Part shown: positions 1-64,000 of the stretch, one piece after another | How the letters are laid out: every line of letters starts with the position of its first letter | Numbering within the stretch: position 1 is the first letter of the stretch | DNA from: an uncultured Candidatus Saccharibacteria bacterium | Lineage (GTDB): Bacteria; Patescibacteriota; JAQUNI01 | NCBI GenBank assembly: GCA_964555185.1 | Contig: CAZKRD010000001.1 | Location: forward strand, 303,272 to 367,271 | Direction: 5' to 3' | Length of the DNA stretch: 64,000 nt | Translations under genes and position numbers: made by a program | The notes under the pieces: generated by a model | Seen by the model: the letters and a program-made list of their open reading frames with translations, nothing else | Told to the model about the DNA's origin: nothing | The model's database searches: none

Positions 1-2
1 TC

Positions 3-371
3 GCAAAGACTCTGCTCGTCCAGGCGGATCGCGATTTTGTTTTCGCGGTTGTCCCCGGACACAAGTATTTAGATGTTTCTAAGTTAAAAAAACTGATTAA
101 CTTAGAGAGGAAGAAAGCGGGAGAGGCGCCGGTTAAGAAATTAAATATCGCAACCGAAACTCAAATCAAAAGAAGCATTACCAAGAAAGTGGGAGCACTG
201 GTGCCCTTTGGTTCGCTTTATCGCAAGCAGACTTATGTTGATCGCCTGCTTCTTAAAAATAAAAAAGTCATTTTGAACGCGGGCAGTTTTGAGGAGTCAA
301 TAAGGATCACTACTTCAGTTTACAGGAAAGTAGAACAGCCTATCGAAGGATCATTTTCTAAAATAAAATAA
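3..371 (+). CDS. YbaK/ProX-like aminoacyl-tRNA deacylase domain protein (5' partial; the frame is open from base 3)
   Basis: The frame translates from base 3 as ...GALVPFGSLYRKQTYVDRLLLKNKKVILNAGSFEE... The GALVPFG and VxLNAGS motifs are typical of YbaK-type deacylases. The start lies upstream of the window. Confidence 0.5.
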   Translation, partial: AKTLLVQADRDFVFAVVPGHKYLDVSKLKKLINLERKKAGEAPVKKLNIATETQIKRSITKKVGALVPFGSLYRKQTYVDRLLLKNKKVILNAGSFEESIRITTSVYRKVEQPIEGSFSKIK

Positions 372-418
372 AAAAGCTTCGTGAGCGGGTTAAAGAACAT
401 ACTCTTAAGCGAAGCTGG

Positions 419-1132
419 ATGAATATGTCCGAATATCATTGCGCGCTGCCGGAATTCCAAGGGTCTTTGGATTTGTTGCTGCGGTTAATCCAGGAAGAGA
501 AGTTGAATATCACAGACATTTCCCTGGCCCAAGTTTCTTGCCAGTATTTGGATTACATCGAAAAAAACAAAGTTGATCCGGAAAGTATTTCGGATTTTTT
601 AGTAGTGGCCGCGAAACTTTTGTTACTCAAATCTCGAGAGATTCTACCTGATTTGGAATTGAACCCAGAGGAAGAGGAGGGGATCGAAGATTTAAAACAG
701 AGACTTTTGGAATATCAGAAGTACAAATCATTGAGTTTGGAATTGAGGAAGCTCGAGAAGAGGGGGGAGTATAGTTTATTGCGAGAGGTCTGGTTTTGCG
801 AGAGGAAGGGGTTTTTGCCGCCGGCTAAAATATCCAAAGAGGACCTCCAGAAGATTTATGGAAGTATTTTAGCCCAGTTCCCGGATCAGCGGGAGTTGGA
901 AAGGAAGGCGATAGCTTCCAGATTAGCGCTTCGAGAAAAAATTACTTTGATCCGTGATGTATTAAAAAGGAGGGTAGAGGCAGGATTTTTGCAGTTAAAC
1001 CAAAGAGGGGATAAGGAGGGAGCGGTGGTTACTTTTTTAGCGCTTCTGGAGCTTTTAAGGAAGGGTGAGATTTTTGTCGAGCAGAGAGGCCGTTTTCAAG
1101 ATATTATGATTAGCAGAGAGGGGAGTCGTTAG
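419..1132 (+). CDS. scpA: Segregation and condensation protein A (kleisin ScpA)
   Basis: 237 aa. The N-terminus FQGSLDLLLRLIQEEKLNITDISLAQVSCQYLDYI matches the ScpA signature. An ATG is followed by a second ATG two codons later. Confidence 0.7.
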   Translation: MNMSEYHCALPEFQGSLDLLLRLIQEEKLNITDISLAQVSCQYLDYIEKNKVDPESISDFLVVAAKLLLLKSREILPDLELNPEEEEGIEDLKQRLLEYQKYKSLSLELRKLEKRGEYSLLREVWFCERKGFLPPAKISKEDLQKIYGSILAQFPDQRELERKAIASRLALREKITLIRDVLKRRVEAGFLQLNQRGDKEGAVVTFLALLELLRKGEIFVEQRGRFQDIMISREGSR

Positions 1133-1346
1133 TCCCCTGCCCCAAGCTTAAAATTTTTTTGCTTTGTTTTAATTAAATTTAAATTGCAATTTTGACCCCT
1201 AAATTGCAAATTTTTTGTATTTGTTGTAGATTAATCTCTGGTTCAAGTTATAATTTTATTCGTTTAAATTCGTTAAATCCGCGAAATTTTGTTTATATTT
1301 TGATTGATTTGAGGGACGGATTTACAAAAAGATAAGGATAAAGTTT

Positions 1347-2492
1347 ATGCGAAAAACACTGTTTATTACCACCATTTATCCGCCAAGCATAGGGGGGATT
1401 GAGCTCTGTCTTTATAATATTATTAAGAGGCTGCCGGAGGGTAAGGCAGTGGTTTTGACCAAGAAGGCAAAGAGGAGCTTCACTTTTGATCAAAGAGAGG
1501 ATTATCCGATTTACAGAAGGAGACTGGAGCTTCCGTATTTGAAACCGCGCTGGTTATTCTCCCCTATCTTGGCACTGCCAATAGCTTTAAAAGAAAAAGT
1601 GAAATCCGTGCAGGCGGCGCACGGCTTTGCCTCTTATTTTGCCGCTTTTTGGCTTTGGAAACTCCTAGGTCTTCCTTATTTTGTCTGGGCTTATGGCTTG
1701 GATATTTTATCAATGCGGAAATCCTGTCTTGTCTCTTGGTGGGTTAAGAGGATTTACAAAGGGGCAGAGGGCGGTGTTGCTAACAGTAATTTCACGAAGG
1801 GATTGATGATTGAGATGGGTTTAGAAGCTTCCAAGATTCGCGTGGTTTATCCAGGGGTTCAAAGTGATGATTTCAAGCCTGGTCTTCCAAAGAGAGGCGT
1901 ATTTCAGAAATATAATATTCCGGAAGGGAAAAACATCTTGCTTTCCGTTTCACGCTTGGTTTCACGCAAGGGTTTTGATTTGGTAATTCGGGCTTTGCCA
2001 GAGATTTTAAAAAAGTTCCCTAACACGGTTTATCTAATTGGCGGTCGGGGACCAGACAGTGAAAGGCTGCGCGTTTTGGCCGCCAAGAATTCTCTGGTTA
2101 AAAAGGCGGTTCGTTTCTTAGGGTTTGTTCCTGATTATGATTTAGCTTCCCTTTATAATCTAGCTTCGATTTTTTTAATGCCTTCGCGATTTATAAAAAA
2201 GCATGGTGACGTAGAGGGGTTTGGTATGGTTTTTTTAGAAGCAGGCGCCTGCGGGCGCCCGGTTATAGGCGGCAGGTCTGGCGGCATTCCGGAAGCAATT
2301 GTAGACGGGGAGACAGGATTTTTGGTTGACCCAAGGGATCCTCGTGATCTAGCAGATAAAGTGATAATGCTTTTAGGAGATTCTAATTTGCGCAAGAGAA
2401 TTGGTCAGGCAGGACGGGAAAGAGCAGTTTTAGAATTTAACTGGGATAAGATTGTTCGAAATTTCCAATTTCCAATTTCCAATTTCCATTGA
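1347..2492 (+). CDS. Glycosyltransferase, GT1/GT4 family (GT-B fold)
   Basis: 381 aa with the C-terminal motif EGFGMVFLEAGACGRPVIGGRSGGIPEAIVDGETGFLVDP typical of GT4 retaining transferases. The last 12 codons run into a heptamer tandem repeat (aatttcc). Confidence 0.8.
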   Translation: MRKTLFITTIYPPSIGGIELCLYNIIKRLPEGKAVVLTKKAKRSFTFDQREDYPIYRRRLELPYLKPRWLFSPILALPIALKEKVKSVQAAHGFASYFAAFWLWKLLGLPYFVWAYGLDILSMRKSCLVSWWVKRIYKGAEGGVANSNFTKGLMIEMGLEASKIRVVYPGVQSDDFKPGLPKRGVFQKYNIPEGKNILLSVSRLVSRKGFDLVIRALPEILKKFPNTVYLIGGRGPDSERLRVLAAKNSLVKKAVRFLGFVPDYDLASLYNLASIFLMPSRFIKKHGDVEGFGMVFLEAGACGRPVIGGRSGGIPEAIVDGETGFLVDPRDPRDLADKVIMLLGDSNLRKRIGQAGRERAVLEFNWDKIVRNFQFPISNFH

Positions 2493-2573
2493 ATTTCCAA
2501 TTTCCAAACATTTACCTTTTCAGCAGTCTAGAAAATTGGAAATTTACGATTGATCGAGTAATTATTTTTAATT
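2455..2573 (+). repeat. Heptamer tandem repeat (aatttcc, 6 or more copies) spanning the GT1 stop, with inverted words downstream
   Basis: aatttccaatttccaatttccaatttccattgaatttccaatttccaaac ... gaaaattggaaattt. It encodes the protein C-terminus ...RNFQFPISNFH. Confidence 0.6.
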
Positions 2574-3899
2574 ATGAAGTCTATTTTATTCCTCGCCTAC
2601 TATTATCCTCCGGTTAACAATGCCGGCACCCAGCGGATTGAAAAGTTTGCAAAATATCTGCCTGGTTTTGGTTTTAAGCCGATTATTTTAACCACGTTTC
2701 ATTTTTTAAACCCCTATCGGTCTTTGAAGACCTTTCGCTTGAGTCTGAAAGCTCCAAAGTTAGAGCCGGGTGAAGGATTCGTTTATCGCGCTGGTGAGCT
2801 GCGCAATATTATAAGGAGCGGGGGAGAACAGTCTAAAGATATTTCCGGTTATTCGGAAGACAGAGGAGGGTTTTGGAAAAAAAGGGTCAAAAGCTTTTTC
2901 AAGACTTGGCTTTTGATTCCTGACTCAAAAATAACTTGGCTGCCTTTTGCTTTTTTAAAGGCCCTGTGGATAACTCGAAAGCAGAGAGTAGAGTACATTG
3001 TTTCCTCTTTCCCGCCAGCCAGCTCTCACCTTTTGGCTTTGATTTTGAAGAAATGTACTTACTTAAAATGGATTGCTGATTTTCGGGACGGCTGGTGTCT
3101 TGATCCTTTGGATCCTGCTCTCGCCCACTCCCCCACTCGCCTATTCCTAGATAAAATTTTAGAGAGACTGGTTGTTAAAAACTGTGATAAGATTTTGGTT
3201 ACTTCGCCCGCAGTGGGGGAATATTTTAGGGCAAGCGGCAAAGTAGAACTTCTGACTAATGGTTTTGATCGAGATGATTTTATCACTGCCAGAAAAAATT
3301 TAGCCAGATTTAAAAATTTAGAAAAATACTTTGTGATTTCTCATACCGGCGCTTTTCATCTTTCCCATCCCGGCAATACGCCTGAATATTTTTTGAGCGC
3401 TCTAAAACAGGCTTTTGCAGAACATCCAGAGATGAGGCGAAGAGTTAAGGTGTTTTTCTTAGGGAATTTGACCGAGCAAGAAATTAAGCTTGCCAGCCGC
3501 ATGGGTCCAGGGGCCGCGGTTAAGGTTTTGGGCCCGCGCTCGCATCAAGAGACGATTCAATATCGTCTGATATCAGATTTATTGCTGCTTATCGATAGGC
3601 CAACCAAGAAAAAGTCCACTTACATTCACGGCAAACTTTTTGAACATTTAGCTTCCCACAAACCGATTCTGGCCCTATTGCCGCCAAAAAGCGCTTGCCG
3701 TGACTTCTTAGAAAAGCTCGGGGTCGGAGAGATCGTGGAACCCCAAGATATTGCCGGGATTGCAGAAAAAATTTACCGCCTATTTTTAGAATGGCAAAGG
3801 GGAGGGATCTTGAGATATGAGTTGACGGATGATGAACTCAAGGCCTTTGAGAGAAAGAAGCTGACCGAGAAACTAGCGAAAATTTTGAATAATTTTTAA
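2574..3899 (+). CDS. Glycosyltransferase (GT4-like N-terminal domain)
   Basis: 441 aa. The N-terminus LFLAYYYPPVNNAGTQRIEKFAKYLPGFGFKPIILT resembles the GT4-like N-domain. Confidence 0.55.
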   Translation: MKSILFLAYYYPPVNNAGTQRIEKFAKYLPGFGFKPIILTTFHFLNPYRSLKTFRLSLKAPKLEPGEGFVYRAGELRNIIRSGGEQSKDISGYSEDRGGFWKKRVKSFFKTWLLIPDSKITWLPFAFLKALWITRKQRVEYIVSSFPPASSHLLALILKKCTYLKWIADFRDGWCLDPLDPALAHSPTRLFLDKILERLVVKNCDKILVTSPAVGEYFRASGKVELLTNGFDRDDFITARKNLARFKNLEKYFVISHTGAFHLSHPGNTPEYFLSALKQAFAEHPEMRRRVKVFFLGNLTEQEIKLASRMGPGAAVKVLGPRSHQETIQYRLISDLLLLIDRPTKKKSTYIHGKLFEHLASHKPILALLPPKSACRDFLEKLGVGEIVEPQDIAGIAEKIYRLFLEWQRGGILRYELTDDELKAFERKKLTEKLAKILNNF

Positions 3900-3906
3900 T
3901 TGTTCT

Positions 3907-5349
3907 ATGTTTCGTATTTTACCTAAAACACTGTTGATTACTCTTGGCCTTGGTTTTATCTTGGCGATTCTAGCCAACATTTTCACTTGGCAGTTTTTGC
4001 TTTTGCCGCTTATGCTTATTTTAGTTTTGTGTTTTTTGGTTTTAAGTTGGTTGCGCTTGGATTATGCTCTTTATTTTTTTATTTTTGAGCTTGTCTTGGG
4101 CGGCGCTGGCGGGAGATGGCTTTCTTTAGGAAATTTTTTGTCAATCCGGATTGTTTTTTTCGCAATTTTGATTTTAGTCTGGGTTTATAAGATTTGCCGC
4201 AAGCAATTGAGCCTAAAACCGATCTTTGAAAGCAAGTTCAGCAAGTTCTTGATCATCCTCGCTTTATTCTTCCCTATCCTCTGGGGGACCCTGGGCTGGA
4301 TTTACGGGTGGCCGGCAAGGTATATTATCGGAGACGGGAATGGGTTTCTGTTCTATATTTTGTTTTTTCTTTTGATTACGGTTTTGCCGAAAGCAGAAAA
4401 GAGCAGAAAACTTGTTAAGGTCTATCTGGTTTCTATTGTTCTGATGAGTGTAATTTCAACCGCTCTTTATTTTTTGGCCGCGACAGAGATCATCAATATT
4501 TGGTTTTTAAAGCAACTGTTTCTAGGGCGGATGTTTTACGGCGGCAAGATTGGGATTATGCCGGACGGCGCTTATCGCCTATTTTTGGGCAACGGCATAT
4601 TTATTCAAAGCGGCCTTTTGATTTTAACCGCTTTACTTTTAAGCGGCTATCGATTAAGAAAGCGCGGACGGAACATTATTTTGGCCTCTATCCTTTTTGT
4701 TCATTTGGCGATTATTGCCAGCTATACTCGCGGCTTTTGGGTCGCGGTGCTTGGCGCGCTTTTATTTCTTACTCTTTGGCTTTCCTGGAAACAGAGATTA
4801 AAACTCTTAGCTGGAATTGTTGTTTTGTTTATCATCTCGGAAATTGTCTTCCAGGGTTTGTTCGGCCTTTCCTTTTTTAACTTTTTCTTTGGCCGGCTGG
4901 CCACAACCGTGAGCGTGGAGAAGGATCCAGTTTCTCTGGGTCAGCGCGTGTCCCAGATCCGGATTTTAGGCGGCGCGATTCTTCGCCGCCCTTTTTGGGG
5001 CACGGGTTTTGGCACTTATTTTCCGCTCTATCGCACCGAAGGGCTAGTAGCCGATCCTTATTCTTTTGAATTGGGTTATCTGGATATGCTGGTTAAATTT
5101 GGGATTGTTGGCTTTGTTTTCTGGGGCTTGGTGATGATCAGAATATTTTTTAAGGGAATAAAAATACTTTTGTTCAAATTTGATTTAGACAGACGAGATA
5201 GAGCAATAATGTTTGGCTTCCTATCTGGCTTAGTCGCGCTTTTGATTGTCGGCGGCACCTCGCCTTTCTTGATGTCATCCTTTGGCATTGCCCATATCGT
5301 ATTAACAATTTATTTAGTTGAACAATATGCTTCCAAGAGTGACGATTAA
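3907..5349 (+). CDS. O-antigen ligase/polymerase-like polytopic membrane protein (Wzy_C-like)
   Basis: 480 aa with more than 10 predicted TM helices. The YTRGFWVAVLGALLF segment and long periplasmic loop fit the O-antigen ligase family. Confidence 0.55.
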   Translation: MFRILPKTLLITLGLGFILAILANIFTWQFLLLPLMLILVLCFLVLSWLRLDYALYFFIFELVLGGAGGRWLSLGNFLSIRIVFFAILILVWVYKICRKQLSLKPIFESKFSKFLIILALFFPILWGTLGWIYGWPARYIIGDGNGFLFYILFFLLITVLPKAEKSRKLVKVYLVSIVLMSVISTALYFLAATEIINIWFLKQLFLGRMFYGGKIGIMPDGAYRLFLGNGIFIQSGLLILTALLLSGYRLRKRGRNIILASILFVHLAIIASYTRGFWVAVLGALLFLTLWLSWKQRLKLLAGIVVLFIISEIVFQGLFGLSFFNFFFGRLATTVSVEKDPVSLGQRVSQIRILGGAILRRPFWGTGFGTYFPLYRTEGLVADPYSFELGYLDMLVKFGIVGFVFWGLVMIRIFFKGIKILLFKFDLDRRDRAIMFGFLSGLVALLIVGGTSPFLMSSFGIAHIVLTIYLVEQYASKSDD

Positions 5350-6325
5350 TCTCCTTGGCTGGAACAGTAAAAACTATTTGAAACAAGCGATAGAATCTAT
5401 TTTAAATCAAACCTATCCTAAGATAGAGACGGTTTTTATTGATAATGGATCAAAAGATGGTTCGATTGATTTTGTGAAAAAGAATTTTCCAGAAGTGAAG
5501 ATTATTGATAACAGGGAAAATTTGGGTTATGCGCAAGGTCACAATATTGGTATTTCTAAAGCCAAGGGCAAATATGTGATTTGCGCGAATCCAGACATTA
5601 TTTTAGAAGATGATTTTGTTTCCCGGGCAGTTGAGGTTTTGGAGCAAGGTCCGCGGATTGGCGCGCTTTCGGGCAAGCTTTTGCAGATGAGAGAATATGG
5701 TATCAAGACCAATATTATTGATTCTACTGGTTTTAAGATTGTCAGGTCACGCCGCGTGATTGATCGAGGGTCAGGCGAAGAGGATCTTGGTCAATATCAA
5801 AGAAAGGAGCGGGTTTTTGGCGTTTCCGGCGCTTTGTCTGTATTCTCTAAAAAAGCCCTAGAGGATGTTAAGATCTTCAATGAATATTTTGATCCGGATT
5901 TTGAAAATTACAAAGAAGATATTGATTTATCTTGGCGCTTAAATCTCTATGGCTGGAAATGTGTTTACTCACCCAAAGCGATTGCTTACCACGAGCGGGG
6001 AACGGCTTTGGGCGCGAAAGCAAAAGGCAGTGACTTCTTGCGTGAAAAAAAGAAGCATTCTTTCCGGGCTAAATATTTTTCTTTTAAAAATCAGAGTTTA
6101 ATGCTTGCCAAGAATGATTTTTTAAGATATTATTTATTAGATTTGCCTTTTATTTTATTCTATGAGTTAAAGCGCTGGGCTTACGTGCTTTTGCGCGAGC
6201 CCAGGCTTGTTGGTTCTTTTCTAAAACTATTGAGTCAAATCCCGCGCGCTCTCAAAAAAAGGAGAGTGATTATGCGCGGGAAGAGGATCAAGCCAAGCAT
6301 GATCAGAGAATTTTTTAGGCAATAG
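5327..6325 (+). CDS. Glycosyltransferase family 2
   Basis: N-terminal GT2 fold: VTINLLGWNSKNYLKQAIESILNQTYPKIETVFIDNGSKDGS, with a DxD-like region. The ORF-track start at 5318 is TTG, so the first ATG at 5327 is used. It overlaps the upstream gene by 23 nt. Confidence 0.75.
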   Translation: MLPRVTINLLGWNSKNYLKQAIESILNQTYPKIETVFIDNGSKDGSIDFVKKNFPEVKIIDNRENLGYAQGHNIGISKAKGKYVICANPDIILEDDFVSRAVEVLEQGPRIGALSGKLLQMREYGIKTNIIDSTGFKIVRSRRVIDRGSGEEDLGQYQRKERVFGVSGALSVFSKKALEDVKIFNEYFDPDFENYKEDIDLSWRLNLYGWKCVYSPKAIAYHERGTALGAKAKGSDFLREKKKHSFRAKYFSFKNQSLMLAKNDFLRYYLLDLPFILFYELKRWAYVLLREPRLVGSFLKLLSQIPRALKKRRVIMRGKRIKPSMIREFFRQ

Positions 6326-6477
6326 AGGGAGGGTGTATGTTATGGTAGCAAAGATACTGATAGGAATTTTTCTATTGGTTTGTCTTGTTGTTTTCGTTTG
6401 GCTCTGCAGATGTTTTCCAGGGTTTATGCAGAGCTTGATGCGCATCTTGATTAGGTGAAGGAAGGAGGAAGTATCTG

Positions 6478-6687
6478 ATGAAAGTAAAGATAAAGCAGGT
6501 AGGAAAAGCGCTTTTATTTAGTTTTATTGCTTGTGTTATAGCATTTGCCTTTGCTTTAATAGTTTTGAACAGTACATGGAAAGGGGGTTTGGAAGGGGCG
6601 CTTGATTACTGTTTTGGTGAATATGGCGAGGTGATAACCTGGTGTTTAATGATAGCCACGCCTTTGTTCTTCCTGATCTCTTTATGA
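6478..6687 (+). CDS. Small hydrophobic protein (hypothetical)
   Basis: 69 aa with 2 predicted TM helices. A strong GGAGG RBS lies 8 nt upstream. Confidence 0.3.
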   Translation: MKVKIKQVGKALLFSFIACVIAFAFALIVLNSTWKGGLEGALDYCFGEYGEVITWCLMIATPLFFLISL

Positions 6688-6965
6688 CTATAGTGTTTGA
6701 TAAGCGGCTTGAGGAGAGAGCAAGGACTGCTTTGGAAGAAGATGAAGGTATTGATAAACCCATTGAGCATCCCTGACAAGAATTCCCTTTTTAGATCTAT
6801 TGTTGTATAGGTCTATTTTTTTATCCCAAATTCCCCTTTTTGACTTTTTCTCGTTTTCTTGTTATGATTTTGGTGTTAAACAAAAACCAATTTAAGAAGT
6901 GAAAATTCTTCATTTTCGCTTATATTTGAGTTCATTAAATCAAATTTTAACTAAAACACAAAAAA

Positions 6966-8345
6966 ATGCTGACCAAAACAAAGATTTGCGTCATTTTTAG
7001 CCTCTTTTCCATTTTAACCGTTCCTAAAATCAGTTTTGCTTTTGACAAGAACAACCTGCTTTCTGATTCTGAACTTTATTCCTGCAACTTAAGGAACGCG
7101 GGTTCGGTTCAACGTTTTTTAGAGTCAGAAAACAGCTGTCTTGCTTCTTATCGTGATGATGGGGAAAAGGCCTCGGAGATTATCGCTAATACTTACAATG
7201 AATACAACATCAGTACTTGCTGGATTCTGGCCACTCTTCAGAAAGAACAGTCTTTAGTTACGAGCAGGGAGGCAAGGAGTGAGCGGGCCTTGAATTTCGC
7301 GATGGGCTTTGCCTGCCCTTCCGGCGGGAACTGCGATGAGCGCTACAGCGGGTTTAAAAAGCAGGTGGAGTCAGCGGCATGGCAGATCCGCAATCGCTAT
7401 CTTGTCCACCCCGAATGGTATTCTTTCCGAAAAGGCAAGGAGACTGAGACCGAGGACGGGCATACGGTTCGTCCTGCGAATAAAGCAACAGCCGTGAATT
7501 ATAACTATACCCCGGTGGTGGGAGACGGAATAACCTCTGGCGCGAATTACAATTTTGTTCTCTCCTGGAAGAAGTGGCTCTCTTGGTTTGTGACCGTGCA
7601 TCCGGCCGGCAACCTCCTCCAGGCTTCGGGTTCCAAAGCAATTTATCTGACTGTCTATGATGATGACGAAGTAAAGAAGATGCTGATTACTAACTGGCCG
7701 GTGTTTACAGCGCGCGGCTACAGTTACCGGAAAGTAATCAAGATTGATCAGAGCGAGATTGACAGCTATAGGAATTCGAATTTAAGGATGACTTATCCCA
7801 ACGGCACCCTGATTCAGGGTTCGGGGCCGGCAATCTATGCGGTTGAGAATAACCGCCGGCGCCACATCTCAAGCTTGAATGTGATGAAACAATTAGGTTA
7901 TTCCTCGCGGGATATTAGAAAGCTTTCTGATCAGGAATTAGCGGCAATTCCTGGAGGCCCGGGGATCCTTTCTGGAAGCAAGAAGCTTGACGGCACCCTG
8001 ATTCGGACAAAAGATAATCCCGCGATCTATATTTTAGAGGACGGCAGACGGCGGCACATTGCCGAATGGAATGTGTTTAAAGCTAATGGTTATTCCTGGA
8101 GTGATGTCAGGATCATTACAGACGCGGAAATGGCGAGCTACCCGCCAGGGAAGAGCATGGATCTAGACGACGGTCTGCTGGTTAAATCTTCCGACCGGCC
8201 AGGGGTCTGGGTGGCAGAGAACGGTTTACTGCGTGCGGTTAACAACATTAATTCCTTTAATAACCTAGGTTATAGCTGGGGTTGGATCAAAACCGTGTCT
8301 AGTCAGTTTATCGACAGCGTGCCGAAGGGAGCGCCGTTGGAGTAA
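6966..8345 (+). CDS. Secreted protein with signal peptide and three tandem ~55-aa C-terminal repeats (hypothetical)
   Basis: N-terminal signal peptide MLTKTKICVIFSLFSILTVPKISFA. Repeats GTLIQGSGPAIYAVENNRRRHISSLNVMKQLGYSS / GTLIRTKDNPAIYILEDGRRRHIAEWNVFKANGYSW / GLLVKSSDRPGVWVAENGLLRAVNNINSFNNLGYSW. Confidence 0.5.
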   Translation: MLTKTKICVIFSLFSILTVPKISFAFDKNNLLSDSELYSCNLRNAGSVQRFLESENSCLASYRDDGEKASEIIANTYNEYNISTCWILATLQKEQSLVTSREARSERALNFAMGFACPSGGNCDERYSGFKKQVESAAWQIRNRYLVHPEWYSFRKGKETETEDGHTVRPANKATAVNYNYTPVVGDGITSGANYNFVLSWKKWLSWFVTVHPAGNLLQASGSKAIYLTVYDDDEVKKMLITNWPVFTARGYSYRKVIKIDQSEIDSYRNSNLRMTYPNGTLIQGSGPAIYAVENNRRRHISSLNVMKQLGYSSRDIRKLSDQELAAIPGGPGILSGSKKLDGTLIRTKDNPAIYILEDGRRRHIAEWNVFKANGYSWSDVRIITDAEMASYPPGKSMDLDDGLLVKSSDRPGVWVAENGLLRAVNNINSFNNLGYSWGWIKTVSSQFIDSVPKGAPLE

Positions 8346-8462
8346 TTACCAATTTACAAGGACCAATGTTCAATCAAATCCCAATTTTCAAATAGATTTA
8401 ATTTTCAAACAGTTTGAACATTTAGTCATTGGTTATTGAAAATTGATTGAAAATTGGAAATT
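8346..8462 (+). repeat. Heptamer-periodic palindromic upstream element (word aattttc / gaaaatt)
   Basis: ccaattttcaaatagatttaattttcaaac ... cattggttattgaaaattgattgaaaattggaaatt ends at the GT2 start. An 80-bp stretch is almost identical to part of 9333-9486. Confidence 0.6.
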
Positions 8463-9332
8463 ATGAATAATCTTTTTATTGTCATTATCAATTACAAAAC
8501 ACTGGATTTGCTCAAGCAGTGTTTAAATTCCATCTTAAAAGCTCATCCGGAACTTCTCCGCCAGATTTTGGTTATTGATAATTTTTCTCAAGACAAGACT
8601 CTTGAGATGATGGAAAAAGATTTCCCCGAGATTAAGGTTTTGGCTTCCCAGTACAACAGCGGTTTTGGCGCGGCGATTAATTGGGGAGTGAATAATGCCC
8701 CGGAAGGAGTTCGTTATTTTCTTTTCTTAAACCCGGATATTATTTTAAGGGGCCAGGCGATTAAGAAGATGGTTGAATTTATGGATGCTCATCCTAACGT
8801 CGCCTTGATTGGTCCTGGACTTTTCAATCCTGATTTGACGATTCAGAGTTCCTGCCGTCGCTTTATCAGTCCAAAATTGACTTTGTATCGTCGTACTTTC
8901 TTAGGCAGGTTTGGTTTTGCTAAAAAAGCGCTTAAGAAATTTTTAATGAAAGATATTGACCACAGCAAAGTCCAGGAGGTGGATTGGATTTTTGGCGCTT
9001 GTATGATGGTGAGAGCAGAGGCTGTTTCCGAAGTCGGCTTGATGGATGAACGTTACTTTCTGTATTTTGAAGATATGGACTGGTGCCGCCGCTTTTGGGA
9101 AAAAGGCTGGAAGGTCTGTTATTACCCAGAAGCGCAGATGATTCATTACCATCGCCGCGACAGCGCCCAGGAGTCTGGTTTTTCCGCTCTTTTCAATCGC
9201 GCGGCAAGGATCCATATCAAGAGCGCGTTTAAGTATTTTGTTAAGTACTTCGGGATTCCAAAGCCTCGGCGGGAGAAGATGAAAAAGGAAATTTTAAGAG
9301 CAAGGGTTCTCGATAAGACAGCAGAGGTATAA
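8463..9332 (+). CDS. Glycosyltransferase family 2
   Basis: NLFIVIINYKTLDLLKQCLNSI...VIDNFSQD is a GT2 N-terminus. The ORF-track start at 8454 is TTG, so the ATG at 8463 is used. Confidence 0.75.
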   Translation: MNNLFIVIINYKTLDLLKQCLNSILKAHPELLRQILVIDNFSQDKTLEMMEKDFPEIKVLASQYNSGFGAAINWGVNNAPEGVRYFLFLNPDIILRGQAIKKMVEFMDAHPNVALIGPGLFNPDLTIQSSCRRFISPKLTLYRRTFLGRFGFAKKALKKFLMKDIDHSKVQEVDWIFGACMMVRAEAVSEVGLMDERYFLYFEDMDWCRRFWEKGWKVCYYPEAQMIHYHRRDSAQESGFSALFNRAARIHIKSAFKYFVKYFGIPKPRREKMKKEILRARVLDKTAEV

Positions 9333-9486
9333 TTTTCAATTTTCAAATCTCAATTTTCAATCAAGTCCCAATTTTCAAATAGATTTAATTTTCAAACCTG
9401 CGAAAATGGTTTTGTTTGAAAATTTATTCATTGGTTATTGAAAATTGATTAGTAAATTGGTACTTGAAAATTGAAAATTAACTAAC
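9333..9486 (+). repeat. Heptamer-periodic palindromic upstream element (aattttc repeated at least 6 times, then gaaaatt 4 times)
   Basis: aattttcaattttcaaatctcaattttcaatcaagtcccaattttcaaatagatttaattttcaaac ... ttgaaaattgattagtaaattggtacttgaaaattgaaaatt. Confidence 0.6.
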
Positions 9487-11268
9487 ATGTTTTCTCCTCT
9501 AGAACAAGAAGAAAAGAAATCACGGAACCTAAAATTCATTTTGATAATTTTAGGGATTGTTTTGGTTGTATTTTTTATTATCGGCAGGCCGGTTTGGGCA
9601 GTTTACCGTCATGCTTCAAATGCCAAAAAATTTGTGGTCAAAGCGGAAGAGGAGTTGCGGGAAGGCGATTTTAAGGAAATGGCTTTGTATTTGTCTTTTG
9701 CCCACCAGGATTTTTTAAAGGCCCAAAAAAATATGAAGGGACTCCGCTTTTATAAGGGGATTCCTGTTTTGGGCAGGCAGGTGGAAGCCCTGGATTCACT
9801 TTTGCTTTCCGCTTGTGAGTTGACTGAAAGCTTGGATAATCTATCGCAAATTTTCGCGAGTATGTTGCTGCCTCTTGCTGACAATGAACAGAAAGGGGAA
9901 GCATTGAAGATTTTCGGTGAGTCCACTGCTCTTTTGCGCGAGATGAGAGGAAAGCTAGACAGCGCCGCTAGCCGCTTGGAAGGATTCTCCCTGTCCGGAC
10001 TCTTACCTCAACTGCGGGATACCTTTACCCTCTTGCGGGACAAGATGCCTTTTTTAAAAAAGACAGTTGATCAGTTAATCATCGCTTCGGAAATTTTACC
10101 CGAGATCCTGGGCTATCCTGACCAGAAGACCTACCTTTTTCTTTTTCAGAACAATATGGAGCTTAGGCCCTCTGGCGGTTTTATCGGGACTTATGGCATT
10201 TTGAAATTTAAAAACGGCGAGATTACGAGCTTTTTTACTGATGATACCTATAATCTGGATAAGAATTTTGAGGGCAAGATTCCGACTCCCGAGCCTTTTC
10301 AGATTTACAACAAAAGAGAGAATTGGTATTTTCGCGATTCCAACTGGTCTCCTGATTTTCCCGTGGCTGCCGAAAAAGCGGAATGGTTTTATCATTTAGA
10401 GGGCGGTGAAGAGGAACTAGACGGAGTGATCGCGATCACACCGAGTTTTATTGAGGATATTTTAGTGCTTACCGGTCCTGTTGAGGTAGCTGGTTATCCG
10501 TATCAGTTCACGAGCGAGAATTTTTCTGATCAGCTGGAGTTTCATGTGGAGCAGAATTTCTATAAATTTGAAGAAAAACAATACCGTAAGAGCATCATTG
10601 GCGATTTGGGAGAGATCGTGATGGATAGGGTTTTTAATCTCCCTCGCGGCCAGATTTTGGATTTATTTAATATTGTGTCTCGCGGCTTCTCGGAAAAACA
10701 GGCCTTTATTTATCTTAATGACGGTAATTTGCAGAATATTGTCGGAAAGCTAAACTGGGACGGAGGAGTGCGGGAAACCGCGGGAGATTATTTTCTGTAT
10801 GTTGACTGCAATCTGGCCAGTTTGAAGAGCGATCCTTTCGTTCTGCGCACTATTGACTATGAAGTTAATTGGGACGGCACGGGGCGTCCTCTGTCTCGTT
10901 TAACAATGAATTATAATCATACCGGTGATTTTGACTGGCGCACCACGCGCTACCGTACCTATGTCAGGATTTATCTGCCCCGAGGGTCAGAGCTGGTTGA
11001 GATCAGGGGTAATGAAAGCGAGGTTGAAGTTTACGAGGAATTGGGCAAGACAGTTTTCGCCTTTTTCAAAGTTACTGAACCTGGCACCGAAGAAGCAGTA
11101 ACTATAGAGTACCAATTACCAGAGAGATTAACCGAGGCGGCCTATTCTCTTTATGCCCAAAAACAGGGCGGGACCTTTGATCATGCATTGAACGTGAAGA
11201 TTGATTGGAATGGAGTGAGTAAAGAAATTGAAACAGATCTGAAGAAAGATCGGGAGTTTCAATTATAG
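9487..11268 (+). CDS. DUF4012 domain protein (cell-envelope associated)
   Basis: 593 aa with an N-terminal TM helix. The hallmark NNMELRPSGGFIGTYG motif of DUF4012 is present. Confidence 0.7.
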   Translation: MFSPLEQEEKKSRNLKFILIILGIVLVVFFIIGRPVWAVYRHASNAKKFVVKAEEELREGDFKEMALYLSFAHQDFLKAQKNMKGLRFYKGIPVLGRQVEALDSLLLSACELTESLDNLSQIFASMLLPLADNEQKGEALKIFGESTALLREMRGKLDSAASRLEGFSLSGLLPQLRDTFTLLRDKMPFLKKTVDQLIIASEILPEILGYPDQKTYLFLFQNNMELRPSGGFIGTYGILKFKNGEITSFFTDDTYNLDKNFEGKIPTPEPFQIYNKRENWYFRDSNWSPDFPVAAEKAEWFYHLEGGEEELDGVIAITPSFIEDILVLTGPVEVAGYPYQFTSENFSDQLEFHVEQNFYKFEEKQYRKSIIGDLGEIVMDRVFNLPRGQILDLFNIVSRGFSEKQAFIYLNDGNLQNIVGKLNWDGGVRETAGDYFLYVDCNLASLKSDPFVLRTIDYEVNWDGTGRPLSRLTMNYNHTGDFDWRTTRYRTYVRIYLPRGSELVEIRGNESEVEVYEELGKTVFAFFKVTEPGTEEAVTIEYQLPERLTEAAYSLYAQKQGGTFDHALNVKIDWNGVSKEIETDLKKDREFQL

Positions 11269-11332
11269 GGTTAACGAGTTAAGGGATTTGGAAATAATTC
11301 GTTAATTCGTTAATTCGTTAATCTAAGAACTT

Positions 11333-12631
11333 ATGTCAACAAAAATAAAAACAATAAAGGCGCGGGAGATTCTAGATTCCCGCGGTGATCCGACAATCGA
11401 GGCAAAAGTCATTGTAGAGACGGGCATAAAAACCCGGGCAGAAGTGCCTTCTGGCGCTTCAACCGGGAAGTTTGAGGCGTATGAATTGCGGGACAATGAT
11501 CCAAAGAGATACAGGGGTAAAGGGGTTTTGAAGGCTTGTCGCAATGTCAATACTGTGATAGCTAAGGCTTTGAAGGGCAAGGATGCGCGTAAACAAAAGG
11601 AGATTGACGGGATTATGTTAGGCTTGGACGGGACAAAAAGGAAGTCCAAGTTGGGCGCTAACGCGATCCTCTCTGTCTCTTTGGCTTGTGCGCGGGCAGG
11701 AGCTGTGGCCCAAGGCTTGGAGCTCTGGCAGTGGATCAGGAAAATTGCGGATTGTGAATCGAAGGTTCAAAATGTTAAGTCCATTATCAAACCGATTTCT
11801 TCTGATTTGCCCCGGCCTTGTTTTAATTTGATCAATGGCGGCAAGCACGCGGATAACAAGCTGGAGTTTCAGGAATTTTGGGTTATTCCGGTCAGCGCCT
11901 CTTCTTTCCGGGAGGCCGTACGGATGGGATCGGAAGTTTTTTACAGTCTGAAGGCCTTGTGCAAGGAAAAAGGGTATGATACGGACGTGGGAAACGAAGG
12001 GGGCTTTGGTCCGGAGTTAGACTCCAATGATCAAGCAGTAGAAATGCTGATTGAAGCGGTGGAGAGAGCGGGGTTTAGGCTCCCTCGCGATTTTGTTTTG
12101 GGTCTTGATGTCGCCGCGAATTCTTTTTATCAAGACGGCCAGTATATCTTTAAGTCCGAAGGGCTCTCGTTGTCTTCGGAACGTTTGATTAATTTGTATC
12201 ATGAATGGGTTAATAAATATCCACTTTTTGTGATTGAAGATGGCTTAGCAGAAGAGGATTGGGAGGCCTGGGTTTCTCTTCGTAAAAAACTGGGAGACAA
12301 AGTGCAGATCATTGGCGACGATTTGCTGGTAACAAATGTTAATAGACTAGAAAGGGCGATAAAGCTAAATGCGGCTAACGCGATCTTGATTAAACCTAAT
12401 CAGATCGGCACTCTGACCGAAACATTGGATTGTATTAAAAAGGCTCACAAGAATAATTTTGACACGGTGGTTTCTCATCGTTCAGGAGACACCTGCGATA
12501 CCTTTATCGCTGATTTGGCGGTCGGTGTCAGAGCAGGCCAGATCAAGACCGGTTCCCTTGTCCGGAGCGAGAGGACCTGCAAATATAATCGGTTGATGGA
12601 GATAGAATATGAGTTACTTAAGCTTAAGTAA
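11333..12631 (+). CDS. eno: Enolase
   Basis: 432 aa. The N-terminus KAREILDSRGDPTIEAKV...SGASTG and full length match enolase. Confidence 0.95.
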   Translation: MSTKIKTIKAREILDSRGDPTIEAKVIVETGIKTRAEVPSGASTGKFEAYELRDNDPKRYRGKGVLKACRNVNTVIAKALKGKDARKQKEIDGIMLGLDGTKRKSKLGANAILSVSLACARAGAVAQGLELWQWIRKIADCESKVQNVKSIIKPISSDLPRPCFNLINGGKHADNKLEFQEFWVIPVSASSFREAVRMGSEVFYSLKALCKEKGYDTDVGNEGGFGPELDSNDQAVEMLIEAVERAGFRLPRDFVLGLDVAANSFYQDGQYIFKSEGLSLSSERLINLYHEWVNKYPLFVIEDGLAEEDWEAWVSLRKKLGDKVQIIGDDLLVTNVNRLERAIKLNAANAILIKPNQIGTLTETLDCIKKAHKNNFDTVVSHRSGDTCDTFIADLAVGVRAGQIKTGSLVRSERTCKYNRLMEIEYELLKLK

Positions 12632-12680
12632 CTCATATTTTTTAGTCATAGGTCAAAAATCACAAACCCAAAGACTTAAA

Positions 12681-14270
12681 ATGAAAAAATACAATTTAGT
12701 CATTCTGGTTATTTTAGACGGCTGGGGGATTGGTCCTCCTACTCGCGCTAATGCGATTGCCCAAGCCAAAACGCCGGTAATGAATAATTTAATTGAGAAT
12801 TTTCCAGCCGCCACCCTGCGGGCATCAGGAGAGGGTGTCGGTCTGCCTTGGCAGGAGATGGGCAATTCCGAGGTGGGCCATATGAATTTGGGCGCCGGCC
12901 GGATTATTTTTCAGTATCTGCCGCGGATTAATAATGCGATTGAAAGCGGTCAGTTTTTCCAAAACAGAGCTTTTTTGAAGGCGATTGCTCACGTCAAGAA
13001 GAATAATTCAAGTTTGCACCTTATCGGCTTATTGAGTCCGGGCGGGGTGCACAGCCACAGCGATCATCTTTATGCTCTTTTGAATTTTGCTAAAGGGCAG
13101 GGGATCACCAAAGTTTTTATCCATGCTTTTTTAGACGGCCGGGACACGGATCCCCAGTCGGGTTTGGGTTACTTGGAAGCCCTCGAGCAGCAGATCAGGA
13201 AAATAGGAACAGGCAGGGTTGCGACTATTGCCGGCCGTTTTTTCGGGATGGACCGGGATCAGCATTGGGAGCGCGTCAAGAGGAGCTATGATGCCATAGT
13301 CAGAGGGGAGGGTAAGAGAGTTGTTGATTTTCATAAGGAGATTGAGGAGAGTTACCGCCAGAATATTTTTGATCAAAACATTGAACCGATGGTAGTTATG
13401 GAGCGGGACAATAATCCTGTTGCTTCTGTTTGCGACAATGACGGTTTCATCTTTTTTAACTATCGGCAGGATCGAGCGCGTCAGATTACAAAGGCTTTTG
13501 TTTTGTCCAAGTTCGACAGGTTTCCGCGAGGAGACCAGATTAAAAATTTGTCTTTTGTCGCGATGACGGCTTATGAGGAAGGTTTGCCTTTAGAGGTTGC
13601 TTTTCCTAAGCAGGAGATCAAGATGACTTTAGCAGAAGTTTTAAGTAAAGCGGGATTGCGTCAGCTGCACATCGCGGAAACGGAAAAATACGCCCACGTA
13701 ACTTGTTTTTTTGACGGCAATCGGGAAAACCCTTTCCCAGGAGAAGATTATGTTCTAATTCGCTCGCCGCGGATTGAAGACTACGCGCAAATACCCGAGA
13801 TGAGCGCTTTTGAGGTTACCGATCGAGTGATCCGAGAGATCAAAGGCAAAAAGTACAATTTTATTGTTGTTAATTTTGCCAATCCTGATATGGTGGGCCA
13901 CACCGGGAATCTCAAAGCAGCCGTGCGCGCGGTGGAAGTGACCGATCAGTGCCTGGGCCAGGTAGTGAAAACAGCATTGGCGGAGGATGCGGTTGTCTTA
14001 GCAACAGCAGATCACGGGAATGTTGAGGAGATGCTGGATTTGCACAGAGGCACTGTTTTAACCGAACATACAAAAAATCCCGTGCCCTTTGTGATCGCAG
14101 CTTCCGAATTGAAGGGCAAGGCCAGCGGAAAAAAGACACTCTACGAGAAAGGAGATGGTTACCCAACGGGTTTGCTTTCGGATGTTGCTTCCACTGTTTT
14201 AGCGCTTTTGGGTCTTCCTAAGCCCGCCGAGATGACGGGGATAAATCTTGCAAAGGTTTTGCTTCAATAG
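12681..14270 (+). CDS. gpmI: 2,3-bisphosphoglycerate-independent phosphoglycerate mutase
   Basis: The NLVILVILDGWGIG N-terminus, plus GNSEVGHMNLGAGR and ADHGN motifs, identify gpmI. The ATG at 12681 is used because the ORF-track start at 12609 overlaps eno. Confidence 0.9.
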   Translation: MKKYNLVILVILDGWGIGPPTRANAIAQAKTPVMNNLIENFPAATLRASGEGVGLPWQEMGNSEVGHMNLGAGRIIFQYLPRINNAIESGQFFQNRAFLKAIAHVKKNNSSLHLIGLLSPGGVHSHSDHLYALLNFAKGQGITKVFIHAFLDGRDTDPQSGLGYLEALEQQIRKIGTGRVATIAGRFFGMDRDQHWERVKRSYDAIVRGEGKRVVDFHKEIEESYRQNIFDQNIEPMVVMERDNNPVASVCDNDGFIFFNYRQDRARQITKAFVLSKFDRFPRGDQIKNLSFVAMTAYEEGLPLEVAFPKQEIKMTLAEVLSKAGLRQLHIAETEKYAHVTCFFDGNRENPFPGEDYVLIRSPRIEDYAQIPEMSAFEVTDRVIREIKGKKYNFIVVNFANPDMVGHTGNLKAAVRAVEVTDQCLGQVVKTALAEDAVVLATADHGNVEEMLDLHRGTVLTEHTKNPVPFVIAASELKGKASGKKTLYEKGDGYPTGLLSDVASTVLALLGLPKPAEMTGINLAKVLLQ

Positions 14271-14313
14271 AATTTGTTTTTTAAAAGTTTTCTACGTCTT
14301 AAAATTCAAAATT

Positions 14314-15279
14314 ATGTATGATTTAGTAACCATTGGCAGTGCCACCCGCGATATCGTAATCAGGACGCGGGCAGGCAAATTAGTCGCAACGCCCGATGAC
14401 CCTTTGGCCCAAAAAGTTTTAGCCTTTGAGTATGGAGCAAAGATTCCTGTTTTGCAGACCTATGATAATTTTGGCGGCGGCGGCTGTAACGTGGCGATCG
14501 GTCTTGCCCGCTTGGGCTTAAATGTTGCGGCGAGAGTGAATTTGGGTAAGGACCTAGAGGGGTTTCGGATCAAAAAGAGGCTGAATAAAGAGAAGGTCGC
14601 CACTCGACTGCTTACTTGGGATCGGAAAGAGAAAACGGATATTTCAGTCGTGGTTGTTGATGAGAAAGTGGCGGGAGACCATATAATTTTTGTGGATAAA
14701 AATGCCAGCAATAATTTGGTTTTAGGTAAAAGAAAACTAGCGGCAAGATGGGTTTATGTTTCTTCCTTGGGCGGACAGTGGGAGAAACTGCTTTCTGATT
14801 TGTTGAAAGCGGCTTCTGCGGATAAAACAAAGATTGTTTTTAATCCTGGTTCTTTGCAGTTAGCCGCGGGATACGAGGGCTTGAGGAATATTTTTGCCAG
14901 GTTGGAGATTCTGATTGTTAGTTTAGATGAGGCGGTTGAGCTGGTTTTGGGCAAAAACAAGGGAGCTTCTTTGTCTCCTGAAGGATTAGCGAAAGAGCTT
15001 TTTTCTTGGGGCCCGAAGGTGGTAGTGATTACTCAAGGCGCTCGCGGCGCCCTAGCTTATGATGGCAAAAATTTAAAGCAGAGGCCGGCAGTGAAGGTGA
15101 AAAAGGTCGTTGATACCACCGGTGCTGGCGATGCTTTTTCCGCCGGCTTTGTCGGAGCAATGGTTTTAGGCGGGGATTTAGATCGCGCTTTAGAGTGGGG
15201 AGCGAAAAATAGCGCCAGTGTAATTCAAAAATACGGAGCCCAGGTAAGGTTGTTGAAAAGGGCGGAGCTTGAATTTTAA
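14314..15279 (+). CDS. PfkB-family carbohydrate kinase (ribokinase-like)
   Basis: The DTTGAGDAFSAGFVGAMVLG PfkB signature is near the C-terminus. The track start at 14248 is TTG, so the ATG at 14314 is used. Confidence 0.75.
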   Translation: MYDLVTIGSATRDIVIRTRAGKLVATPDDPLAQKVLAFEYGAKIPVLQTYDNFGGGGCNVAIGLARLGLNVAARVNLGKDLEGFRIKKRLNKEKVATRLLTWDRKEKTDISVVVVDEKVAGDHIIFVDKNASNNLVLGKRKLAARWVYVSSLGGQWEKLLSDLLKAASADKTKIVFNPGSLQLAAGYEGLRNIFARLEILIVSLDEAVELVLGKNKGASLSPEGLAKELFSWGPKVVVITQGARGALAYDGKNLKQRPAVKVKKVVDTTGAGDAFSAGFVGAMVLGGDLDRALEWGAKNSASVIQKYGAQVRLLKRAELEF

Positions 15280-15289
15280 AAAACAGGTT

Positions 15290-15434
15290 TTCTACTGGAT
15301 CAGACGCGCTGAAAATTAAAAAGAGTTCAAAGTTCAAAGTGCCTGCCTGCCGGCAGGCAGGCAAAGTTATAATTTAGTTTAAAATTTCTAATTCTAAATT
15401 CAATTTTTAATTTTGAACTTTTAACTGATATGAG
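15290..15434 (+). repeat. Heptamer-periodic palindromic upstream element (agttcaa) with GC-rich hairpin core
   Basis: agttcaaagttcaaagtgcctgcctgccggcaggcaggcaaagtt. The core gtgcctgcctgccggcaggcaggca is a perfect palindrome. Confidence 0.6.
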
Positions 15435-16523
15435 ATGCATAAACCCAACTATGTTCTGATCATTACGGTTTTTATCTTGGTGGTTTTTGGACTGATTATG
15501 ATCGCCTCCTCAAGTTCGGTGATTTCTTACGAGCGGTTTGGAAATAACAGTTATTATCTGCGGCATCAATTTTTTTTTGGTGCGCTTTTGGGATTAATTG
15601 CCTGGCTCCTTTTTTCGAAAGTTGATTACCATAAATGGCAGAAATGGTCCTTTTTGTTATTATTGGTTACTTTGATTCTTTTGATTTTGGTTTTTGTTCC
15701 TGGAATTGGTTTGGGTTATAAAGGCGCGCGGCGCTGGATTGGATTTGGCTCTTTTTCTTTTCAGCCGACAGAGCTTTTAAAACTTACTTTTGTTTTGTAT
15801 CTTGCTACTTGGCTTTCTAAGAGAAAAGAAAAGGTTTCTGATTTTTTTCATGGCTTTTTTTCTTTTGTTGTGGTTTTGGGCGTGATCAGTTTTTTAATTA
15901 TTTTACAGCCTGACCTGGGGACATTGTCGATTGTGCTTTTAACGGCGGTGATTATTTATTATTTAGCCGGCGCGAGAATTCCGCACCTTGTCACGATCGG
16001 GGTTTTTTTGGGCCTTGTTTTTGTCCTTTTGGTTTTGGTCGCGCCTTATCGGATGGAGCGGTTTACGGTTTTTTTGGGATCAGAGACCGATCCTCAAGGC
16101 GTGAGTTATCACATTAATCAAGCCTTGATTGCAGAAGGGTCGGGTGGATTGTGGGGTTTGGGTTTTGGTCAGTCGCGGCAAAAATATAATTATTTGCCTG
16201 AAGTCTCCGGGGATTCAATCTTTGCCGTGATTTGCGAAGAGCTGGGTTTTTTCAGGGTTTTAAGCTTGGTTGCTCTTTTTCTGGTTTTAATGTATCAAGG
16301 ATTTAAAATAGCGCGCAAAAGCCCAGACCTTTTTGGCAAGCTTTTGGCCGGAGGGATCACTTCCTGGCTTTCTTTTCAGGCCTTTGTCAACATTTTGGCT
16401 ATGATCGGTTTGATTCCATTGACCGGCATTCCCCTGCCCTTAGTGAGTTACGGCGGATCTGCTATGGTGATTTCTTTGATTGGGGTAGGGATCGTGACTA
16501 ATGTCTCAAAGCATACGGTTTAG
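15435..16523 (+). CDS. ftsW: SEDS-family peptidoglycan glycosyltransferase FtsW/RodA
   Basis: 362 aa polytopic membrane protein. The C-terminal PLPLVSYGGSAMVISLIGVGIV matches FtsW/RodA. It lies immediately upstream of murG. Confidence 0.85.
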   Translation: MHKPNYVLIITVFILVVFGLIMIASSSSVISYERFGNNSYYLRHQFFFGALLGLIAWLLFSKVDYHKWQKWSFLLLLVTLILLILVFVPGIGLGYKGARRWIGFGSFSFQPTELLKLTFVLYLATWLSKRKEKVSDFFHGFFSFVVVLGVISFLIILQPDLGTLSIVLLTAVIIYYLAGARIPHLVTIGVFLGLVFVLLVLVAPYRMERFTVFLGSETDPQGVSYHINQALIAEGSGGLWGLGFGQSRQKYNYLPEVSGDSIFAVICEELGFFRVLSLVALFLVLMYQGFKIARKSPDLFGKLLAGGITSWLSFQAFVNILAMIGLIPLTGIPLPLVSYGGSAMVISLIGVGIVTNVSKHTV

Positions 16524-16535
16524 AATTAGAAAATT

Positions 16536-17615
16536 ATGAATATTCTATTAACCGGCGGCGGCACGGGCGGACATACGATTCCGCTTGTTGTTGTTGCCGC
16601 TGAATTAAAAAAAAGAAGAAAGGACTTGGTTCTTTTTTGGATTGGTGGAGAAGGGATTGAAGAGCAGGCAGCGCGGGAAAATAATATCGCTTTTGGAAAG
16701 ATAGTTGTCGGGAAATTTCGCCGCTACTTTTCTTTTTCTAATCTGCTTGATTTTTTTAAAATTCCGATTGGATTTTTCCAAAGTTTCTTTTTGATTTTGG
16801 GCTTTAAGCCCGATCTTGTGTTTAGTAAAGGAGGTTATGTCAGCTTGCCTGTGGTTTTCGCGGCCTTCCTCTTGCGCAAAAAGATTATCATCCACGAATC
16901 TGATTTGAAACCGGGTCTAGCGAATAGAATCGGAGCGAGGTTAGCTTCCAAGGTTTTGTTAGGATTTAAAAAAGGGGCAGACGAAAAGCAGCATATCTTT
17001 GTTGGCAATCCAATAAGAGAAGAGATTTTACAGAGAGATAAAGCAGAAGGTTGTCGTTTTTTTAATCTTGATCCAGAGAGGAAAACAATTTTGATTCTGG
17101 GCGGCAGTCAGGGCGCGCGTTTTCTCAATCAGTTAATTACAAAAGCAAAAACGAACTTGGGAGAATATCAGCTTATTCACCTTGTTGGACCAAAATATCC
17201 TCTGCCCAAAACAGGAGAAAATTACAAGCCCTATAACTGGCTTGCGGCAAAAAGAATCGGCCAGGCTTATGCTGCGGCTGACTTTGTGATTTCCCGGGCC
17301 GGGGCTAATACTTTGGCTGAAATTGCGGCCTGCGGCAAGCCATCAATCCTAATCCCAATGCCGCGATCAGCAGCCGGCCACCAGCTTGCCAATGCCAAGG
17401 TGTTTGAGAGAGAAGGAGCGAGTATTGTTTTAGAACAAGAAAGTCTATCGCGAGATAAGTTGATTAAGATTGTGAAAAGTTTATTAGCTAATCAAGAGAG
17501 GTTAAAAGAGATGGGTTTGGCTGCTCAAAACCTGGCTTGTCCTGATGCGTCATCTCGGATTGTTTCCTCTATTTTGAATAATGTTACAAATTTGAACGAT
17601 CGTGAAGATTTGTAA
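16536..17615 (+). CDS. murG: UDP-GlcNAc--lipid I N-acetylglucosaminyltransferase MurG
   Basis: The NILLTGGGTGGHTIPLVVVAAEL N-terminus is the G-loop of MurG. 359 aa. Confidence 0.9.
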   Translation: MNILLTGGGTGGHTIPLVVVAAELKKRRKDLVLFWIGGEGIEEQAARENNIAFGKIVVGKFRRYFSFSNLLDFFKIPIGFFQSFFLILGFKPDLVFSKGGYVSLPVVFAAFLLRKKIIIHESDLKPGLANRIGARLASKVLLGFKKGADEKQHIFVGNPIREEILQRDKAEGCRFFNLDPERKTILILGGSQGARFLNQLITKAKTNLGEYQLIHLVGPKYPLPKTGENYKPYNWLAAKRIGQAYAAADFVISRAGANTLAEIAACGKPSILIPMPRSAAGHQLANAKVFEREGASIVLEQESLSRDKLIKIVKSLLANQERLKEMGLAAQNLACPDASSRIVSSILNNVTNLNDREDL

Positions 17616-17628
17616 CGCCCAAATTACA

Positions 17629-18993
17629 ATGTCAGGCAATCAACAACAAAAGGATATTCACTTGATCGGGATTGGCGGGATTGGGATCTCCGGTTTAGCG
17701 CGGATTTATTTAGAGAAAGGATATAGGGTTTCTGGTTCAGATTTAGTAGGATCAAAGATAACACGCGGCTTAGAGAAATTAGGCGCCAAGATTTTTATTG
17801 GCAAGCACAAGAAGGAGAATTTGTCATCTTCTGCTAATCTAGTTGTTTATAATCTGGCGATTCCAGAAGATAACCCAGAGCTTGCGGGCGCGCGGAAGAA
17901 AAAAATCAAGTGTCTTACTTATCCGGAAGCTTTAGGTGAATTGAGCAAAGATTATTTTACGATCTGCGTTTCTGGAACCCATGGCAAAACCACGACCACC
18001 TCGATGCTTGCTTCAATTCTATTGAAAGCCGGCTTGGATCCAACCGTGATTGTGGGAAGCAAGCTCAAAGAATTGGATGGCAGTAATGCTCGTTTAGGCA
18101 AAAGCAAGTATCTAGTGATTGAAGCGGATGAATACAAGCGGGCTTTTTTGAATTATCATCCGAAAGTGATTGTGGTTACGAATATTGAAGCAGATCATTT
18201 GGATTATTATAAAGATATTGATGATTTGAATTCGGCTTTTGAGAGCTTTGTTGAGAACTTGTTTCCGAAGGGCATATTAGTGGCTAATGACGAGGTTTTT
18301 TCTTCTTTGTCATTACAAAGAGCAAGCGAGGCAGAGCCGAGCGCAGCGACGAAGCAATCTCCTTTTGGAGAATTTATCTTTTACAATCAGGGGCCGCGGG
18401 AGAAAATTAAAAAGGTTTTGCAAGTCCCTGGTGACCATAATATTCAAAATGCTTTGGCTGCTTTTGCTGTGGCGAAGAATTTAGGTATTCCCGATCAGAC
18501 TATTTTTAAAGCTTTGTCAAAATTCCAAGGCGCTTGGCGCCGTTTTGAAGTAAAGTATAATAGAGAAGTGACGATTATTGACGATTATGGCCACCATCCC
18601 ACAGAGATAAAAGCTACGCTGGCCGGAGCGCAGGAGAAATATCCGGATCGTAAGCTCTGGTGCGTTTTCCAGCCCCACCAGATTGAGCGGACCAGGAAAC
18701 TATTCCAAGATTTTATAAGTTCTTTTGATTCTGCTGATAAAATAATTATTGCCAAAATTTTTGGCGTTGCCGGCCGTGAAAAAGGAGATATGCAGGAGGA
18801 AGTATTGTCTAAAAAATTAGCCATTATGCTAAAGGATCGAGGATTAGACGCGATTTATTTAGATAATTTCGAAAAAATAGTCAATTATCTCAGTAAGAAT
18901 ATTAAAAAAGGAGATGTAATCATTGTGATGGGCGCGGGCACGATCAACCAGCTAACCCCTAAATTAATTAAAAAAATCAAGCCTGAGATTTAG
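17629..18993 (+). CDS. murC: UDP-N-acetylmuramate--L-alanine ligase MurC
   Basis: IHLIGIGGIGISGLARIYLEKGYRVSGSD and GTHGKTTTTSM P-loop. The track start at 17602 is GTG, so the ATG at 17629 is used. Confidence 0.9.
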   Translation: MSGNQQQKDIHLIGIGGIGISGLARIYLEKGYRVSGSDLVGSKITRGLEKLGAKIFIGKHKKENLSSSANLVVYNLAIPEDNPELAGARKKKIKCLTYPEALGELSKDYFTICVSGTHGKTTTTSMLASILLKAGLDPTVIVGSKLKELDGSNARLGKSKYLVIEADEYKRAFLNYHPKVIVVTNIEADHLDYYKDIDDLNSAFESFVENLFPKGILVANDEVFSSLSLQRASEAEPSAATKQSPFGEFIFYNQGPREKIKKVLQVPGDHNIQNALAAFAVAKNLGIPDQTIFKALSKFQGAWRRFEVKYNREVTIIDDYGHHPTEIKATLAGAQEKYPDRKLWCVFQPHQIERTRKLFQDFISSFDSADKIIIAKIFGVAGREKGDMQEEVLSKKLAIMLKDRGLDAIYLDNFEKIVNYLSKNIKKGDVIIVMGAGTINQLTPKLIKKIKPEI

Positions 18994-19018
18994 ACTTGAG
19001 TTAATGAACCAGTATTCT

Positions 19019-19255
19019 TCATGTTCTTCGCTTTCGCTCGTTTTTGCGGTAGACAATCCTGCCCTGGGTCAGGTCATAAGGTGAGAGATGAACGATTACC
19101 TTGTCATCAGGCAAAATTCTGATATTGTTTATTTTTATTTTGCCTGAGAGGTAAACCAAGGCCTGATGGCCGTTTTTAAGCTCGACCCGGAATGTAGTGT
19201 TGGGAAGCGATTCGATAACTTTCGCTTCCATTTCGATCGCATCCTGTTTTGGCAT
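19019..19255 (-). CDS. infA: Translation initiation factor IF-1 (first of two copies)
   Basis: 78 aa. [64 protein letters not shown] aligns along the full length of canonical IF-1. This is one of only two minus-strand genes in the window. Confidence 0.75.
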
Positions 19256-19394
19256 TTATTTCACACCTTCTTTCTTCTGCTCTGCCGGTCATTGTAACAC
19301 TATCTTGTTCAGATATCCCATACCCTAATTTGAGTTTTTCGTAATTACGTTTTTAGCTTTTATGTATTTATAAATCATTTTTCAAAAAAAGTCA

Positions 19395-20348
19395 ATGTCT
19401 ACTAAGATTTATCAAAAATTAAAGAAAGAACTGAATTCCGTTAAAAAAGATGAAAGTTTGCGCGAGCACACTAATTTTGAAATCGGCGGGCCGGCAAGAT
19501 ATCTTTTTGAAGCTCGAAAGAGTGAGGATATTGTCCGCGCGTTTGGGGTCGCTCATGATTTGAAAATACCCTATTATATTTTGGGCGGCGGCAGTAATCT
19601 TTTGGCTAGTGACCGAGGATTTCCCGGTCTTGTGATTAAGCTTAATAATAATAATCTAGATTTAAAGAACAATCAGATTGTTTGTGGCGCGGGAGCGGCT
19701 TTTTCGGATTTAATTAAATTTTCTCTGGATAATGATCTGGAAGGCTTAGAGAATTTTATCGGCATCCCCGGCACTGTCGGTGGAGCAGTTTACGGCAATG
19801 CTGGCGCCTTTTTTAGATCAATCGGTGATTTTGTGTCTTTCGTTAAGGCATTAAATTCTAAAGACGCGAAGACTAAAGAATATAGCAGGGAGGAATGCCA
19901 ATTTGTTTATCGCGGCAGTGTTTTTAAAGAGAACAGAATGATTGTTCTGGAAGCGGGTTTGAATTTAAAGAAGATTACAGACAAAAAAAATCTTCTTGTA
20001 AAAATAGAGAAGATTAAGAAAATTCGTGAGAAACATCCTAAAGAAAAGTGCGCTGGATCTATTTTTAAGAATATTGAATTTAAAGATAACAAAGAGATTA
20101 CAAAAAGAGTGCCTGATGACTGTGTTCGCTTCTCTGAAATTAAGGTTGCCTGTTTAATTGACAAATTAGGCTTAAAAGGCAAAAATATTGGCGGAGCTCG
20201 AATTTCGCAAAAAAACGCTAATTTTATTGTCAATACAGGCAAAGCAAAGGCAAAGGATGTCTTGGGGCTGATTAAATTGATTAAAAAGAGAGTGAAGAAA
20301 GAGTATGGGTTGAATTTAGAAACAGAGATTCAGTTTGTCGGATTTTGA
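19395..20348 (+). CDS. murB: UDP-N-acetylenolpyruvoylglucosamine reductase MurB
   Basis: FAD-binding domain: NFEIGGPARYLFEA...YYILGGGSNLLASD. 317 aa. Confidence 0.85.
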   Translation: MSTKIYQKLKKELNSVKKDESLREHTNFEIGGPARYLFEARKSEDIVRAFGVAHDLKIPYYILGGGSNLLASDRGFPGLVIKLNNNNLDLKNNQIVCGAGAAFSDLIKFSLDNDLEGLENFIGIPGTVGGAVYGNAGAFFRSIGDFVSFVKALNSKDAKTKEYSREECQFVYRGSVFKENRMIVLEAGLNLKKITDKKNLLVKIEKIKKIREKHPKEKCAGSIFKNIEFKDNKEITKRVPDDCVRFSEIKVACLIDKLGLKGKNIGGARISQKNANFIVNTGKAKAKDVLGLIKLIKKRVKKEYGLNLETEIQFVGF

Positions 20349-20371
20349 TTAAAACTTTTAATTTTTTTCAA

Positions 20372-20417
20372 CCTGAGGACTTCGGCTGAGCTCAGTCGAA
20401 CGCCCTCGGGACGAAGG
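20372..20417 (+). repeat. 46-bp palindromic element, copy 1
   Basis: cctgaggacttcggctgagctcagtcgaacgccctcgggacgaagg. Its reverse complement matches 57257-57302 at 45 of 46 positions. It lies between murB and secA. Confidence 0.8.
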
Positions 20418-20451
20418 TTTAGTTTGTATTTTTGAGATTTGACTTTTATTT

Positions 20452-23148
20452 ATGTCTTTTCTAAGCAAATTTTTCGGTGATCCCAATGAGAAGGTTTTAA
20501 AAAATTTACAGCCTCTCGTGGATAGGATCAATAAGCTTGAATCAAAATTTGAGGGTTTTTCTGATTCTGATTTTCCGCGCTTCACGAAAAAGTTAAAAAA
20601 GAAAATCAAAGCGGGAGAAAAATTAGATCAGCTTCTGCCTCAAGCTTTTGCCGCCTGCCGCGAGGCCGCGAAAAGGACCCTGGGCGAACGGGCCTATGAT
20701 GTTCAGGTTTTAGCGGGAATTGTTTTGCACCAGGGCAGGATCGCGGAACAGAAAACAGGCGAGGGCAAGACTTTGTCTGCGACGATGCCGGTTTATTTGA
20801 ATGCCCTAACCGGCCGCGGCACGCATGTGGTAACAGTCAATGATTATTTGGCGCGCCGGGATACAGAATGGATGGGCGCGGTTTACGACTTTTTAGGATT
20901 ATCCGTGAGCTGTATTCAGCATGATCAAGCTTCTCGTTATCAGACTCGACGGCAAGAAAAAAAAGAAACCCATGATCAAATTGAGATGGGAGATGAGATA
21001 GATTCCGGTTTAGTTGAGATTACTCGCCGCGAGGCTTACGAGTGTGATATTACTTATGGTACAAACAATGAGTTTGGTTTCGATTATCTGCGGGACAATA
21101 TGGTCTGGGATAAGGCCCAAATCGTGCAGGGCAAGCTTAATTTCGTGGTGATTGATGAGATTGATTCGATCTTGATTGATGAAGCGCGGACTCCGCTGAT
21201 TATTTCCGCGCCGGACACGGAATCCACGGATCAGTATCAGGAATTCGCGCGGATTGTGCCGCGTTTGCGCGAGAACACTGACTATAATGTTGATGAAAAG
21301 ATGCGCGCGGTTACCTTGACCGATAAGGGGATTGGGAAACTGGAAGAGATTTTAGGGGTAGAAAATATCTATCAAGAAAAAGACGTAGCCACGGTCCATC
21401 ATATCGAGGAGGCTTTGCGCGCTCATGCCCTGTTTCGCCGGGACCGTGATTATGTGGTTAAAGAGGGCGAGGTTATGATTGTGGACCAGTTTACCGGCCG
21501 CTTGATGCCTGGCCGACGTTATTCAGGGGGTCTGCATCAGGCGATCGAGGCAAAAGAGAGAGTAGAAGTGAAGCGTGAAAGCAAGACTTTAGGCACAATC
21601 ACTTTCCAAAATTATTTCCGGCTTTATAAGAAATTATCCGGGATGACCGGCACCGCCGCCACGTCAGCAGAGGAATTCAGCAAGGTTTATGATCTGGAAG
21701 TGGTGGTGATTCCGACTAATGAGCCGATGGTTCGTCGTGATTTAGCGGATTTGGTTTATAAGAATGAGGAAGGCAAATTTAAGGCTGTAGTCTCGGAGAT
21801 CAAAAAGCGGCATCAAAAAGGCCAGCCTGTGCTCGTCGGTACGATTTCAATTGACAAAAACGAATTGCTTTCAGGGATGCTGGAGCGTCGGGGCGTGCCC
21901 CACGAAATTTTAAATGCCAAAAACCACGGTCGAGAGGCAAAGATTATCGCCAAAGCCGGTCAGCGCGGATCGGTGACCATTGCCACCAATATGGCTGGCC
22001 GCGGTACAGACATTAAACTGGGGGTAGGTGTTACAGGCTTGGGCGGCCTCCATGTTTTGGGCACGGAACGTCATGAGGCGAGGCGGATTGACAACCAGCT
22101 GCGCGGACGTTCTGGCCGCCAGGGCGATCCTGGTTCTTCCCAGTTCTATGTTTCTTTAGAGGATGATTTGATGCGGATCTTCGGCGGCGAGAGGATAAAA
22201 GGGCTGATGGACCGTCTCCGTCTGCCCGAGAATCAGCCGATTCAAAATAAGATATTAAACCGCTCGATTGAAGGGGCCCAGAGTAAGGTAGAAGGCAATA
22301 ATTTTGATATCAGAAAACATTTGGTTGAATATGATGATGTTTTAAACAAACAGCGAGGAGTATTTTACAAAAAACGGGAAGAGATTCTGGATGATGGTGA
22401 AATCCTACGTAAGTCAATCTTGACAATGATTGAAGAAGAGATTGAAAAGATAGTAGTTAACCACACGATGGGTGATAAGGAAGATAATTGGGACTTTAAA
22501 GAAATTTGTGAGAATATGTATTCAATCCTGCCTTTGGATAAAAAAGACGGCATGGAGCAAAGAACCTTGCGCGCGAAACTCGAGGGTATGGCTTCGCCTT
22601 CAAAAGCAGGCAGTAAGGCCCGAACCATGATCATTGAATATTTAGTTGCTTTAGCTTTTAAGATTTATAAAAAGCGGGATCAGGAATTGACCAAAAAAGG
22701 TATGCGCCAAGTAGAGCGGGCAGTTGCCTTGCGGATTATGGATACGCTCTGGACCGAGCATCTTGATTTGATGGAGTATTTGCGCCAGAGTGTTCGTCTG
22801 CGCGTTTACGGCCAGAAGGATCCTCTGGTTGAGTATAAACGGGAAGGGTATCAATTGTTTCAGAAACTTCTTTTAAAAATCAAAGCGGATATTGTGAATA
22901 TGATCTTCAAGGTCAGTATGATTATGCCGACTGCTTCCAGTTTAGCCCAAAACAATTTTGTTACGAGGGGAGCGGATAAGCAGTATGGCGGAGTGACCGC
23001 TTCCGGATCCGGGGACAGAGGCGTTGCGGCCGAGCCCGCTTTGGTTCGTAAGCGCGATAAGGTTGGCCGCAATGATCCTTGTCCCTGCGGCAAGATTAAT
23101 CCGGAAACAGGAAAGCCAATGAAGTACAAAAAATGCTGCGGAAGATGA
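20452..23148 (+). CDS. secA: Preprotein translocase ATPase SecA
   Basis: 898 aa. DEAD motor motifs QLLPQAFAACREAAKRTLGERAYDVQ, GEGKTL and TGRGTD. The C-terminal zinc-binding tail is CPCGKINPETGKPMKYKKCCG. Confidence 0.95.
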   Translation: MSFLSKFFGDPNEKVLKNLQPLVDRINKLESKFEGFSDSDFPRFTKKLKKKIKAGEKLDQLLPQAFAACREAAKRTLGERAYDVQVLAGIVLHQGRIAEQKTGEGKTLSATMPVYLNALTGRGTHVVTVNDYLARRDTEWMGAVYDFLGLSVSCIQHDQASRYQTRRQEKKETHDQIEMGDEIDSGLVEITRREAYECDITYGTNNEFGFDYLRDNMVWDKAQIVQGKLNFVVIDEIDSILIDEARTPLIISAPDTESTDQYQEFARIVPRLRENTDYNVDEKMRAVTLTDKGIGKLEEILGVENIYQEKDVATVHHIEEALRAHALFRRDRDYVVKEGEVMIVDQFTGRLMPGRRYSGGLHQAIEAKERVEVKRESKTLGTITFQNYFRLYKKLSGMTGTAATSAEEFSKVYDLEVVVIPTNEPMVRRDLADLVYKNEEGKFKAVVSEIKKRHQKGQPVLVGTISIDKNELLSGMLERRGVPHEILNAKNHGREAKIIAKAGQRGSVTIATNMAGRGTDIKLGVGVTGLGGLHVLGTERHEARRIDNQLRGRSGRQGDPGSSQFYVSLEDDLMRIFGGERIKGLMDRLRLPENQPIQNKILNRSIEGAQSKVEGNNFDIRKHLVEYDDVLNKQRGVFYKKREEILDDGEILRKSILTMIEEEIEKIVVNHTMGDKEDNWDFKEICENMYSILPLDKKDGMEQRTLRAKLEGMASPSKAGSKARTMIIEYLVALAFKIYKKRDQELTKKGMRQVERAVALRIMDTLWTEHLDLMEYLRQSVRLRVYGQKDPLVEYKREGYQLFQKLLLKIKADIVNMIFKVSMIMPTASSLAQNNFVTRGADKQYGGVTASGSGDRGVAAEPALVRKRDKVGRNDPCPCGKINPETGKPMKYKKCCGR

Positions 23149-23211
23149 AATTAGTTGGAGATTTATTATTTTCTTGGTAGAATAAAAATAGGATAAGTTT
23201 ATCTATCGTAG

Positions 23212-24672
23212 ATGTCTCTGGAAAATCAAAACGAACAAAAAACAGATATTGAGGCCTTGAAAAGCTTAGGCAGAAAGCTTTCAGGAGGAACAAGCGCCCT
23301 CTGGCGTATTTTATTCCAATCCTCGCCGCGCAGACGGGTTTGGCTTGTTTTTGTTTTGATTGTTCTGCTCACTGCTTTTGTCGGGTTGATTGACTGGCCG
23401 AAAGGCCCGGATTTTGCGGCTGGCGATTATTTTAAAGAGATCAAGCTGCACTTGGGCTTAGATCTCCAAGGCGGCACCCATCTGGTTTACAAAATGGATC
23501 TATCCCATGTCGCGGACGAGAGGCGTCAGGACGCGATCTCGGGCGCTCGCGACGTAATTGAGAGACGGGTCAATGCTTACGGGGTAGCGGAATCGATTGT
23601 CCAGTACACGCGCGCCGGGGAGGAATGGCGCCTGATTGTTGAACTCCCGGGCATCCAAGATATTGACGAAGCGGTTGCTATGATCGGAGCAACTCCTTAT
23701 CTGGAGTTCCGAGAAGCGCAGGTTTATAAAGCTTCTGATTTGCCCGAGGAGGCTTTAGCCGAAATTATGCCGGGCCAGGAAATCACGCCCGAGACTGAAC
23801 TCACTGCCTTTGTGCCCACCAACTTAACCGGTAAAGAATTCGAGCACGCTACGGTTAAGTTTGATCCGAATACCGGAGATCCGGTGATCGGATTGGAGTT
23901 TAACAGTGAGGGGAGGGAGCTTTTTGCCGAGATTACCAAGCGCAATGTCGGCAAGCAGGTAGCGATTTATTTAGACGGCCAAGTCTTATCCGCCCCCAGA
24001 GTTAATGAGCCGATTACTGGCGGCGAAGCGATTATTACCGGTCAATTCACCGTAGAAGAAGCAAAAGACTTGGCAACTCGCTTAAATTCCGGCGCTCTCC
24101 CTGTGCCGATTAGTTTAATCGCCCAGCAGAACATCGGCGCTTCTTTAGGAGAGAAGGCTTTGGAGGCAAGTATTATCGCCGGTTTGATCGGGATTATTCT
24201 GGTTGCTCTGTTTATGATTATTTATTACCGTCTGCCCGGACTGATTGCGGTCTTGGCTTTAACGATCTATGCGATGATTACTCTGGCTGTTTTTAAGCTT
24301 GTTCCCGTAACTTTAACTTTGGCGGGCATAGCCGGATTTCTTCTTTCCGTGGGTATGGCCGTGGATGCCAATGTTTTGATTTTTGAACGGGTTAAAGAGG
24401 AGTTAAAAAAGAAGGAAGGGCTGTCCGCTTCAGTCGCCTCTGGTTTTAAGCGGGCCTGGAGCTCAATCCGCGATTCCAATATCTCCACTTTAATTATCTG
24501 TATTGTTTTAGCCTATTTTGGCACGAGCATTATTCGCGGTTTCGCGATTACTTTAGGGATTGGTGTCCTAGTCAGTATGTTTACGGCAGTGGTTATTACG
24601 CGCAATTTTTTGAGGATACTGGTCGTAAATAATTTGGTCAAGAAGAAACTGTTTGGAATTGGAATAAAATAA
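23212..24672 (+). CDS. secD: Protein-export membrane protein SecD
   Basis: 486 aa with a periplasmic domain followed by six C-terminal TM helices. Directly followed by secF. Confidence 0.9.
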   Translation: MSLENQNEQKTDIEALKSLGRKLSGGTSALWRILFQSSPRRRVWLVFVLIVLLTAFVGLIDWPKGPDFAAGDYFKEIKLHLGLDLQGGTHLVYKMDLSHVADERRQDAISGARDVIERRVNAYGVAESIVQYTRAGEEWRLIVELPGIQDIDEAVAMIGATPYLEFREAQVYKASDLPEEALAEIMPGQEITPETELTAFVPTNLTGKEFEHATVKFDPNTGDPVIGLEFNSEGRELFAEITKRNVGKQVAIYLDGQVLSAPRVNEPITGGEAIITGQFTVEEAKDLATRLNSGALPVPISLIAQQNIGASLGEKALEASIIAGLIGIILVALFMIIYYRLPGLIAVLALTIYAMITLAVFKLVPVTLTLAGIAGFLLSVGMAVDANVLIFERVKEELKKKEGLSASVASGFKRAWSSIRDSNISTLIICIVLAYFGTSIIRGFAITLGIGVLVSMFTAVVITRNFLRILVVNNLVKKKLFGIGIK

Positions 24673-24724
24673 CGCAAAATATCCTTAGCCTTTAGCTCTT
24701 CACTCCTCATTTTTAGCTTTAATA

Positions 24725-25615
24725 ATGTATCAAATTATTCCTAAAAAGAAAATATTTTTTTCAATCTCCGGCGTCGTTATTTTGGTTGGCCTAGTTTCTT
24801 TATTAGTTTTTGGCTTGAATTTTGGCATTGATTTTCGCGGCGGCACGCTTTGGGAATTAAAATTTTCCAAAGATGTTTCCAATGATCAAATTAGAGAAAG
24901 CTTAGGAGATTTTGATTTAGGCGAAATCAGGATCCGGGAATCGGATAAGGGGAAGATGATTAAGTTTAGGAGCTTAAAGCACGGAGAACGGGATCTAATT
25001 TTCGAAGGCTTGAAGCAGGGATTTGGCGAGATAGAGGAATTAAGTTTTGAAACAATTGGTCCGGTCATTGGACGGGAGATCAAGGAAAAGGCGATCATTG
25101 CCTTGATTGTGGCTTCGGCCGCTATTGTTCTCTATGTCGCTTGGGCTTTCCGCAAGGTGAGTAAGCCGGTTTCATCTTGGCAGTTTGGCGCCACCGCGAT
25201 CATTACTCTTTTACATGATTTGGCGATTATGTTCACGGTCTTTGTGCTCTTGGGCAGATTTTTAGATGTGGAGATTAACACTTTTTTTATTACTGCCCTG
25301 CTCGCGGTTTTAGGTTATTCTGTTAATGACACGATTGTGGTTTTTGACCGGATTCGGGAGCGCCTCCAGTTGAAAGCAGATGAGCCGTTTGAGGACTTGG
25401 TTAACAAAAGCATTAATGGAACCCTGATTCGCTCGCTTAACACCAGTATCACCACCCTTTTGGTTCTGCTTGCTATTTTCCTTTTTGGCGGCGAATCAAT
25501 CCGTTTCTTTGTCTTGGCAATGATTGTCGGTGTTTTGGCCGGCACTTACTCTTCCATTTTTATTGCCTCGCCTCTTTTAACGGTTTGGTATAACTTGAGC
25601 AGAGGCAGGAGTTAA
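24725..25615 (+). CDS. secF: Protein-export membrane protein SecF
   Basis: 296 aa. The LGYSVNDTIVVFDRIRE motif is typical of SecF. Confidence 0.9.
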   Translation: MYQIIPKKKIFFSISGVVILVGLVSLLVFGLNFGIDFRGGTLWELKFSKDVSNDQIRESLGDFDLGEIRIRESDKGKMIKFRSLKHGERDLIFEGLKQGFGEIEELSFETIGPVIGREIKEKAIIALIVASAAIVLYVAWAFRKVSKPVSSWQFGATAIITLLHDLAIMFTVFVLLGRFLDVEINTFFITALLAVLGYSVNDTIVVFDRIRERLQLKADEPFEDLVNKSINGTLIRSLNTSITTLLVLLAIFLFGGESIRFFVLAMIVGVLAGTYSSIFIASPLLTVWYNLSRGRS

Positions 25616-25636
25616 AATTGAATAGATAATTTTTAA

Positions 25637-25672
25637 TAAAAACCCTTTTTGCTGCGACCCGGGTTTTTTTAT
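25637..25672 (+). terminator. Putative intrinsic terminator after secF
   Basis: aaaaaccc ... gggttttttt; the AT-rich stem with a T-run makes this only a weak call. Confidence 0.35.
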
Positions 25673-25695
25673 TTGAACAAAACAAAAACGAAAGA

Positions 25696-25729
25696 GTTAC
25701 AAATTTAGCCGATCGGTCAGTTTTGTAAC
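25696..25729 (+). promoter_or_regulatory. Operator-like palindrome GTTACAAA-N-GATCGG-N-TTTGTAAC, copy 1 (upstream of the sigma-r4 HTH gene)
   Basis: gttacaaatttagccgatcggtcagttttgtaac. A promoter candidate TTGACT-(15-17)-TAGTAAT follows at 25737-25765. Confidence 0.45.
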
Positions 25730-25852
25730 ATATTTCTTGACTTATTCCCAAAATTGTAGTAATCTAATTCTTTTAATCGTGATTTTTGGCTTATTTTCCA
25801 GTTTTCTTGACAGATCTATCTATCTATGATATTATTTTAAATAGACAAATTT

Positions 25853-26926
25853 ATGGCTAAAAACCGGGGAATAAAAAAGAAGCAAGGAGCAATCAAAGGA
25901 GTGGATTTACAGTCCTTAATTTTTGAGATGTTTGCTCCTTTTCCAGAGAAAAATCAAGAGATTATCAAAAGACGGTTTGGTTTGCTTGCCGAATCCGGCG
26001 AAACCCTGGAAGCGATTGGTAAGGATTATGGAGTTACCCGGGAGCGGGTGCGCCAGATCGAAGCTTTAACCTTAAAGACCTTAAAACAGGAGAAGGGGAC
26101 TCAAGAGTTAAAGATTGTTGAGGAAATGATTATTTCTGTTTTGGTTGATATGGGGGGCGTTATTGGAGAAAGAGAATTGCTAGCAAAGCTTTTGGGAGAC
26201 GATTTTAGAAATCCTGTCTATTGCAATCTAGTTTTGTTTGTTTTGAAAATTTCAGATAAATTTTTCTTATTGCCTGAAAATGATCACTATCGCCAGGCTT
26301 GGACCACGGAGCGCGGTTTTTTCAAGAAGACAGAAGGAGTGATCGAGCTCGCTAAAGAAGTTTTAGAAAAGGTTGGCGAGCCGCTCACGATTGACGAGTT
26401 GCAGAAGGCAATTGATGTTTCCAAGATCCCGAGCAGTTTGAATGATAAGATGGTTCGCAATTACCTGGCGCTTTCAAAGGAAGTGATCCCCAACCCCTAT
26501 GGCGATTGGGGTTTGTCTGATTGGAATGAGATCAATCCGCGCGGCGTAAAAGACAGGGCCTATATTGTTTTAAAGAAAAGCGGGAAGCCTTTGCATTTTA
26601 CCCAGATTACAGAAGCGATCAATAGAAGCGGGTTAGGAACCAAACCAGCGCACGCGCCGACCGTGCACAATGAATTGATTAAAGATTCTCGTTTTATTTT
26701 AGTTGGTCGCGGTATTTACGCGCTTCGCAATTGGGGATATCAAGAAGGGACCGTGAAGGAGGTCTTGGTTGGTGTTTTAAAGAAACAAGATCAGCCGGTA
26801 AAGAGAGAGGAACTGATCAATCTTGTTTTGAAACAGCGGATCGTGCGGCGCTCTACGGTTTTACTCAATCTTCAAGATGATTCTCTTTTTGTCCAGAGCT
26901 GGAGAAATGAGATTAGTTTGAAATAG
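25853..26926 (+). CDS. DNA-binding protein with N-terminal sigma-70 region-4-like HTH (C-terminal ~250 aa unknown)
   Basis: ETLEAIGKDYGVTRERVRQIEALTLKTLKQ matches the sigma-70 r4 / LuxR-type HTH consensus. The rest of the protein has no recognisable domain. Confidence 0.5.
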   Translation: MAKNRGIKKKQGAIKGVDLQSLIFEMFAPFPEKNQEIIKRRFGLLAESGETLEAIGKDYGVTRERVRQIEALTLKTLKQEKGTQELKIVEEMIISVLVDMGGVIGERELLAKLLGDDFRNPVYCNLVLFVLKISDKFFLLPENDHYRQAWTTERGFFKKTEGVIELAKEVLEKVGEPLTIDELQKAIDVSKIPSSLNDKMVRNYLALSKEVIPNPYGDWGLSDWNEINPRGVKDRAYIVLKKSGKPLHFTQITEAINRSGLGTKPAHAPTVHNELIKDSRFILVGRGIYALRNWGYQEGTVKEVLVGVLKKQDQPVKREELINLVLKQRIVRRSTVLLNLQDDSLFVQSWRNEISLK

Positions 26927-27230
26927 AAATAGAAAGTTTAAATCCTAAATCCTAAATCCTAAATCCTAAACAATTTCCCGCCTTCGCTCACGAGCTTCGG
27001 CGGACAGGCCCGCCTTGCCCCGCTTCGCGAGGTGAGCCGCAAAGCGAGGCAGGCAAAGTTCAAATGTTCAAAACCCGGCCGTACGCCTTGGCGTAGGCAA
27101 GGATTTGTTTAGAGTTTAGGCGTTGGGATTTAGGATTTTTTGAACCTTTAAGAATCCTATTTGTTTTAGATTGGGCGGTTGTGGTATAATGTCTATAAAG
27201 ATATTGTTCAATAAATCAAAATAAAACAAA
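26927..27230 (+). repeat. Heptamer-periodic palindromic element (aatccta x4 ... tttaggatttaggatt) enclosing a GC-rich structured core
   Basis: aatcctaaatcctaaatcctaaatcctaaa ... ccgccttcgctcacgagcttcggcgg ... ggcaggcaaagttcaaatgttcaaaac ... tttagagtttaggcgttgggatttaggatt. Confidence 0.6.
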
Positions 27231-28541
27231 ATGGACTTGTCGATTTTCGCGCCCTTTGTCCAAATTTTTGGTATCCTAAAAATTGTTTTTGGCAATCTAT
27301 GGCACTTTATTGTTCCGCCTTTTTTGTTTCTGATTGCTTTTATCTCTTGGGTTTATTACCGCCAGGGTCAGTACTTAAAGGGCATTGAGTATGCTCTTTT
27401 GGCGGTCAATGTTCCGGCTGAAAATCTGCGCACTCCTTTTGCCGCAGAGCAGATTATGGCTGGCTTGCATGGTATCTTAACACCACGCGATTTGATTGAA
27501 AGGTATTGGCTGGGTGAAATCCAGGAATGGTTTTCTTTTGAGATTATTGGTATTGAGGGTCATGTTCATTTTATTATCAGGACGCCGGCTAAGTTCATAG
27601 ATTTGGTGGAAGCTCATGTTTATGCCCAATACCCGGAAGCAGAAATAATAGAAGTGGAGGATTATACCAAAAATGTGCCAGACGATATTACCAGTCCAGA
27701 ATCCAAGTGGGACATTTGGGGCACGGAGATGGCTCTTGCCAAGGAAGACGCCTATCCGATTAGAACCTATGTGGATTTTGAGTTCGCAACCCAGGCCGCG
27801 CCCGATGAAGCAAAGATAGATTCTTTGGCTGGTGTTATTGAGCTAATGAGCCATTTAGGGAGAGGTGAGCAGATGTGGATTCAGATACCATCCCAGCCTG
27901 CTTTCGACACCTGGAAGGAGGATGGTGAAAAACTGGTTAAAAAATTGATCGGCGTCAAAGAGCCCAAAAAGAAAAGTATTTTAGGGGATGTGGCGCGGGA
28001 ATGGGGCGAGATTGCGGTCAAGACAGTAACTCAAGCCCCTTTTGAACCTCCGACTTTTCAAGAACCGGGGGAGAAAGAGGAAGATCGTGGCTTGCCAAGT
28101 CTAATGCAGTTTCTTTCCCCTGGTCAACAGGAAACGATTAAAGCGATAGAGCGGAATATTAGCAAGGTCGCTTATCGCAATAAAGTAAGGATGATTTATT
28201 TAATCCATAAGGATGTTTACAATAAAGAGTTGATGAAATCACGGGCCGCCGCTTTTATCGGCGCTTTCACCCATTTTGCCACCACTCATCTTAATACTTT
28301 TGTGCCGAAACGGAAGACCAGCGCCCACTATTGGTTTCCTGCTACCAGGCTTAATTTTCGCAAACGTCAGATTTTGCGGGAATACAAAGAGAGGAAACTT
28401 TCTGACGGCCAGAGTTTTTTCTTGAACACGGAAGAGTTGGCCACTATTTTTCATTTCCCAACGGCCACGGTCAAGGCGCCAATGGTCGAGAAAATAGAAG
28501 TGAAGAAAGCAATGCCGCCTGCTGGCCTGCCGGTTACCTGA
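27231..28541 (+). CDS. Membrane-anchored hypothetical protein (2 N-terminal TM helices)
   Basis: 436 aa; the N-terminus IFGILKIVFGNLWHFIVPPFLFLIAFISWVYY is predicted as two TM helices. An extended -10 (TGgTATAAT, 27182-27190) lies upstream. It precedes the VirD4-like ATPase gene. Confidence 0.5.
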   Translation: MDLSIFAPFVQIFGILKIVFGNLWHFIVPPFLFLIAFISWVYYRQGQYLKGIEYALLAVNVPAENLRTPFAAEQIMAGLHGILTPRDLIERYWLGEIQEWFSFEIIGIEGHVHFIIRTPAKFIDLVEAHVYAQYPEAEIIEVEDYTKNVPDDITSPESKWDIWGTEMALAKEDAYPIRTYVDFEFATQAAPDEAKIDSLAGVIELMSHLGRGEQMWIQIPSQPAFDTWKEDGEKLVKKLIGVKEPKKKSILGDVAREWGEIAVKTVTQAPFEPPTFQEPGEKEEDRGLPSLMQFLSPGQQETIKAIERNISKVAYRNKVRMIYLIHKDVYNKELMKSRAAAFIGAFTHFATTHLNTFVPKRKTSAHYWFPATRLNFRKRQILREYKERKLSDGQSFFLNTEELATIFHFPTATVKAPMVEKIEVKKAMPPAGLPVT

Positions 28542-28689
28542 AGAGGGGGAGTAATTTTTGATTTTTAATTCTTAATTTCCCATTGAATTTTTAATAAGTT
28601 AATTTTTAATTTTTAAACATTCCATTGTCTCAAATTTATCTTGTTTGGAAACTCAATCATTAAAAATTAGAAATTGAAAATTATCATTT

Positions 28690-30396
28690 ATGTCAGAATA
28701 CATTGTTCCCTTTGCGATGACTAATTTCCGCAATTCAGAACGGAAGTTTGGGATTAAAGGAGATGATCGCCGCAGACACATTTATATTATCGGTAAGACG
28801 GGCATGGGCAAAACCACCCTGCTTGAAAATATGGCAATTACCGATATCCAGGCAGGCAAGGGTTTGGCGATTGTTGATCCGCATGGGCAGTTCGCGGATA
28901 AGATGCTGGATTTCGTGCCCCCTAATCGTATCAATGACGTGGTTTATTTTAATCCCGCGGATTATGATTACCCAATCGCTTTTAATATCTTGGAGCAGGT
29001 GGAGCCGCAGTATAAGCATTTGATTGCCGATGGTTTAGTTGGTGTTTTCAAAAAAATCTGGGCTGATTCTTGGGGGCCCCGTTTGGAGTATATTTTGCGC
29101 AATGCTATTCTAGCCCTCTTGGATTATCCTTCTTCTACTCTTTTAGGCGTGACCCGGATGCTTGTTGATAAAAATTACCGCAAAAAGGTAGTGCGTAAAA
29201 TTCAGGATCCCGTGGTGCGCTCTTTCTGGATTGATGAATATGCTCATTACAGTGAGCGTTTCAGGAATGAAGCAATCTCGCCAATCCAGAATAAAGTAGG
29301 CCAGTTTTTGTCTTCAGCTTTAATTCGTAATATCATTGGTCAGCCTAAATCAGTGATCAATATCCGCGATATTATGGATTCAGGTAAGATTTTATTAATG
29401 AATATCGCGAAAGGCAAAGTAGGTGAAGAAAACAGCGCTCTCTTAGGCGCGATGATGATTACCAAGATTCAGTTGGCGGCAATGAGCCGCGCTGATATCC
29501 CCGAAGACGAGAGGCGCGATTTTTATCTCTATATTGATGAGTTTCAGAATTTTTCCACAGAGTCGTTTGCCAATATTTTATCAGAAGCGCGTAAGTACAG
29601 ATTGGATTTGATTCTGGCTCATCAATACATCGCCCAGATGGAGGAGCCGGTGCGTGATGCCGTATTCGGTAACGTGGGGACGATTGTTTGTTTCCGCATC
29701 GGTGCGTGGGATGCTGAATTTTTAGAGCCGGAATTCCAGCCGGTGTTTACCCAGCTGGATCTCGTTAATTTGACCAAATACGAGATTTATCTCAAATTGA
29801 TGATTGACGGCGTGGCTTCGGATGCTTTTTCCGCCAAGACCTTGCCGCCGATTGAAGACGAGGCGTCCTACTATCCAGAGAGTCGGGATAAAATCATTAA
29901 GATTTCGCGGGAAAGGTACGCCAATGAGCGCTCCGAAGTGGAAGATAAGATTAACCGTTGGAGCGGAGCGGATCAGGAACCCGCGCGCGACAATGTGCCA
30001 AGACAGCAAGAAGAGCACTGGAATAGGGATAGGGATAGACGGGATTATGGTCGTCGCAATTTTAATAACCAGAGAGAACGGGATAATAGATATCAGCAAA
30101 GCAAGCAGGACCGTCGTCCTTGGGACAATTTTGGCCGGCGCTTTCCGCGTAAACAGGAAGTAGAGCCGATTGCTACCCCTGTGCCTAAAAGTATTTCTTT
30201 GAGCGACGCGATCAAGCAGGGAACCCAAACTTTTCGCAAACCAAAAAGAAGACCGGAGCCAGACAAGAGAGAGACAAGAGAGAGTCGCGATTTCACCTCG
30301 CCAAAGATACAGAGGAATCCTAAGGTTCAGGAAAACAGAGACAAAACCCGTCGTCCTGCCCAAGGCGTGCAAGAGGACCAAGTCATTAGACTTTGA
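28690..30396 (+). CDS. TraD/VirD4/TrwB-like P-loop ATPase (DUF87/AAA-like coupling-protein family) with a disordered R/D/E-rich tail
   Basis: Walker A HIYIIGKTGMGKTT and Walker B FYLYIDEFQNF. The arrangement is similar to type IV coupling proteins and HerA. The last ~170 aa are low complexity (RDRDRRDYGRRNFNNQRERDNRYQQSKQDRRPW...). Confidence 0.6.
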   Translation: MSEYIVPFAMTNFRNSERKFGIKGDDRRRHIYIIGKTGMGKTTLLENMAITDIQAGKGLAIVDPHGQFADKMLDFVPPNRINDVVYFNPADYDYPIAFNILEQVEPQYKHLIADGLVGVFKKIWADSWGPRLEYILRNAILALLDYPSSTLLGVTRMLVDKNYRKKVVRKIQDPVVRSFWIDEYAHYSERFRNEAISPIQNKVGQFLSSALIRNIIGQPKSVINIRDIMDSGKILLMNIAKGKVGEENSALLGAMMITKIQLAAMSRADIPEDERRDFYLYIDEFQNFSTESFANILSEARKYRLDLILAHQYIAQMEEPVRDAVFGNVGTIVCFRIGAWDAEFLEPEFQPVFTQLDLVNLTKYEIYLKLMIDGVASDAFSAKTLPPIEDEASYYPESRDKIIKISRERYANERSEVEDKINRWSGADQEPARDNVPRQQEEHWNRDRDRRDYGRRNFNNQRERDNRYQQSKQDRRPWDNFGRRFPRKQEVEPIATPVPKSISLSDAIKQGTQTFRKPKRRPEPDKRETRESRDFTSPKIQRNPKVQENRDKTRRPAQGVQEDQVIRL

Positions 30397-30437
30397 ACTT
30401 ATTTTTTTGAATAATATAGTTAACAGGAGGGAAAGTT

Positions 30438-31004
30438 ATGAAAAAAGATCGTGAAACCTATAAAAATCTGGTCAGGGCTTTTGCCGGCGAGTCAATGGCG
30501 CGCAACAGGTATGAATTTTTTGCTGTTTTAGCGGAGAACGAAGGTTTGCGTTCAGTAGCAAGAATCTTTCGTGAGACAGCGGACAATGAAAAAGCGCATG
30601 CCGAGCGCCATCTCAAGTTTTTGAAAGGTAAAGTGGGCGCCATGGGTGAACTCGGCTTGGACAAATTGGGTGATACAAAGTTTAATCTGGTCCAAGCGAT
30701 TGCCGGCGAGCATTATGAGGCAGCGGCTATGTATCCTGGATTTGCCAAGACAGCGCGAAGAGAGGGTTTTTCCGAGATCGCCAAGGGTTTTAAAGAGATC
30801 GGCGAGGTGGAGGAAAAACACGAGGAGCGCTATAAGTCGCTTTTGAAAAGACTAGAGGATGGGAATATGTTTAAAAGCGTGAAAGTCGTAAAGTGGAAGT
30901 GCTTAAACTGCGGCTATGTCCATACTGGCAAAACCGCACCCAAAACCTGCCCGGCCTGCGCCTTCCCGGAAGGATGGTATGAGCTATCCTGTCGGAACTA
31001 TTAG
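30438..31004 (+). CDS. Rubrerythrin (ferritin-like diiron domain plus C-terminal rubredoxin-like CxxC..CxxC)
   Basis: N-terminus [20 protein letters not shown], ExxH motifs, and C-terminal [10 protein letters not shown]...CPACAFP. The RBS is AGGAGG. Confidence 0.85.
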
Positions 31005-31171
31005 CTCCAATCACCAAGATACAATAACCAAGTTACAAACAATAACCAATTATCCAATCACCAATCTGCCTTGCCCCGTCTCGCCGAGGCAGACGACAGA
31101 CAGGTAACCAAACCGTTTGATTATTGGTTATTGAAATTTGTTTGTTTCTTGTTTCTTGGTTATTGGTTATT
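31005..31171 (+). repeat. ~140-bp heptamer-periodic palindromic element (word caccaataacca / tggttattggtg), copy 1, with a 40-bp GC-rich insertion
   Basis: About 85% identical to 34191-34322. The internal hairpin is caatcaccaat...aaccaaaccgtttgattattggttattg. Confidence 0.7.
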
Positions 31172-31564
31172 ATGAACACTTTATCTCAATCTAATTTCGT
31201 AAAAATTTCACTTGATCTTGTTAAGGAAATTTTATACTTCCCCCTCTGGTGGTACTCGCGCGGAGCGGGGAAATATTGGCAATGGGCATGGAAGCGGATC
31301 AAGCAGACAGAGAAGGTTCTCGCTTTCCAGATTATGTTGAAGAATATCTACCGGCCCTTATACGGCGATTACAGTTTTATTGGTATTTTGATTGGACCGG
31401 TGATCAGAAGTTCCTGGCTGATTTTGATTAGTATCGGGATGCTTTTGACCTTGTTGTTTTTCGCGGGTCTTTTTTTGGTTTATCTTCTCCTGCCTCCTTT
31501 TTGTCTTTATATAATTATTTTCCAATATGGCTTTTTCCAAAACGCGAATCCTACACTGCCCTAA
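31172..31564 (+). CDS. Small membrane protein (hypothetical)
   Basis: About 130 aa with 3 predicted TM helices. The track start at 31124 is TTG, so the ATG at 31172 is used. It overlaps the start of the ClpB/C-like gene, which suggests translational coupling. Confidence 0.4.
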   Translation: MNTLSQSNFVKISLDLVKEILYFPLWWYSRGAGKYWQWAWKRIKQTEKVLAFQIMLKNIYRPLYGDYSFIGILIGPVIRSSWLILISIGMLLTLLFFAGLFLVYLLLPPFCLYIIIFQYGFFQNANPTLP

Positions 31565-34190
31565 CTGCAAAGGCGCGGGTTGTTCTCAATGCGGGAACAG
31601 AGGTGTTTTTTTGCAGACAGAAAAAGGGATTTTTTATTGGGGGCCATCCCGGGAGGATCGTTATCTTCGCTGCCAGAGATTCAGTTTGATTCTAAACAAT
31701 TTTTTGGATTATTTGGTTTTGTTTTTCGGCATTGCCGCTTTGATTTACCAGGCCGTAATTTTTATTTGGGAGCGAGGGTTTTTTGCCTCTCCGCTTTTGT
31801 GGGCGGGAATTTTAGCCTTGGCTTTTGCCGGCTTTCGCTTTTCCCGCAGGAAGGAAAAGCAAAAAAGACTGAAATTTTCCAAAGAGCCTTCTCCAGAAAT
31901 TAAAGCTAAGAGTTTGAGCGGTTTGCTCCAATCCAAAGACCTTCTGGATGTCCAGCCTTTTTTAAGCCGGCCGGTCAAATTAACCCTGATCAAAGCCTGG
32001 GCCCAGGCGGGCGGCACCTTGGAGCCCTTTTTTATTTTTAAAAATCTTCTCTCCTGCCGAAAAATAGAAGAACTTATTTTGAGATTAGGTTTGGACTTTG
32101 GAGACTTAAATAAAAAATGGCGCAAGCAGACTCGCCATTTTAAAAGAGAGGCTGGAGTTGGATTTAATCTTGTTTTTAAAAAGCTTGTTTTGGAGAGCTT
32201 GGCCTTTGCCCTATTTCTAGAAAGGGAAACAATTTCGCCTTTGGAGTTTTTTCTAGGCGCGGTCAAAGCAGAGCCGAAACTGCTGGCTCTGTTTCAGGAT
32301 CAAGGTTTAGACCTAAAAGCCCTGTATTATACGGCTCAATGGATTTACAACAAAAAGGAGTTTGTCGGGAGATGGAAGAAATTCTCCGCTCGCGCCAGGT
32401 TCAAGCCAAAAGGAGTAATGAATCGGGCCTATACTTCGCGGGCAACACCGATTTTGGATAGAGTCAGTGATGACTTGACTGTCCAGGCCAGAGCGGGAGC
32501 TTTGCCTTTGCTTGTTAATCGTAAAAAAGAGATTGACGAGATTTTAGTGAATTTAAAGCAGGCAGACGGCAACGCAATTTTAGTGGGCAAACCGGGAGTG
32601 GGCAAATCCGCGATCGTTTATGGCCTTGCTAATCTGATGGCGGCAGAAGAAGTCCCCGAGATTTTGCAGGATAAACGCTTGGTCAGTTTAGATGCAGCTT
32701 CTCTGTTTTCTGTGTCAGGAGAGGGTGAGAGGCCGATTGTTATTTTAAAAAAGATTATTTCTGAAATAATCAAATCCGGCAATATTATTCTTTTTATTGA
32801 TAACATTTCTAACTTGATTGGACTGGGCCGGGGCGGCAGCGGCTTGGACGCGGCAGAGATTGTGATGCGCGTTTTGCCCAAACCCACGGTTCATGCGATT
32901 GGGATATCAACGGAAGAAGATTACCATCAGGTTTTGGAAGCAAGAGGGGATTTTACAAGAAGGTTCCAGATCATCGAAGTAGCAGAACCGGACTCTAATT
33001 TAACATTGGAAATTTTGGAAAGCAGTTCCAGTTTAATTGAATACCAGGAGAACATTTTCTTTACTTATCCTGCCCTAGATCAGGCAATTGTTTTATCCCA
33101 ACAATATATTTATGACAGTTACTTGCCAGCTAAAGCGCTGAACCTCTTGGCTGATGCCGCTTCTTTTGCTCATCGCAAAGGGAAATTAAGGGTTGTCCGC
33201 GGTGAAGATGTAGTTCGCTTAGTAGAGGAAAGGGTTAAGGTGCCGATCTCTAAAGCTACAAAAGAAGAAGGAAAAAAATTACTGCACCTAGAAGAGGAGA
33301 TGCACAAAAGAATTGTTGACCAAGAGGAAGGAGTTGGAATGGTAGCGGAAGGATTGCGCAGGGCAAGGGCGGGAATGCGGGAAAAGAAAAGGCCGATTGT
33401 TTCCCTGCTTTTTGCCGGGTCCACCGGGGTGGGTAAGACCGAGACAGCGAAAACTTTAGCCGAGATCTATTTTGGTTCGGAAGAGCGGATGATCCGCTTG
33501 GATATGAGCGAATATCAAGCCCCAGATTCGATTAATAAGCTGATTGGCGTCTCGGCAGGCCATGCCAGCGAGGGACGAGGTTATCTTACCGCGGCGGTGC
33601 GGAAGAACCCTTTTTCTTTAATTCTTTTGGATGAGCTCGAAAAAGCCCATCCTGATATTTTGAATGCTTTTCTACAGGTGGTTGAAGACGGCAGACTAAC
33701 TGATGGCCGCGGCCGGACTATTGATTTTACGAACACGATAATTATTGCTACTACTAACGCGGGAACGGATGAGATTACGCAAGCGATTAAAGGCGGCGTG
33801 AAATTAGCGCAAATCAAAAGACAGTTTATTGAGAATGTCTTGACCAAGCATTACCGTTTGGAATTTCTCAATCGTTTTGACGGTATTGTTCTCTTTAGAC
33901 CTTTAGCTCCAGAACACGTAGTTGCGATCGCTGGTCTTATGCTTGAGAAAGTGCGCAAACGACTGCTTGCCAAAAATATGCATTTTTCCTATACAAAAGA
34001 GGCGGCAGAAGACTTGGCAAAAAAGGGCTTTGATCCTGTTTTTGGCGCCAGACCCTTGCGCCGTTTGATTCAGAATACCGTGGACAATGCGCTAGCCAAA
34101 CACATTCTTTCCGGAGAACTCGGCCCTCGCGATGTCGCGGTTTTAGAAGCAGGAGGCAGAATCACAATCAAACAGGCAGAAGAAATATAG
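31527..34190 (+). CDS. ClpB/ClpC-family AAA+ chaperone with unusual N-terminal zinc ribbon and 2 TM helices
   Basis: 887 aa. N-terminal CPNCKGAGCSQCGNRG, then two hydrophobic helices. D1 P-loop LVGKPGVGKSAIVYGLA; D2 P-loop AGSTGVGKTETAKTLA with Walker B LILLDELEKAHPD and sensor GARPLRRLIQ. The D1 Walker B reads ILFIDNISNLIG, i.e. DN where DE is expected. Confidence 0.8.
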   Translation: MAFSKTRILHCPNCKGAGCSQCGNRGVFLQTEKGIFYWGPSREDRYLRCQRFSLILNNFLDYLVLFFGIAALIYQAVIFIWERGFFASPLLWAGILALAFAGFRFSRRKEKQKRLKFSKEPSPEIKAKSLSGLLQSKDLLDVQPFLSRPVKLTLIKAWAQAGGTLEPFFIFKNLLSCRKIEELILRLGLDFGDLNKKWRKQTRHFKREAGVGFNLVFKKLVLESLAFALFLERETISPLEFFLGAVKAEPKLLALFQDQGLDLKALYYTAQWIYNKKEFVGRWKKFSARARFKPKGVMNRAYTSRATPILDRVSDDLTVQARAGALPLLVNRKKEIDEILVNLKQADGNAILVGKPGVGKSAIVYGLANLMAAEEVPEILQDKRLVSLDAASLFSVSGEGERPIVILKKIISEIIKSGNIILFIDNISNLIGLGRGGSGLDAAEIVMRVLPKPTVHAIGISTEEDYHQVLEARGDFTRRFQIIEVAEPDSNLTLEILESSSSLIEYQENIFFTYPALDQAIVLSQQYIYDSYLPAKALNLLADAASFAHRKGKLRVVRGEDVVRLVEERVKVPISKATKEEGKKLLHLEEEMHKRIVDQEEGVGMVAEGLRRARAGMREKKRPIVSLLFAGSTGVGKTETAKTLAEIYFGSEERMIRLDMSEYQAPDSINKLIGVSAGHASEGRGYLTAAVRKNPFSLILLDELEKAHPDILNAFLQVVEDGRLTDGRGRTIDFTNTIIIATTNAGTDEITQAIKGGVKLAQIKRQFIENVLTKHYRLEFLNRFDGIVLFRPLAPEHVVAIAGLMLEKVRKRLLAKNMHFSYTKEAAEDLAKKGFDPVFGARPLRRLIQNTVDNALAKHILSGELGPRDVAVLEAGGRITIKQAEEI

Positions 34191-34322
34191 TTACAATCAC
34201 CAAGAAACAATAACCAAGTTACAAACAATCATCAATCATTCAATCACCAATAACCAAACCGTTTGGTTATTGGTGATTGGTTATTGAAATTTGTTTGTAC
34301 CTTGTTTCTTGGTTATTGGTTC
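34191..34322 (+). repeat. ~140-bp heptamer-periodic palindromic element, copy 2 (direct repeat of 31005-31171)
   Basis: caatcaccaataaccaaaccgtttggttattggtgattg is a perfect 17-bp inverted repeat. The two copies flank the small-membrane-protein plus ClpB/C-like module. Confidence 0.7.
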
Positions 34323-34463
34323 TTCTTTGCTATTTGACCTGATTTTTTTTACTTTAAACTTTGACATAAATGAAGATTTAGAGTTATAATATTCTCTTGC
34401 TCTTTTTTTAAAAAACAAAGATCACAACCACAACAACCCTTAGTTAGATAGAGGAGGTCTTAA

Positions 34464-34934
34464 ATGGCACGCAGTAAAAGTGGACAGAAGAGACGCCGGA
34501 CCCAGATCCGGCAGAGGCAGAGACGGAGAGAGAAGAGGAGAAAGGCAAGGTTAAAGGAGCAGATTGGCAAGTCTCCGGAACCTCAAGAAAAAGTCTATTT
34601 CTCTGATCTTTCGGCATCAACCCATCCAGACAATAGATGTCCTCATTGCGACCAAAGAACGGGGCATAGAAGCGAAACAGTGCATACTCAGGATGCGGGA
34701 GATCAAAGACTGTTCCGTTGTCAGAATTGTCAGAAATTGTTTAAACCATACATAGAGGAGGTTTATTACAAAAATCTCCTAGAAGCAGGTTTTACAGATT
34801 GTTGCCCGCACTGCTATAGCAGATCTGGCAATCAAACAGTGTCTATCGATACCAAGGATCAAGGCAGACAGAGACTGTTCCGTTGCGGCAATAGTGAATG
34901 TGGCAGACTGTTCAAACCTCGTCCAAGCTATTAA
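34464..34934 (+). CDS. Small basic protein with two tandem IS1-InsA-like zinc-ribbon motifs
   Basis: 156 aa. The N-terminal arginine-rich segment is RRRTQIRQRQRRREKRRKAR. Two repeats of CPHC...QRLFRC.NC.KLFKP, similar to the C-P-x-C...Q-R-Y-x-C-x-x-C-x-K zinc finger of IS1 InsA. The RBS is GAGGAGG. Confidence 0.5.
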   Translation: MARSKSGQKRRRTQIRQRQRRREKRRKARLKEQIGKSPEPQEKVYFSDLSASTHPDNRCPHCDQRTGHRSETVHTQDAGDQRLFRCQNCQKLFKPYIEEVYYKNLLEAGFTDCCPHCYSRSGNQTVSIDTKDQGRQRLFRCGNSECGRLFKPRPSY

Positions 34935-34942
34935 GTTTTATT

Positions 34943-34968
34943 CCATACAATTATTGTATGGTTTTTTT
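34943..34968 (+). terminator. Intrinsic terminator after the zinc-ribbon gene
   Basis: Hairpin CCATACAA-tta-TTGTATGG followed by TTTTTTT. Confidence 0.65.
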
Positions 34969-35020
34969 ATTCTAAGTTTATTTATTGCTTAAAATTCGCG
35001 ATTATGGCACATTTAAAGAA

Positions 35021-36112
35021 ATGATCAAAGATCACAAAAAAGCAATTGTTTTAATGTCTGGCGGAATTGATTCTTCGGTGGCAGCGGTCTTACTTCAAAA
35101 ACAAGGTTTTGACCTAACTGGTATTTTTATTATCTTCGGCAATCAAAATGATAGAATCAGCAAAGAAAACAAATGCTGCAGCATTGAGGCCCAGGATTCA
35201 GCGCGGCGCGTGGCCGGAAAATTGAACATTCCTTTTTATACAATCAATTTGGCCAAAGAATTTAAAGCGCGAGTGATTGATTATTTCATCTCCGAATACA
35301 AAAAAGGACGCACGCCTAACCCGTGCGTTATGTGCAACAAGTTTATGAAATTTGGTTTAATGCTGGATAAAGCTCTGAGTTTAGGGTTTGATTATGTGTC
35401 CACCGGCCACTACTTGATAAGTGCAAAGTGCAAAGTGCAAAGTGCAAAGTTATTTAAATTATTCCAAGCTAAAGACAGAGTAAAAGACCAATCATACTTT
35501 TTATATACCCTCACCCAAAAAAAGTTGAAGCATTTGTTGTTTCCAGTTGGTGATTATGTTAAAGACGAGATTAGGGACTTGGCAAAAAAGTTCGATCTGC
35601 CAGTCTTGGAACGCAAAGAGAGCCAAGGGGTTTGTTTTGTCGGCGATGAGAGCGTTGTTGATTTTTTAAAAAAGAAGATCAAGGTTGAACCCGGCGAGAT
35701 TGTTGATATTAATACAAAAAAAGCGGTAGGCGAGCATAGTGGTTTGTCCTTTTATACGATCGGCCAGCGCCAGGGGATCGGCGTGGGCGGAATTGGACCC
35801 TATTATGTCGTAAGCCTTGATTTTAAAAGGAATAAGCTGTGGGTTACAAATAAAGCAGGGGATCCGCTTTTGTTTGGAAAAGGGTTTATTGTCAGAGATT
35901 TAAGCTGGGTCGCGGGCAAAAAACCAAAACTGCCTTTTCCCTGCCGGGTTAGAATCAGATACGGTCATCCGAGTCAAAAAGCAGAACTTAAAGCTTCAAA
36001 CAAAGCAAGGATCAGAGTTGAATTCTGTAAAGCCCAGAGAGCGATCACGCCTGGCCAAGCCGCTGTTTTTTATAATAAGAAAGAACTCCTGGGAGGCGGG
36101 ATCATTGTTTAG
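35021..36112 (+). CDS. mnmA: tRNA-specific 2-thiouridylase MnmA
   Basis: PP-loop AIVLMSGGIDSSVAAVLL, plus CNKFMKF and KDQSYFLY motifs. The track start at 34985 is TTG, so the ATG at 35021 is used. A 4x heptamer repeat lies inside the variable loop. Confidence 0.85.
   Translation: MIKDHKKAIVLMSGGIDSSVAAVLLQKQGFDLTGIFIIFGNQNDRISKENKCCSIEAQDSARRVAGKLNIPFYTINLAKEFKARVIDYFISEYKKGRTPNPCVMCNKFMKFGLMLDKALSLGFDYVSTGHYLISAKCKVQSAKLFKLFQAKDRVKDQSYFLYTLTQKKLKHLLFPVGDYVKDEIRDLAKKFDLPVLERKESQGVCFVGDESVVDFLKKKIKVEPGEIVDINTKKAVGEHSGLSFYTIGQRQGIGVGGIGPYYVVSLDFKRNKLWVTNKAGDPLLFGKGFIVRDLSWVAGKKPKLPFPCRVRIRYGHPSQKAELKASNKARIRVEFCKAQRAITPGQAAVFYNKKELLGGGIIV
35421..35450 (+). repeat. In-frame heptamer tandem repeat (agtgcaa x4) inside mnmA
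   Basis: agtgcaaagtgcaaagtgcaaagtgcaaag encodes SAKCKVQSAK in the variable loop before the conserved KDQSYFLY. Confidence 0.7.
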
Positions 36113-36167
36113 TGTCTTTGTTTATAGTACAATAAAACCGTGTTTTCATTATTAATTCCAAAAATTT

Positions 36168-36473
36168 ATGGCAAATGTGACAGCTCAGCTTGATAAAGAA
36201 ATTTTAAATTTAGGACAGGAAAGACAGAACAAACATCGATTGAAATTAGAGTTCGAGCGGGACATCGCTGATTTAGGGAGGAAAATTGAAGAAAACAGGA
36301 AGAAATATGAGGAGGAAATGAAAAAAGCGGAATCAAAACTGCGAAGAGAGAGAAAGGACTTGGAGCGGGATTTAGACAAAATAGTGAGAGAGATTAGAGG
36401 GATGGATCGTGAAATTGAAAACTTAGCTCAAAAATTAAGGGATTTTCCCAAGGGACACAATGGAATCTTCTGA
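36168..36473 (+). CDS. Small coiled-coil protein (hypothetical)
   Basis: 101 aa, highly charged K/E/R heptads. The stop overlaps the alaS start. Confidence 0.35.
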   Translation: MANVTAQLDKEILNLGQERQNKHRLKLEFERDIADLGRKIEENRKKYEEEMKKAESKLRRERKDLERDLDKIVREIRGMDREIENLAQKLRDFPKGHNGIF

Positions 36474-38373
36474 GCTGAAAAAAAAGTTTTTGCGTTTTTT
36501 TAGAAATAAGGGTCATGTGATCATCCCCTCGGCTTCTTTGATTCCAGAGCATGATCCGAGTGTTTTGTTCACAAGCGCGGGAATGCATCCTTTAGTTCCC
36601 TATCTTTTGGGCGAACCGCATCCGGAAGGCCGGAAATTAACTGACGTTCAAAAATGCGTTCGGACGGGCGACATTGACGTTGTGGGTGATGCCTGGCATT
36701 TGACTTTTTTTGAGATGCTCGGGAATTGGAGCCTTGGTGACTATTTTAAAGAAGAGGCAATTGTAATGGCTTGGGAGTTTTTAACCTCTCAAAAGTGGCT
36801 GGGCCTTGATCCGGAAAGGCTTTCTGTTTCTGTTTTTGCAGGTGACAACGATGCTCCGCGCGATAATGAAGCGGCCAAGATTTGGCAAAAGGTCGGCATG
36901 CCAAAAAAGAGAATCTATTATTACCCCAAATCTGAAAATTGGTGGGGTCCAGCCGGCAAGATTGGGCCTTGCGGTCCGGATACGGAAATATTTTTCGACA
37001 GTGGGAAAGAGCCTTGCGGAGAAAAGTGCGAACCCAAATGTATTTGTGACAAATACACCGAGATCTGGAATTTGGTTTTTATGCAATACGATAAAAAGAT
37101 CAAAGATCAACCTTCGAGTCCTGAGCCTCAGGTCGAGGGAAAATCAAAGATCAAAAATGCAAATCAAAGATCAAAAATGCAAGAAATTAAGACTATTTAT
37201 GAATATGTTCCGCTTAACCAGAAGAACATTGATACAGGAATGGGGCTTGAGCGGACAATCGCGATTTTAAACGGAAAAGATAATATTTATCAGACCGATT
37301 TATTTAAACCCTTGATTGATAAGCTCACAGAGCTTTTAGAGGGCCGGATAATAAAAAAAGACAGCGAGGATTTAAGGTCGATGCGGATTATTGCCGACCA
37401 TATCCGCGCCGCGGTTTTTATTTTAGCCGAAGGGATCACCCCTTCCAACCTTGATCAGGGCTATGTTTTGCGCCGTTTAATCCGAAGAGCAATCAGAAAA
37501 ACAAGCTCGCTTAAACTGGAGAAAGGATCTCTTTTAAAACTTGCCAAGATTGTGATTGATCAATACAAACAGGATTATTCAAGGCTCTTTGAGAACAAAG
37601 ATTTTATTCGCAAGGAGCTTTCCCGCGAGGAGGAGAAGTTTAAGAAGCCGCTAAAATGGGTGGAGCAGTATCGGAGCGATCTTCGCGAAGCGATAGAGCA
37701 TGATCTGATTAAGAAAATCAAAGATGCGCCGATCCTCTCGGCTTCCGGCGAGGCTTCCGGCCAGTATGTTTATGAAAATTATCAGACCTACGGCGTGCCT
37801 CCTGATTTGAGCGAGGAGATAATTCGCGAGCTTGGTTTGAAATACAACAAGCGGGAATTTGAGCGAGCTTTTAAAAAACACCAGGCCCTTTCACGGAAAG
37901 GGAGCGCGGAGAAATTTCAAGGCGGGCTTGCTGACGCCAAAGAAGCGACAATCAAATACCACACCGCGACCCATCTTTTGCATCAAGCGCTTCGTCAGGT
38001 CTTGGGAGATCATGTGGAACAGCGAGGGAGCAATATTACGGCCGAGCGCTTGCGCTTTGACTTCTCCCATCCCAAGAAAGTGGAAGCAGAAGAACTAAAA
38101 GAAGTAGAAGAGATTGTGAACAAAAAGATTAAAGAGAAACTTTCCATCAAATGCGAAGAGATGAGCCCGGAAGAAGCAAAAAAGCAGGGTGCGATAGGAC
38201 TCTTTGGCCGCAAATACGGCGATAAAATCAAGGTTTACACAATAGGAGAGTTCTCTAAAGAAATCTGCGGCGGCCCGCATATCAAAAACACCAAGGAACT
38301 TGGCAAATTCAAAATCATCAAAGAAGAATCCTCCTCCGCAGGCATCCGCAGAATCAAAGCGACTTTAGAATAA
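36460..38373 (+). CDS. alaS: Alanine--tRNA ligase (short form, no C-terminal C-Ala/DHHA1 domain)
   Basis: Class II catalytic core FTSAGMHPLVPYLLG and WHLTFFEMLGNWSLGDYFK, IDTGMGLER, and the editing-domain HTATHLLHQAL motif. 637 aa, versus about 870 for a full-length AlaS. It contains an in-frame repeat-derived insertion at 37097-37185. Confidence 0.85.
   Translation: MESSELKKKFLRFFRNKGHVIIPSASLIPEHDPSVLFTSAGMHPLVPYLLGEPHPEGRKLTDVQKCVRTGDIDVVGDAWHLTFFEMLGNWSLGDYFKEEAIVMAWEFLTSQKWLGLDPERLSVSVFAGDNDAPRDNEAAKIWQKVGMPKKRIYYYPKSENWWGPAGKIGPCGPDTEIFFDSGKEPCGEKCEPKCICDKYTEIWNLVFMQYDKKIKDQPSSPEPQVEGKSKIKNANQRSKMQEIKTIYEYVPLNQKNIDTGMGLERTIAILNGKDNIYQTDLFKPLIDKLTELLEGRIIKKDSEDLRSMRIIADHIRAAVFILAEGITPSNLDQGYVLRRLIRRAIRKTSSLKLEKGSLLKLAKIVIDQYKQDYSRLFENKDFIRKELSREEEKFKKPLKWVEQYRSDLREAIEHDLIKKIKDAPILSASGEASGQYVYENYQTYGVPPDLSEEIIRELGLKYNKREFERAFKKHQALSRKGSAEKFQGGLADAKEATIKYHTATHLLHQALRQVLGDHVEQRGSNITAERLRFDFSHPKKVEAEELKEVEEIVNKKIKEKLSIKCEEMSPEEAKKQGAIGLFGRKYGDKIKVYTIGEFSKEICGGPHIKNTKELGKFKIIKEESSSAGIRRIKATLE
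37141..37180 (+). repeat. In-frame 20-bp tandem duplication (aaatcaaagatcaaaaatgc x2) inside alaS
   Basis: Part of an insertion of about 90 bp (37097-37185) that encodes ...QPSSPEPQVEGKSKIKNANQRSKMQEIK... in the AlaS loop preceding IDTGMGLER. Confidence 0.7.
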
Positions 38374-38433
38374 TCCTCCTGTAGGGGCAGCCCCTCGTGG
38401 CTGCCCTCTCCAACACCACCCACGACAATTACC

Positions 38434-38505
38434 CGGGGATTGGCCTAATGGTAAGGCGCACGATTCGGGTTCGTGAGACTCCGGGTTCAAATCCCGGATC
38501 CCCGA
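38434..38505 (+). tRNA. tRNA-Pro (anticodon CGG); CCA not encoded
   Basis: Hand-folded. Acceptor stem CGGGGAT/ATCCCCG (7 bp). D arm gcct-aatggta-aggc. Anticodon stem cacga/tcgtg with loop ttCGGgt (U33, G37). Variable loop agact. T arm ccggg-ttcaaat-cccgg. Discriminator A. Confidence 0.8.
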
Positions 38506-38515
38506 CAAAGGTGAT

Positions 38516-38588
38516 GATCAAGTCTTGCTTTTTGGTATTTTAAGAAAAACTAAAACATCAAAATATAAGATTTGATCTCATTTATCCT
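38516..38588 (+). repeat. Island repeat family A, copy 1 (immediately 3' of tRNA-Pro)
   Basis: gatcaagtcttgctttttggtattttaagaaaaactaaaacatcaaaatataagatttgatctcatttatcc. Related copies start at 41545, 45031 and 51906, with a partial copy at 46001. Confidence 0.6.
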
Positions 38589-38637
38589 TTCCTAGACCAT
38601 TGAAAAAAACTTCAAAAAAAAGGTAAATTAAAATAAT

Positions 38638-39324
38638 ATGCCACCATCTGGAAAACACAAAGCCGAAGGCCACAGAAAGCGACTCAGAGAAAGGTTTTTA
38701 CAGGGCGGATTTGATGGTTTTCTTGATTATGAAATAGTAGAGTTGCTTTTAACTTTGGGTACTCCTAGAAAAGACTGTAAACAAATGGCAAAAGAGGCGA
38801 TAAAAAAGTTTGGAGGATTGCGGGCCGTGCTTGATGCTCAGTCTGAAGAATTGCAGCAGATTAAAGGCATCGGCCCTTTTAATGTTTTTGGTATCAAGCT
38901 TTTTCAGGCGGTATCCGAACGTTACGCCAAAGAACAGATACCGAAAAAAATTACACTTAATACGTCAGAAGCAGTAGCTAGTTTTTTACAAAAATCTATT
39001 GGCCGAGAAAAGAAAGAGCACTTTGTTATGTTATCTTTAGACGCGCATAATAATTTGATCAAGATTAGTAATATATCCACTGGTTCGTTGACCGCGAGTA
39101 TTGTCCATCCACGGGAAGTTTTTAAGGAAGCAATTAAAGCTTCTTCCGCGCAAATTATAGTTGCCCATAATCACCCATCAGGAGATACTGAACCTTCTCC
39201 GGAGGATGTCGCGCTTACTAGGCGACTTGAAGAAGCGGCCAAAATATTTGGCATCGGACTTCTTGATCATCTTATTATTACCAAAGATAAATTTTCTAGC
39301 TTAAAAGAACAAAATTTAATGTAA
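38638..39324 (+). CDS. RadC-like JAB/MPN-domain protein
   Basis: 228 aa. The HhH-like N-terminus and C-terminal JAMM-like motif IIVAHNHPSGDTEPSPEDVALTRRL are characteristic of the RadC/UPF0758 family. Confidence 0.7.
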   Translation: MPPSGKHKAEGHRKRLRERFLQGGFDGFLDYEIVELLLTLGTPRKDCKQMAKEAIKKFGGLRAVLDAQSEELQQIKGIGPFNVFGIKLFQAVSERYAKEQIPKKITLNTSEAVASFLQKSIGREKKEHFVMLSLDAHNNLIKISNISTGSLTASIVHPREVFKEAIKASSAQIIVAHNHPSGDTEPSPEDVALTRRLEEAAKIFGIGLLDHLIITKDKFSSLKEQNLM

Positions 39325-39328
39325 ATTT

Positions 39329-39676
39329 ATGTCCGATATAAAAAATCTTACAGAAAAAATTAATAAATTTCGGGATGAGCGAGATTGGAAGCAATTCCAT
39401 AATCCTAAAGATGTTGCACTCTCCCTTGCTTTAGAGGCGGCAGAGGTTATTGAACATTTTCAATGGAAGAATAATCAAGAAGTAGCCAAGTATATTAAGA
39501 GCAATAAAGATGATATAGGAGAAGAGCTAGCAGACGTATTGTATTGGGTTTTACTTATGTCTCACGATCTTGAAATAGATATAAAGGAGGCGCTCGAAAA
39601 AAAGATTGCAAAAAATGAAAAAAAGTATCCCATAGACAAATCAAAGGGCAAGCACAATAAATACAACAAACTTTAA
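39329..39676 (+). CDS. MazG-like nucleotide pyrophosphohydrolase
   Basis: 115 aa. EAAEVIEHFQWK...EELADVLYWVLLMSHDLEIDIKEALEKKIAKNEKKY fits the all-alpha MazG/NTP-PPase fold with the EExxD/E motif. The start is 4 nt after the RadC stop. Confidence 0.7.
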   Translation: MSDIKNLTEKINKFRDERDWKQFHNPKDVALSLALEAAEVIEHFQWKNNQEVAKYIKSNKDDIGEELADVLYWVLLMSHDLEIDIKEALEKKIAKNEKKYPIDKSKGKHNKYNKL

Positions 39677-39679
39677 ATT

Positions 39680-41539
39680 ATGATCCTGTATGAAAATACA
39701 ATAGAGCATTTTAACGAAGATGTAATGCAAAATTGCGTTGCGGATCGTGCGGCTGAAAAATACCGAGCATATTATAATAGGGATCCTGGTAATTCCGAGT
39801 ATCGGTCTTGGAGAAACTCACTTGCCATTCTAAATAATAGTTTTATCTATGCCGGATTAAAAAATAACCATATAATTATAGAATATGAACTTCCTTATTC
39901 ATCACGCAGAATTGATGTTTTGCTTTTTGGAAATGATCCTGATGGAGAAGAAAATATTGTCATGATGGAACTCAAGCAATGGTCGAATGAAAACGTTGAA
40001 GACTCTGCATCAGAAGGTAATGTAATTGTTGATTACGGGAAATTCAAAAAAGAACAAGTGCACCCTGCGTTGCAAGTGCAGGGATATCATTTTGGTTTAA
40101 AAGATTTTCTTGGAATTTTTGAACAAAAAAACGCTCCAGAGCTAAGTTCATGTGCATATGCACATAATTATTCAAAAGAAGATAGCACTGTTCTTTTTTT
40201 ACCTAAATTTTCTAGTACAATCAAGACATTTCCTTTATTTGCGAAGGAAGATGCTGTTGAATTGGGGCGGTATCTTAAAGATCGACTTCAAGGTGGCGGT
40301 GGGAAAATAATCTTTGAGCGTTTTGCAAGAAGCGCAATTAAGCCATCTAAAAGACTTCTTGATCATACGTCAGAGATGATAAATGAACAGCAAATTTTTA
40401 ATTTAATTGATGAGCAAATTACTGCCTATAATGCGATAATGCACAAAGCCAAACAGCTTGCGAAAACAAAGCAGAAAGCTGTAGTCATAGTAAAAGGTGG
40501 TCCAGGTACGGGAAAATCTGTGATAGCATTAGAAGTTATGGGAGAACTTTTACGACAAGGGAAAAGGGTTATGCATGCCACAGGATCATCCGCGTTTACA
40601 AATACATTAAGGAAGATAGTGGGTATGCGAGCAAGAAATCTCTTTAAATTTTTTAATAGCTTTATTGCAACGGAGCCAGATTCTTTTGATGTGCTTATTT
40701 GTGATGAAGCCCATCGTATAAGAGAATCGAGCATGAGTAGATATACTCCAAGGGCTCAAAGAACAAATTTGCCTCAGATAGATGAATTGCTAAGAGTAGC
40801 AAAATTAAATATTTTCTTTTTAGATGAGCATCAAATCGTACGGCCAAGTGAAATTGGCGGCATTGCGATGCTTAAGGAGGCCGTTAAACGTTTTGGTATT
40901 AATGATAAAAATGTAGCTGAATTTGAATTAAAAACACAATTTCGTTGTTCTGGATCAGATGCTTATTTACAATGGCTTGATCATGTTTTAAGGATTCGTG
41001 ATACGGAAATGAGAGAGTTTGATGCAAAAATGGAATTTCGTATTTTCGATAACCCTTCAGATATGATGTCTGAAATTCGAAAGAGGAACAAGGAAACATC
41101 AAACTCAGCTCGCATAGCAGCGGGGTTTTGTTGGCCTTGGAGCAAACCAAACCCGGAAGGTTCATTAGTAAAAGATGTAAAAATTGGAAATTTTGCAATG
41201 CCATGGGAGAAGAAAGATCAATTTTGGAAATGGGCAACAGATGATTCAGGCATGGAACAGGTTGGTACTATATATACGGCTCAGGGATTTGAATTTGATT
41301 ATATTGCTGTAATTTTCGGTAACGATTTAGTTTTTGATCCGGTTGAAAATAAATGGCAGGCAGTGCCGGAGAATTCTCATGATACACAAGTAAAACGCAA
41401 TAACCCAAATCTCACGAATCATTTAAAAAACGTTTATCGCGTGCTTCTTTCTCGGGCCCATAAGGGCGTGTATGTTTATTTTATGGATAAAGATACAGAA
41501 AAATATTTTAAGAGTTATTTACCGGAAATAAAATCATGA
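39680..41539 (+). CDS. DUF2075-type nuclease-helicase (N-terminal PD-(D/E)xK nuclease plus P-loop SF1-like ATPase)
   Basis: 619 aa. N-terminal PD-(D/E)xK-like motif IEYELPYSSRRIDVLLFG...IVMMELKQWS; Walker A KGGPGTGKSVIALEV; DEAH-like ICDEAHRI. The start is 3 nt after the MazG stop, so the three genes look like one operon. Confidence 0.65.
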   Translation: MILYENTIEHFNEDVMQNCVADRAAEKYRAYYNRDPGNSEYRSWRNSLAILNNSFIYAGLKNNHIIIEYELPYSSRRIDVLLFGNDPDGEENIVMMELKQWSNENVEDSASEGNVIVDYGKFKKEQVHPALQVQGYHFGLKDFLGIFEQKNAPELSSCAYAHNYSKEDSTVLFLPKFSSTIKTFPLFAKEDAVELGRYLKDRLQGGGGKIIFERFARSAIKPSKRLLDHTSEMINEQQIFNLIDEQITAYNAIMHKAKQLAKTKQKAVVIVKGGPGTGKSVIALEVMGELLRQGKRVMHATGSSAFTNTLRKIVGMRARNLFKFFNSFIATEPDSFDVLICDEAHRIRESSMSRYTPRAQRTNLPQIDELLRVAKLNIFFLDEHQIVRPSEIGGIAMLKEAVKRFGINDKNVAEFELKTQFRCSGSDAYLQWLDHVLRIRDTEMREFDAKMEFRIFDNPSDMMSEIRKRNKETSNSARIAAGFCWPWSKPNPEGSLVKDVKIGNFAMPWEKKDQFWKWATDDSGMEQVGTIYTAQGFEFDYIAVIFGNDLVFDPVENKWQAVPENSHDTQVKRNNPNLTNHLKNVYRVLLSRAHKGVYVYFMDKDTEKYFKSYLPEIKS

Positions 41540-41544
41540 AAGAG

Positions 41545-41632
41545 AATTGATGGTCAAATTTTACTTTCTGACATTTTAAGAAAGATTAAAACATCAAAAT
41601 ACAAAATTTAAGCCTATTTATCTGGCCCCATT
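41545..41632 (+). repeat. Island repeat family A, copy 2
   Basis: aattgatggtcaaatttt...cattttaagaaagattaaaacatcaaaatacaaaatttaagcctatttatc. It shares the gattgatggtcaa prefix with copy 4 and starts 6 nt after the DUF2075 stop. Confidence 0.55.
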
Positions 41633-41781
41633 CTCTCCCTTTGTCATCTCCGACTTGATCGGAGATCCAGGGTTTTAGAGCAAGAATCCTGGATTCCCGC
41701 TTTCGCGGGAATGACAAGCGTGTCGTGGCTTCACAGGATTCCTTCCAAGTTTCTCCGACTATGGAGTATTTGTACACATAT

Positions 41782-41810
41782 AAAAAAACAGAGTCGACCC
41801 CATTTTGCAC
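41782..41810 (+). repeat. Repeat family C motif AAAAAACAGAGTCGACCCCATTTTGCAC, copy 1
   Basis: Related copies start at 44390, 45004, 47440 and 54951; a degenerate second copy lies at 41820-41845. Confidence 0.55.
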
Positions 41811-41927
41811 TAGCTAGGGAAAAACAGAGCCGGTCCCATTTCATCAATTTGGTGCGGGGGGAGGTGAGATCTAGGGTTGGAATCTCCAAAAATGTTATAA
41901 TAAAGATAAGTTTTTCAATAAATAAGC

Positions 41928-41987
41928 AAAAATGGGGTTAGGTCTTGAATAGTGAATTGTTAAAATCAGAAATGTCTCCATTTTTTT
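41928..41987 (+). repeat. MITE-like element family B, copy 1 (forward, 3' truncated)
   Basis: aaaaatggggttaggtcttgaatagtgaattgttaaaatcagaaatgtctccattttttt. Inverted termini: AAAAATGGGG / CTCCATTTTT. Confidence 0.6.
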
Positions 41988-41999
41988 AAAAATTTCGTT

Positions 42000-42377
42000 A
42001 TGATACAAATTGATACAATTTATAATCGTTATGGAGAACCGAGATTGCGATTACGCAGCAATGGTCGTTTGGTTGATTTTTCTGGACGAAATATCGGATT
42101 TTTAAGTGGAGATAATCTTTATAATGATGAAGGTCGCCATGTTGGTTGGTATGAAGGAGGTATAATGAGAGATCATGGGGGTTTTTGTACGGGCTTCGGG
42201 GAAAATGTGACTGACCAACTTCATCCCCTGCTTCCTGTGCGACAATTGAAGCCTGTTCCAGCTTTACCCCGATTCGAGCCGTTAAGACCCCCAAAGCGTT
42301 TATCCCCATTAAAGCCTTACAAATCTTTTAGATGGTCAAACTTCGACCCGATAGATTTGTTTTTAATGTATGAATAA
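42000..42377 (+). CDS. Hypothetical protein (internal GR.IGFLSGDNLYNDEGRHVGWYEGG repeat-like segment)
   Basis: 125 aa, no recognisable family. It overlaps the next ORF by 8 nt. Confidence 0.35.
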   Translation: MIQIDTIYNRYGEPRLRLRSNGRLVDFSGRNIGFLSGDNLYNDEGRHVGWYEGGIMRDHGGFCTGFGENVTDQLHPLLPVRQLKPVPALPRFEPLRPPKRLSPLKPYKSFRWSNFDPIDLFLMYE

Positions 42378-42801
42378 TATAAGCAAAAAAGGTGAGGGTA
42401 ATAGAAACCAAATCAGCTCAAAGAGTGCCAAGCCCGAACTATCTTTAGGTTATACACAAAGAGATTTAAAAAACCCTGGTGTTGCAAAGGGAATATTGGC
42501 AGAAAATCAAAGGCTCCAAGGAGAGGCAAATCAACTGAAGAAGTCATTAAGGTTAACACAGGACAGTTTTGAGAAGTTAAGGCAAAAATATCATACCAGA
42601 GATAAAGAAAATGCAGTAATGAAAGAGAAGTACTCACTTCTTTCGAGGTTTGAAATTATAAAGTCACTTTCTTTAATCGGCGTTGGTTCGGCGATTTCAT
42701 TTTTAATAGATAAAAAATATTTAACAGCGGCGGCGACTGGTATTATATCATTCATTCTATTGCTAGTTGTAACACGTAAAGATACTAAGGTAAAAAGATA
42801 A
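42370..42801 (+). CDS. Hypothetical coiled-coil protein with C-terminal TM helix
   Basis: 143 aa; coiled-coil segment then a hydrophobic tail LIGVGSAISFLI...IISFILLLVV. Confidence 0.35.
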   Translation: MNNISKKGEGNRNQISSKSAKPELSLGYTQRDLKNPGVAKGILAENQRLQGEANQLKKSLRLTQDSFEKLRQKYHTRDKENAVMKEKYSLLSRFEIIKSLSLIGVGSAISFLIDKKYLTAAATGIISFILLLVVTRKDTKVKR

Positions 42802-42821
42802 TCTTCTATTGCATTTGAGGG

Positions 42822-42878
42822 GAAATGGGATCAGGTCTTGAATAGTGAATTGTTAAAATCAGAAACGTCCCCGTTTTT
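42822..42878 (+). repeat. MITE-like element family B, copy 2 (forward)
   Basis: ggaaatgggatcaggtcttgaatagtgaattgttaaaatcagaaacgtccccgttttt. Confidence 0.6.
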
Positions 42879-42916
42879 CTTAGCCCTAAAGTTTTAATTG
42901 CGAAATATATTCTCGT

Positions 42917-43390
42917 ATGAAAAAATCAACTATTGATTTATGTGTTTGCATGATACTTTTTAACAAAAAATTTGAATTTTTGCTTGTTAAAAAGTTTCAT
43001 GAAACTGAAAAGATAGGAGGTCTTTGGGTTCTTCCGGGCGGAGGCGGCGGTTTTGCCGATGCCAGAAGTTTTTCAGCTTTGGCAAAGCAAGAGGTGGAGT
43101 ATGATTTGAATGAAAATTATAATAAAAATAAAAAGAAAGGTCAATGGATTAACTTTGAGGTTGAGGAGGGCGCTATTAAAATTTTCAAGACTCAACCTAG
43201 CGAAAAAAAAATTATAATTTATACTTACTGCAACAATTACGAAGGGACTCCCACTCCGAATAATAAGGATATAATAGACTTTCGTTGGTTTCCTATTAAG
43301 AAGATTCGGGAGTTTGGCATGGTTGGGAAAATCGCTTACGGAAATCATTTAGTGATTTATGATTTTTATAGAAAATTTATAGAAATTTAA
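42917..43390 (+). CDS. NUDIX-fold-like protein with degenerate Nudix box (possibly inactive)
   Basis: 157 aa. GGLWVLPGGGGGFADARSFSALAKQEVEYDL resembles the Nudix box GX5EX7REUXEEXGU, but the catalytic E and R are replaced. Confidence 0.35.
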   Translation: MKKSTIDLCVCMILFNKKFEFLLVKKFHETEKIGGLWVLPGGGGGFADARSFSALAKQEVEYDLNENYNKNKKKGQWINFEVEEGAIKIFKTQPSEKKIIIYTYCNNYEGTPTPNNKDIIDFRWFPIKKIREFGMVGKIAYGNHLVIYDFYRKFIEI

Positions 43391-43401
43391 GATGAGAAAT
43401 C

Positions 43402-43436
43402 AAATGGGGACGTTTCTGATTTATTTGGTACAGGTC
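43402..43436 (-). repeat. MITE-like element family B, copy 3 (reverse orientation, partial)
   Basis: aaatggggacgtttctgatttatttggtacaggtc. Confidence 0.4.
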
Positions 43437-43482
43437 GGAAGATCAGAATCAACTAAGATGAAATGAATCAAAAAATTAATCT

Positions 43483-44247
43483 ATGACCAAGCAACCGGCA
43501 CTGGTGGGGATTGTGCCGAGAAAAAATCTCTGGGATGTGATTTGCGAGAAAAGATGGTATCACATCCCGGTGAAGTCGGCTCCCGACAATGTTTCTCTCG
43601 CGGAATTTATCGCCTTTTATTTTCCTAAAATATTCGGCGAAGAGGAAAGATACAAGGTGAATCATTATGCCCAGGTGCGGGCAGTGGATATTGTTAAGAG
43701 AGTCAAGCTTTTCCCAGGGGAGCCAAAACACAAAGGGGCGCATGAAGATTACTTTCAATTTCATCTTGGGGAGATTAAGAGATTGCCGCATCCCATCCCC
43801 AGTAAGAGATGGAGAAGAATTGTTCATATTCCCACCAGTCGTCAAAAATTATTCAGCGCGGAAGAGATTAATGATCTTTACGACACCAGCCCCTTGGAAG
43901 AAAAAGTGTACCGGGAAATGAAGAGACGGCGCATAGACGCCGAAAGACAGGTGTTTGTCCAAGTCGCAGGCCGGGTGTACTGCCTAGACTTTGGAATCTT
44001 TTGTCGCAATGGCGACATAGATGTTGAATGTGATGGTGAGAAATACCATATTTTACCTGATGCCTTAACCAGGGACAGAGAGCGCAACAATCAATTAACC
44101 AGCTTTGGCTGGCATGTTTTGAGGTTTTCGGGAAAAGAAATCAACTGGACTCTGGCAAATTGCTTCAAAGTTATTGAGAAAACGATTAGTAATCTGGGTG
44201 GACTGAGGCAAAAGCTTGATAAGTCGGTTAGTATGTTGTTAAGTTAA
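43483..44247 (+). CDS. Protein with C-terminal DUF559 (Vsr/PD-(D/E)xK-like endonuclease) domain
   Basis: The C-terminus YCLDFGIFCRNGDIDVECDGEKYHILPDALTRDRERNNQLTSFGWHVLRFSGKEI matches the DUF559 pattern D...E.DG..H...D..R...L...GW.VLRF. The N-terminal ~150 aa are unknown. Confidence 0.55.
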   Translation: MTKQPALVGIVPRKNLWDVICEKRWYHIPVKSAPDNVSLAEFIAFYFPKIFGEEERYKVNHYAQVRAVDIVKRVKLFPGEPKHKGAHEDYFQFHLGEIKRLPHPIPSKRWRRIVHIPTSRQKLFSAEEINDLYDTSPLEEKVYREMKRRRIDAERQVFVQVAGRVYCLDFGIFCRNGDIDVECDGEKYHILPDALTRDRERNNQLTSFGWHVLRFSGKEINWTLANCFKVIEKTISNLGGLRQKLDKSVSMLLS

Positions 44248-44283
44248 AACAATGGGTATATTATAAAAAATTAAGGGAATACG

Positions 44284-44364
44284 GGGGCAGGTTTTGTATT
44301 TTGGAAAAAATGGAGACGTTTCTGATTTATTTTTGCTAAATTCACTATTGTATGACCTGACCCC
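44284..44364 (-). repeat. MITE-like element family B, copy 4 (reverse orientation, full length ~81 bp, TIR GGGGYCAGGT/GACCTGACCCC)
   Basis: gggggcaggttttgtattttggaaaaaatggagacgtttctgatttatttttgctaaattcactattgtatgacctgacccc. Confidence 0.65.
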
Positions 44365-44389
44365 GTTTGTTGACCCCATTTGTATCCAT

Positions 44390-44417
44390 AAAAAAACAGA
44401 CTCGACCTCATTTTCCC
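44390..44417 (+). repeat. Repeat family C, copy 2
   Basis: aaaaaaacagactcgacctcattttccc, 40 nt upstream of the GNAT start. Confidence 0.5.
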
Positions 44418-44456
44418 TATAATTAAAGCAGGTTATTCTTTATCAAAATTGTTTGT

Positions 44457-44969
44457 ATGCAAGAAAAATATAGTTTCAAAAAGGCAACCTTGAAAGATTT
44501 AGATAAGTTCTTTATTTTCTTTTCTCAGAGCCTTAAAAAACAGTTCCCTCGATATACTCTAAAAACAAGAGATTATTTTATTCGGAAAGAGTATTGCTTA
44601 CAATCTTTAAAGGCTCGATTGAAGAGTAAAGACATTATCATCTATTTAGCAATGCAGGATAAGGAGGTAGTAGGCTATTTTGTGACTGGTGTAATTGTTG
44701 GCGGTGTATGTTTGGCTTTATGGCTGGCAGTATCTAAGAAGCACCAGGGGCAGGGAATTGGCTCACAGCTTTTGCAGATGTGGGAAAAAGATGCCAAGGC
44801 CTTGGGTATACACAAACTTCATCTTTGGACTGACAGAAGAAATTTGAGCTTTTACAAAAAAAGAGGATTCAAATTGCTCGGCAAGGTATCTAAAAACTAC
44901 TACGGCGTTGATGATTATTTATTCTATAAAAGTATTCAGAAGCCCATTGAAAAGAATTTTTTGAAATAA
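44457..44969 (+). CDS. GNAT-family N-acetyltransferase
   Basis: 170 aa. Motif A is HQGQGIGSQLLQMWEKDAKALGIHKLHLWTD, followed by FYKKRGF. Confidence 0.7.
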   Translation: MQEKYSFKKATLKDLDKFFIFFSQSLKKQFPRYTLKTRDYFIRKEYCLQSLKARLKSKDIIIYLAMQDKEVVGYFVTGVIVGGVCLALWLAVSKKHQGQGIGSQLLQMWEKDAKALGIHKLHLWTDRRNLSFYKKRGFKLLGKVSKNYYGVDDYLFYKSIQKPIEKNFLK

Positions 44970-45003
44970 ATATAGTGAGTTGCGGGATGGGATAATTAGA
45001 GTG

Positions 45004-45031
45004 AAAAAACAGAGTCGACCCCATTTTGCAC
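45004..45031 (+). repeat. Repeat family C, copy 3
   Basis: aaaaaacagagtcgaccccattttgcac, 35 nt after the GNAT stop. Confidence 0.55.
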
Positions 45032-45094
45032 TTGTTTTGCGGCATTTTAAGAAAACTGAAAACATCAAAATACAAAATTTGATCCCATTTACAT
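45031..45094 (+). repeat. Island repeat family A, copy 3 (fused to a family C motif)
   Basis: cttgttttgcggcattttaagaaaactgaaaacatcaaaatacaaaatttgatcccatttaca. Confidence 0.55.
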
Positions 45095-45098
45095 CAGA

Positions 45099-45767
45099 AT
45101 GGAACAAAAAAATAAAGTAAAATTTTGGCAGGTTAGCAAGGTGTTGATTGTTATAATACTGCTCTCATTGTTTTTGAAGTGGCTTTTGTCTGTGATGGGC
45201 TCGGATGAGTTTAGGTTGGTTATCGAAAGAGTGGGTATTTTGGGGCCGTTGATTGTTATTATGTATATAGTGGTTTCGCACATTGTAGCCCCACTGGCGG
45301 GCTTGCCTGGTGTTTTGTTAGGAGTTTCTATTTATGGCATTGTGAAAGCAGTCTTTTTTATATACATCGCGGGATTGGTAAGTTGTGCCATTAATTTTTG
45401 GATAAGCAGAAAATTTGGCAGAGAGTGGGTTGCCAAGCTCGCTGGCAAAAAAACAATGAAGCAGGTTGATGATTTTGTGGAGGTAGCGGGTGTTAAGGTG
45501 TTGATTGCGGGCAGGTTATTTGGGTTTGCTTTGTTTGAGATTATCTCTTATGCGGTTGGATTGACTAATATGAGCTTTAGAAAGTATTTTGTTATTACTG
45601 CGGTCTTTTCGGCAATACCGGTTGCTGTTTTCGGCTATGCTTTTAAAAATGTAGATTTTCTTTCCGGGGCTGGGCAGATTTTGTGGATTGGGGCTATCCT
45701 TATTGTTGGCGCTGTGTTCGTTTTTATGATAAAAAGATATATAGAAAGGCAAAAGTCAAAAACTTAA
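45099..45767 (+). CDS. DedA/TVP38/TMEM64-family membrane protein
   Basis: 222 aa polytopic. FWISRKFGREWVAKLAGKK...VLIAGRLFGFALFEIISYAVGLTNM is typical of the DedA/SNARE-associated family. Confidence 0.6.
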   Translation: MEQKNKVKFWQVSKVLIVIILLSLFLKWLLSVMGSDEFRLVIERVGILGPLIVIMYIVVSHIVAPLAGLPGVLLGVSIYGIVKAVFFIYIAGLVSCAINFWISRKFGREWVAKLAGKKTMKQVDDFVEVAGVKVLIAGRLFGFALFEIISYAVGLTNMSFRKYFVITAVFSAIPVAVFGYAFKNVDFLSGAGQILWIGAILIVGAVFVFMIKRYIERQKSKT

Positions 45768-45779
45768 TTGAGAGAAATA

Positions 45780-45861
45780 GGGGTCAGGTTTTGGGAAAAA
45801 CGGAAAAATGGAGACGTTTCTGATTTATTTTTGCTAAATTCACTATTCAAGACCTGACCCC
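45780..45861 (-). repeat. MITE-like element family B, copy 5 (reverse orientation, full length ~82 bp)
   Basis: ggggtcaggttttgggaaaaacggaaaaatggagacgtttctgatttatttttgctaaattcactattcaagacctgacccc. Roughly 90% identical to copy 4. Confidence 0.65.
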
Positions 45862-45895
45862 ACTGACCCCCCACTGACCTGACCCCACTGACCCT
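45853..45895 (+). repeat. Short GC-rich microsatellite (cccactgac-like units) abutting MITE-like copy 5
   Basis: gaccccactgaccccccactgacctgaccccactgaccc. Confidence 0.5.
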
Positions 45896-46000
45896 AAGTT
45901 ATTGTTTTGGTTTTGTTTTAGAACAAGACATTTTTAGCTTTTATGTTATTATTCTTTTTTCGTTAAAAAGGTTTATTATAAATTATAATAAGAGGATTTA

Positions 46001-46030
46001 GGATCAAGTCTTGCTTTTTCGAATTTTTAG
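46001..46030 (+). repeat. Island repeat family A, partial copy
   Basis: ggatcaagtcttgctttttcgaatttttag, upstream of purD. Confidence 0.45.
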
Positions 46031-46129
46031 ATCGGATTGACAAAGCCACTGCATGGGATGATAATATAGATGAAATGTACATACACAAACAATTGGCCTA
46101 AATAACCGAAATGTTAGAGAGGAGGCAAA

Positions 46130-47401
46130 ATGAGGATTCTAGTGATTGGAGGGGGCGGAAGGGAACACACCTTGGTTTGGAAAATGGCCCAGAGTCCATT
46201 AGTTGATAAGATTTATTGCATTTCGGGCAATGCGGGAATCGCCGCATTGGCAGAGTGTGAGAAAATAGATGTAGATGGTGCGCTGGAGCCCATAGCAGAT
46301 TTTGCGCTGGATAACAGGATAGACCTGACGGTTGTTGGCCCCGAAGATCCGCTTGCAAACGGGATTGTTGACCTCTTTGCCGCTAGTAGGCTGAGAGCTT
46401 TCGGCCCGGACCAGCTAGCAACACAGATCGAGGCAAGTAAAATATTCTCAAAGGAGTTGATGTGGAAGTATGGCATTCCAACCGCCAACGCCGAGATATT
46501 TGACAACCACGAGGAGGCCACCGCATACATTCGTGATGCAGGTGTACCTATAGTGGTGAAGGCAGATGGTTCAGCTAAGGGGAAAGGCGTTATCGTTTGC
46601 CGTGATGAATTGCAGCAGGCTCTGGATGCTGTTAACACGATTATGGTGGAGAAGGCGTTTGGGAATGCTGGCAACAGGATTCTTGTAGAAGAATGTCTGG
46701 AAGGCGAGGAAGCGTCATTCATCGTTTTTACCGACGGTGAGAATATCTTACCCATGTCCTCTTCGCAGGATCACAAGCCCATATATGACGGCGATCGCGG
46801 GCTGAATACCGGAGGAATGGGAGCTTATTCGCCAGCGCCGGTAGTTACGCCAGAAGTATACGACCTTATCATGGAAACCATAATGCTGCCGACCGTAAAA
46901 GGCATGGCTGCTGAAGGGTATCCATACAAAGGTGTGTTGTATGCCGGCTTGATGATAGCCGATGGCAAACCAAAGGTTATAGAATTCAACGCACGGTTTG
47001 GCGATCCTGAAAGCCAGGCAGTACTACCAAGATTGCAAAGTGATATTGTGCCGGTAATGGAGGCCTGTATCGACGGTACACTGGACCAGGCGCAACTGGA
47101 ATGGTCGGACGAGGCGGCCGCATGTGTTGTAATGGCCTCTGGTGGGTACCCTGTAAAATACAAGAAAGGCAAAGTGATAACTGGCCTGGACGTGGCTGGT
47201 GCTATGGAAAACGTAATGGTTTTTCATGCTGGTACCGCGCGACAGGGGGGCAAGATCGTCACTAACGGCGGCAGGGTCCTTGGTGTGACAGCATTGGGTA
47301 AGGATATCGAAGAGGCGGTTATCACTGCTTACGATGCCGTAGGCAGGATATCCTTTGAGGGCGCATACTTCCGAAACGATATTGCCTATCGTGCCCTCTA
47401 A
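46130..47401 (+). CDS. purD: Phosphoribosylamine--glycine ligase (GAR synthetase)
   Basis: 423 aa. N-terminus MRILVIGGGGREHTLVWKMAQS and a central ATP-grasp fold, collinear with PurD over the full length. Strong GGAGG RBS. GC content is visibly higher than the flanking DNA, and long spurious antisense ORFs appear. Confidence 0.85.
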   Translation: MRILVIGGGGREHTLVWKMAQSPLVDKIYCISGNAGIAALAECEKIDVDGALEPIADFALDNRIDLTVVGPEDPLANGIVDLFAASRLRAFGPDQLATQIEASKIFSKELMWKYGIPTANAEIFDNHEEATAYIRDAGVPIVVKADGSAKGKGVIVCRDELQQALDAVNTIMVEKAFGNAGNRILVEECLEGEEASFIVFTDGENILPMSSSQDHKPIYDGDRGLNTGGMGAYSPAPVVTPEVYDLIMETIMLPTVKGMAAEGYPYKGVLYAGLMIADGKPKVIEFNARFGDPESQAVLPRLQSDIVPVMEACIDGTLDQAQLEWSDEAAACVVMASGGYPVKYKKGKVITGLDVAGAMENVMVFHAGTARQGGKIVTNGGRVLGVTALGKDIEEAVITAYDAVGRISFEGAYFRNDIAYRAL

Positions 47402-47439
47402 TTTTTTCATGGGGTCAACTCTCATTTTTCGATTTACTT

Positions 47440-47468
47440 AAAAAATAGAGTCGACCCATTTTTTTTCT
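47440..47468 (+). repeat. Repeat family C, copy 4
   Basis: aaaaaatagagtcgacccatttttttt, 39 nt after the purD stop. Confidence 0.5.
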
Positions 47469-47520
47469 TTCATTTTTTAAGAAGGTGAAGGGCGGATGGA
47501 TCGCTCTTTGGGTGATTTTT

Positions 47521-47529
47521 TGCTATAAT
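47521..47529 (+). promoter_or_regulatory. Extended -10 element TGcTATAAT upstream of recQ
   Basis: A perfect TATAAT with an upstream TG, 31 nt before the ATG at 47560. Confidence 0.35.
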
Positions 47530-47559
47530 CAAAGAATCTCAATCTTTCTTAAAATAAAA

Positions 47560-49737
47560 ATGAAAAAATTACTTAAAGTTCACTTTGGCTATGATCAATT
47601 CCGGCCCCTGCAGGAAGAAATCATTAGTAATGTTCTGGCCCTGAAAGACACTTTTGTCCTGATGCCCACTGGAGGCGGAAAATCTCTCTGCTACCAGCTT
47701 CCTGCAATGAAATTTTCCGGTTTGACTCTGGTGGTTTCCCCGCTTATCTCCCTGATGAAAGATCAGGTGGATTCTTTGAAAGCCAACGGCATTGAGGCGG
47801 AATTTTTGAACTCTTCGCTTCTTCCCCGGGACGCTATGGATATCCGGCAAAAAGTCCAAGCCGGCAAAACTAAGATACTGTATGTCGCGCCGGAGCGATT
47901 GGCTCTTGATTTTTTCCGTAGATTTTTGCATTCCCTCAAGTTAAGCCTTATTGCCATTGATGAAGCCCATTGTATCTCGGAATGGGGACATGATTTCCGC
48001 CCTGAATACCGTAACCTTAAATTTTTCAAAAGAGAGTTTCTCAAGGTTCCTGTTATCGCCCTGACCGCTACGGCTACGCCGAAGGTCCGGGCAGATATTA
48101 TTAAACAACTTTCCTTAAGAAAAGCGAAGCAGTTTGTTTCCAGTTTTGACCGGGAAAATTTGACCTTCTCGGTTCTGCGGAAGAAGAATGCTTTTGAAAA
48201 AGTTATGGCTCTTTTAAAGAGGCACAAAGGCGGATCGGCCATTATCTATTGTTTTTCCCGGCGCGAGACCGAAGAAATTGCCGCCAACCTGAAGATCGAA
48301 GGCATTAAAGCCCTGCCTTATCACGCCGGATTGCCCCGGGAGATCCGCAAGCGCAACCAGGAACAATTCATCAAAGACGAGGCGCGGGTCATTGCCGCGA
48401 CTATTGCCTTTGGCATGGGCATTGACAAGCCTGATGTCCGTCTGATCGTCCATTACACTTTTCCGAAAACTTTGGAAGGATATTACCAGGAAATAGGGCG
48501 CGCAGGCCGCGACGGCCTGCCGGCTGAATGCGCCCTTCTTTATTCGTACGGAGATATCCGCAAGCATGAATTCTTTTTGGGGCAGATGGAAAATACGCAG
48601 GAACAGGAGAATAGCCGCCAAAAACTTAACCAGGTTGTGGAATACTGCCAGGGAAGAGGATGCCGCCGGAAATATCTGCTCCAATATTTCGGAGAGGAGT
48701 ATCCAAGGAAAAACTGCAAGGGTTGCGACAGCTGTCTTCGGCCTAAAATAGAATATGAGGCCACCGAGATTGCCCGGAAGATCCTTTCTTGCATTCTGCG
48801 CACTGAATCCCGGTTCGGTAAAAAATATGTCATTGATCTGCTTCGAGGCAAGGCCACCGCGCGGATAACCGGCAACGGCCACCAGACTCTTTCAGTCTTT
48901 GGGATTGTCCGGGATTTGACCATTGAAGAAATGAGGGAGGTGATCAATGACCTGATTTCTCTCGGCTATCTATCTTCTTCTGAAGGAATGTATCCCACTC
49001 TTTCGGTCACAGCTCACGGCATTCAATTTCTTAAGGAAAAACAGAGCCTTACCCTTTCCCGGATAACGCAGGATCTCCTGGATTATGAAGAGGAAGAATC
49101 AGCCGGAGTGGAAGCGCAGTATGATATTCGGCTCTTTGAGAACTTGCGCGTCCTGCGAAAGCAGATCGCGGATGAGCGGGGAGTGCCGCCTTTTGTTATT
49201 TTCGGCGATGCTGCTCTATATGCAATGGCTCGGTATTTTCCGGTCGATCCAGATAATTTTTTAAGAATTCAGGGAGTGGGAGAAAGAAAGCTGGAAAGTT
49301 TTGGCAATTCTTTTATGGATGTTATTTTAAAATATGTTAAGGAGAACAAGCTTAAGCCGGAAATGGTTCCTGACCGGAGCAGAATTAAACGCAACCGGGC
49401 GCGCAGAAAAGTTAAGGCAGGTTCAACCTATCGGGAAACAAAGGAGCTGATTGATCAAAAGACCTCCCTGCGGGAGGTCGCCAGGGCGAGGGGATTAAAG
49501 CCGGGAACGATCATCAGCCATCTGGAAAAACTGGTTATAGCCCAGGCAAAGATTGATCTTGATTATCTCAAACCGTCCGGTAAAGAATGTCGGGAAATCC
49601 AATCCGCTTTTCAAAAATGCGGATACAAATGGCTTAAGCCTGCTTATGATTTTTTGGATGAGAAATATACCTACGACCAGATCCGCCTGGTCAGAGTGAT
49701 AAGTAGCATCCGGCAATCCCGGAGAGAGGCAGGGTAG
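47560..49737 (+). CDS. recQ: ATP-dependent DNA helicase RecQ (helicase, RQC zinc-binding, winged helix and HRDC-like C-terminus)
   Basis: FGYDQFRPLQEEII, P-loop MPTGGGKSLCYQLPA, DEAH (IDEAHCISEWGHDFRPEY), and a four-cysteine RQC (CRRKYLLQYF...CKGCDSC). The track start at 47485 is GTG, so the ATG at 47560 is used. An extended -10 TGcTATAAT sits at 47521-47529. Confidence 0.85.
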   Translation: MKKLLKVHFGYDQFRPLQEEIISNVLALKDTFVLMPTGGGKSLCYQLPAMKFSGLTLVVSPLISLMKDQVDSLKANGIEAEFLNSSLLPRDAMDIRQKVQAGKTKILYVAPERLALDFFRRFLHSLKLSLIAIDEAHCISEWGHDFRPEYRNLKFFKREFLKVPVIALTATATPKVRADIIKQLSLRKAKQFVSSFDRENLTFSVLRKKNAFEKVMALLKRHKGGSAIIYCFSRRETEEIAANLKIEGIKALPYHAGLPREIRKRNQEQFIKDEARVIAATIAFGMGIDKPDVRLIVHYTFPKTLEGYYQEIGRAGRDGLPAECALLYSYGDIRKHEFFLGQMENTQEQENSRQKLNQVVEYCQGRGCRRKYLLQYFGEEYPRKNCKGCDSCLRPKIEYEATEIARKILSCILRTESRFGKKYVIDLLRGKATARITGNGHQTLSVFGIVRDLTIEEMREVINDLISLGYLSSSEGMYPTLSVTAHGIQFLKEKQSLTLSRITQDLLDYEEEESAGVEAQYDIRLFENLRVLRKQIADERGVPPFVIFGDAALYAMARYFPVDPDNFLRIQGVGERKLESFGNSFMDVILKYVKENKLKPEMVPDRSRIKRNRARRKVKAGSTYRETKELIDQKTSLREVARARGLKPGTIISHLEKLVIAQAKIDLDYLKPSGKECREIQSAFQKCGYKWLKPAYDFLDEKYTYDQIRLVRVISSIRQSRREAG

Positions 49738-50035
49738 GGGGAATAGCAGATTAAAATATTCATAGGATTTTTGGGTTCAGGCCTTGCTGCGCCAAGTAAG
49801 GCGATGATCTAACAGGTGTAAGCCCCCCCCTTTTTTGGACTAGCGGTTTTGGTCCTCCTTTGGAGAATTGAACCAACAAAAAAATCGCTGTCTTGGCGGT
49901 TTTCTGATATAATGAAAATGTAAAAAGTGAGAAATCACTATAATCAGGCCCGAAAGGGCTTAAACTATTAGAAATTAAAAATGTCAAAGGGCAAAACTCG
50001 ACCGTATTGACTTTGGCCCTGTTGATCTTCCAATT

Positions 50036-51331
50036 ATGGAAATTCTATTTTGCGTATTATTATTAATTTCACTGATTTGTCTGGTGATAGGGCTTATAAG
50101 GCCCCGTTATGTTTTGATTTTTTTAGAAGGGACTAAAACGAGAAAAAAGGCGCTTTTGATTTTTGGCATACTTAGCATTATATTTCTTGTTTCATTCAGC
50201 TTGACCATCACTGTGTTCAGTCCATTTAGACAACAGCCTGGAAAGGGAATCTTTCCTGTTGTTGAAAAAGAAGCAGAAGAAGAATCCCCAGAGACTCCTC
50301 AAAAAGAAGGTTTAGAAGAAAAGAAAGTATCAGAAGAGCCAGAAGAGAGTCAGCCGGAACCAAAAGTTTACGCTGTATCCATAGGTGACATTGCCAAGAC
50401 AGAATTATTGCGGCTAACTACGTGGACCGACGGGGCGGTTTCCATGGATGTGCCCGTGAACTGGAATATTTATACCGGGGGTCAATGCGCTACAAAGTCA
50501 ATCTTAGCCAGAGATCCTTCTACTGAATTAAAGCAGGTTTTTTATTTTTCAGAAGCCGGACCGGTTTATACCAGCCAAGAATCAAAACAAAGGGATCAAA
50601 ATTATGTCGCTATGGGCGGTAATAAGCTTTCCTACTTCGAAAGTCCGGTAGTAAATCCGTTGACCGCTGAAAATTATTTAAAGAATTTTGGAGCTTTTGC
50701 TATTACTTCTTTGTTTCAACAAGCATTCCCGGAGGTTCCCGTTATGACTGATATAAAAATAATAAGCAAAAAAGAAATTACTGATAAACCGCATTATGTG
50801 ACTGATGGAAAGTTAATAAGGGCAGAATTCAAGCAAGGCGGTAAGTCAGGGGAAGGATATTTTCATATCATAACCGCGGATCTTGGGATGGGCTTCGGAT
50901 ATGGAATGATGTTTGTTGGAATGACAGCCCCGAAGGGCTTGCTTGATTTGATAACACCTTCATTAAAGAAAAGCTTAGAATCTTACGTAATAAGTCAGGA
51001 ATATGTAAGTGCTTGTTTACAGGCGCAGAATAAGGCAGCAGCCGGGATATTAAAAGCAGGCAGGATATTAAGCCAGAGTTCTGATACTATAATGGAAGTC
51101 TGGGAGAATAAGCTTGAATCAGAGCAAAGGATGTCAGAAAAATATAGTGACGCTATTTTGGGAAGCAGCAGGTTGTATAATCCTCAGACTGATGAGGTTT
51201 ATGTAGTTACCCCCGAATTCTATGATTTTTATCAAATTCATAATACAGAATTTGAGAAGAATTATTTACAAGAAATGCCCAATGATAAATGGGGTCATGC
51301 TCCTCTAAATGGGGCCGAATATATATATTAA
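50036..51331 (+). CDS. Hypothetical membrane-anchored protein (2 N-terminal TM helices, acidic linker, large extracytoplasmic domain)
   Basis: 431 aa with no recognisable family. The N-terminal hydrophobic helices are followed by an E/P-rich linker. Confidence 0.45.
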   Translation: MEILFCVLLLISLICLVIGLIRPRYVLIFLEGTKTRKKALLIFGILSIIFLVSFSLTITVFSPFRQQPGKGIFPVVEKEAEEESPETPQKEGLEEKKVSEEPEESQPEPKVYAVSIGDIAKTELLRLTTWTDGAVSMDVPVNWNIYTGGQCATKSILARDPSTELKQVFYFSEAGPVYTSQESKQRDQNYVAMGGNKLSYFESPVVNPLTAENYLKNFGAFAITSLFQQAFPEVPVMTDIKIISKKEITDKPHYVTDGKLIRAEFKQGGKSGEGYFHIITADLGMGFGYGMMFVGMTAPKGLLDLITPSLKKSLESYVISQEYVSACLQAQNKAAAGILKAGRILSQSSDTIMEVWENKLESEQRMSEKYSDAILGSSRLYNPQTDEVYVVTPEFYDFYQIHNTEFEKNYLQEMPNDKWGHAPLNGAEYIY

Positions 51332-51431
51332 ATGTGAATTATGCTAATTATTTCGCTTGTTGATTTCATAGCCTTTAGTTGCCATCTATGGAAAGGGAAA
51401 TGGGGTCAGGTTTACATTTCTATAAACAATT

Positions 51432-51854
51432 ATGTTTAAACGCAGAAAAAACGCAGAAGCGGCCTCTCGAACGGAATCGGAAGCCGCTAAAACAGCTGAA
51501 GAAAAAGAAAAGCCCAAGAGAAATTATCAGATCACTCTGCATTTTCTGGGTGGAGGTGCGCCCATATCGCCGAGTGGGGCGAGAACAGACCTTAGTGAAC
51601 AAAGCAGAATAGACCTTGCGGTGGCAATGGTGGCAAAGGCAGAAGCAGATGATTATGAGCTGACTGATACGGGGATCAACATTATCTTTCGGGGAATAGA
51701 AAAAGCAACATGGAAGGAAGCCGTTATTTTTGGCAAAGCAAGGGGCGCCAAGATTGAAGACACTTTTTCGCATTCTGTGCGGCTTGACCCTAAGAAAGAA
51801 GAGCAGGGCGTTAAGGCAATACCCTATATTGAAGATGAGCAGGAAGCGGCTTAG
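51432..51854 (+). CDS. Hypothetical protein
   Basis: 140 aa, charged N-terminus. The overlapping ORFs 51379-51612 (+) and 51420-51917 (-) were judged less likely. Confidence 0.35.
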   Translation: MFKRRKNAEAASRTESEAAKTAEEKEKPKRNYQITLHFLGGGAPISPSGARTDLSEQSRIDLAVAMVAKAEADDYELTDTGINIIFRGIEKATWKEAVIFGKARGAKIEDTFSHSVRLDPKKEEQGVKAIPYIEDEQEAA

Positions 51855-51905
51855 GCAAAGCCAGATTTTAGTCGATAAAGGAGGTTGGGGTCGAGTTTTG
51901 GGAGG

Positions 51906-51968
51906 ATTGATGGTCAAGCCTTGCTTTTTGGCATTTCGAAAAAAACTAAAACATCAAAATCAAAGCGC
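51906..51968 (+). repeat. Island repeat family A, copy 4 (candidate distal boundary of the island)
   Basis: gattgatggtcaagccttgctttttggcatttcgaaaaaaactaaaacatcaaaatcaaagcgc. About 44 of 50 positions match copy 1. Confidence 0.55.
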
Positions 51969-52065
51969 TTTTTTTATTTGACGAAAGTCTTTTTTATTTA
52001 TATTATTCAGATAGATGGTTTTCCAAAAATTTAAATAAATACAAAAACAATTTAATCAAAAATTC

Positions 52066-53691
52066 ATGAAAAAAGTATCCCTTTGCGCAAGCTTTGTTTT
52101 TATTGTTGCGCTGATTTTATTACTTCCAAGCAAAACCCCGGCTTTGGCTGACGGCATGGTGATTATTAATGATGATCCTGGTTCGGGCGGCTGGGGTTAT
52201 GAAGCAGAAGAAAGTCAGGAGGCATTTATTCATTATGAGGATGGCACCCAGAAGATGATTTTGAGTGTTAATTTAGGTTTTGGGCAAGACAGTAATAAGA
52301 TTTGGCTCTTTCCCGTGCCCGGCGCGCCGGAACAGGTCGCGATTGATATTATGACTGCCGTGCCTTATCTCTCGGGAGAAGAGCTTTCAGGCAGAGCAAA
52401 GTCTAACTTAACTACTGCTAAGCAGTTTGCTTTTGCCAGCCAGATTTATTCCCTGCCTTTTGTTTTTTATTTTGATGCTTCCTCCCCTCCTTATGACACG
52501 GGAGAATCTTTGGAAATAATGGCTCCCGGCGAATCTTTGGAAAAGTCGCAGGATGTAACCGTCCACGCGCGCCTTGAGAAAGAAGGGATGGTCTCCGAGA
52601 TTATTACGGCGAGAACGGGAAACGGCATTTACGATTATTTGGAGAATAAGGGCTTGGAGATTGAGATCGGCGCGATTCCGGTTTTACAGGAGTATTTTGG
52701 CGAGGATTATTCTTTTGTTGTTTCCTGGATCAGTCAGGAAACAAGCGGGCGATATGACTTTTCATTTGAGCAGAGAGGCGTTTTTGTCAGCTTTCCAACA
52801 GACGAGCTTTATTACCCCCTCTTGCCGACCAGCGTTTATGGCGACGAAGTCGTGCCGGCCACAATCAGGGTGCTCGGCTATGTTTCGCCCCGGATATTCT
52901 CCGATCTTGAGCCTCATGTTTCGGTGGATTATTTTATTGATGATTATTATTTTGATTTTGAGGGCTTAGAGTCTTTTTATGATCAGGATGTTTCGGAAAT
53001 AAAGTACACCAAAATTGAAATTGACGCTCCTTCTAAATTTTTAACCGATGATCTGTGGATGGAAAGAGAAGTACCCGGAAAGGTAGCTTACAGTTCCTTT
53101 ATCGCGGAATATGGTTTGGTGACGACCTTTATCCTCTTTACCCTGTTTTCTGTGATTATCGGAATCATCATTGGCTTGATTGTTTTTAGAAGAAGCAGGT
53201 CATGGCTTCGTTATGGATTAATTGGTCTTTCTAATTGTTTGTCTCTTTTGGGTCTTGCTTTGGTTGTGATTTTTACCCGGACTAAAGAGAGAAATGAAAA
53301 CATTGAAAATTTGCTGTCCCAGGTCAGGCAAAAAGGTTATATTTGGAAAAGAAAGCTGGCTTTTGTTGTTTTGATTTTAGATTTGCCATTTTTATTTTTA
53401 TGTCTTTTCGCTTGGTATAATTTGATCATTAGTTCACTTAATTTCCAGTATTTCGATTTTAGCAGTTTCCTACTTGCTGTCGTGCCTGTCTTAGCTTTAG
53501 TTTTCGTGATTTTGATTCGGAAGATCAGGGCAGAAGACAGAAATTTGTTTTCGGAGTTACGCGCGAATAATTATTCATCCTGGACTTTTCAACCCAAAGA
53601 TAAGAGAAAAGTTATCTTCATCCCCGTTTTCTCGGTTGGGTTTTTGATTGTTTCTTGGATTATTATTACAGTATTAGAGATGACTGTGTGA
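52066..53691 (+). CDS. Hypothetical membrane protein (signal peptide, large extracytoplasmic domain, about 6 C-terminal TM helices)
   Basis: 541 aa. Signal peptide MKKVSLCASFVFIVALILLLPSKTPALA; hydrophobic C-terminal third. Confidence 0.5.
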   Translation: MKKVSLCASFVFIVALILLLPSKTPALADGMVIINDDPGSGGWGYEAEESQEAFIHYEDGTQKMILSVNLGFGQDSNKIWLFPVPGAPEQVAIDIMTAVPYLSGEELSGRAKSNLTTAKQFAFASQIYSLPFVFYFDASSPPYDTGESLEIMAPGESLEKSQDVTVHARLEKEGMVSEIITARTGNGIYDYLENKGLEIEIGAIPVLQEYFGEDYSFVVSWISQETSGRYDFSFEQRGVFVSFPTDELYYPLLPTSVYGDEVVPATIRVLGYVSPRIFSDLEPHVSVDYFIDDYYFDFEGLESFYDQDVSEIKYTKIEIDAPSKFLTDDLWMEREVPGKVAYSSFIAEYGLVTTFILFTLFSVIIGIIIGLIVFRRSRSWLRYGLIGLSNCLSLLGLALVVIFTRTKERNENIENLLSQVRQKGYIWKRKLAFVVLILDLPFLFLCLFAWYNLIISSLNFQYFDFSSFLLAVVPVLALVFVILIRKIRAEDRNLFSELRANNYSSWTFQPKDKRKVIFIPVFSVGFLIVSWIIITVLEMTV

Positions 53692-53738
53692 AAGTTTAGA
53701 CAAATGGGCGGACTTTAATCAATATAAAAACAAAACCT

Positions 53739-54296
53739 ATGTTTAAGAGATTCATGATTTTAGGGGCGGTGATTGTTTTAGTTTTTGTTGCTGCGGGATG
53801 TTATCCTCCGGAGCCGCCTGTACCACCACAGACTTCAGGCTTGACTGAGGAAGCATTAAAGAATGCGGAATACGAGTCTGGCTGTATTGAAGGAGCGGCG
53901 CCAATGATTAATGGCGAACATTATTATTCTCCGCCTGGAGACCCGATGCCGGGAGAGGAAGATATAGAGTATTTTACAGTGATTGAAGAGGGTTTAATCG
54001 CGTTTGGAGACTTAGATGGCGACGGCGTGGATGACGCGGCAGTTATCTTGGGCTCATGGACTGGCGGCTCTGGTTATTATATCGGTATCTCAGCGGTTTC
54101 TTTACAAGGGGGTGTTCCAGTGAATATTGCTTCTGAATGTTTGGGAGACAGGGTGCTTGTCAATTCAATTGCGATTGAAAATAATGAGATTGTACTTTCG
54201 GTTGTAACCCATGGCCCGGATGATGCCCTGTGCTGTCCGACCATGGAAGGCGAAAAAAGATTCAAGCTGGATGTGGATATGTTAATTGAGCAATAA
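53739..54296 (+). CDS. Putative lipoprotein (hypothetical)
   Basis: 185 aa. The signal plus lipobox LVFVAAGC and a GDLDGDGVDD calcium-binding-like segment are present. Confidence 0.5.
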   Translation: MFKRFMILGAVIVLVFVAAGCYPPEPPVPPQTSGLTEEALKNAEYESGCIEGAAPMINGEHYYSPPGDPMPGEEDIEYFTVIEEGLIAFGDLDGDGVDDAAVILGSWTGGSGYYIGISAVSLQGGVPVNIASECLGDRVLVNSIAIENNEIVLSVVTHGPDDALCCPTMEGEKRFKLDVDMLIEQ

Positions 54297-54416
54297 TTTA
54301 AAGCCAAGGCGTGCTTTTGGCCGCGGGCGAGGAGCGGCCAGTACTTTTAATGCCGGAAAAAGAAATTGAGCCGGGTACAAAGATACATTAGTCACGTGTT
54401 TGATATATTCGAAAAT

Positions 54417-54450
54417 GTTACAAAACTGGCTGATCGGCCAGTTTTGTAAC
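54417..54450 (+). promoter_or_regulatory. Operator-like palindrome, copy 2 (perfect 14-bp arms, 6-bp spacer; upstream of the NUDIX gene promoter)
   Basis: gttacaaaactggctgatcggccagttttgtaac. A promoter TTGATT-17-TAGAAT follows at 54490-54518. Confidence 0.5.
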
Positions 54451-54489
54451 GGTCTTGTTTTGTGTTTGCCGTTTAGTGCTTTGCTGGGG

Positions 54490-54518
54490 TTGATTTTTTA
54501 TCTTAAATAGAATAGAAT
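54490..54518 (+). promoter_or_regulatory. Sigma70-like promoter candidate (TTGATT-17 bp-TAGAAT) for the NUDIX gene
   Basis: -35/-10 hexamers with 17-bp spacing, 24 nt upstream of the ATG at 54542. Confidence 0.4.
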
Positions 54519-54541
54519 TAGATAAAGGAAAAACAAAAACT

Positions 54542-54952
54542 ATGAAGAGGGTAACCAAAGTTTTAATGTTTGTTTGGCGCAAAAAAGGCGGCAAAAAGGA
54601 GTTTTTGGTCCTAAAAAGACAAGAGCAGAAAGATTGTGTCGCCTTGACTGGCCATTTGGAGGCCGGGGAAAGCCGCGAGCGGGCCGTAAAAAGAGAGGTT
54701 TTAGAAGAGCTGGACGTCTTGGCAAAGGCGATTGTTGATCTTAATTTCCAAATTACGGTTTTCTTAAAGCATCTCAATGTTGATTCCGAAGAACACGGTT
54801 TTCTAGTGGAGATTCCTGCTCAAAAACAGATTACTTTCTTAGAGTATGAAGCGCGAGTAAGCTGGTATTCTTATCAGGATTTGATTAAGAAATTAACTTA
54901 TCCCAACCAAAGAAAAGCAGCAGAGAAGATCAAAGAATTTTTGAAAGTATAA
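54542..54952 (+). CDS. NUDIX hydrolase
   Basis: 136 aa. An intact Nudix box GHLEAGESRERAVKREVLEELDV. A sigma70-like promoter (TTGATT-17-TAGAAT) lies at 54490-54518. Confidence 0.75.
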   Translation: MKRVTKVLMFVWRKKGGKKEFLVLKRQEQKDCVALTGHLEAGESRERAVKREVLEELDVLAKAIVDLNFQITVFLKHLNVDSEEHGFLVEIPAQKQITFLEYEARVSWYSYQDLIKKLTYPNQRKAAEKIKEFLKV

Positions 54953-54979
54953 AAAAACAGACTCATTGATTTTTCGGGG
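54951..54979 (+). repeat. Repeat family C-like copy outside the island (part of a hairpin between convergent genes)
   Basis: aaaaaaacagactcattgatttttcgggg. CAGACTCAT (54957-54965) pairs with ATGAGTCTG (54990-54998), a 9-bp stem between the NUDIX gene (+) and the RlpA-like gene (-). Confidence 0.4.
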
Positions 54980-54986
54980 TGTCTAT

Positions 54987-55556
54987 TTATGAGTCTGCAG
55001 GAACCAGAAATTCTATGATGACATTTCCCACTCCCTCTTTTTTAAATCCGAGGTATTGAGCGAGACCCTCGGAAAGGTCAAACTTCCTTTCATGATGGGG
55101 AGTGAGATGTCCCCTTTCATTATATAGAGCTTTTACAATCCCGTTTTCAACTTTCAAGGCCCAAGGCCCTCGGTCAGTTACCCTTGTTAAGACTGATCGT
55201 TTATTCGCGGGATTTATAATTCGCACTTTTGTATTAAGAGCTAAAAGCTCTTTTGGCAAATTAGTAGCCATAGTGAAAGCGTTTTTGTTGAAGATTTCAC
55301 CGTTAGCCATTGTTCTGCCATGAAATTTGAGACCATACCAGCTCGCTCGACCTTCGATTTTTATAATTCTGTGTTTAATCCGGGTCTCTTTTTCTTGGGC
55401 GAGTTTAACGACTGGATGATACCATCCTTGAGCAAGGCTTTTGACGGGTTTTTCTACTGGCAGGAGAAAGTCGAGAATGAGAACGAGCATAAGCCCTAAG
55501 ATTAAGAATCTTACCTCTAGACCATTTTTTTCTTCTTCTTTCTTTTCTTCTTCCAT
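54987..55556 (-). CDS. RlpA-like double-psi beta-barrel (DPBB) lipoprotein
   Basis: 189 aa. ASWYGLKFHGRTMANGEIFN...ATNLP...KVRIINPANKRSVLTRVTDRGP matches the RlpA DPBB domain. A GGAGG RBS precedes the start on the minus strand. Confidence 0.65.
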   Translation of the reverse strand: MEEEKKEEEKNGLEVRFLILGLMLVLILDFLLPVEKPVKSLAQGWYHPVVKLAQEKETRIKHRIIKIEGRASWYGLKFHGRTMANGEIFNKNAFTMATNLPKELLALNTKVRIINPANKRSVLTRVTDRGPWALKVENGIVKALYNERGHLTPHHERKFDLSEGLAQYLGFKKEGVGNVIIEFLVPADS

Positions 55557-55624
55557 TTTTTCCCTCCTTGTGCTTTAATAAAGTGTTCCCCCAAAGCTTT
55601 GTTTTATAACATAGATTATAGAAT

Positions 55625-56596
55625 ATGTCAACGTTTGCTAATTTCTTAAAATCTTTTTGGCCAATTATTATTGTTTTAGTTATTATTATATTTCAATTTT
55701 TAAAAAAGAAAAAAATTATGAATGGAGAAAATGTGATCAATGTCAAAGCAAAGAATATCCTAAAGGATAAAAAGAACGCCCGTTATGTGCTTTGGGGGGT
55801 AATCGGGGTTATTGTTATCATTTTAATCGCGCTTTCAATCGTGGTTATTCCGGCGGGGACGACCGGGGTTTATCATCTCTTTGGCAAGGTGCGTGATCGC
55901 GAGGTTTCTTCCGGCATTCACCTTATTAACCCTCTAGCCCGGGTGACCAAGATGAGTATCCGGACCGAGGAATACACAATGACTTCTGTCCAGGGCGAAG
56001 GCCAAAAAAAAGACGATGATTCGATTGCTGCCTTGACGCGTGAGGGATTAAGTGTTAATCTAGAGATTACGGTTCTTTATCACTTGATGGAGGAGAGCGC
56101 TTCGGATATTTATCGGGAAGTGGGCCTAAATTACGAAGAAAAGATTATCAGACCCAGAATCAGAAGCGCGATCCGGGCGGCAGTGGCGCAATACGAAGCC
56201 AAAGATATCTATTCAGAGAAAAGAGAGGAGCTAACCACTAAAATCCTTTCTGATTTAGAGGATGAGATTGGATCGCGCGGGATTGGGGTTGAAGAGGTTT
56301 TATTGCGCAATGTGGTTTTACCTGAAAAGCTAGCAGTAAGCATTCAAGAGAAACTGTCAGCTGAACAGGAAGCGCAGAAATTTGACTTTATCTTGGAGCG
56401 CGAGATCAAGGAAGCAGAAAGAAAGAGGATTGAAGCGCGAGGCCAGCGCGATGCCCAGACAATCATCAATGAGAGCTTGACTACGGATTTCTTGAAGTAT
56501 TTGTACATCAAAGAATTAAAAGACCGGGAGGGAACGATCTATGTGCCGATCAGTCCTAATACTGGCTTGCCTTTGTTTCGGGACGTGGCAGAATAA
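55625..56596 (+). CDS. SPFH/band-7 (prohibitin/HflK/C-like) membrane protein
   Basis: 323 aa. An N-terminal TM helix, then an SPFH domain (GTTGVYHLFGKVRDREVSSGIHLINPLARVTKMSIRTEEY), then a coiled-coil tail. Confidence 0.7.
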   Translation: MSTFANFLKSFWPIIIVLVIIIFQFLKKKKIMNGENVINVKAKNILKDKKNARYVLWGVIGVIVIILIALSIVVIPAGTTGVYHLFGKVRDREVSSGIHLINPLARVTKMSIRTEEYTMTSVQGEGQKKDDDSIAALTREGLSVNLEITVLYHLMEESASDIYREVGLNYEEKIIRPRIRSAIRAAVAQYEAKDIYSEKREELTTKILSDLEDEIGSRGIGVEEVLLRNVVLPEKLAVSIQEKLSAEQEAQKFDFILEREIKEAERKRIEARGQRDAQTIINESLTTDFLKYLYIKELKDREGTIYVPISPNTGLPLFRDVAE

Positions 56597-56637
56597 GGAT
56601 TCTATTTACAGTCAAACAAAACCCATAGAGGAGGTAA

Positions 56638-57162
56638 ATGAAAATGGCGAAGCTTAGGTTGATTGTTGAAAGTGAAGAATATGCAGAGAATGTGGGGACG
56701 GATGATGCGCCAGAGCTTAAGACCATGGGAACAAGAATAAAGGTTAAAGAGGCCCTGGAATTCGTCGGTAATAAGAAGCCTGTGTTATCTATATCTTTAC
56801 CGAGAGTAGGCGATGAAGTTGCCAATAGAAACAATGTGGATCGCACCTTCTGGCTTGGGACTCGCCTCTCAGGCGGATGGTCGGAGATGTCGAAATCCGA
56901 GGGAGCAATCAAAGTCCGGGGTGAGATTAGAGACGGAAAGATTATAGGGATTCAGGAAATGGCTCTTGGAAAGAAACCTATCCCCGTTCCTGGCGACATT
57001 ATAAAAGGATGCATAGCCGAGGGTAAAGAAGGTGTTCTCCCTGAAAGAGAATGTGTACTGCATCTTAGGTTGATAGCTCCTGGCATATGGATCATCGCCC
57101 GCGAAGTAAAAGGAAGATCAGGAGGAGTGAGTAAAAGGAAGCTTCCTTTTCGCCGCAAGTAG
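56638..57162 (+). CDS. Hypothetical protein
   Basis: 174 aa; strong RBS AGGAGGTAAATG; no recognisable domain. Confidence 0.4.
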   Translation: MKMAKLRLIVESEEYAENVGTDDAPELKTMGTRIKVKEALEFVGNKKPVLSISLPRVGDEVANRNNVDRTFWLGTRLSGGWSEMSKSEGAIKVRGEIRDGKIIGIQEMALGKKPIPVPGDIIKGCIAEGKEGVLPERECVLHLRLIAPGIWIIAREVKGRSGGVSKRKLPFRRK

Positions 57163-57256
57163 GGTTAAACTTTACAAACCTATAGAGCTCATATTGTTTT
57201 TAACTTTCAGAGAATAATTGAGCTTTTTTTATACTTTTGAAAAATTAAAAAATAAA

Positions 57257-57302
57257 CCTTCGTCCCGAGGGCGTTCGACTGAGCTCAGCCGAAGTCTTCA
57301 GG
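57257..57302 (-). repeat. 46-bp palindromic element, copy 2 (inverted orientation)
   Basis: On the + strand it reads ccttcgtcccgagggcgttcgactgagctcagccgaagtcttcagg, with the internal near-palindrome CTTCGGCTGAGCTCAGCCGAAG. It lies upstream of ftsA. Confidence 0.8.
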
Positions 57303-57457
57303 TCGAGGAAAATTCAATAAAAATTAAAAAATAAGAAATAAACAAAAAATAAGAAATAAAAAACAAAAAACACTCCCTATTATTTGCCAAACTGAAACAA
57401 AAGTTGTAAAATGATCATAGAAGCGCTGTTTTTACAGTATTGTTTTTGGTTATCAAT

Positions 57458-58720
57458 ATGGGATTATTTTCAAAATTAAAAAACAAAAAAAATAAAGGTA
57501 ATTCTGCGTTTGCTTTGGATATTGGTACGGCCGTGGTCAAAGCTTTAATTTTCCGGATTGATGAAAAAGAGGGCAAGGGTTATATTTTAGGCGTGGGTCG
57601 GGCCAATCAGGCGTTAGGAGATATGCAGTCGGGTGCGGTTACGGACATTGCCGGCGTGGTTGCGACTTGCGAGAAAGCAATTAAGGCGGCAACAGATGAG
57701 GCTCATTTCCGGCCGACCCAGGTTATTTTAGGTATTGCTGGCGAGTTGGTCAAAGGTTCAACCACCATGGTTCATTATGAACGTTTAAAACCCAAGACCA
57801 AGATTGATCTGCCCGAACTTAAGAACATTCTCCATAAGGTGCAATGGAAGGCTTTTGACAAAGTCAGAAAACAGTTGGCCTGGGAGACCGGTCATTCCGA
57901 GATTGATGTCAAGTTGATTAACGCGGCAATCGTGGATGTCCGGATTGACGGCTACCGGGTGACTAATCCTTTGGGCTTTCAGGGTAAGGATGTTTCGATC
58001 GGGATTTTTAATGCCTACGCCCCTCTTGTGCATTTGGGCGCTTTGCAAACAATCGCTTCGGAATTGGATTTGGATCTCCTTTCGATTGCAGCCGAACCTT
58101 ATGCTGTGGCGCGGGCCACGGGTCTAGAAGACGCTCCGGAGTTTTCGGCTATTTTTATTGATGTTGGCGGAGGCACCACCGATATCGCGGTCGTGCGCAA
58201 CGGCGGGGTGGAGGGGACAAAGATGTTCGCTTTGGGCGGGCGCGCTTTCACAAAGAGAATCGCTTCTGATTTGGGTGTTAGTCTGGCAGAGGCCGAGGAA
58301 ATGAAGATCAAATATTCTCGCAGCCAACTGCCAGAAGCAAAACTTGCCAAGATTAAAGAGTCCTTAACCGGTGATGTGCGGGTTTGGATTTCAGGATTAG
58401 AGCTTGCTCTCTCTGAATTTACGGAATCTGATTTGCTGCCTTCGCGGATTCTGCTTTGCGGCGGCGGTTCTTTATTGCCTGGAATTCAAGCCGCGCTTCT
58501 CAATCCGATTTGGGTTGAAAATTTGCCTTTTGCTAAGAACCCGCAAGTGAGTTTTATTAAACCAGAGGAGGTGGTTGATATCATTGATCAAACAAAGAAG
58601 TTAACCCAACCCCAGGATATTACACCAATGGCCTTGGCCAATCTCGCTATTGATTTGGCTGGACAAGAGAGGGTGGTGGGTAAAATTTTGAGAAGAGTGG
58701 TTCGGATGATGCAGACTTAG
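57458..58720 (+). CDS. ftsA: Actin-like ATPase, FtsA-like cell-division protein
   Basis: FALDIGTAVVKALIF (phosphate 1) and FIDVGGGTTDIAVV (phosphate 2), about 420 aa. The track start at 57440 is TTG, so the ATG at 57458 is used. A PilM-like identity cannot be excluded. Confidence 0.6.
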   Translation: MGLFSKLKNKKNKGNSAFALDIGTAVVKALIFRIDEKEGKGYILGVGRANQALGDMQSGAVTDIAGVVATCEKAIKAATDEAHFRPTQVILGIAGELVKGSTTMVHYERLKPKTKIDLPELKNILHKVQWKAFDKVRKQLAWETGHSEIDVKLINAAIVDVRIDGYRVTNPLGFQGKDVSIGIFNAYAPLVHLGALQTIASELDLDLLSIAAEPYAVARATGLEDAPEFSAIFIDVGGGTTDIAVVRNGGVEGTKMFALGGRAFTKRIASDLGVSLAEAEEMKIKYSRSQLPEAKLAKIKESLTGDVRVWISGLELALSEFTESDLLPSRILLCGGGSLLPGIQAALLNPIWVENLPFAKNPQVSFIKPEEVVDIIDQTKKLTQPQDITPMALANLAIDLAGQERVVGKILRRVVRMMQT

Positions 58721-58850
58721 ATTAATGCAAAATGTAAATCTCAAAATGCAAAATGATAAATCAAAATGCAAAGAGAATCCTTCCTTTTTGCATTTAGGTA
58801 ATTTTACATTTTCATTTTGATTTTTGCACTTTGAATTTTGATTTTAAATA
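58721..58850 (+). repeat. Heptamer-periodic palindromic upstream element (word aaatgca / tgcattt)
   Basis: gcaaaatgtaaatctcaaaatgcaaaatgataaatcaaaatgcaaagag ... ttttgcatttaggtaattttacattttcattttgatttttgcactttgaattttgatttt. The 7-nt periodicity is clear on both arms. Confidence 0.6.
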
Positions 58851-60590
58851 ATGAAAACGATTTATATTGACATCGATGAAGAAATTACGAGTGTGATTGA
58901 CCGGATCAGGAAAATTACAGATCGGGAGATTGTTTTAGTTATTCCCCAGCGGGCTTTGCTTTTGCAGAGTATTGTCAACTTAAAGCTTTTAAAGGGACAG
59001 GGCGATATTTTGGGCAGGAAAGTGATTATTGTGACTGCCGACCAATTAGGGAAACATTTGGCGGTAAGGGCTGGTTTAGAAGTTAGAGAAAAGGTGGGGA
59101 ATAGAGCTGTTTTAACTACTGAAATCGAAGTGTCTCGAGAGGAAAAGGAAAGAGAGACAAAAACGAGGTCAAGGAAGCAGACGCAGCCTTTTTCTTCTCT
59201 AGAGCGGCATTCGGCGGTTTCGGTTTTTGATATTGTCCGGCGGGCCAAGAGTCAGAAGTTTTATCCCCTAAGGCAAGAAAAGGATAAAGAAAAAAAGAAG
59301 TTTTTTTCAAAGTTTAAAGTCCGCCGTCCCAAAGGCGGACGGCCGGACAGGCCCGCCTACGCCAAGGCTTCGGCGGGCAGGCCTAAATATCCAGGACTCA
59401 AAAGGAAACGTTCCCGCAGGCTGGGGGCGCGGCTCTCTTCGTTTTCCGCCAAGGTCGGTTTGGGTTTTATCGGCTTAAGTTTGGTTTTGGTTGTTTTAAT
59501 TATTTTATTGGTCCTTCCTCATGCCACGGTTACGATTATCCCCAAGAGCGAACCTTTAAGTCAAAATGTTGAGTTGGTGGTGCGAACAGATATTGAGGAA
59601 ATAGATGATTTAACCAAAGCGATTCCCGGCGAGTTTATGATTTTAGAAAAGCAGGAGTCGCGTATTTTCTCAAGCACCGGCAAGCAAGAAATCTTGGAGA
59701 AAGCTTCTGGCACAGTAACTATTTATAACGAGAAAGGCGTCAGCCAGACACTGGTTGCCACAACCAGATTGATGGCAGAGGGAGAGATTCTTTTCCGAAC
59801 CAAAGAGCGGGTGGTGATCCCGCCGGCCTCGGTTTCTCCAGAGGGTTCTTTGGCGCCAGGTGCCGTTGCTGTTTCCGTGATTGCTGACCAGGCCGGCCCA
59901 GAAGGCAATATCGCGCCTTGCGAGTTCTATGTTGTCGCTTTTTCTGAAAGTCAGCGCCAAAAGGTTTATGCTCGGAACACAGAAGCTTTTGTTGGCGGCG
60001 CTTCTTACGAGGCGAAAGTGGTTGCGGAGAAGGATTTAGAAGGAGCCAAAAGGATAATCTCCGAAGATTTGATTGCGATCGGCCGTGAAGAGATCAAGGC
60101 GGAATTAAACTTGGATTTTGAATTGCCTGAAGGCGCGATTGAGAGTGAAATTATAGAGGAAGAAGCAAGCAGAGGGGTAGGCGAGCAGGCAGAGAGTTTT
60201 GAACAAAAAGTTAAGATCCATCTTAAGGCTCTGGTTTTTAGAAGCGAAGAGGCGGCAGAACTAGCGTTGAATTCAACGATGGATGTTTTGCCGGATGATA
60301 AGTATATCATTAACCCTTCGCTAGAAGAAGGAATTGATTTTAGTATTGAAAGCATTGATTTAATCCAGGAAAGGGCTTTGTTGAACGTTCGGGTAGAGAA
60401 ACAGGTTGTCTGGAAGATTGATACCCTAAAGCTTAAAGCGGAGATCACTGGCTTGAGTCAGGAAGAGGCCTTGGAGCACCTTAATGAAATAGATGAGATT
60501 CTGGAGGCAGAACTGAAACTCTGGCCTTTTTGGGTCAGAAAAGTCCCTAGTTTAGAAAAAAAAGTGGAAATAGAGATTAAGGCAGAATAG
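58851..60590 (+). CDS. Hypothetical protein (single central TM helix, basic linker, acidic C-terminal half)
   Basis: 579 aa. TM helix LGFIGLSLVLVVLIILLVL; no recognisable family. It sits between ftsA and infA where ftsZ would conventionally be, but it has no tubulin/FtsZ motifs. Confidence 0.45.
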   Translation: MKTIYIDIDEEITSVIDRIRKITDREIVLVIPQRALLLQSIVNLKLLKGQGDILGRKVIIVTADQLGKHLAVRAGLEVREKVGNRAVLTTEIEVSREEKERETKTRSRKQTQPFSSLERHSAVSVFDIVRRAKSQKFYPLRQEKDKEKKKFFSKFKVRRPKGGRPDRPAYAKASAGRPKYPGLKRKRSRRLGARLSSFSAKVGLGFIGLSLVLVVLIILLVLPHATVTIIPKSEPLSQNVELVVRTDIEEIDDLTKAIPGEFMILEKQESRIFSSTGKQEILEKASGTVTIYNEKGVSQTLVATTRLMAEGEILFRTKERVVIPPASVSPEGSLAPGAVAVSVIADQAGPEGNIAPCEFYVVAFSESQRQKVYARNTEAFVGGASYEAKVVAEKDLEGAKRIISEDLIAIGREEIKAELNLDFELPEGAIESEIIEEEASRGVGEQAESFEQKVKIHLKALVFRSEEAAELALNSTMDVLPDDKYIINPSLEEGIDFSIESIDLIQERALLNVRVEKQVVWKIDTLKLKAEITGLSQEEALEHLNEIDEILEAELKLWPFWVRKVPSLEKKVEIEIKAE

Positions 60591-60711
60591 TGAGATATGA
60601 TCCCATTATAAGAAGACCAGGGGCCTTGCCCCATGTTTTTGACTTTATTTTAAGATATGTTATACTAAATCAGGTCTTTGTGATCACTATTTTTGGTGAT
60701 GTTTTTATATT

Positions 60712-60984
60712 ATGCTAAAAAAAAGTAAGATTTCTAGATCTGCTAAGGAATCTAGACCGACTTCGCCTTTGTCCAAGAAAGATGTCATTGAATTGCAGGG
60801 AGAGGTGAGCGAGGTTTTGCCTTCCACTACTTTTAAGGTAAAACTAGAGAACAATCATGAAATCCTCGCTCATATTTCAGGCAGAATCAGAGTGCATAGG
60901 ATTCGGATTATGCCGGGTGATAAGGTGCGCGTGGAATTGAGCCCTTATGATTTGAGTAAAGGGCGAATTGTTTATCGTTATTGA
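60712..60984 (+). CDS. infA: Translation initiation factor IF-1 (second copy, canonical alpha-operon position, with ~20-aa N-terminal extension)
   Basis: [66 protein letters not shown], directly upstream of rpmJ. Confidence 0.75.
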
Positions 60985-61066
60985 GATTTTGGGTGATTTT
61001 TTTGTTTTCGATTTGCTCGAACCTTTGTTTTGGTTTAGGGAAAATAAATTTAGTTAAAATTTAAGA

Positions 61067-61180
61067 TGAAAGTAAGGTCTTCGGTCAAGAAAATTTGCAA
61101 GAAATGCAAGGTCCTGCGGCGCAAGGGCAAGGTTTTTATAGTCTGTGAAAATCCCAAACACAAACAGAGGCAGGGATGAT
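61067..61180 (+). CDS. rpmJ: 50S ribosomal protein L36
   Basis: A 37-aa ORF, absent from the track because it is shorter than the cutoff. [37 protein letters not shown], with the C-x2-C...C...H zinc ribbon. Confidence 0.85.
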
Positions 61181-61254
61181 GATTAGTTCAAAGTTCAAAA
61201 TTAAAAGTTTTGAATTCAATTTTGAATTTTGGACTTTTAACTTTTAACTAAGAT

Positions 61255-61644
61255 ATGGCTCGGATTGCGGGAGTGGTATTGCCCCAAGACAAGAGAATAG
61301 AGATTGGTTTAACTTCCATCTATGGCGTGGGACGGTCTTTAGCTAATAAGATTTTAGAGAAAGCTCGGATTGATCCAGACAAGCCGGTCTCTGCCCTGAC
61401 AAGCGAAGAAGAAGGAAAATTGAGAGAGATCATTGAAGCCGAGCATAAAGTTGAAGGTGATTTAAGAAGAATGATTTCTTTACATATTAAACGTTTAAAA
61501 GACATTGCTTCTTACCGGGGCTTGCGACACAGCAAGGGTCTTCCTGTGCGGGGTCAGAGAACGCGGACGAATTCGCGGACCGTGAGAGGAAATATACGTA
61601 AGACAGCTGGTAGCGGCCGCCGGTCGTCGACAGAGAAAACGTAA
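61255..61644 (+). CDS. rpsM: 30S ribosomal protein S13
   Basis: [34 protein letters not shown]... and the basic C-terminal tail. Confidence 0.9.
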
Positions 61645-61717
61645 GGATATGAATCATGAATAATGAATTTTGCCTGCCGAAGCTCATGGGCGTAGGCAGG
61701 AATTAGGAGTTTTGAAT

Positions 61718-62173
61718 ATGGGGAAGAAGAAAATCAAGACAATTGAATCTGATGCGACAACCGAAGCCAGGCAGGTAGAGAAGCTCACAGCCCAACTTGC
61801 GCATAAGCGGAAGAAGGTGCGCAAGTATGTGCCGCATGGGTGTGCTTATATTTACGCTACTTATAATAACACAATAGTGAGTCTAACAGATCAGGGGGGC
61901 AATGTGGTCGCTCAAAGTTCAGCTGGCCGTTTAGGATTCAAGGGAGCAAAGAAGTCCACGCCCTATGCCGCAGGAAGAGTGGTTAAAGTAGCGGCTGAAA
62001 AAGCCCAGTTGTATGGCCTAGAAAAGGTTGATGTTTTCTTGAAGGGGATTGGCGCCGGCAGAGAAGCGGCAGTACGTGCTTTGGCTGCAAACGGCTTGAC
62101 GGTTTTATCAATTAAAGACACAACTCCAATCCCCCACAATGGCTGCAGGCCCAAAAAAGCGAGGAGAGTGTAG
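61718..62173 (+). CDS. rpsK: 30S ribosomal protein S11
   Basis: GCAYIYATYNNTIVSLTDQGGNVVAQSSAG...PHNGCRPKKARRV. The ATG at 61718 with an AGGAG RBS is used in place of the track start at 61670. Confidence 0.9.
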   Translation: MGKKKIKTIESDATTEARQVEKLTAQLAHKRKKVRKYVPHGCAYIYATYNNTIVSLTDQGGNVVAQSSAGRLGFKGAKKSTPYAAGRVVKVAAEKAQLYGLEKVDVFLKGIGAGREAAVRALAANGLTVLSIKDTTPIPHNGCRPKKARRV

Positions 62174-62318
62174 AGTGCAAATTTTTAATTTTTAGTTTTT
62201 AATTTTTATTTAATTTTTAAACATTGATCTTAAATTTTACTGTTTAAGAACTAAACCATTAGAAATTAAACATTCAATAAAAATTAAGAATTAATAATTA
62301 AGAATTGATAATTAGGAA

Positions 62319-62945
62319 ATGGCTAAACAAACAGGTCCTAAATGTCGTCTTTGCCGCCGGGAAGGAGTAAAACTTTTTCTGAAAGGTTCTAGGTGCCTTG
62401 GCCAGAAGTGCGCAATGGTGCGCAAAAATTACATCCCGGGCAATCAAGGAACAAAGGCAGGATACAAGAGATTATCTGAATATGGTTTGCACTTGCGTGA
62501 AAAGCAGAAATTACGTCGTGTTTATGGTGTTTTAGAAAGACAATTCAGGCGTTATTATTTTCAGGCGAGTAGAAAAAAAGGGATTACCGGCGATATTTTG
62601 TTTCAAGTTTTGGAGTCACGTTTAGATAACGTGGTTTACCGGGCCAACTTTGCCGCCTCGCGGAGTCAGGCAAGACAGCTTCTAAATCACAGCTTCTTTT
62701 TGGTTAATAGCAAAAAAGTCAACATCCCTTCTTATCAAGTGAAAGAAAAGGATAAGATCAGTTTAACCCCGCGGGCCCAGAAGACTAAATATTTTAAAGA
62801 ATTACAACTTCCCGTAAAAGGGACCTGTGTTTGGCTGGAGGTTGACCGTAAGAAAAAGGAAATCAGGGTTTTGCGCAAACCATCTATTTCCGATGTTGAT
62901 CAATCGATTGACATGGCTTTGATTGTTGAATATTACTCTCGTTAA
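62319..62945 (+). CDS. rpsD: 30S ribosomal protein S4
   Basis: MAKQTGPKCRLCRREGVKLFLKGSRCLGQKC zinc-binding N-terminus and an S4 RNA-binding domain. Confidence 0.9.
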   Translation: MAKQTGPKCRLCRREGVKLFLKGSRCLGQKCAMVRKNYIPGNQGTKAGYKRLSEYGLHLREKQKLRRVYGVLERQFRRYYFQASRKKGITGDILFQVLESRLDNVVYRANFAASRSQARQLLNHSFFLVNSKKVNIPSYQVKEKDKISLTPRAQKTKYFKELQLPVKGTCVWLEVDRKKKEIRVLRKPSISDVDQSIDMALIVEYYSR

Positions 62946-63036
62946 TATTTTTAAGATCATAATTTCAAAAAAGATGCGAAGGTTTAAGAAATAGGATTCT
63001 CTATTTCCTGAATTGGGTATCTTTTACTAGAATAAG

Positions 63037-64000
63037 ATGGAAAAGATCAAATTACCTAAGCGTATTGAAGTAACCAAAGCCAAAGCCAACAAAGCCACTT
63101 TGGTGATTGAACCCTGCTTTCCTGGCTATGGCTTGACTTTGGGCAATGCTCTAAGAAGGGTGCTTCTTTCTTCTTTGTCCGGGGGTGCGGTAACCAGCAT
63201 CAAGATTAAGGGTGTCGATCATGAATTCTCCACTCTTCCTTATGTTCGTGAGGATGTAGTGGAAATTATTTTAAATTTGAAACAGTTGAGGGTCAAGGTT
63301 CACAAAGAAGAGCCAGTGAAATTTACCCTCAAGGTCAAAGGAGAAAAAGAAGTTAAAGCCTCTGATTTCAAAACGGGGAGCGATCTAGAGATCGCAAATC
63401 CAGATCTTCACATCGCCAGTCTCACCGACAAAAAGGCCGAGCTAGAGATGGAACTTCAAGCTCTCAAAGGGCGTGGCTACCAGTCTGTGGAGCAAAGAGA
63501 AGGAGAGAAGAGAGAAATCGGCGAGATTGCGATAGACGCAATCTTTACGCCGGTTAAAAAGGTGAACTGTAATATTGAGAACATCCGGGTAGGAGAGATG
63601 ACTAATTTTGACAAACTAAAGATGGAGGTTGAGACCGATGGCACAATTTCTGCCAAAGAAGCCATGGAAGAGGCGTCTCAAATTCTGACCGATCACTTTT
63701 CTCTTTTGGGCGGAATAAAGGTGAGAAAGGCCGAATCCAAAAAGACCTCAAAAGAGAGAAGCAAGGGCGTTAAGAAAAAAGTGAAATCGCCAAAGAAAGC
63801 CCTTGTGGAAAAAGTAGAAGATTTATTTTTGGAAGAGCTGAAGTTTTCAGCCCGCACATTCAATGCTCTGAAAAAGAAAAAGATTCGACGGGTTAAGGAT
63901 TTGGCCAAGATGACGGAAAAAAGATTGAGCAGTCTCTCGGGCATTGGGGCCGCGACGGTAAAAGAGGTCAAAAGAGTCTTGGGCCGCAAAGGCATCCTTT
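63037..64000 (+). CDS. rpoA: DNA-directed RNA polymerase alpha subunit (3' partial at window end)
   Basis: MEKIKLPKRIEVTKAKANKATLVIEPCFPGYGLTLGNALRRVLLSSLSGGAVTSIKIKGV... The HhH-like alpha-CTD KFSARTFNALKKKKIRRVKDL lies near the end. No stop occurs before position 64000. Confidence 0.85.
   Translation, partial: MEKIKLPKRIEVTKAKANKATLVIEPCFPGYGLTLGNALRRVLLSSLSGGAVTSIKIKGVDHEFSTLPYVREDVVEIILNLKQLRVKVHKEEPVKFTLKVKGEKEVKASDFKTGSDLEIANPDLHIASLTDKKAELEMELQALKGRGYQSVEQREGEKREIGEIAIDAIFTPVKKVNCNIENIRVGEMTNFDKLKMEVETDGTISAKEAMEEASQILTDHFSLLGGIKVRKAESKKTSKERSKGVKKKVKSPKKALVEKVEDLFLEELKFSARTFNALKKKKIRRVKDLAKMTEKRLSSLSGIGAATVKEVKRVLGRKGIL

What the first reader, a model, noticed from the sequence alone, without database searches (positions are those of the whole stretch)
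41928..45861. MITE-like element (family B, 60-82 bp, terminal inverted repeats GGGGYCAGGT / GACCTGACCCC, internal palindrome AAAATGGAGAC/GTCTCCATTTT) in five copies and both orientations between cassettes
Copies lie at 41928-41987 (+), 42822-42878 (+), 43402-43436 (-, partial), 44284-44364 (-) and 45780-45861 (-). The two full-length reverse copies are about 90% identical over ~80 bp and carry 10-11-bp terminal inverted repeats. The forward copies lack the last ~25 bp. Each copy lies in a cassette junction. Such miniature inverted-repeat elements imply a cognate transposase somewhere in the genome, or RNA-level function as hairpins. No transposase gene occurs in this window.
Basis: seen in the sequence. 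Interest (0 to 1): 0.6.

Follow-up and report, generated by a model that had tools for sequence, protein, structure and literature searches.

The report
REPIN-like hairpin repeats of Y1 transposases
The five short repeats are real, partly decayed copies of a known kind of hairpin-forming mobile DNA whose arms flank RAYT/TIRYT-type tyrosine (Y1) transposase genes in other bacteria, here confined to a variable gene island of a small uncultured bacterium in which no such transposase was found.

Summary
The five copies exist at the stated coordinates and are far beyond chance. They are not classical MITEs.

**What they are**
- The conserved unit is a 20-24 nt arm, AAATCAGAAAYGTCYCCATTTT.
- It is paired with a second, diverged arm, AAATGGGGTCAGGTCTTGAAT.
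- The same 20-mer forms inverted doublets in more than 120 metagenome contigs and in MAGs of several phyla. The order is always left arm, loop, right arm (78 against 1).
- In seven loci it flanks a 220-235 aa Y1/HUH transposase of the RAYT/TIRYT type.
- Family B is therefore a REPIN-like "TIR dimer or cluster" family carrying the published GGGGWSAS hallmark.

**Limits**
- No Y1 gene occurs in the 81 kb of scaffold I could read.
- All arms of this type lie in or beside a variable island between tRNA-Pro and purD.
- A relative with 90% identical PurD has different genes in that island but keeps a B copy upstream of purD.

**Verdict:** new member of a known kind, modest interest.

The parts
41928..41987 (+). 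B1: a doublet. Diverged left arm AAAATGGGGTTAGGTCTTGAAT (41930-41951), 12-nt loop, canonical right arm AAATCAGAAATGTCTCCATTTTT (41962-41987). It lies 12 nt upstream of the Bflower gene ATG at 42000.
   Evidence: 28.4 bits. The hairpin is weak: RNA z -1.2, DNA z -0.2.
42822..42878 (+). B2: the same doublet layout as B1 and 91% identical to it. It lies between the SLATT-like ORF and the NUDIX ORF.
   Evidence: (28.3 bits)
43401..43436 (-). B3: a lone canonical arm (AAATGGGGACGTTTCTGATTT on the + strand). A truncated remnant of a partner arm (GATCAGAATC) follows it. It lies between NUDIX and the DUF559/REase ORF.
   Evidence: (30.4 bits)
44284..44364 (-). B4: a three-arm cluster. On the + strand it reads outer arm GGGGCAGGTTTTG, canonical arm AAAAATGGAGACGTTTCTGATTT, loop, then arm GTATGACCTGACCCC. 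It forms a stable hairpin.
   Evidence: 30.2 bits. RNA -25.3 kcal/mol, z -3.0. DNA z -4.5.
44352..44419 (+). A run of three right-type arm ends directly after B4: GACCTGACCCCGTTT, GTTGACCCCATTT and the family A arm AAACAGACTCGACCTCATTTT.
45780..45861 (-). B5: a three-arm cluster like B4. The outer pair GGGGTCAGGTTTTG / CAAGACCTGACCCC encloses one canonical arm. It is the most stable hairpin of the five.
   Evidence: 31.5 bits. RNA -31.4 kcal/mol, z -4.8. DNA z -4.1. An ortholog lacking the outer arm is at L145 6835-6905.
45852..45893 (+). A tract of reiterated arm ends, (CTGACCCCA)n, following B5. It is absent from the related genome L145.
41783..41840 (+). Two family A arms, AAAAAACAGAGTCGACCCCATTTT and AAAAACAGAGCCGGTCCCATTTC. 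The first matches the canonical B arm at 17 of 21 positions.
   Evidence: (D9, D14)
45004..45093 (+). A family A arm (45004-45032) overlapping the right half of a D1 hairpin (45019-45093), which ends in TTTGATCCCATTT.
   Evidence: (D1, D9)
47409..47465 (+). A family A doublet between purD and recQ: ATGGGGTCAACTCTC, loop, AGAGTCGACCCAT. It is conserved in L145.
   Evidence: DNA hairpin z -4.3.
38512..38586 (+). A D1 hairpin directly after tRNA-Pro. Its arms GATCAAGTCTTG / AAGATTTGATC resemble the diverged B arm. Further D1 copies are at 41548-41622, 46002-46031 (left part) and 51908-51982.
   Evidence: (D1, D6). DNA z -2.7. Copies also in L145.
51397..51415 (+). A lone left-type arm, GAAATGGGGTCAGGTTTAC. 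A similar GGGGTCGAGTTTTGGGA lies at 51887-51903.
38434..38506 (+). tRNA-Pro(CGG), the probable left edge of the variable island that holds the repeats.
   Evidence: The island content differs in L145.

Best explanation
Family B is a local, partly decayed population of REPIN-like elements: single arms, dimers and three-arm clusters. Its arms are terminal inverted repeats of the kind that flank RAYT-like Y1 (HUH) tyrosine transposase genes. This is the TIRYT type, corresponding to TnpA_Y1 subclass 2.1 and RAYT group 1.

**Shown**
- Each copy carries a canonical arm (AAATCAGAAAYGTCYCCATTTT) and usually a diverged arm (AAATGGGGTCAGGTCTTGAAT).
- Both arm types share the outer AAATGG(G/A)G(A/T)C with repeats that flank Y1 transposase genes in other genomes.
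- B4 and B5 fold into stable hairpins.

**Inferred mechanism**
- A Y1 transposase acting in trans recognises the arms on single-stranded DNA, for example at a replication fork.
- It cuts and rejoins them without duplicating the target, so doublets spread into intergenic DNA, often next to existing copies.
- The copies here differ by 9-24% and some are truncated, so most are probably old and no longer mobile.
- Any present role, such as RNA 3'-end hairpins or recombination joints in the variable island, is secondary and untested.
For: **Distribution of the 20-mer core**
- Several of the 18 hits in a 185,579-genome scan have an inverted partner nearby. These include three contigs of one Gammaproteobacteria MAG, a Planctomycetia MAG, a Eubacteriales MAG and a Nealsonbacteria MAG.
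- 78 adjacent pairs have the order left arm then right arm, against 1 in the reverse order. Loops span 7-93 nt. 33 of 78 are perfect complements, and 16 positions are changed identically in both arms.
- Hits are enriched at contig ends, 22 of 120 loci against about 7% expected, as multi-copy repeats are.

**Link to a transposase**
- In L034, L033, L104, L025, L044, L045 and L057 the arms flank a 220-235 aa ORF.
- That ORF matches Pfam Y1_Tnp at E 5e-16. Its only NCBIfam hit is REP-associated tyrosine transposase, at 68-74 bits over the whole profile.
- It carries the motifs NH[VFI]H, WQGR and RYVERN[AP]. These fit subclass 2.1 in Table 1 of PMC6006769.
- PMC3733652 describes such genes as flanked by inverted repeats that share GGGGWSAS and occur as singles, dimers or groups.
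- The window's diverged arm reads GGGGTCAG, an exact fit. The canonical arm reads GGGGACGT or GGAGACGT.
- AT-rich homologues are flanked by AAAATGGTGTCAGGAACCATTTT (L149), AAATTGGGTCAGGC (L150) and AAA(T/A)GGGGACAGGCTAC doublets (L148, an Atribacteria single-cell genome).

**Layout and boundaries**
- The left-left-right arm layout of B4 and B5 recurs in L010, L011, L046 and L075.
- Similarity between copies ends at the arms, so this is not a duplication of a larger segment.
Against: - No Y1 transposase or remnant occurs in the window, in 17 kb more of the same scaffold, or in 18 kb of the related genome.
- No homologue on a 706,972-bp contig appeared among the listed hits of two protein searches. 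Only the best 120 of each were shown.
- All five copies lie within 4 kb, and 7 of 8 ATGGGGTC sites in 81 kb lie between 41.8 and 51.4 kb. REPIN populations are usually dispersed.
- The two arms of a B doublet are unlike each other. B1, B2 and the L145 ortholog do not fold better than shuffles.
- The foreign loci were retrieved with a pattern derived from B, so their match to the arm is by construction. Only the partners, the layout and the transposase link are independent evidence.
- No mobility was observed.
Confidence: 0.62

Rival explanations
1. The repeats (B, D1 and A) are the joints of a cassette array. They serve as recombination sites through which small accessory genes are swapped in and out of the island between tRNA-Pro and purD. 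The exchange would run by homologous recombination between shared joints or by an unidentified site-specific or HUH enzyme.
For: - Every intergenic space from 41.5 to 46.1 kb holds such a repeat, and the genes between are small accessory types: Bflower, SLATT-like, NUDIX, DUF559 nuclease, GNAT and VTT.
- In the relative L145 (PurD 90% identical) the genes upstream of purD are entirely different, yet they are again separated by D1 and B repeats. Synteny resumes right after a B copy.
- In L007 a pair of arms encloses BrnT/BrnA and a DUF2283 gene pair, in the same configuration as around the transposase gene elsewhere.
Against: - No recombinase or integrase was found among the 20 ORFs run through Pfam between 31.5 and 58.7 kb. 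Five ORFs of at least 110 aa in that span were not run.
- B copies occur in both orientations.
- Doublets are self-contained within each spacer, so genes flanked by arms follow trivially.
- Intergenic hairpins commonly sit at island borders without being the cause.
- Only one comparison genome was available.
Confidence: 0.15
2. They are ordinary regulatory hairpins (terminators, RNA stabilisers or promoter-leader elements) copied locally. Their likeness to transposase-associated repeats would then be coincidental.
For: - B4 and B5 lie 36 and 12 nt after stop codons of + strand genes and fold strongly on the + strand.
- B1 and B2 lie 12 and 38 nt before start codons and contain TGTTAAAAT, an extended -10-like word.
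- In L007 the arm sits between a TTGACA-like box and the ribosome-binding site of three genes.
- The copies are clustered in 4 kb.
Against: - No T-run follows B4 or B5, and the consensus scan finds neither terminators nor promoters at any copy.
- B1 and B2 do not fold better than shuffles.
- A 20-nt match of 17-20 positions, with the same doublet layout, to repeats that flank Y1 transposase genes in many genomes is not plausible by chance.
Confidence: 0.1
3. It is a classical MITE derived from a DDE-transposase insertion sequence, as first proposed.
For: B4 and B5 have 10-nt terminal inverted repeats and a size of about 80 bp.
Against: - There are no target-site duplications.
- The inverted ends are absent from three of the five copies.
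- The conserved part is internal to those ends.
- The arms match repeats that flank Y1, not DDE, transposase genes.
Confidence: 0.03
4. They are integron attC sites of a chromosomal cassette array.
For: They are imperfect inverted repeats of 57-82 nt between small, co-oriented promoter-poor genes.
Against: - There are no RYYYAAC / GTTRRRY core sites.
- The orientations are mixed.
- No integron integrase was found among the 20 ORFs run through Pfam between 31.5 and 58.7 kb.
Confidence: 0.02

Closest known systems
TIRtrons and TIR repeat families of TIRYT transposases (Di Nocera et al. 2013, PMC3733652), equivalent to TnpA_Y1 subclass 2.1 (Quentin et al. 2018, PMC6006769) and RAYT group 1 (Bertels et al. 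2017, PMC5581495)
   Same: - The arms carry GGGGWSAS or a near match close to their outer end.
- They occur as singles, dimers and clusters in intergenic DNA.
- Arms of the same sequence flank ~220-aa Y1 genes with NHVH, WQ and Y...N motifs.
   Different: - No TIRYT gene was seen in this genome.
- The two arms of a doublet are of different subtypes.
- The copies are confined to one variable island.
- The host appears to be a small-genome uncultured bacterium (an inference), a setting not reported in the papers read.
- One 20-nt arm is kept almost unchanged across several phyla.
REPINs and REP/BIME elements with RAYTs of groups 2 and 3 (Bertels and Rainey 2011, PMC3116915; Nunvar et al. 2010, PMC2817692)
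   Same: - Two inverted short repeats around a spacer form a long hairpin.
- They are non-autonomous, intergenic and make no target duplication.
- The associated transposase gene is itself flanked by the repeats.
   Different: - Each arm here is not itself a palindrome with a 5' GT[AG]G foot.
- The transposase lineage is different.
- The copy number seen here is small and local, not in the hundreds.
IS200/IS605 insertion sequences and their palindrome-associated miniature derivatives
   Same: Y1/HUH chemistry, presumed recognition of DNA hairpins on single strands, and insertion without duplications.
   Different: - The associated protein is longer (220-235 aa against ~150).
- Its tyrosine motif is Y...N(P/A), not Y...Q.
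- No tnpB gene lies beside it in the fetched loci where it is flanked by arms.
- The arms are true inverted repeats rather than distinct left and right subterminal hairpins.
Classical bacterial MITEs (for example Correia elements)
   Same: Small size, inverted ends, intergenic location and both orientations.
   Different: No target-site duplication and no link to a DDE transposase.
Integron attC sites
   Same: Imperfect palindromes at cassette junctions.
   Different: No conserved core sites, mixed orientation and no integrase.

Membership tests
TIR repeat family of TIRYT-type Y1 transposases | The arm carries the GGGGWSAS motif near its outer end. | tested here: met
   The diverged arm reads GGGGTCAG, an exact fit (B2 reads GGGATCAG, B1 GGGGTTAG). 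The canonical arm reads GGGGACGT or GGAGACGT, 6 of 8 and 5 of 8. The motif is taken from PMC3733652.
TIR repeat family of TIRYT-type Y1 transposases | Arms of the same sequence flank a RAYT-like Y1 transposase gene in inverted orientation. | tested here: met
   This is met in other genomes only. For the canonical arm: L034, L033, L104, L025, L044 and L057. For the near-identical diverged arm: L149 and L150.
TIR repeat family of TIRYT-type Y1 transposases | A cognate transposase gene is present in the same genome. | tested here: inconclusive
   None was found in 81 kb of a scaffold of 706,972 bp or in 18 kb of the relative. The rest of the genome could not be read.
TIR repeat family of TIRYT-type Y1 transposases | The repeats occur as single, dimeric or grouped copies in intergenic DNA. 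| tested here: met
   B3 is a single arm, B1 and B2 are dimers, and B4 and B5 are three-arm groups. All are intergenic.
REPIN (sensu Bertels and Rainey) | Two inverted REPs around a spacer form a hairpin. | tested here: met
   B4 and B5 reach z -3.0 to -4.8. B1 and B2 fold only weakly.
REPIN (sensu Bertels and Rainey) | Each REP is a short palindrome with a 5' GT[AG]G foot. | tested here: not met
   The arms have no GTAG or GTGG foot and no self-complementary structure. The feature is taken from PMC6006769.
REPIN (sensu Bertels and Rainey) | A large dispersed population, tens to hundreds of copies per genome. | tested here: inconclusive
   There are five copies in 4 kb and none in the other 77 kb seen. 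The whole genome was not available.
Classical DDE-type MITE | Terminal inverted repeats bounded by a target-site duplication. | tested here: not met
   The flanks of all copies differ.
Integron attC | RYYYAAC and GTTRRRY core sites, uniform orientation, and an adjacent IntI. | tested here: not met
   No core sites are present and orientations are mixed. No integrase was found among the 20 ORFs run through Pfam between 31.5 and 58.7 kb.
Intrinsic terminator | A G+C-rich stem followed by a T-run. | tested here: not met
   The scan finds none at any copy. B4 is followed by GTTTGTTG and B5 by ACTGACCC.
Any Rfam RNA family | A match to a curated covariance model. | tested here: not met
   Only tRNA-Pro reaches the gathering score. 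At E up to 10 only chance microRNA-like hairpin matches appear.

The most novel reading that the evidence does not exclude
The hairpin arms are not just litter. Together with the D1 and A hairpins they would be the working joints of a cassette-exchange system in a variable, defence-like island of an ultra-small bacterium. Single genes bounded by Y1-transposase-type arms would be cut out and pasted as single strands, giving an integron-like gene shuffler built on HUH chemistry. The L007 toxin-antitoxin module bounded by the same arms would be another instance.
Probability: 0.1. Interest if true: 0.8.

Novelty: new member of a known kind. Interest (0 to 1): 0.35.

Why it matters
- It turns an unexplained local repeat into a member of a described but little-studied class, the repeats tied to RAYT group 1 / TIRYT transposases.
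- One 20-nt arm of that class is kept almost unchanged in contigs attributed to several phyla. This fits the more IS-like, horizontally moving behaviour reported for that group.
- If the host proves to be a CPR-type bacterium with its own Y1 gene, it would extend REPIN-like systems to ultra-small genomes.
- The sharing of repeats between two relatives whose island genes differ gives a concrete place to test whether such hairpins promote gene exchange.

Tried and rejected
- **Rfam:** at gathering and at permissive thresholds, on the window and on canonical foreign copies, nothing appeared but tRNA-Pro and chance microRNA hairpins.
- **Promoter and terminator scan:** no sites at the repeats, and counts equal those of shuffles.
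- **Target-site duplications:** none.
- **attC and dif-like sites:** no core motifs by reading the sequence.
- **Viral contigs:** no match to the arm.
- **Plasmids:** blastn with a canonical doublet found nothing.
- **Full-text search for the arm sequence:** it returned only unrelated primers.
- **Solved structures:** phmmer of the transposase found no relative.
- **Finding the genome's own transposase:**
  - Scaffold extensions held none.
  - Two protein searches were inspected for a hit on a 706,972-bp contig. None appeared among the listed 120 of each.
- **Naming the organism:** exact-cluster look-ups of ribosomal proteins gave no named members.
- **More distant purD relative (L147):** it proved to be an unrelated organism and was dropped.
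- **Tm-like idea that the DUF559 nuclease, which sits where the transposase sits in TIRtrons, is the cognate enzyme:** considered, but not supported by anything beyond position.

Full report
**1. The observation**

The most conserved stretch, AATCAGAAACGTCTCCATTTT, occurs five times in the window with at most two mismatches. None is expected in shuffled sequence. The copies lie at 41964 (+), 42857 (+), 43401 (-), 44307 (-) and 45805 (-).

B1 and B2 are 91% identical. B4 and B5 are 85% identical over 82 columns, not about 90%. All copies are intergenic, between co-oriented small genes:

| Gene | Start |
|---|---|
| Bflower | 42000 |
| SLATT-like | 42370 |
| NUDIX | 42917 |
| DUF559/REase | 43483 |
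| GNAT | 44457 |
| VTT | 45099 |
| purD | 46130 |

Two details of the finding are wrong.
- The GGGGYCAGGT/ACCTGACCCC ends exist only in B4 and B5.
- The "internal palindrome" is one word seen on opposite strands in oppositely oriented copies, not a palindrome within a copy.

No copy has a target-site duplication.

**2. Anatomy**

Each copy is built from arms of two related kinds.
- The canonical arm is AAATCAGAAAYGTCYCCATTTT.
- The diverged arm is AAATGGGGTCAGGTCTTGAAT, written in the opposite sense.

The copies combine these arms as follows.
- B1 and B2 are dimers: diverged arm, 12-nt loop, canonical arm.
- B3 is a lone canonical arm with a stump of a partner.
- B4 and B5 are three-arm groups. 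An outer pair of diverged arms encloses one canonical arm.

Only B4 and B5 fold clearly better than shuffles. As RNA they reach -25 and -31 kcal/mol, z -3.0 and -4.8. As DNA they reach z -4.5 and -4.1.

The other repeat families nearby are built on the same theme.
- Family A (AAAAAACAGAGTCGACCCCATTTT) matches the canonical arm at 17 of 21 positions. It forms a full doublet at 47409-47465.
- The 75-nt D1 hairpins have arms GATCAAGTCTTG / AAGATTTGATC.

**3. The same arm elsewhere**

A scan of 185,579 genomes with AATCAGAAAYGTCYCCRTTT gave 18 loci, about the number expected by chance. Several of them, however, had an inverted partner a few tens of bases away:
- three contigs of one Gammaproteobacteria MAG;
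- a second Gammaproteobacteria MAG;
- a Planctomycetia MAG;
- a Eubacteriales MAG;
- a Nealsonbacteria MAG;
- an unclassified MAG.

Among all fetched loci:
- 78 adjacent pairs had the order AAATGGGGAC...CTGATT, loop, AATCAG...GTCCCCATTT, against one in the reverse order;
- loops ranged from 7 to 93 nt;
- 33 pairs were perfect complements;
- at 16 positions both arms carried the same change, which keeps the hairpin.

Hits lie within 120 nt of a contig end in 22 of 120 loci, against about 7% expected. Multi-copy repeats that break assemblies behave this way. Variants of the arm (GGAAT, GAAAT) occur inside one cluster (L010), so they belong to one family. The left-left-right layout of B4 and B5 recurs in L010, L011, L046 and L075.

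**4. The associated gene**

Where two arms lie 400-1500 bp apart, three of them enclose an ORF of 211-235 aa (L034, L033, L104). tblastn found the same ORF in L025, L044, L045 and L057, in each case bounded by arms.

The protein has these properties.
- It matches Pfam Y1_Tnp (IS200-like) at E 5e-16.
- Its only NCBIfam hit is REP-associated tyrosine transposase, at 68-74 bits over the full profile, just under the 80-bit equivalog cut-off.
- It carries NH[VFI]H, WQGR and RYVERN[AP].

These features and its length fit TnpA_Y1 subclass 2.1 of Quentin et al., which those authors equate with RAYT group 1 and with the TIRYT proteins of Di Nocera et al.. Di Nocera et al. report that TIRYT genes are flanked by terminal inverted repeats sharing GGGGWSAS. 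They also report that such repeats form moderately abundant families of single, dimeric or grouped copies. Bertels et al. find group 1 the most IS-like of the true RAYT groups.

The family is very large.
- At least 7,998 clusters at 90% identity.
- 56,323 representatives at 50% identity with E up to 0.001.
- Named members are from Steroidobacteraceae, other Gammaproteobacteria and Thermoguttaceae.

**5.

I picked AT-rich homologues by amino-acid composition and fetched their loci.

| Locus | Flanking repeat |
|---|---|
| L149 | AAAATGGTGTCAGGAACCATTTT on both sides, inverted |
| L150 | AAATTGGGTCAGGC / GCCTGACCCAATTT, duplicated on each side |
| L148 | AAA(T/A)GGGGACAGGCTAC doublets |

L148 comes from an Atribacteria single-cell genome according to PMC6281690. 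The window's diverged arm, AAATGGGGTCAGGTC, differs from the first two repeats at one or two positions. Both arm types of family B therefore have counterparts flanking Y1 transposase genes.

**6. What is missing here**

No Y1 transposase or fragment of one is present in any of the following:
- the window;
- the 17 kb of the same scaffold that I could add on either side;
- a profile search of all six frames of those 81 kb;
- 18 kb of the related genome.

The window is bases 8,708-72,707 of a 706,972-bp scaffold, so most of the genome is unseen.

Within the 81 kb the canonical arm occurs only in the five B copies. Seven of eight ATGGGGTC sites lie between 41.8 and 51.4 kb.

**7. Comparison with a relative**

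A JGI contig encodes a PurD that is 90% identical. It is syntenic with the window from 46024 onward at 85-92% nucleotide identity. Upstream of purD, however, it carries different genes: an HD-domain protein, a 1,515-aa nucleotidyltransferase-like protein and two small ORFs.

Those genes are again separated by D1 hairpins and by a half B copy (L145 5395-5521). A B copy sits just upstream of purD (L145 6835-6905 and L146 100-175).
- This ortholog keeps the canonical arm and loop almost unchanged.
- It lacks the outer arm and the (CTGACCCCA)n tract of B5.

Three things follow.
- The interval from tRNA-Pro (38434-38506) to purD is a variable island.
- At least one B copy is older than the split of the two genomes.
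- The arm clusters turn over locally.

**8. Interpretation**

The best reading is that family B is a REPIN-like TIR family of the TIRYT kind. Arms are shown to be associated with Y1 transposase genes in other genomes. I infer that such an enzyme created and spread them here, acting on single-stranded DNA without target duplication.

It rests on established knowledge of IS200/IS605 Y1 enzymes and is not shown for TIRYT.

The divergence between copies, the truncated B3 and the weak folding of B1 and B2 suggest mostly inactive copies.

Rival readings are kept at lower weight:
- **Cassette-array joints.** Supported by the comparison with L145 and by the arm-bounded toxin-antitoxin module in L007.
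- **Ordinary regulatory hairpins.** No support from the consensus scan.
- **DDE-type MITEs.** No duplications, and the arms match repeats that flank Y1 transposase genes.
- **attC sites.** No core sites, mixed orientation and no integrase among the ORFs run.

**9. Novelty and limits**

The kind of element is known, so I file this as a new member of a known kind. Three points are worth recording.
- One 20-nt arm is conserved across contigs attributed to several phyla.
- The repeats are confined to a variable island.
- The host is possibly an ultra-small bacterium. That is an inference from the small, one-strand gene layout. No taxonomic name could be obtained.

I found no paper in the held library linking RAYT-type repeats to CPR bacteria. 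That is an absence in one library only.

The retrieval of foreign loci used a pattern derived from B. Their match to the arm is therefore not independent evidence. The inverted partners, the fixed layout, the contig-end enrichment and the transposase association are independent.

Noticed in passing
window 38512-38586, 41548-41622, 45019-45093, 46002-46031, 51908-51982; L145 655-698, 5451-5521: D1 is a 75-nt hairpin repeat, always on the + strand. It follows gene groups, and the first copy lies directly after tRNA-Pro. Its arms resemble the diverged arm of family B.
   Followed up: partly
window 41783-41840, 44391-44419, 45004-45032, 47409-47465: Family A arms (AAAAAACAGAGTCGACCCCATTTT) are a third variant of the same arm theme. 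A full doublet lies between purD and recQ and is conserved in the related genome.
   Followed up: partly
window 38434-46129 against L145 1-7015: The interval from tRNA-Pro to purD is a variable island with defence-like and accessory genes: RadC, MazG-like, Schlafen-type helicase, Bflower, SLATT-like, NUDIX, DUF559 nuclease, GNAT and VTT. A relative with 90% identical PurD has entirely different genes there.
   Followed up: partly
window 45852-45893: A tract of reiterated arm ends, (CTGACCCCA)n, follows B5. It is absent from the relative and its origin is unknown.
   Followed up: no
window 47485-49737 against L145 8397-10287: recQ is one 750-aa ORF in the window. In both related contigs it is called as 522 aa plus 66 aa.
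   Followed up: no
window 46130-47401: The nearest named relatives of purD (70-76% identity) are labelled Candidatus Poribacteria. One such contig (L147) belongs to an unrelated organism. The gene may have been acquired horizontally.
   Followed up: no
window 20357-20433 and 57241-57317: A 77-nt G+C-rich sequence occurs in inverted orientation in two intergenic regions 36.8 kb apart, at 90% identity. It is another small repeat of unknown nature.
   Followed up: no
window 9330-9480, 26940-27138, 31007-31166, 62180-62306: Long intergenic palindromes are built from short low-complexity units such as AAATCCT and ATTGGTT. They are unrelated to family B and occupy the spacers outside the island.
   Followed up: no
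L007 832-2117, 5826, 6993: In a low-GC MAG a pair of arms encloses BrnT/BrnA and a DUF2283 gene pair. Single arms also sit 10-15 nt upstream of the ribosome-binding sites of three genes, two of them (2098, 6993) preceded by TTGACATTTGACA.
   Followed up: partly
L144 1-1175: The V-type ATPase A subunit of this genome carries an intein with a LAGLIDADG domain.
   Followed up: no
L002 (Logan contig, 1,528 bp): An independent assembly of the same sample breaks inside B4 and inside B5. Repeats that share long words would cause this.
   Followed up: no

What the first reader, a model, noticed from the sequence alone, without database searches (positions are those of the whole stretch)
46130..49737. 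Compositionally distinct (GC-rich) block carrying an orphan purD and a recQ inside the island
Across purD and recQ the GC content rises to roughly 48-52% by eye, against about 40% in the neighbouring genes. This produces long spurious antisense ORFs (for example 46213-46755, 46825-47172, 47024-47425, 48214-48882 and 48540-48947 on the minus strand) that are absent elsewhere. purD (GAR synthetase) is a single step of de novo purine synthesis, and no other pur gene lies nearby. An isolated purD in a genome with a CPR-like reduced repertoire would be metabolically odd and suggests horizontal acquisition or a moonlighting role. Both genes are preceded by family C motifs and have canonical SD or extended -10 signals, unlike many native genes here.
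Basis: partly seen in the sequence, partly recalled or inferred. Interest (0 to 1): 0.65.

Follow-up and report, generated by a model that had tools for sequence, protein, structure and literature searches.

The report
Imported purD beside a native recQ
In this tiny-genome (CPR/Patescibacteria) bacterium, the purine-synthesis gene purD was imported from an unrelated bacterial lineage and has been kept intact, while the neighbouring recQ helicase is an ordinary native gene, so the "GC-rich block" is two unrelated things side by side.

Summary
The GC rise is real: the block is 0.479 GC against a window mean of 0.424, with purD at 0.508 and recQ at 0.471. It is not unique, because the native SecA–SecD stretch reaches 0.482. 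It looks sharp mainly because the DNA upstream (38.6–45.8 kb, after tRNA-Pro) is unusually AT-rich.

The block is not one unit.
- **purD is foreign.** Apart from a 90%-identical copy in a sister CPR genome, its nearest relatives (70–78% identity) are non-CPR bacteria in which purD sits in a purH'–purD–purE cluster. The CPR copies nest inside that clade in 100 of 100 bootstraps. purD is the only long gene here whose synonymous codon usage is closer to those donor contigs than to its own genome. DNA homology to the donors stops at the ends of the coding sequence.
- **purD is intact.** It passes the purD equivalog model, keeps 104 of 107 near-invariant residues, and has dN/dS of 0.20, like core genes.
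- **recQ is native.** Every named homologue is from a CPR lineage.

"Orphan purD" is only partly tested. No other pur gene lies in 81 kb of the 707-kb scaffold, and the rest could not be read. Moonlighting is unsupported.

The parts
38434..38506 (+). tRNA-Pro (CGG). It marks the start of the AT-rich variable segment, and a D1 repeat copy abuts its 3' end.
   Evidence: ARAGORN; Rfam tRNA, 67 bits; D1 copy at 38512-38586.
38638..45767 (+). Low-GC variable segment encoding RadC, MazG, an SLFN/DUF2075-type helicase, Bflower, NUDIX, a DUF559 nuclease, GNAT and VTT/DedA. It creates the contrast that makes purD-recQ look like a GC island.
   Evidence: GC3 is 0.27-0.43 for most of these genes. The helicase is the strongest codon outlier, z 10.3. 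The sister contig L085 carries different genes upstream of purD.
45992..46026 (+). Truncated copy (D2) of the ~75-nt D1 intergenic repeat, immediately upstream of the purD promoter-like site.
   Evidence: the repeat finder families D1/D2; alignment with sister copies. In this window the family occurs only at 38.5-52.0 kb.
46037..46065 (+). Sigma-70-like promoter candidate for purD (TTGACA-17-GATAAT, 11 of 12 matches).
   Evidence: Consensus scan. It lies inside the stretch conserved with the sister genome, which starts at 46024. Function is inferred.
46120..46125 (+). AGGAGG Shine-Dalgarno sequence, 4 nt before the purD ATG.
   Evidence: Read directly from the sequence.
46130..47401 (+). purD, phosphoribosylamine-glycine ligase (GAR synthetase), 423 aa. 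A xenolog from a non-CPR lineage.
   Evidence: Pfam GARS_N/A/C. TIGR00877 scores 545 bits against a cut-off of 288. Collinear with PDB 3mjf and 1gso. Nearest non-sister relatives are 70-78% identical non-CPR proteins. Nested in the donor clade in 100 of 100 bootstraps. Codon usage is nearer to the donors. Donor DNA homology covers only 46128-47384. dN/dS is 0.20.
47412..47466 (+). Terminator-like hairpin followed by a U8 tract, downstream of purD. Its 3' arm is a copy of repeat family D3.
   Evidence: RNA fold of -16.4 kcal/mol, z -4.1, matched by 0 of 200 shuffles; D3 copy at 47440-47468.
47521..47529 (+). Extended -10 element (TGCTATAAT) upstream of recQ.
   Evidence: Read directly from the sequence. 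Function is inferred.
47560..49737 (+). recQ, ATP-dependent DNA helicase, 725 aa from ATG 47560 (the open frame begins at GTG 47485). Native CPR gene.
   Evidence: Pfam DEAD, Helicase_C, RecQ_Zn_bind, RQC, HRDC and HTH_40. TIGR01389 scores 744 bits against a cut-off of 640. All named homologues at 55-62% identity are CPR lineages. The N-terminus is placed from the translation.
46213..48947 (-). Span containing seven antisense ORFs of at least 100 aa. They are by-products of codon choice, not genes.
   Evidence: purD and recQ have the lowest stop density in the codon-aligned antisense frame (6.3 and 5.5 per kb, against 7.6-22 for other genes), because they avoid TTA/CTA/TCA. The sense frames have full-length family matches.

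Best explanation
The 'GC-rich block' is two unrelated neighbours in a Patescibacteria (CPR, Parcubacteria-type) chromosome.

(1) purD was acquired by horizontal transfer from an uncultured non-CPR lineage with about 51-52% GC. NCBI labels two of that lineage's MAGs 'Candidatus Poribacteria'. In that lineage purD sits in a conserved purH'(short)-purD-purE-tsaC cluster. Only the coding sequence survives in the CPR genome. It landed just upstream of recQ, at the edge of a variable AT-rich segment that follows tRNA-Pro. It now runs as a single-gene unit with local signals: a sigma-70-like promoter, an AGGAGG ribosome-binding site and a hairpin terminator. The transfer predates the split from a sister lineage about 90% identical in protein. 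Since then the gene has stayed an intact GAR synthetase under purifying selection, and its composition has only partly drifted towards that of the host.

(2) recQ is a vertically inherited, or at most intra-CPR, full-length RecQ helicase. Its GC is what conserved core genes have in this genome.

The long antisense ORFs are by-products of both genes avoiding TTA/CTA/TCA codons.

Shown: gene identities, phylogenetic placement, codon signature, synteny and selection. Inferred: promoter and terminator function, enzymatic activity, and that purD feeds a purine pathway whose other genes lie elsewhere in the genome.
For: **Host identity**
- The window is part of a 706,972-bp scaffold.
- The best named SecA hits are Parcubacteria and Torokbacteria at 72-74% identity, followed by other CPR.

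**purD is foreign**
- After the sister copies (90%), the next 50 or so hits are 70-78% identical. That is higher than SecA's identity to its nearest CPR relatives outside the sister.
- The five such contigs inspected are non-CPR. purE lies downstream of purD in four (L087, L088, L089, L095), and a short purH-type gene lies upstream in L086, L088 and L089. L087 and L088 carry sulfatase genes and L086 carries MEP-pathway genes.
- The same purH'-purD-purE-Sua5 order occurs in named Thermodesulfobacteriota and related genomes.
- In an NJ tree of 77 taxa with 100 bootstraps, the CPR trio is monophyletic in 100 and nested within the donor clade in 100.
- purD GC (0.508) matches the donor contigs (0.51-0.52). 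It shares their ATA, CTG, CAG, AAC and CAC preferences, which differ from the CPR core.
- purD is the only gene of at least 300 aa that is closer to the donors' non-purD genes (B 0.268) than to the rest of the window (0.357). SecA and SecD, with equal GC3, are not.
- blastn homology to the donors covers only 46128-47384. No purH or purE remnants flank the gene.

**Not an assembly artefact**
- The same junctions appear in the ENA scaffold, in Logan contigs from several runs and in JGI contigs from two samples.

**purD is intact and under selection**
- It matches the TIGR00877 equivalog model.
- 104 of 107 near-invariant columns are kept.
- There is no rate acceleration.
- dN/dS is 0.20 and dS 0.26, within the range of core genes.

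**recQ is native**
- All named hits are Minisyncoccia, Pacebacteria, Parcubacteria, Andersenbacteria, Moranbacteria, Falkowbacteria, Peregrinibacteria or Patescibacteria.
- It matches the TIGR01389 equivalog model.
Against: - The donor lineage is not securely named. Bona fide sponge Poribacteria PurD sequences (L074, L082) are only 54-56% identical to both the CPR and the donor proteins.
- No PurD labelled as CPR was available as a comparator, because only the top 120 hits are visible. 'Foreign' therefore rests on nesting among non-CPR contigs rather than on an explicit CPR PurD clade.
- The tree is distance-based, not maximum likelihood.
- recQ also deviates from core codon usage (z 6.1). It lacks the 72-74% tier of relatives that SecA has, so an intra-CPR transfer of recQ cannot be excluded.
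- The other pur genes that purD would need were not found in the 81 kb that could be read.
Confidence: 0.8

Rival explanations
1. purD and recQ arrived together as one horizontally acquired GC-rich cassette inside a genomic island.
For: - The two genes are adjacent and both have elevated GC.
- Both are codon-usage outliers, z 4.9 and 6.1.
- Both avoid TTA and favour CTG and AAC.
- They lie within the 38.5-52 kb zone that holds the repeated intergenic elements.
Against: - RecQ relatives are CPR, whereas PurD relatives are non-CPR.
- The two genes deviate from the core in different codons: purD in AGG, ATA and GTA, and recQ in CGG, GTC, GGA and TCC.
- recQ remains closer to window codon usage than to donor usage.
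- Donor homology ends at the purD stop codon.
- The five donor contigs inspected have no recQ next to purD.
- A terminator-like hairpin and a separate promoter-like site lie between the two genes.
- No integrase or other mobility gene was found in the segment.
Confidence: 0.05
2. No transfer at all. Both genes are native, and their higher GC reflects amino-acid composition and the conservation typical of housekeeping genes in an AT-leaning genome.
For: - GC3 of both genes (0.51-0.52) equals that of enolase, SecA, SecD and rubrerythrin.
- The native SecA-SecD stretch has the same overall GC.
- The excess GC in purD sits largely at codon positions 1 and 2 (0.597 and 0.408).
- dS and dN/dS against the sister are like those of the core.
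Against: - PurD is 76-78% identical to proteins on non-CPR contigs and is nested among them in 100 of 100 bootstraps.
- Its synonymous codon choice is closer to the donors' unrelated genes than to its own genome, unlike core genes of equal GC3.
- This rival is correct for recQ, which is already part of the best explanation.
Confidence: 0.05
3. purD is a true orphan. The genome has no other de novo purine genes, and the enzyme is kept for a non-canonical role, such as a metabolic hand-off with a host cell or a moonlighting ATP-grasp activity.
For: - No purE, C, F, M, N or H was found in 81 kb of the scaffold or in 47 kb of sister contigs.
- Only the purD coding sequence was retained from a donor purH'-purD-purE cluster.
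- Parcubacteria are commonly reported to lack purine synthesis (PMC5220378).
- The gene has been kept under purifying selection in two lineages.
Against: - About 88% of the scaffold, plus any other scaffolds of the genome, could not be inspected.
- pur genes are often scattered in bacterial genomes (general knowledge).
- 32% of 399 CPR MAGs in one survey had a complete de novo IMP module (PMC11608272).
- The protein keeps 104 of 107 near-invariant PurD positions and shows no rate acceleration. That is what ordinary PurD function predicts, not a new function.
Confidence: 0.2
4. Assembly or binning chimera: a purD fragment from another organism was stitched into a CPR scaffold.
For: - Foreign phylogenetic signal and foreign-like codon usage are confined to one gene.
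Against: - The same purD-recQ junction and downstream order were recovered independently in an ENA scaffold, in Logan contigs (one of them seen in 5 runs) and in JGI contigs from two other samples.
- The sister copy has diverged in step with the flanking core genes, with dS 0.26.
- The nearest donor sequence is only 75% identical in DNA.
Confidence: 0.01

Closest known systems
PurD / GAR synthetase (NCBIfam TIGR00877; Pfam GARS_N, GARS_A, GARS_C; solved examples 1GSO from E. coli and 3MJF from Yersinia)
   Same: Full-length collinear match with all three domains. It scores well above the equivalog cut-off. 104 of 107 near-invariant positions are kept. This includes the SQDHK, NTGGMGAYSP and EFNxRFGDPE stretches visible in the alignment.
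   Different: The genomic context differs. Its closest relatives sit in purH'-purD-purE-tsaC clusters. Here the gene stands alone between a VTT/DedA membrane-protein gene and recQ in a CPR genome, with no pur gene in 81 kb.
Bacterial RecQ helicase (NCBIfam TIGR01389), in the CPR-typical form with a C-terminal HTH_40 domain
   Same: It has DEAD, Helicase_C, RecQ zinc-binding, RQC and HRDC domains and scores above the cut-off. The hits listed, most of whose names are CPR, share the same architecture, including HTH_40.
   Different: Nothing notable in this genome. In the sister lineage a ~335-bp deletion between CGCAG microhomologies truncates the protein after RQC.
Horizontal acquisition of single metabolic genes by CPR/Patescibacteria from non-CPR bacteria (a general, known phenomenon; from my own knowledge, not tested against a specific published case)
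   Same: A single enzyme gene of non-CPR ancestry is embedded in CPR synteny next to a variable region. It retains donor-like codon bias and is kept under selection.
   Different: The imported gene is one interior step of a roughly ten-step pathway, not a self-contained function. Whether it replaces a native purD, completes a patchwork pathway or stands alone is unresolved.

Membership tests
PurD (phosphoribosylamine-glycine ligase, TIGR00877) | Three-domain architecture GARS_N, GARS_A (ATP-grasp) and GARS_C over the full length | tested here: met
   Pfam E-values of 7e-35, 3e-77 and 6e-34, covering residues 1-421 of 423.
PurD (phosphoribosylamine-glycine ligase, TIGR00877) | Score above the curated equivalog cut-off | tested here: met
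   545.2 bits against a cut-off of 288, aligned 1-423 to 1-424 of 425.
PurD (phosphoribosylamine-glycine ligase, TIGR00877) | Retention of family-invariant residues | tested here: met
   104 of 107 columns that are at least 97% conserved among 149 other PurD sequences are kept. A cultured Caldicoprobacter PurD misses 6. The alignment to 3mjf has only single-residue gaps.
PurD (phosphoribosylamine-glycine ligase, TIGR00877) | Catalyses PRA + glycine + ATP to GAR | not testable with these tools
   Requires an enzyme assay or complementation of an E. coli purD mutant.
PurD (phosphoribosylamine-glycine ligase, TIGR00877) | Operates within a de novo purine pathway encoded by the same genome | tested here: inconclusive
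   No purE, C, F, M, N or H lies in scaffold positions 1-81361 or in 47 kb of sister contigs.
RecQ (TIGR01389) | Helicase core with RecQ zinc-binding, RQC and HRDC domains, scoring above the cut-off | tested here: met
   Pfam domains. 744.2 bits against a cut-off of 640.2, aligned 1-591 to 1-590 of 591.
Horizontally acquired gene (xenolog) | Phylogenetic placement inside a foreign clade, incongruent with host markers | tested here: met
   Met for purD: nested in a non-CPR clade in 100 of 100 bootstraps, while SecA tracks CPR. Not met for recQ, whose named hits are all CPR.
Horizontally acquired gene (xenolog) | Donor-like nucleotide or codon signature distinct from the host | tested here: met
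   Met for purD: B is 0.268 to the donors and 0.357 to the host, the only such gene. recQ is a host outlier (z 6.1) but is not donor-like.
Mobile genomic island carrying purD and recQ as cargo | Integrase or other mobility gene plus flanking att-type direct repeats that delimit the cargo | tested here: not met
   No integrase, transposase or recombinase domain was found among the genes at 38.6-52 kb. D1 repeats occur at 38512 and 51908, but also internally and in the sister genome, where they lie between different genes, upstream of gene starts. They behave like promoter-region repeats rather than att sites. recQ and the downstream genes are syntenic core in the sister.

The most novel reading that the evidence does not exclude
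A CPR episymbiont with no other de novo purine genes keeps a single imported GAR synthetase under purifying selection. It would be one half of a pathway split with its host cell, or would have a new substrate. The donor lineage of the gene could then point to the identity of the unknown host.
Probability: 0.15. Interest if true: 0.6.

Novelty: new member of a known kind. Interest (0 to 1): 0.3.

Why it matters
This is a clean, well-bounded case of a single biosynthetic gene crossing from a free-living-type bacterium into a reduced CPR genome and being kept there. It shows that GC contrast read by eye can merge a real import with a native neighbour.

If the rest of the genome lacks the purine pathway, the case becomes more interesting. 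It would mean either metabolic sharing with a host or a non-canonical use of PurD. The donor lineage would then be a lead to the host of an uncultured marine Patescibacterium. If the pathway is present, this is routine replacement or patching of a pathway gene by a foreign copy.

Tried and rejected
- **Lower-dS cassette idea.** purD, recQ, 50036 and 51432 have dS of 0.19-0.27 against the sister, while genes further downstream have 0.43-0.60. The boundaries coincide with D1/D2 repeats, which suggested a recently exchanged cassette. I rejected this after the control: SecA, SecD, FtsW and iPGM have dS of 0.13-0.31, and MurG, MurC and MurB have 0.52-0.61. The mosaic is genome-wide.
- **Sampling more of the lineage through the D1 repeat.** The first pattern was off by one base. 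The corrected pattern matched only the window's own locus. The degenerate pattern scanned against metagenome contigs returned one 1,084-bp contig. This was a dead end, and it used the only metagenome scan.
- **GTDB genome scan with PurD.** It returned only relatives of at most 62% identity. Neither this MAG nor the 76-78% donors were retrieved. Because the scan needs exact peptide words, their absence is uninformative.
- **Look-up of the first window gene (419-1132).** It failed because the called start differs. I used 1347-2492 instead.
- **First bootstrap run.** It timed out with 152 taxa and was repeated with 77 taxa.
- **Literature.** Searches for purD in Patescibacteria or CPR found nothing specific. 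Only general statements on CPR purine capacity turned up. The sample accession is listed in a marine metagenome survey.
- **Donor label.** I considered 'Poribacteria' as a secure donor name and rejected it. Sponge Poribacteria PurD sequences are only 54-56% identical.
- **D1 as a tRNA-derived att site.** Its 5' part resembles a T-arm but does not match tRNA-Pro. This is left as an untested remark.

Full report
**What the window is**

The window is a piece of a 706,972-bp metagenomic scaffold, ENA ERZ23486238, BAEC19-1_SAMN10404973 scaffold_1. The sample accession appears in a survey of marine metagenomes.

Almost all genes run on the + strand. They include ScpA, glycosyltransferases, DUF4012, enolase, iPGM, FtsW, MurG/C/B, SecA, SecD, SecF, ClpB, MnmA, AlaRS and ribosomal proteins.

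After a 94%-identical sister sequence, the best named SecA relatives are 'Parcubacteria group bacterium LiPW_72' and 'Candidatus Torokbacteria' at 72-74%. Other Patescibacteria follow at 56-64%.

**The observation**

ORF 46130-47401 is a complete PurD and ORF 47485-49737 a complete RecQ.

*GC content*
- GC over 46130-49737 is 0.479, against 0.424 for the whole window.
- 500-bp windows inside the block reach 0.50-0.52. Upstream DNA is 0.34-0.40 and downstream DNA 0.38-0.42.
- purD is the most GC-rich of the 52 genes, at 0.508 against a mean of 0.428 and sd of 0.042.
- The native SecA-SecD segment (20650-24257) has GC 0.482.
- Third-position GC of purD (0.519) and recQ (0.511) matches enolase (0.508), SecA (0.502) and SecD (0.513).
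- The real low outlier is the stretch after tRNA-Pro (38434-38506). From 38.6 to 45.8 kb, GC3 is mostly 0.27-0.43.

*Antisense ORFs*
- The listed antisense ORFs exist, but others of 173-219 aa occur elsewhere.
- They are much denser here. purD has the lowest antisense stop density of all long genes.
- Both genes have the fewest stops in the codon-aligned antisense frame, because they avoid TTA, CTA and TCA.

**Codon usage splits the block**

I compared each gene's codon usage with the rest of the window, using simulations that keep its amino-acid sequence. purD (z 4.9) and recQ (z 6.1) are both outliers. So are the SLFN-type helicase (z 10.3), ORF 50036 (5.9), the minus-strand gene 54987 (5.9) and ORF 6966 (3.7).

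The two genes deviate in different ways.
- purD favours AGG, ATA, GTA, CCA, CAC, AAC and CAG.
- recQ favours CGG, GTC, GGA, TCC and GCC.
- Both favour CTG and avoid TTA.

**purD is foreign**

*Homologues and their context*
- Beyond two sister copies (90%, JGI contigs), the next ~50 PurD homologues are 70-78% identical. None of the named ones is CPR. Two are labelled 'Candidatus Poribacteria bacterium'.
- The five contigs inspected (L086-L089, L095) are from larger-genome bacteria. purE lies downstream of purD in four of them. L088 and L089 show the full order Amidohydro_2, short purH-type gene, purD, purE, Sua5, RpiB, dCMP deaminase. L086 shares the part upstream of purD and L087 the part downstream. 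L087 and L088 carry sulfatase genes and L086 carries MEP-pathway genes.
- The core order purH'-purD-purE-Sua5 also occurs in named Thermodesulfobacteriota and related genomes, whose PurD is about 60% identical.

*Tree*
- In a neighbour-joining tree (77 taxa, 421 columns, 100 bootstraps), the three CPR sequences are monophyletic in 100 replicates.
- In all 100 they are nested inside the 70-78% clade, with members of that clade on both sides. This gives the direction of transfer: into the CPR lineage.

*Composition*
- The donor contigs have 51-52% GC, the same as purD. Their other genes share the ATA, CTG, CAG, AAC and CAC preferences.
- purD is the only gene of at least 300 aa that is closer to the donors' non-purD genes (B 0.268) than to its own genome (0.357). 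SecA and SecD, with the same GC3, are far closer to the window.

*Extent of the import*
- DNA similarity to the donors (68-75%) spans only 46128-47384, which lies inside the coding sequence.
- tblastn finds no purH' or purE remnants around it.

*Caveat*
- Sponge Poribacteria PurD sequences are only 54-56% identical, so the donor's name is uncertain.

**Not an artefact, and not recent**

The purD-recQ junction and the downstream order recur in three independent sources:
- Logan contigs from the same project;
- a JGI 87.6-kb contig, L085;
- a JGI contig from another sample, L091.

Homology between the window and L085 begins at 46024, 106 bp before purD, and continues downstream. The upstream genes differ.

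Against the sister, purD has dS 0.26 and dN/dS 0.20. Core controls span dS 0.13-0.61 and dN/dS 0.08-0.32. purD was therefore already present in the common ancestor, and it evolves like a core gene.

It shows no rate acceleration relative to the donors. It keeps 104 of 107 near-invariant PurD positions. It aligns end to end with solved PurD structures and passes the TIGR00877 equivalog cut-off, 545 against 288 bits. Its GC3 (0.52) lies between the donors' purD (0.59-0.62) and the host average of ~0.44, which fits partial drift towards host composition.

**Expression signals are local**

- A truncated copy of a ~75-nt lineage-specific intergenic repeat lies at 45992-46026 (D1/D2).
- It is followed by TTGACA-17-GATAAT at 46037-46065, AGGAGG at 46120-46125, and the ATG.
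- Downstream, a hairpin at 47412-47457 with a U8 tract folds at -16.4 kcal/mol (z -4.1).
- recQ is preceded by TGCTATAAT at 47521-47529. It most plausibly starts at ATG 47560, because the N-terminus MKKLLKVHFGYDQFRPLQ is the usual RecQ start and homologues cover 96% of the longer ORF.
- The two genes therefore look like separate transcription units. This is inferred from sequence.

**recQ is native**

After the sister (94%), the RecQ hits are 55-62% identical. Every named one is a CPR lineage: Minisyncoccia, Pacebacteria, Andersenbacteria, Parcubacteria, Moranbacteria, Falkowbacteria, Peregrinibacteria or Patescibacteria. The listed hits have the same domain set, including the C-terminal HTH_40. 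The protein passes TIGR01389.

Its codon usage remains nearer the window than the donors. I cannot exclude an older transfer within CPR, because recQ lacks the 72-74% tier of relatives that SecA has and it is a codon outlier.

**Is purD an orphan?**

Only part of this could be tested.
- Precomputed and new domain annotations show no other pur gene in scaffold positions 1-81361.
- A Pfam-verified panel of purE, C, F, M, N and H found nothing in that DNA or in 47 kb of sister contigs.
- The remaining ~626 kb could not be reached with the tools.

Published context cuts both ways. Parcubacteria are often described as lacking purine synthesis (PMC5220378). However, 32% of 399 CPR MAGs in one survey had a complete de novo IMP module (PMC11608272).

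The enzyme is canonical, unaccelerated and under purifying selection. I therefore think it most likely works as an ordinary GAR synthetase in a pathway encoded elsewhere. I put a true orphan at about 20%, and its more exotic reading, in which the gene also points to the host, at about 15%.

**Verdict**

The finding is a real compositional feature whose interpretation is half right. purD is a horizontally acquired, domesticated gene. recQ is not, and there is no single acquired block. This is a new instance of a known kind of event. Interest is modest unless the whole-genome pathway check shows purD standing alone.

Noticed in passing
window 38512-38586, 41548-41622, 45019-45093, 45992-46026 (truncated), 51908-51982; sister L085 655-698 and 5451-5521: A ~75-nt intergenic repeat (D1) lies upstream of gene starts. 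In this window it occurs only at 38.5-52 kb, and it is conserved in the sister genome. The first copy abuts the 3' end of tRNA-Pro. Its 5' part (GGTTCAAGTCTTGCC in the sister) looks like a tRNA T-arm but does not match tRNA-Pro.
   Followed up: partly
window 41787, 44395, 45008, 47444 (D3); 44306, 45804 and, inverted, 41930, 42823 (D4/I3): Two further short repeat families are restricted to the same zone. One D3 copy forms the 3' arm of the purD terminator hairpin. The other copies did not fold convincingly in the stretches tested.
   Followed up: partly
window 49072-49406; L085 ~9956; L091 1657-3547: In the sister lineage recQ carries a ~335-bp deletion between CGCAG microhomologies. It shifts the reading frame and leaves a 522-aa helicase core plus a separate 66-aa HTH_40 ORF. 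It is seen in two independent JGI samples, so it is probably real.
   Followed up: yes
window 38638-45767: An AT-rich variable segment follows tRNA-Pro. It encodes RadC, MazG, an SLFN/DUF2075-type helicase (codon z 10.3, with PADLOC PDC-S41, Nhi and AbiO-like hits), a 2TM-effector-like ORF, NUDIX, a DUF559/MTES_1575 nuclease and GNAT. It looks like a defence or accessory island. The sister has different genes upstream of purD.
   Followed up: partly
window 54987-55556 (minus strand): This is the only minus-strand gene (DPBB_1 domain). It is a codon-usage outlier (z 5.9) and is cleanly absent from the sister contig (junction at L085 15419/15420), so it is a lineage-specific insertion or deletion.
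   Followed up: partly
window 6966-8345: A 459-aa ORF with no Pfam match lies inside the glycosyltransferase cluster. It has GC 0.484, GC3 0.557 and codon z 3.7, and its codon usage is equidistant between host and donor type. It may be another import.
   Followed up: no
L093 1-1175 (about 10 kb upstream of the window on the same scaffold): The A/V-type ATPase catalytic subunit A is interrupted by an intein (Intein_splicing plus LAGLIDADG_3). It is followed by subunits B and D.
   Followed up: no
window against L085 and L090 (sister contigs): Synonymous divergence between the two sister genomes is mosaic. dS is 0.13-0.31 for most genes. It is 0.42-0.61 for MurG, MurC, MurB, rubrerythrin and the genes at 52.0-57.2 kb. 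This suggests recombination among related populations.
   Followed up: partly
window 50036-51331 and 52066-53691: Two large ORFs (431 and 541 aa) have no Pfam, PADLOC or other family match, yet both are conserved in the sister (dN/dS 0.22 and 0.12). ORF 50036 is also a codon outlier (z 5.9) with low GC3 (0.35).
   Followed up: no

What the first reader, a model, noticed from the sequence alone, without database searches (positions are those of the whole stretch)
54417..54450. Shared operator-like palindrome GTTACAAAACTGGC-tgatcg-GCCAGTTTTGTAAC at two unlinked promoters (also at 25696-25729)
The 54417 copy has perfect 14-bp arms around a 6-bp spacer. The 25696 copy conserves the outer GTTACAAA/TTTGTAAC half-sites and the central GATCGG. 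Both sit 40-60 bp upstream of good sigma70-like -35/-10 pairs, in front of the NUDIX gene (TTGATT-17-TAGAAT, 54490-54518) and the sigma-region-4 HTH protein gene (TTGACT...TAGTAAT, 25737-25765). In this AT-rich context a GC-containing 34-bp dyad is unlikely to recur by chance. It looks like the binding site of a dimeric transcription factor, conceivably the HTH protein encoded at 25853 itself if it is autoregulatory.
Basis: seen in the sequence. Interest (0 to 1): 0.6.

Follow-up and report, generated by a model that had tools for sequence, protein, structure and literature searches.

The report
Dispersed palindrome tied to PaaX-like gene
The 34-bp palindrome is real, but it is not a private switch for the two neighbouring genes: it belongs to a repeat family scattered between genes in many candidate-phyla-radiation bacteria, and copies of such palindromes always bracket the gene of a small PaaX/Cas2-like DNA-binding protein, which is probably what binds them.

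Summary
The window has three copies, not two: 54417-54450, 25696-25729 and 17583-17616. All fit GTTACAAA-N6-CGATCG-N6-TTTGTAAC, with about 0 expected by chance. The same element turns up in many Patescibacteria genomes and metagenomes. It is nearly always intergenic, often between convergent genes, next to unrelated housekeeping genes. Copies are almost identical within a genome and differ between genomes. In Gribaldobacteria they form 55-bp tandem arrays.

It is not conserved at orthologous promoters. A 95%-identical relative has both shared copies mutated in the core blocks, and 60% relatives with the same gene order have none. The neighbouring sigma-r4/HARE-HTH protein is a ubiquitous housekeeping protein.

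The key result concerns a ~200-aa PaaX-like protein (winged helix plus Cas2-like domain). In 14 of 14 loci its gene is bracketed, upstream and downstream, by a CGATCG-centred palindrome (once CGGTCG/CGGCCG) whose arms are specific to that gene. Four of these loci carry exactly the window's GTTACAAA arms.

Best reading: these are binding sites for that dimeric protein, and they behave as a REP-like dispersed repeat family. Binding itself is untested, and the cognate gene was not found for the window's genome.

The parts
54417..54450 (.). Copy 1 of the 34-bp palindromic element: GTTACAAAACTGGC-TGATCG-GCCAGTTTTGTAAC. The arms are perfect and the centre has T instead of C at its first base.
   Evidence: ssDNA hairpin -16 kcal/mol, z -8.6. 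Also scored as terminator-like, with tail GTCTTGTTTT. Lies 120 bp after the stop of ORF 53739-54296 and 91 bp before the NUDIX ATG.
25696..25729 (.). Copy 2: GTTACAAATTTAGC-CGATCG-GTCAGTTTTGTAAC. The outer half-sites and centre are exact; the inner arms are only partly complementary.
   Evidence: Weak hairpin, -4.3 kcal/mol. In the 95% relative L072 this copy is degraded: centre CGATTG and the right half-site lost by a 4-nt deletion.
17583..17616 (.). It supplies the last 10 codons and the stop codon of murG and ends 12 nt before the murC ATG (17629).
   Evidence: Hairpin -5.9 kcal/mol. In L072 both outer half-sites are mutated: GTTACAAG...TTTATAAC.
57171..57204 (.). Doubtful degenerate relative: TTTACAAACCTATAGAGCTCATATTGTTTTTAAC. 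One mismatch per half-site, correct 18-bp spacing, centre GAGCTC.
   Evidence: No hairpin, 0 kcal/mol. By my own estimate about 0.025 such pairs are expected at that exact spacing. Not counted as a member.
54542..54952 (+). NUDIX hydrolase gene downstream of copy 1. It is a neighbour, not shown to be regulated by the element.
   Evidence: Pfam PF00293, E 2.8e-10. Promoter-like site at 54490-54518.
25853..26926 (+). Sigma70-region-4 plus HARE-HTH protein gene downstream of copy 2. It is a ubiquitous Patescibacteria housekeeping protein and not the candidate binder.
   Evidence: Pfam hits. 6076 homologues at E<=1e-20. Best promoter at 25807-25835. Orthologous intergenic regions at 60% identity lack the element.
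16536..18993 (+). murG (16536-17615) and murC (17629-18993), whose junction holds copy 3.
   Evidence: Pfam Glyco_transf_28 and Mur_ligase domains.

Best explanation
The dyad at 54417-54450 is one of three copies in this window of a dispersed intergenic palindromic DNA element, GTTACAAA-N6-CGATCG-N6-TTTGTAAC. The family is found in many Patescibacteria (CPR) genomes. Elements of this class are the cognate DNA sites of a small PaaX-like protein of about 200 aa, with an N-terminal winged helix, a Cas2-like dimerisation domain and no effector domain.

Shown: wherever that gene was examined, it is bracketed by two copies of a 34-38-bp palindrome with an invariant CGATCG centre (once CGGTCG/CGGCCG). 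The arms are specific to the gene or paralogue, and four such genes carry exactly the window's GTTACAAA arms. Solo copies are scattered through intergenic DNA of every orientation. They are near-identical within a genome, different between genomes, sometimes arrayed in tandem, and not conserved at orthologous positions.

Inferred: the protein binds duplex DNA as a homodimer. Its two winged helices sit on the outer half-sites, about 26-28 bp apart, much as E. coli PaaX uses TGATTC-N27-GAATCA. The dimer core lies over the CGATCG centre. The copy upstream of its own gene autoregulates it. The solo copies, including the three here, are REP-like descendants of that site. They act at most as generic protein-bound landmarks (roadblock, insulator or terminator-like), not as gene-specific switches for the NUDIX and sigma-like genes.

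In the window's genome the contact blocks are still intact. In its 95% relative they are decaying.
For: Family and chance: three copies in the window against about 0 expected. There were 19 genome loci and 44 metagenome loci with exact matches, almost all Patescibacteria.

Repeat-like behaviour: 7 identical copies plus 2 symmetric variants in Paceibacterota bin_86 and 4 identical copies in CSMAG_2049. There is no shared sequence beyond about 34-46 bp. Gribaldobacteria have tandem arrays of about 55-bp period, and contigs break at the element.

Context: 24 tandem, 8 convergent and 4 divergent placements. The neighbours are unrelated housekeeping genes.

Dyad constraint: mirrored inner positions are Watson-Crick in 144 of 204 cases, against 68 +/- 7 after shuffling.

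Protein link: the two loci where two copies flank a single gene both encode PF20803 PaaX_M proteins. An HMM of 87 orthologues finds such genes in the loci only next to the motif. All 14 PaaX-like genes examined have a CG[AG][TC]CG-centred dyad on both sides, with a gap of up to 109 bp to the called start (some copies overlap it) and up to 51 bp after the stop (some overlap the gene end), and the arms differ per gene. This includes two paralogues in one locus, each with its own arm type. In those loci nearly all CGATCG hexamers are centres of such dyads (5/5, 4/4, 2/3, 4/4).

Fold: the model (pLDDT 84) best matches E. coli PaaX 8a39 (E 1e-5) and then Cas2 chains. T99, G102, D121, F129, D130, R139, Q155, S157 and V158 are invariant.

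Precedent: the E. coli PaaX operator is TGATTC(N27)GAATCA (PMC9493321).

Weak support: the two full-length close orthologues with GTTACAAA arms that align in this helix share R..NF in the putative recognition helix, while orthologues with other arms have E..NL, Q..NI or R..NI; a third GTTACAAA-arm protein (L001) is too divergent to compare there.

Not local operators.
Against: No binding experiment exists, so the protein-site link rests on genomic association only.

No PaaX-like gene lies in the window. None on the window's 706,972-bp scaffold appeared among the listed homologues, so the cognate protein of this genome is unconfirmed and may have been lost.

Identity of whole 34-bp copies within a genome, symmetric variants and palindromic extensions into the flanks are not what ordinary transcription-factor sites look like. 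They could instead reflect hairpin or cruciform function or a copying mechanism.

Copy 1 also meets a simple terminator pattern.

The L001 protein shares the GTTACAAA arms with P0001 but is only about 34% identical to it, over the C-terminal domain alone. Arm specificity therefore does not track protein phylogeny simply.
Confidence: 0.6

Rival explanations
1. One reading: the dyad is the operator of a dimeric transcription factor that co-regulates the NUDIX gene and the sigma-r4/HARE-HTH gene, possibly the latter protein acting on itself.
For: Two of the three window copies lie upstream of promoter-like sites. The outer half-sites and centre are conserved while the inner bases vary.
Against: The third copy sits on the murG stop codon. 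Family members lie between convergent genes and next to unrelated genes. The site is absent from the orthologous secF/sigma-like intergenic region at 60% identity. At 95% identity it is degraded, while the adjacent promoter region is 117/121 identical. The sigma-like protein is a ubiquitous housekeeping protein with 6076 homologues.
Confidence: 0.07
2. A REP/RAYT-like system in the strict sense: the palindromes are non-autonomous mobile elements, and the bracketed PaaX/Cas2-like protein is the enzyme that copies or moves them by nicking at or near CGATCG. On this view it is not merely a binding protein.
For: The gene is flanked by its own repeat on both sides in 14 of 14 loci. Gene and repeat pair specifically, including paralogues. 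Copies are near-identical within genomes. There are tandem arrays and assembly breaks. Copies decay in a close relative. The Cas2-type motif FDIPE...QKSV has an invariant Asp, and the TIGR01573 Cas2 score is at about the cutoff. The REPtron architecture is described in PMC3733652.
Against: No insertion polymorphism or target-site signature was observed. PaaX-type Cas2-like domains are known as dimerisation modules of repressors, not as transposases. Copy numbers look like tens, not hundreds. Each end of the gene carries a full palindrome rather than a single arm. Neither motif nor gene is found in viral contigs, which says nothing for mobility.
Confidence: 0.18
3. The element works as an RNA or DNA hairpin, for example a bidirectional terminator, an mRNA 3' stabiliser or a cruciform, and no dedicated protein is involved.
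For: Strong mirrored covariation. Palindromic extensions into the flanks, plus A-run and T-run framing in Gribaldobacteria copies. Copy 1 fits a terminator pattern with a 16-pair stem. Convergent contexts outnumber divergent ones 8 to 4. G-U-compatible mismatches are somewhat commoner on the sense strand, 12 against 6.
Against: Two of the three window copies fold weakly (-4.3 and -5.9 kcal/mol), yet they keep the outer and central blocks exactly. A purely structural element would not keep 22 identical bases across distant lineages. Gene-specific arm types bracketing a DNA-binding protein gene are not explained. The 12 against 6 bias is not significant. No Rfam family matches.
Confidence: 0.1
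4. The element is a core site for a site-specific recombinase (14-bp arms around a 6-bp crossover region, as in lox or dif-type sites), or a methylation or restriction-linked palindrome of the HIP1 kind (GCGATCGC).
For: The 14-6-14 geometry and palindromic CGATCG centre follow directly from the sequence. Many copies read GCGATCGC at the centre. HIP1 is linked to CGATCG and GATC methyltransferases (PMC4390886).
Against: Tens of recombination sites with a symmetric spacer would scramble a genome. No recombinase is consistently adjacent: one Phage_integrase hit among 62 neighbours. In the window, CGATCG occurs 13 times, close to my own composition estimate of about 10. It is not hyper-abundant or found mainly inside genes as HIP1 is.
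Confidence: 0.05

Closest known systems
REP elements with their RAYT genes (REPtrons) in Proteobacteria
   Same: Short (20-40 bp) extragenic palindromes dispersed in many copies. A single dedicated gene is flanked on both sides by its own repeat type. Several gene and repeat pairs can coexist in one genome. Copies are homogeneous within a genome and differ between genomes. There are tandem or clustered arrangements, and copies decay in some lineages (PMC3733652).
   Different: The flanked gene is not an IS200/IS605-type HUH tyrosine transposase but a winged-helix plus Cas2-like protein. There is no GTAG or CGTC tag. Instead there is an invariant CGATCG centre. Copy number appears to be tens rather than hundreds. 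Mobility has not been shown.
E. coli PaaX repressor and its operator TGATTC-N27-GAATCA
   Same: The protein shares the winged helix and the PaaX_M (Cas2-like) central domain, and 8a39 is the best structural match. The site is a long dyad with widely spaced half-sites lying upstream of the protein's own gene, and PaaX autorepresses paaXY (PMC9493321).
   Different: The CPR protein is about 200 aa and lacks the C-terminal effector domain. It scores 39.8 bits against the 264.55 cutoff of the PaaX equivalog. No paa genes are nearby. The site has an extra invariant centre and occurs as dozens of dispersed copies, including one downstream of the gene.
HIP1 (GCGATCGC) of cyanobacteria
   Same: A CGATCG or GCGATCGC palindrome recurs in the genome, and its function is unresolved (PMC4390886, PMC5861425).
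   Different: HIP1 is an 8-mer that is hyper-abundant and lies largely inside genes. Here the unit is 34 bp, intergenic, in tens of copies, with lineage-specific arms and a dedicated bracketed gene.
TIGR-Tas arrays of CPR bacteria and phages
   Same: Conserved edge and centre blocks separated by short variable segments, found in CPR genomes (PMC12045711).
   Different: TIGR units are tandem 36-nt repeats with 9-nt non-complementary spacers and UG/CCA boxes, next to Nop-domain Tas genes. Here the copies are mostly solo, the variable 6-mers are complementary to each other, and no Tas gene is associated.

Membership tests
REP/RAYT (REPtron) | Short extragenic palindromic repeats present in multiple dispersed copies | tested here: met
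   Three copies in 64 kb. Nine in the fetched loci of bin_86 and four in those of CSMAG_2049. Nearly all are intergenic.
REP/RAYT (REPtron) | The associated gene is flanked by its own repeats, with specific gene and repeat pairing | tested here: met
   14 of 14 PaaX-like genes are bracketed. Two paralogues in L070 and two in L075 each have their own arm type.
REP/RAYT (REPtron) | The associated gene encodes an IS200/IS605-type HUH tyrosine transposase (RAYT) | tested here: not met
   Pfam gives PF20803 PaaX_M and weak Cas2. The fold matches PaaX and Cas2. There is no Y1 transposase domain.
REP/RAYT (REPtron) | A GTAG (or CGTC) tetranucleotide tag at one end of the palindrome | tested here: not met
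   The ends are GTTAC...GTAAC or other lineage-specific arms. The conserved block is the central CGATCG (definition from PMC3733652).
PaaX family repressors | N-terminal winged helix plus central PaaX_M (Cas2-like) domain | tested here: met
   PF20803 at E 3.6e-19. Foldseek top hit is 8a39 PaaX at E 1e-5.
PaaX family repressors | C-terminal effector (phenylacetyl-CoA) domain and equivalog-level similarity | tested here: not met
   About 200 aa against 316 aa for PaaX. TIGR02277 scores 39.8 bits against a cutoff of 264.55. PF08223 is present in only 2 of the 120 listed homologues.
PaaX family repressors | Binds a long dyad operator with widely spaced half-sites in its own promoter | not testable with these tools
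   A dyad lies with a gap of up to 109 bp to, or overlapping, the called start in all 14 loci. Binding itself needs EMSA or footprinting.
CRISPR Cas2 / CRISPR array | Cas2 encoded next to cas1 and a repeat-spacer array with variable spacers | tested here: not met
   No Cas1 appears in the gene lists. The Gribaldobacteria arrays have near-constant 21-bp linkers.
   L073 and L074 (60% relatives with the same synteny) lack it. In L072 (95% relative) it is degraded, while the neighbouring promoter region is conserved.
Intrinsic terminator | G+C-rich hairpin directly followed by a T-run, at the 3' ends of genes | tested here: inconclusive
   Copy 1 fits the pattern. Copy 2 does not. Copy 3 has no T-run, judged directly from the sequence. 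Gribaldobacteria copies have a GC clamp plus T-run.
TIGR-Tas array | Tandem 36-nt units with edge and loop repeats, 9-nt spacers and an adjacent Nop-domain Tas gene | tested here: not met
   Copies are solo, the variable parts are 6-nt complementary segments, and no Tas gene is adjacent.

The most novel reading that the evidence does not exclude
Patescibacteria carry a previously undescribed REPtron-like system. A winged-helix/Cas2-like protein, rather than an HUH transposase, recognises, maintains and perhaps propagates its own family of CGATCG-centred 34-bp palindromes. Several protein and palindrome pairs co-evolve within one genome. Because the protein core is Cas2-like and the DNA partner is a palindromic repeat, this could also be a relative of the ancestry of CRISPR adaptation modules.
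Probability: 0.2. Interest if true: 0.85.

Novelty: new variant of a known kind. Interest (0 to 1): 0.62.

Why it matters
CPR/Patescibacteria have tiny genomes with very few recognisable regulators, and almost nothing is known about their cis-elements.

This work gives a concrete, testable pairing. On one side is a small PaaX/Cas2-like protein family. On the other is a 34-bp tripartite palindrome with a centre invariant across classes and arms that change with the protein. The same logic is repeated in at least 14 independent loci.

If the protein simply binds, this defines a widespread CPR DNA-binding system with a readable specificity code between recognition helix and half-site. It also warns annotators not to read these dyads as gene-specific operators or terminators.

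If the protein also propagates the repeats, it would be a second, mechanistically unrelated example of the REP/RAYT type of long-term repeat and gene partnership.

For the window itself, the practical message is that the NUDIX and sigma-like genes are not shown to be co-regulated.

Tried and rejected
Larger repeat unit: alignment of +/-80 bp around the three window copies and around nine bin_86 copies shows no similarity beyond the palindrome and a few flanking bases.

Known RNA family: an Rfam gathering scan of the whole window finds only a tRNA.

TIGR-Tas arrays: rejected on unit structure.

Synteny or regulon: tblastn of ten window proteins against the motif loci shows no shared neighbours. 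Pfam profiles of 29 downstream and 33 upstream neighbour genes show no functional theme apart from PaaX_M appearing twice, which became the lead.

Strand test for an RNA hairpin: G-U against A-C mismatches came out 12 against 6, which is not significant.

Search for the window genome's own PaaX-like gene: tblastn and HMM searches of the window were negative. Two database searches listed no homologue on the 706,972-bp scaffold. All look-ups are now used.

Phage carriage: neither the motif nor the gene is found in IMG/VR contigs.

Literature: no paper with PaaX plus Patescibacteria, or PaaX plus Cas2-like. The sequence-string search gave only incidental hits.

Defence-system models (PADLOC): only weak Cas2 hits.

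The hits L005 (Proteobacteria, inside a gene) and L017 (Clostridium), both with centre TGATCA, are treated as chance matches.

Full report
**1. Observation**

The sequence at 54417-54450 is GTTACAAAACTGGC-TGATCG-GCCAGTTTTGTAAC. At 25696-25729 it is GTTACAAATTTAGC-CGATCG-GTCAGTTTTGTAAC.

This copy encodes the last codons and the stop of murG and ends 12 nt before the murC start.

The shared core is GTTACAAA-N6-CGATCG-N6-TTTGTAAC. With up to three mismatches in the 22 specified bases there are exactly these three hits, against 0.00 expected. Flanks do not align beyond the element, so it is not part of a larger copied unit.

A fourth site at 57171-57204 has one mismatch in each half-site and the right spacing. 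However, its centre is different and it forms no hairpin, so I do not count it.

The promoter statements need correction:
- The NUDIX promoter (54490-54518) is found, 39 bp after the element.
- The best promoter of the 25853 gene is TTGACA-17-TATTAT at 25807-25835, 77 bp downstream of the element.

**2. The element is a family**

An exact-pattern scan of one genome per species gave 19 loci. By genome they were:

| Genome | Copies | Form |
|---|---|---|
| Paceibacterota Go_SlDig_bin_86 | 9 | 7 identical perfect palindromes, GTTACAAAAATTAGCGATCGCTAATTTTTGTAAC, plus 2 variants changed symmetrically at positions 9 and 26 |
| MAG CSMAG_2049 | 4 | identical, GTTACAAATCGCTGCGATCGCAGCGATTTGTAAC |
| Gribaldobacteria MAG | 4 | imperfect dyad, found in both orientations |
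| Nealsonbacteria MAG | 1 | one asymmetric position |
| Saccharibacteria MAG | 1 | one asymmetric position |
| Proteobacteria, Clostridium | 1 each | centre TGATCA; probable chance hits |

A metagenome scan added 44 loci, giving 34 distinct 34-mers.

Across these, the inner 6+6 positions differ widely but remain complementary: 144 of 204 mirrored pairs are Watson-Crick, against 68 +/- 7 after shuffling the partners.

In Gribaldobacteria-type copies the dyad is extended by a GC clamp (ccctgc/gcaggg) framed by A- and T-runs. Copies there form tandem arrays of about 55-bp period, and contigs often end at them.

**3. Context argues against a promoter-specific operator**

- After removing duplicate loci, the element is almost always intergenic: 24 between co-directional genes, 8 between convergent genes and 4 between divergent genes.
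- Neighbouring genes on either side are unrelated housekeeping functions.
- None of the window's flanking genes recurs next to the motif elsewhere.
- The window's scaffold is a 706,972-bp metagenomic scaffold.
- Its closest relative in the collection has a 95% identical sigma-like protein (L072) and keeps the gene order. There the secF/sigma-like copy reads GTTACAAATTTGGCCGATTGGTCAATTTTGTCAT: the centre is mutated and the right half-site is destroyed by a 4-nt deletion.
- The murG/murC copy in L072 reads GTTACAAG...TTTATAAC.
- In the same intergenic region of L072, the 121 bases downstream of the element differ at only 4 positions.
- Two relatives at about 60% identity with the same secD-secF-sigma-like-DUF8128 order have no element at all.
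- The sigma-r4/HARE-HTH protein has 6076 homologues at E<=1e-20 and is labelled RNA polymerase delta subunit by some sources. It is a housekeeping protein, not a dedicated regulator.

**4. The protein link**

Two loci have two copies about 750-800 bp apart, and in each the pair encloses a single small gene. Both genes encode PF20803 (PaaX_M, the Cas2-like central domain of PaaX) proteins.

tblastn and a profile built from 87 orthologues find such genes in about 400 kb of motif-centred loci only at four places, each directly beside the motif. They find none in the window.

I then went the other way. I fetched the genomic context of homologues from diverse lineages: Gribaldobacteria, Parcubacteria, Staskawiczbacteria-type, Liptonbacteria-type, Wolfebacteria and a 1.02-Mb genome. 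The results were:

- Every one of 14 genes has a CG[AG][TC]CG-centred dyad on both sides. One copy lies with a gap of up to 109 bp to, or overlapping, the called start. The other overlaps the gene end or follows the stop with a gap of up to 51 bp.
- The centre is CGATCG in 13 genes and CGGTCG/CGGCCG in one.
- The arms differ from gene to gene. Examples are GTCACAAC, ATGACAAA, CGAACAAGTA, CTTCAA, TCTCACTTCC and TTATTAAAT.
- Two paralogues within one locus (L070, and also L075) each carry their own arm type.
- In these loci almost all CGATCG hexamers are centres of such dyads (5/5, 4/4, 2/3, 4/4).
- Solo copies of the same or other arm types lie nearby.

**5. The protein itself**

- It is about 200 aa. 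An AlphaFold model (pLDDT 84) has an N-terminal helical/winged-helix part and a C-terminal ferredoxin-like domain.
- The best PDB matches are E. coli PaaX 8a39 (E 1e-5) and Rv0674, followed by many Cas2 chains.
- It fails the PaaX equivalog threshold by a wide margin and sits at about the Cas2 threshold.
- Invariant residues include the wing motif T99 and G102, and the Cas2-type motif WDGKWR...FDIPE...QKSV.
- E. coli PaaX represses its own operon and binds TGATTC(N27)GAATCA (PMC9493321). That is a precedent for a long dyad with widely spaced half-sites.
- The two full-length close orthologues that have GTTACAAA arms and align in this helix share R..NF in the putative recognition helix. Closer relatives with other arms differ there. 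The more divergent GTTACAAA-arm protein of L001 does not align convincingly in this region. This is suggestive only.

**6. Interpretation**

Shown:
- The window's dyad belongs to a dispersed Patescibacteria palindrome family.
- Palindromes of this architecture invariably bracket PaaX-like genes with gene-specific arms.
- The copies behave like a repeat family, not like conserved operators.

Inferred:
- The PaaX-like homodimer binds the duplex, with its winged helices on the outer half-sites and its dimer core over CGATCG.
- The upstream copy autoregulates the gene.
- The solo copies are generic bound sites.

In the window's genome the contact blocks (outer 8+8 and centre 6) are intact in all three copies, apart from one base. 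The inner bases have drifted. This fits continued binding in this genome, whereas the 95% relative shows decay in those very blocks.

Whether the protein also spreads the repeats is open. That would be the REP/RAYT-like reading, for which the bracketing, the pairing and the within-genome identity are the arguments (PMC3733652). I saw no insertion polymorphism, and neither motif nor gene occurs in viral contigs.

**7. Rivals**

- A pure hairpin function (terminator or RNA stabiliser) is supported by the covariation, by flank extensions and by copy 1 fitting a terminator pattern. It does not explain weakly folding copies that keep 22 identical bases, nor the gene-specific bracketing.
- Recombination-site and HIP1-like methylation readings have only geometric or sequence resemblance in their favour.
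- TIGR-Tas arrays were excluded on structure.

**8. Limits**

- There is no experimental binding evidence.
- The cognate gene of the window's genome was not found.
- Copy numbers per genome are extrapolated from fragments.
- Exact-match scans under-sample diverged copies.
- My literature searches found no description of this protein and palindrome pairing. The library is incomplete, however.

Noticed in passing
window 17583-17616: The last 10 codons of murG (V T N L N D R E D L) and its stop codon are supplied by the palindromic element itself. In the 95% relative this tail reads V T S L N D R A D L. A repeat has therefore been co-opted as a coding C-terminus.
   Followed up: partly
L004 60-154; L023 7277-7405; L024, L029, L052 (Gribaldobacteria-type metagenome contigs): There are tandem arrays of the 34-bp palindrome with a near-constant 21-bp linker (period about 55 bp). 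Many contigs end at them. The linkers are not variable, so this is not a CRISPR array.
   Followed up: partly
L064, L066, L070, L081: In these AT-rich loci nearly every CGATCG hexamer is the centre of a 34-bp dyad, so CGATCG hardly occurs outside the elements. I did not test whether this reflects restriction avoidance or methylation.
   Followed up: no
L082 7889-7922 and 8649-8682 (Wolfebacteria JACPIO010000016.1): This is a variant of the bracketing palindrome, with centre CGGTCG/CGGCCG instead of CGATCG and arms TAAAAT(A/T)AT.
   Followed up: partly
L047 6670-6759; L056 2521-2611: Two PaaX-like genes have two tandem upstream copies about 42 bp apart. The promoter-proximal copy has rearranged half-sites (GTAACAAAA...AAATGTAAC).
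   Followed up: no
window 25853-30396; L072-L074; L082: The order secD-secF, sigma-r4/HARE-HTH, DUF8128, then a TrwB/DUF87-type ATPase is conserved in relatives. In L082 DUF8128 and the ATPase are fused into one 794-aa protein.
   Followed up: no
whole window: Nearly all long ORFs are on the + strand, and GC skew is positive throughout (cumulative skew rises monotonically). The window therefore lies on one replichore of a 706,972-bp scaffold, ENA ERZ23486238 scaffold_1. The only Rfam hit is a tRNA at 38434-38505.
   Followed up: partly
L070 18626-19192 and L075 1596-2216: Second PaaX-like paralogues lie within 5-9 kb of the first, each with its own palindrome type. Several protein and palindrome pairs therefore coexist per genome.
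   Followed up: partly
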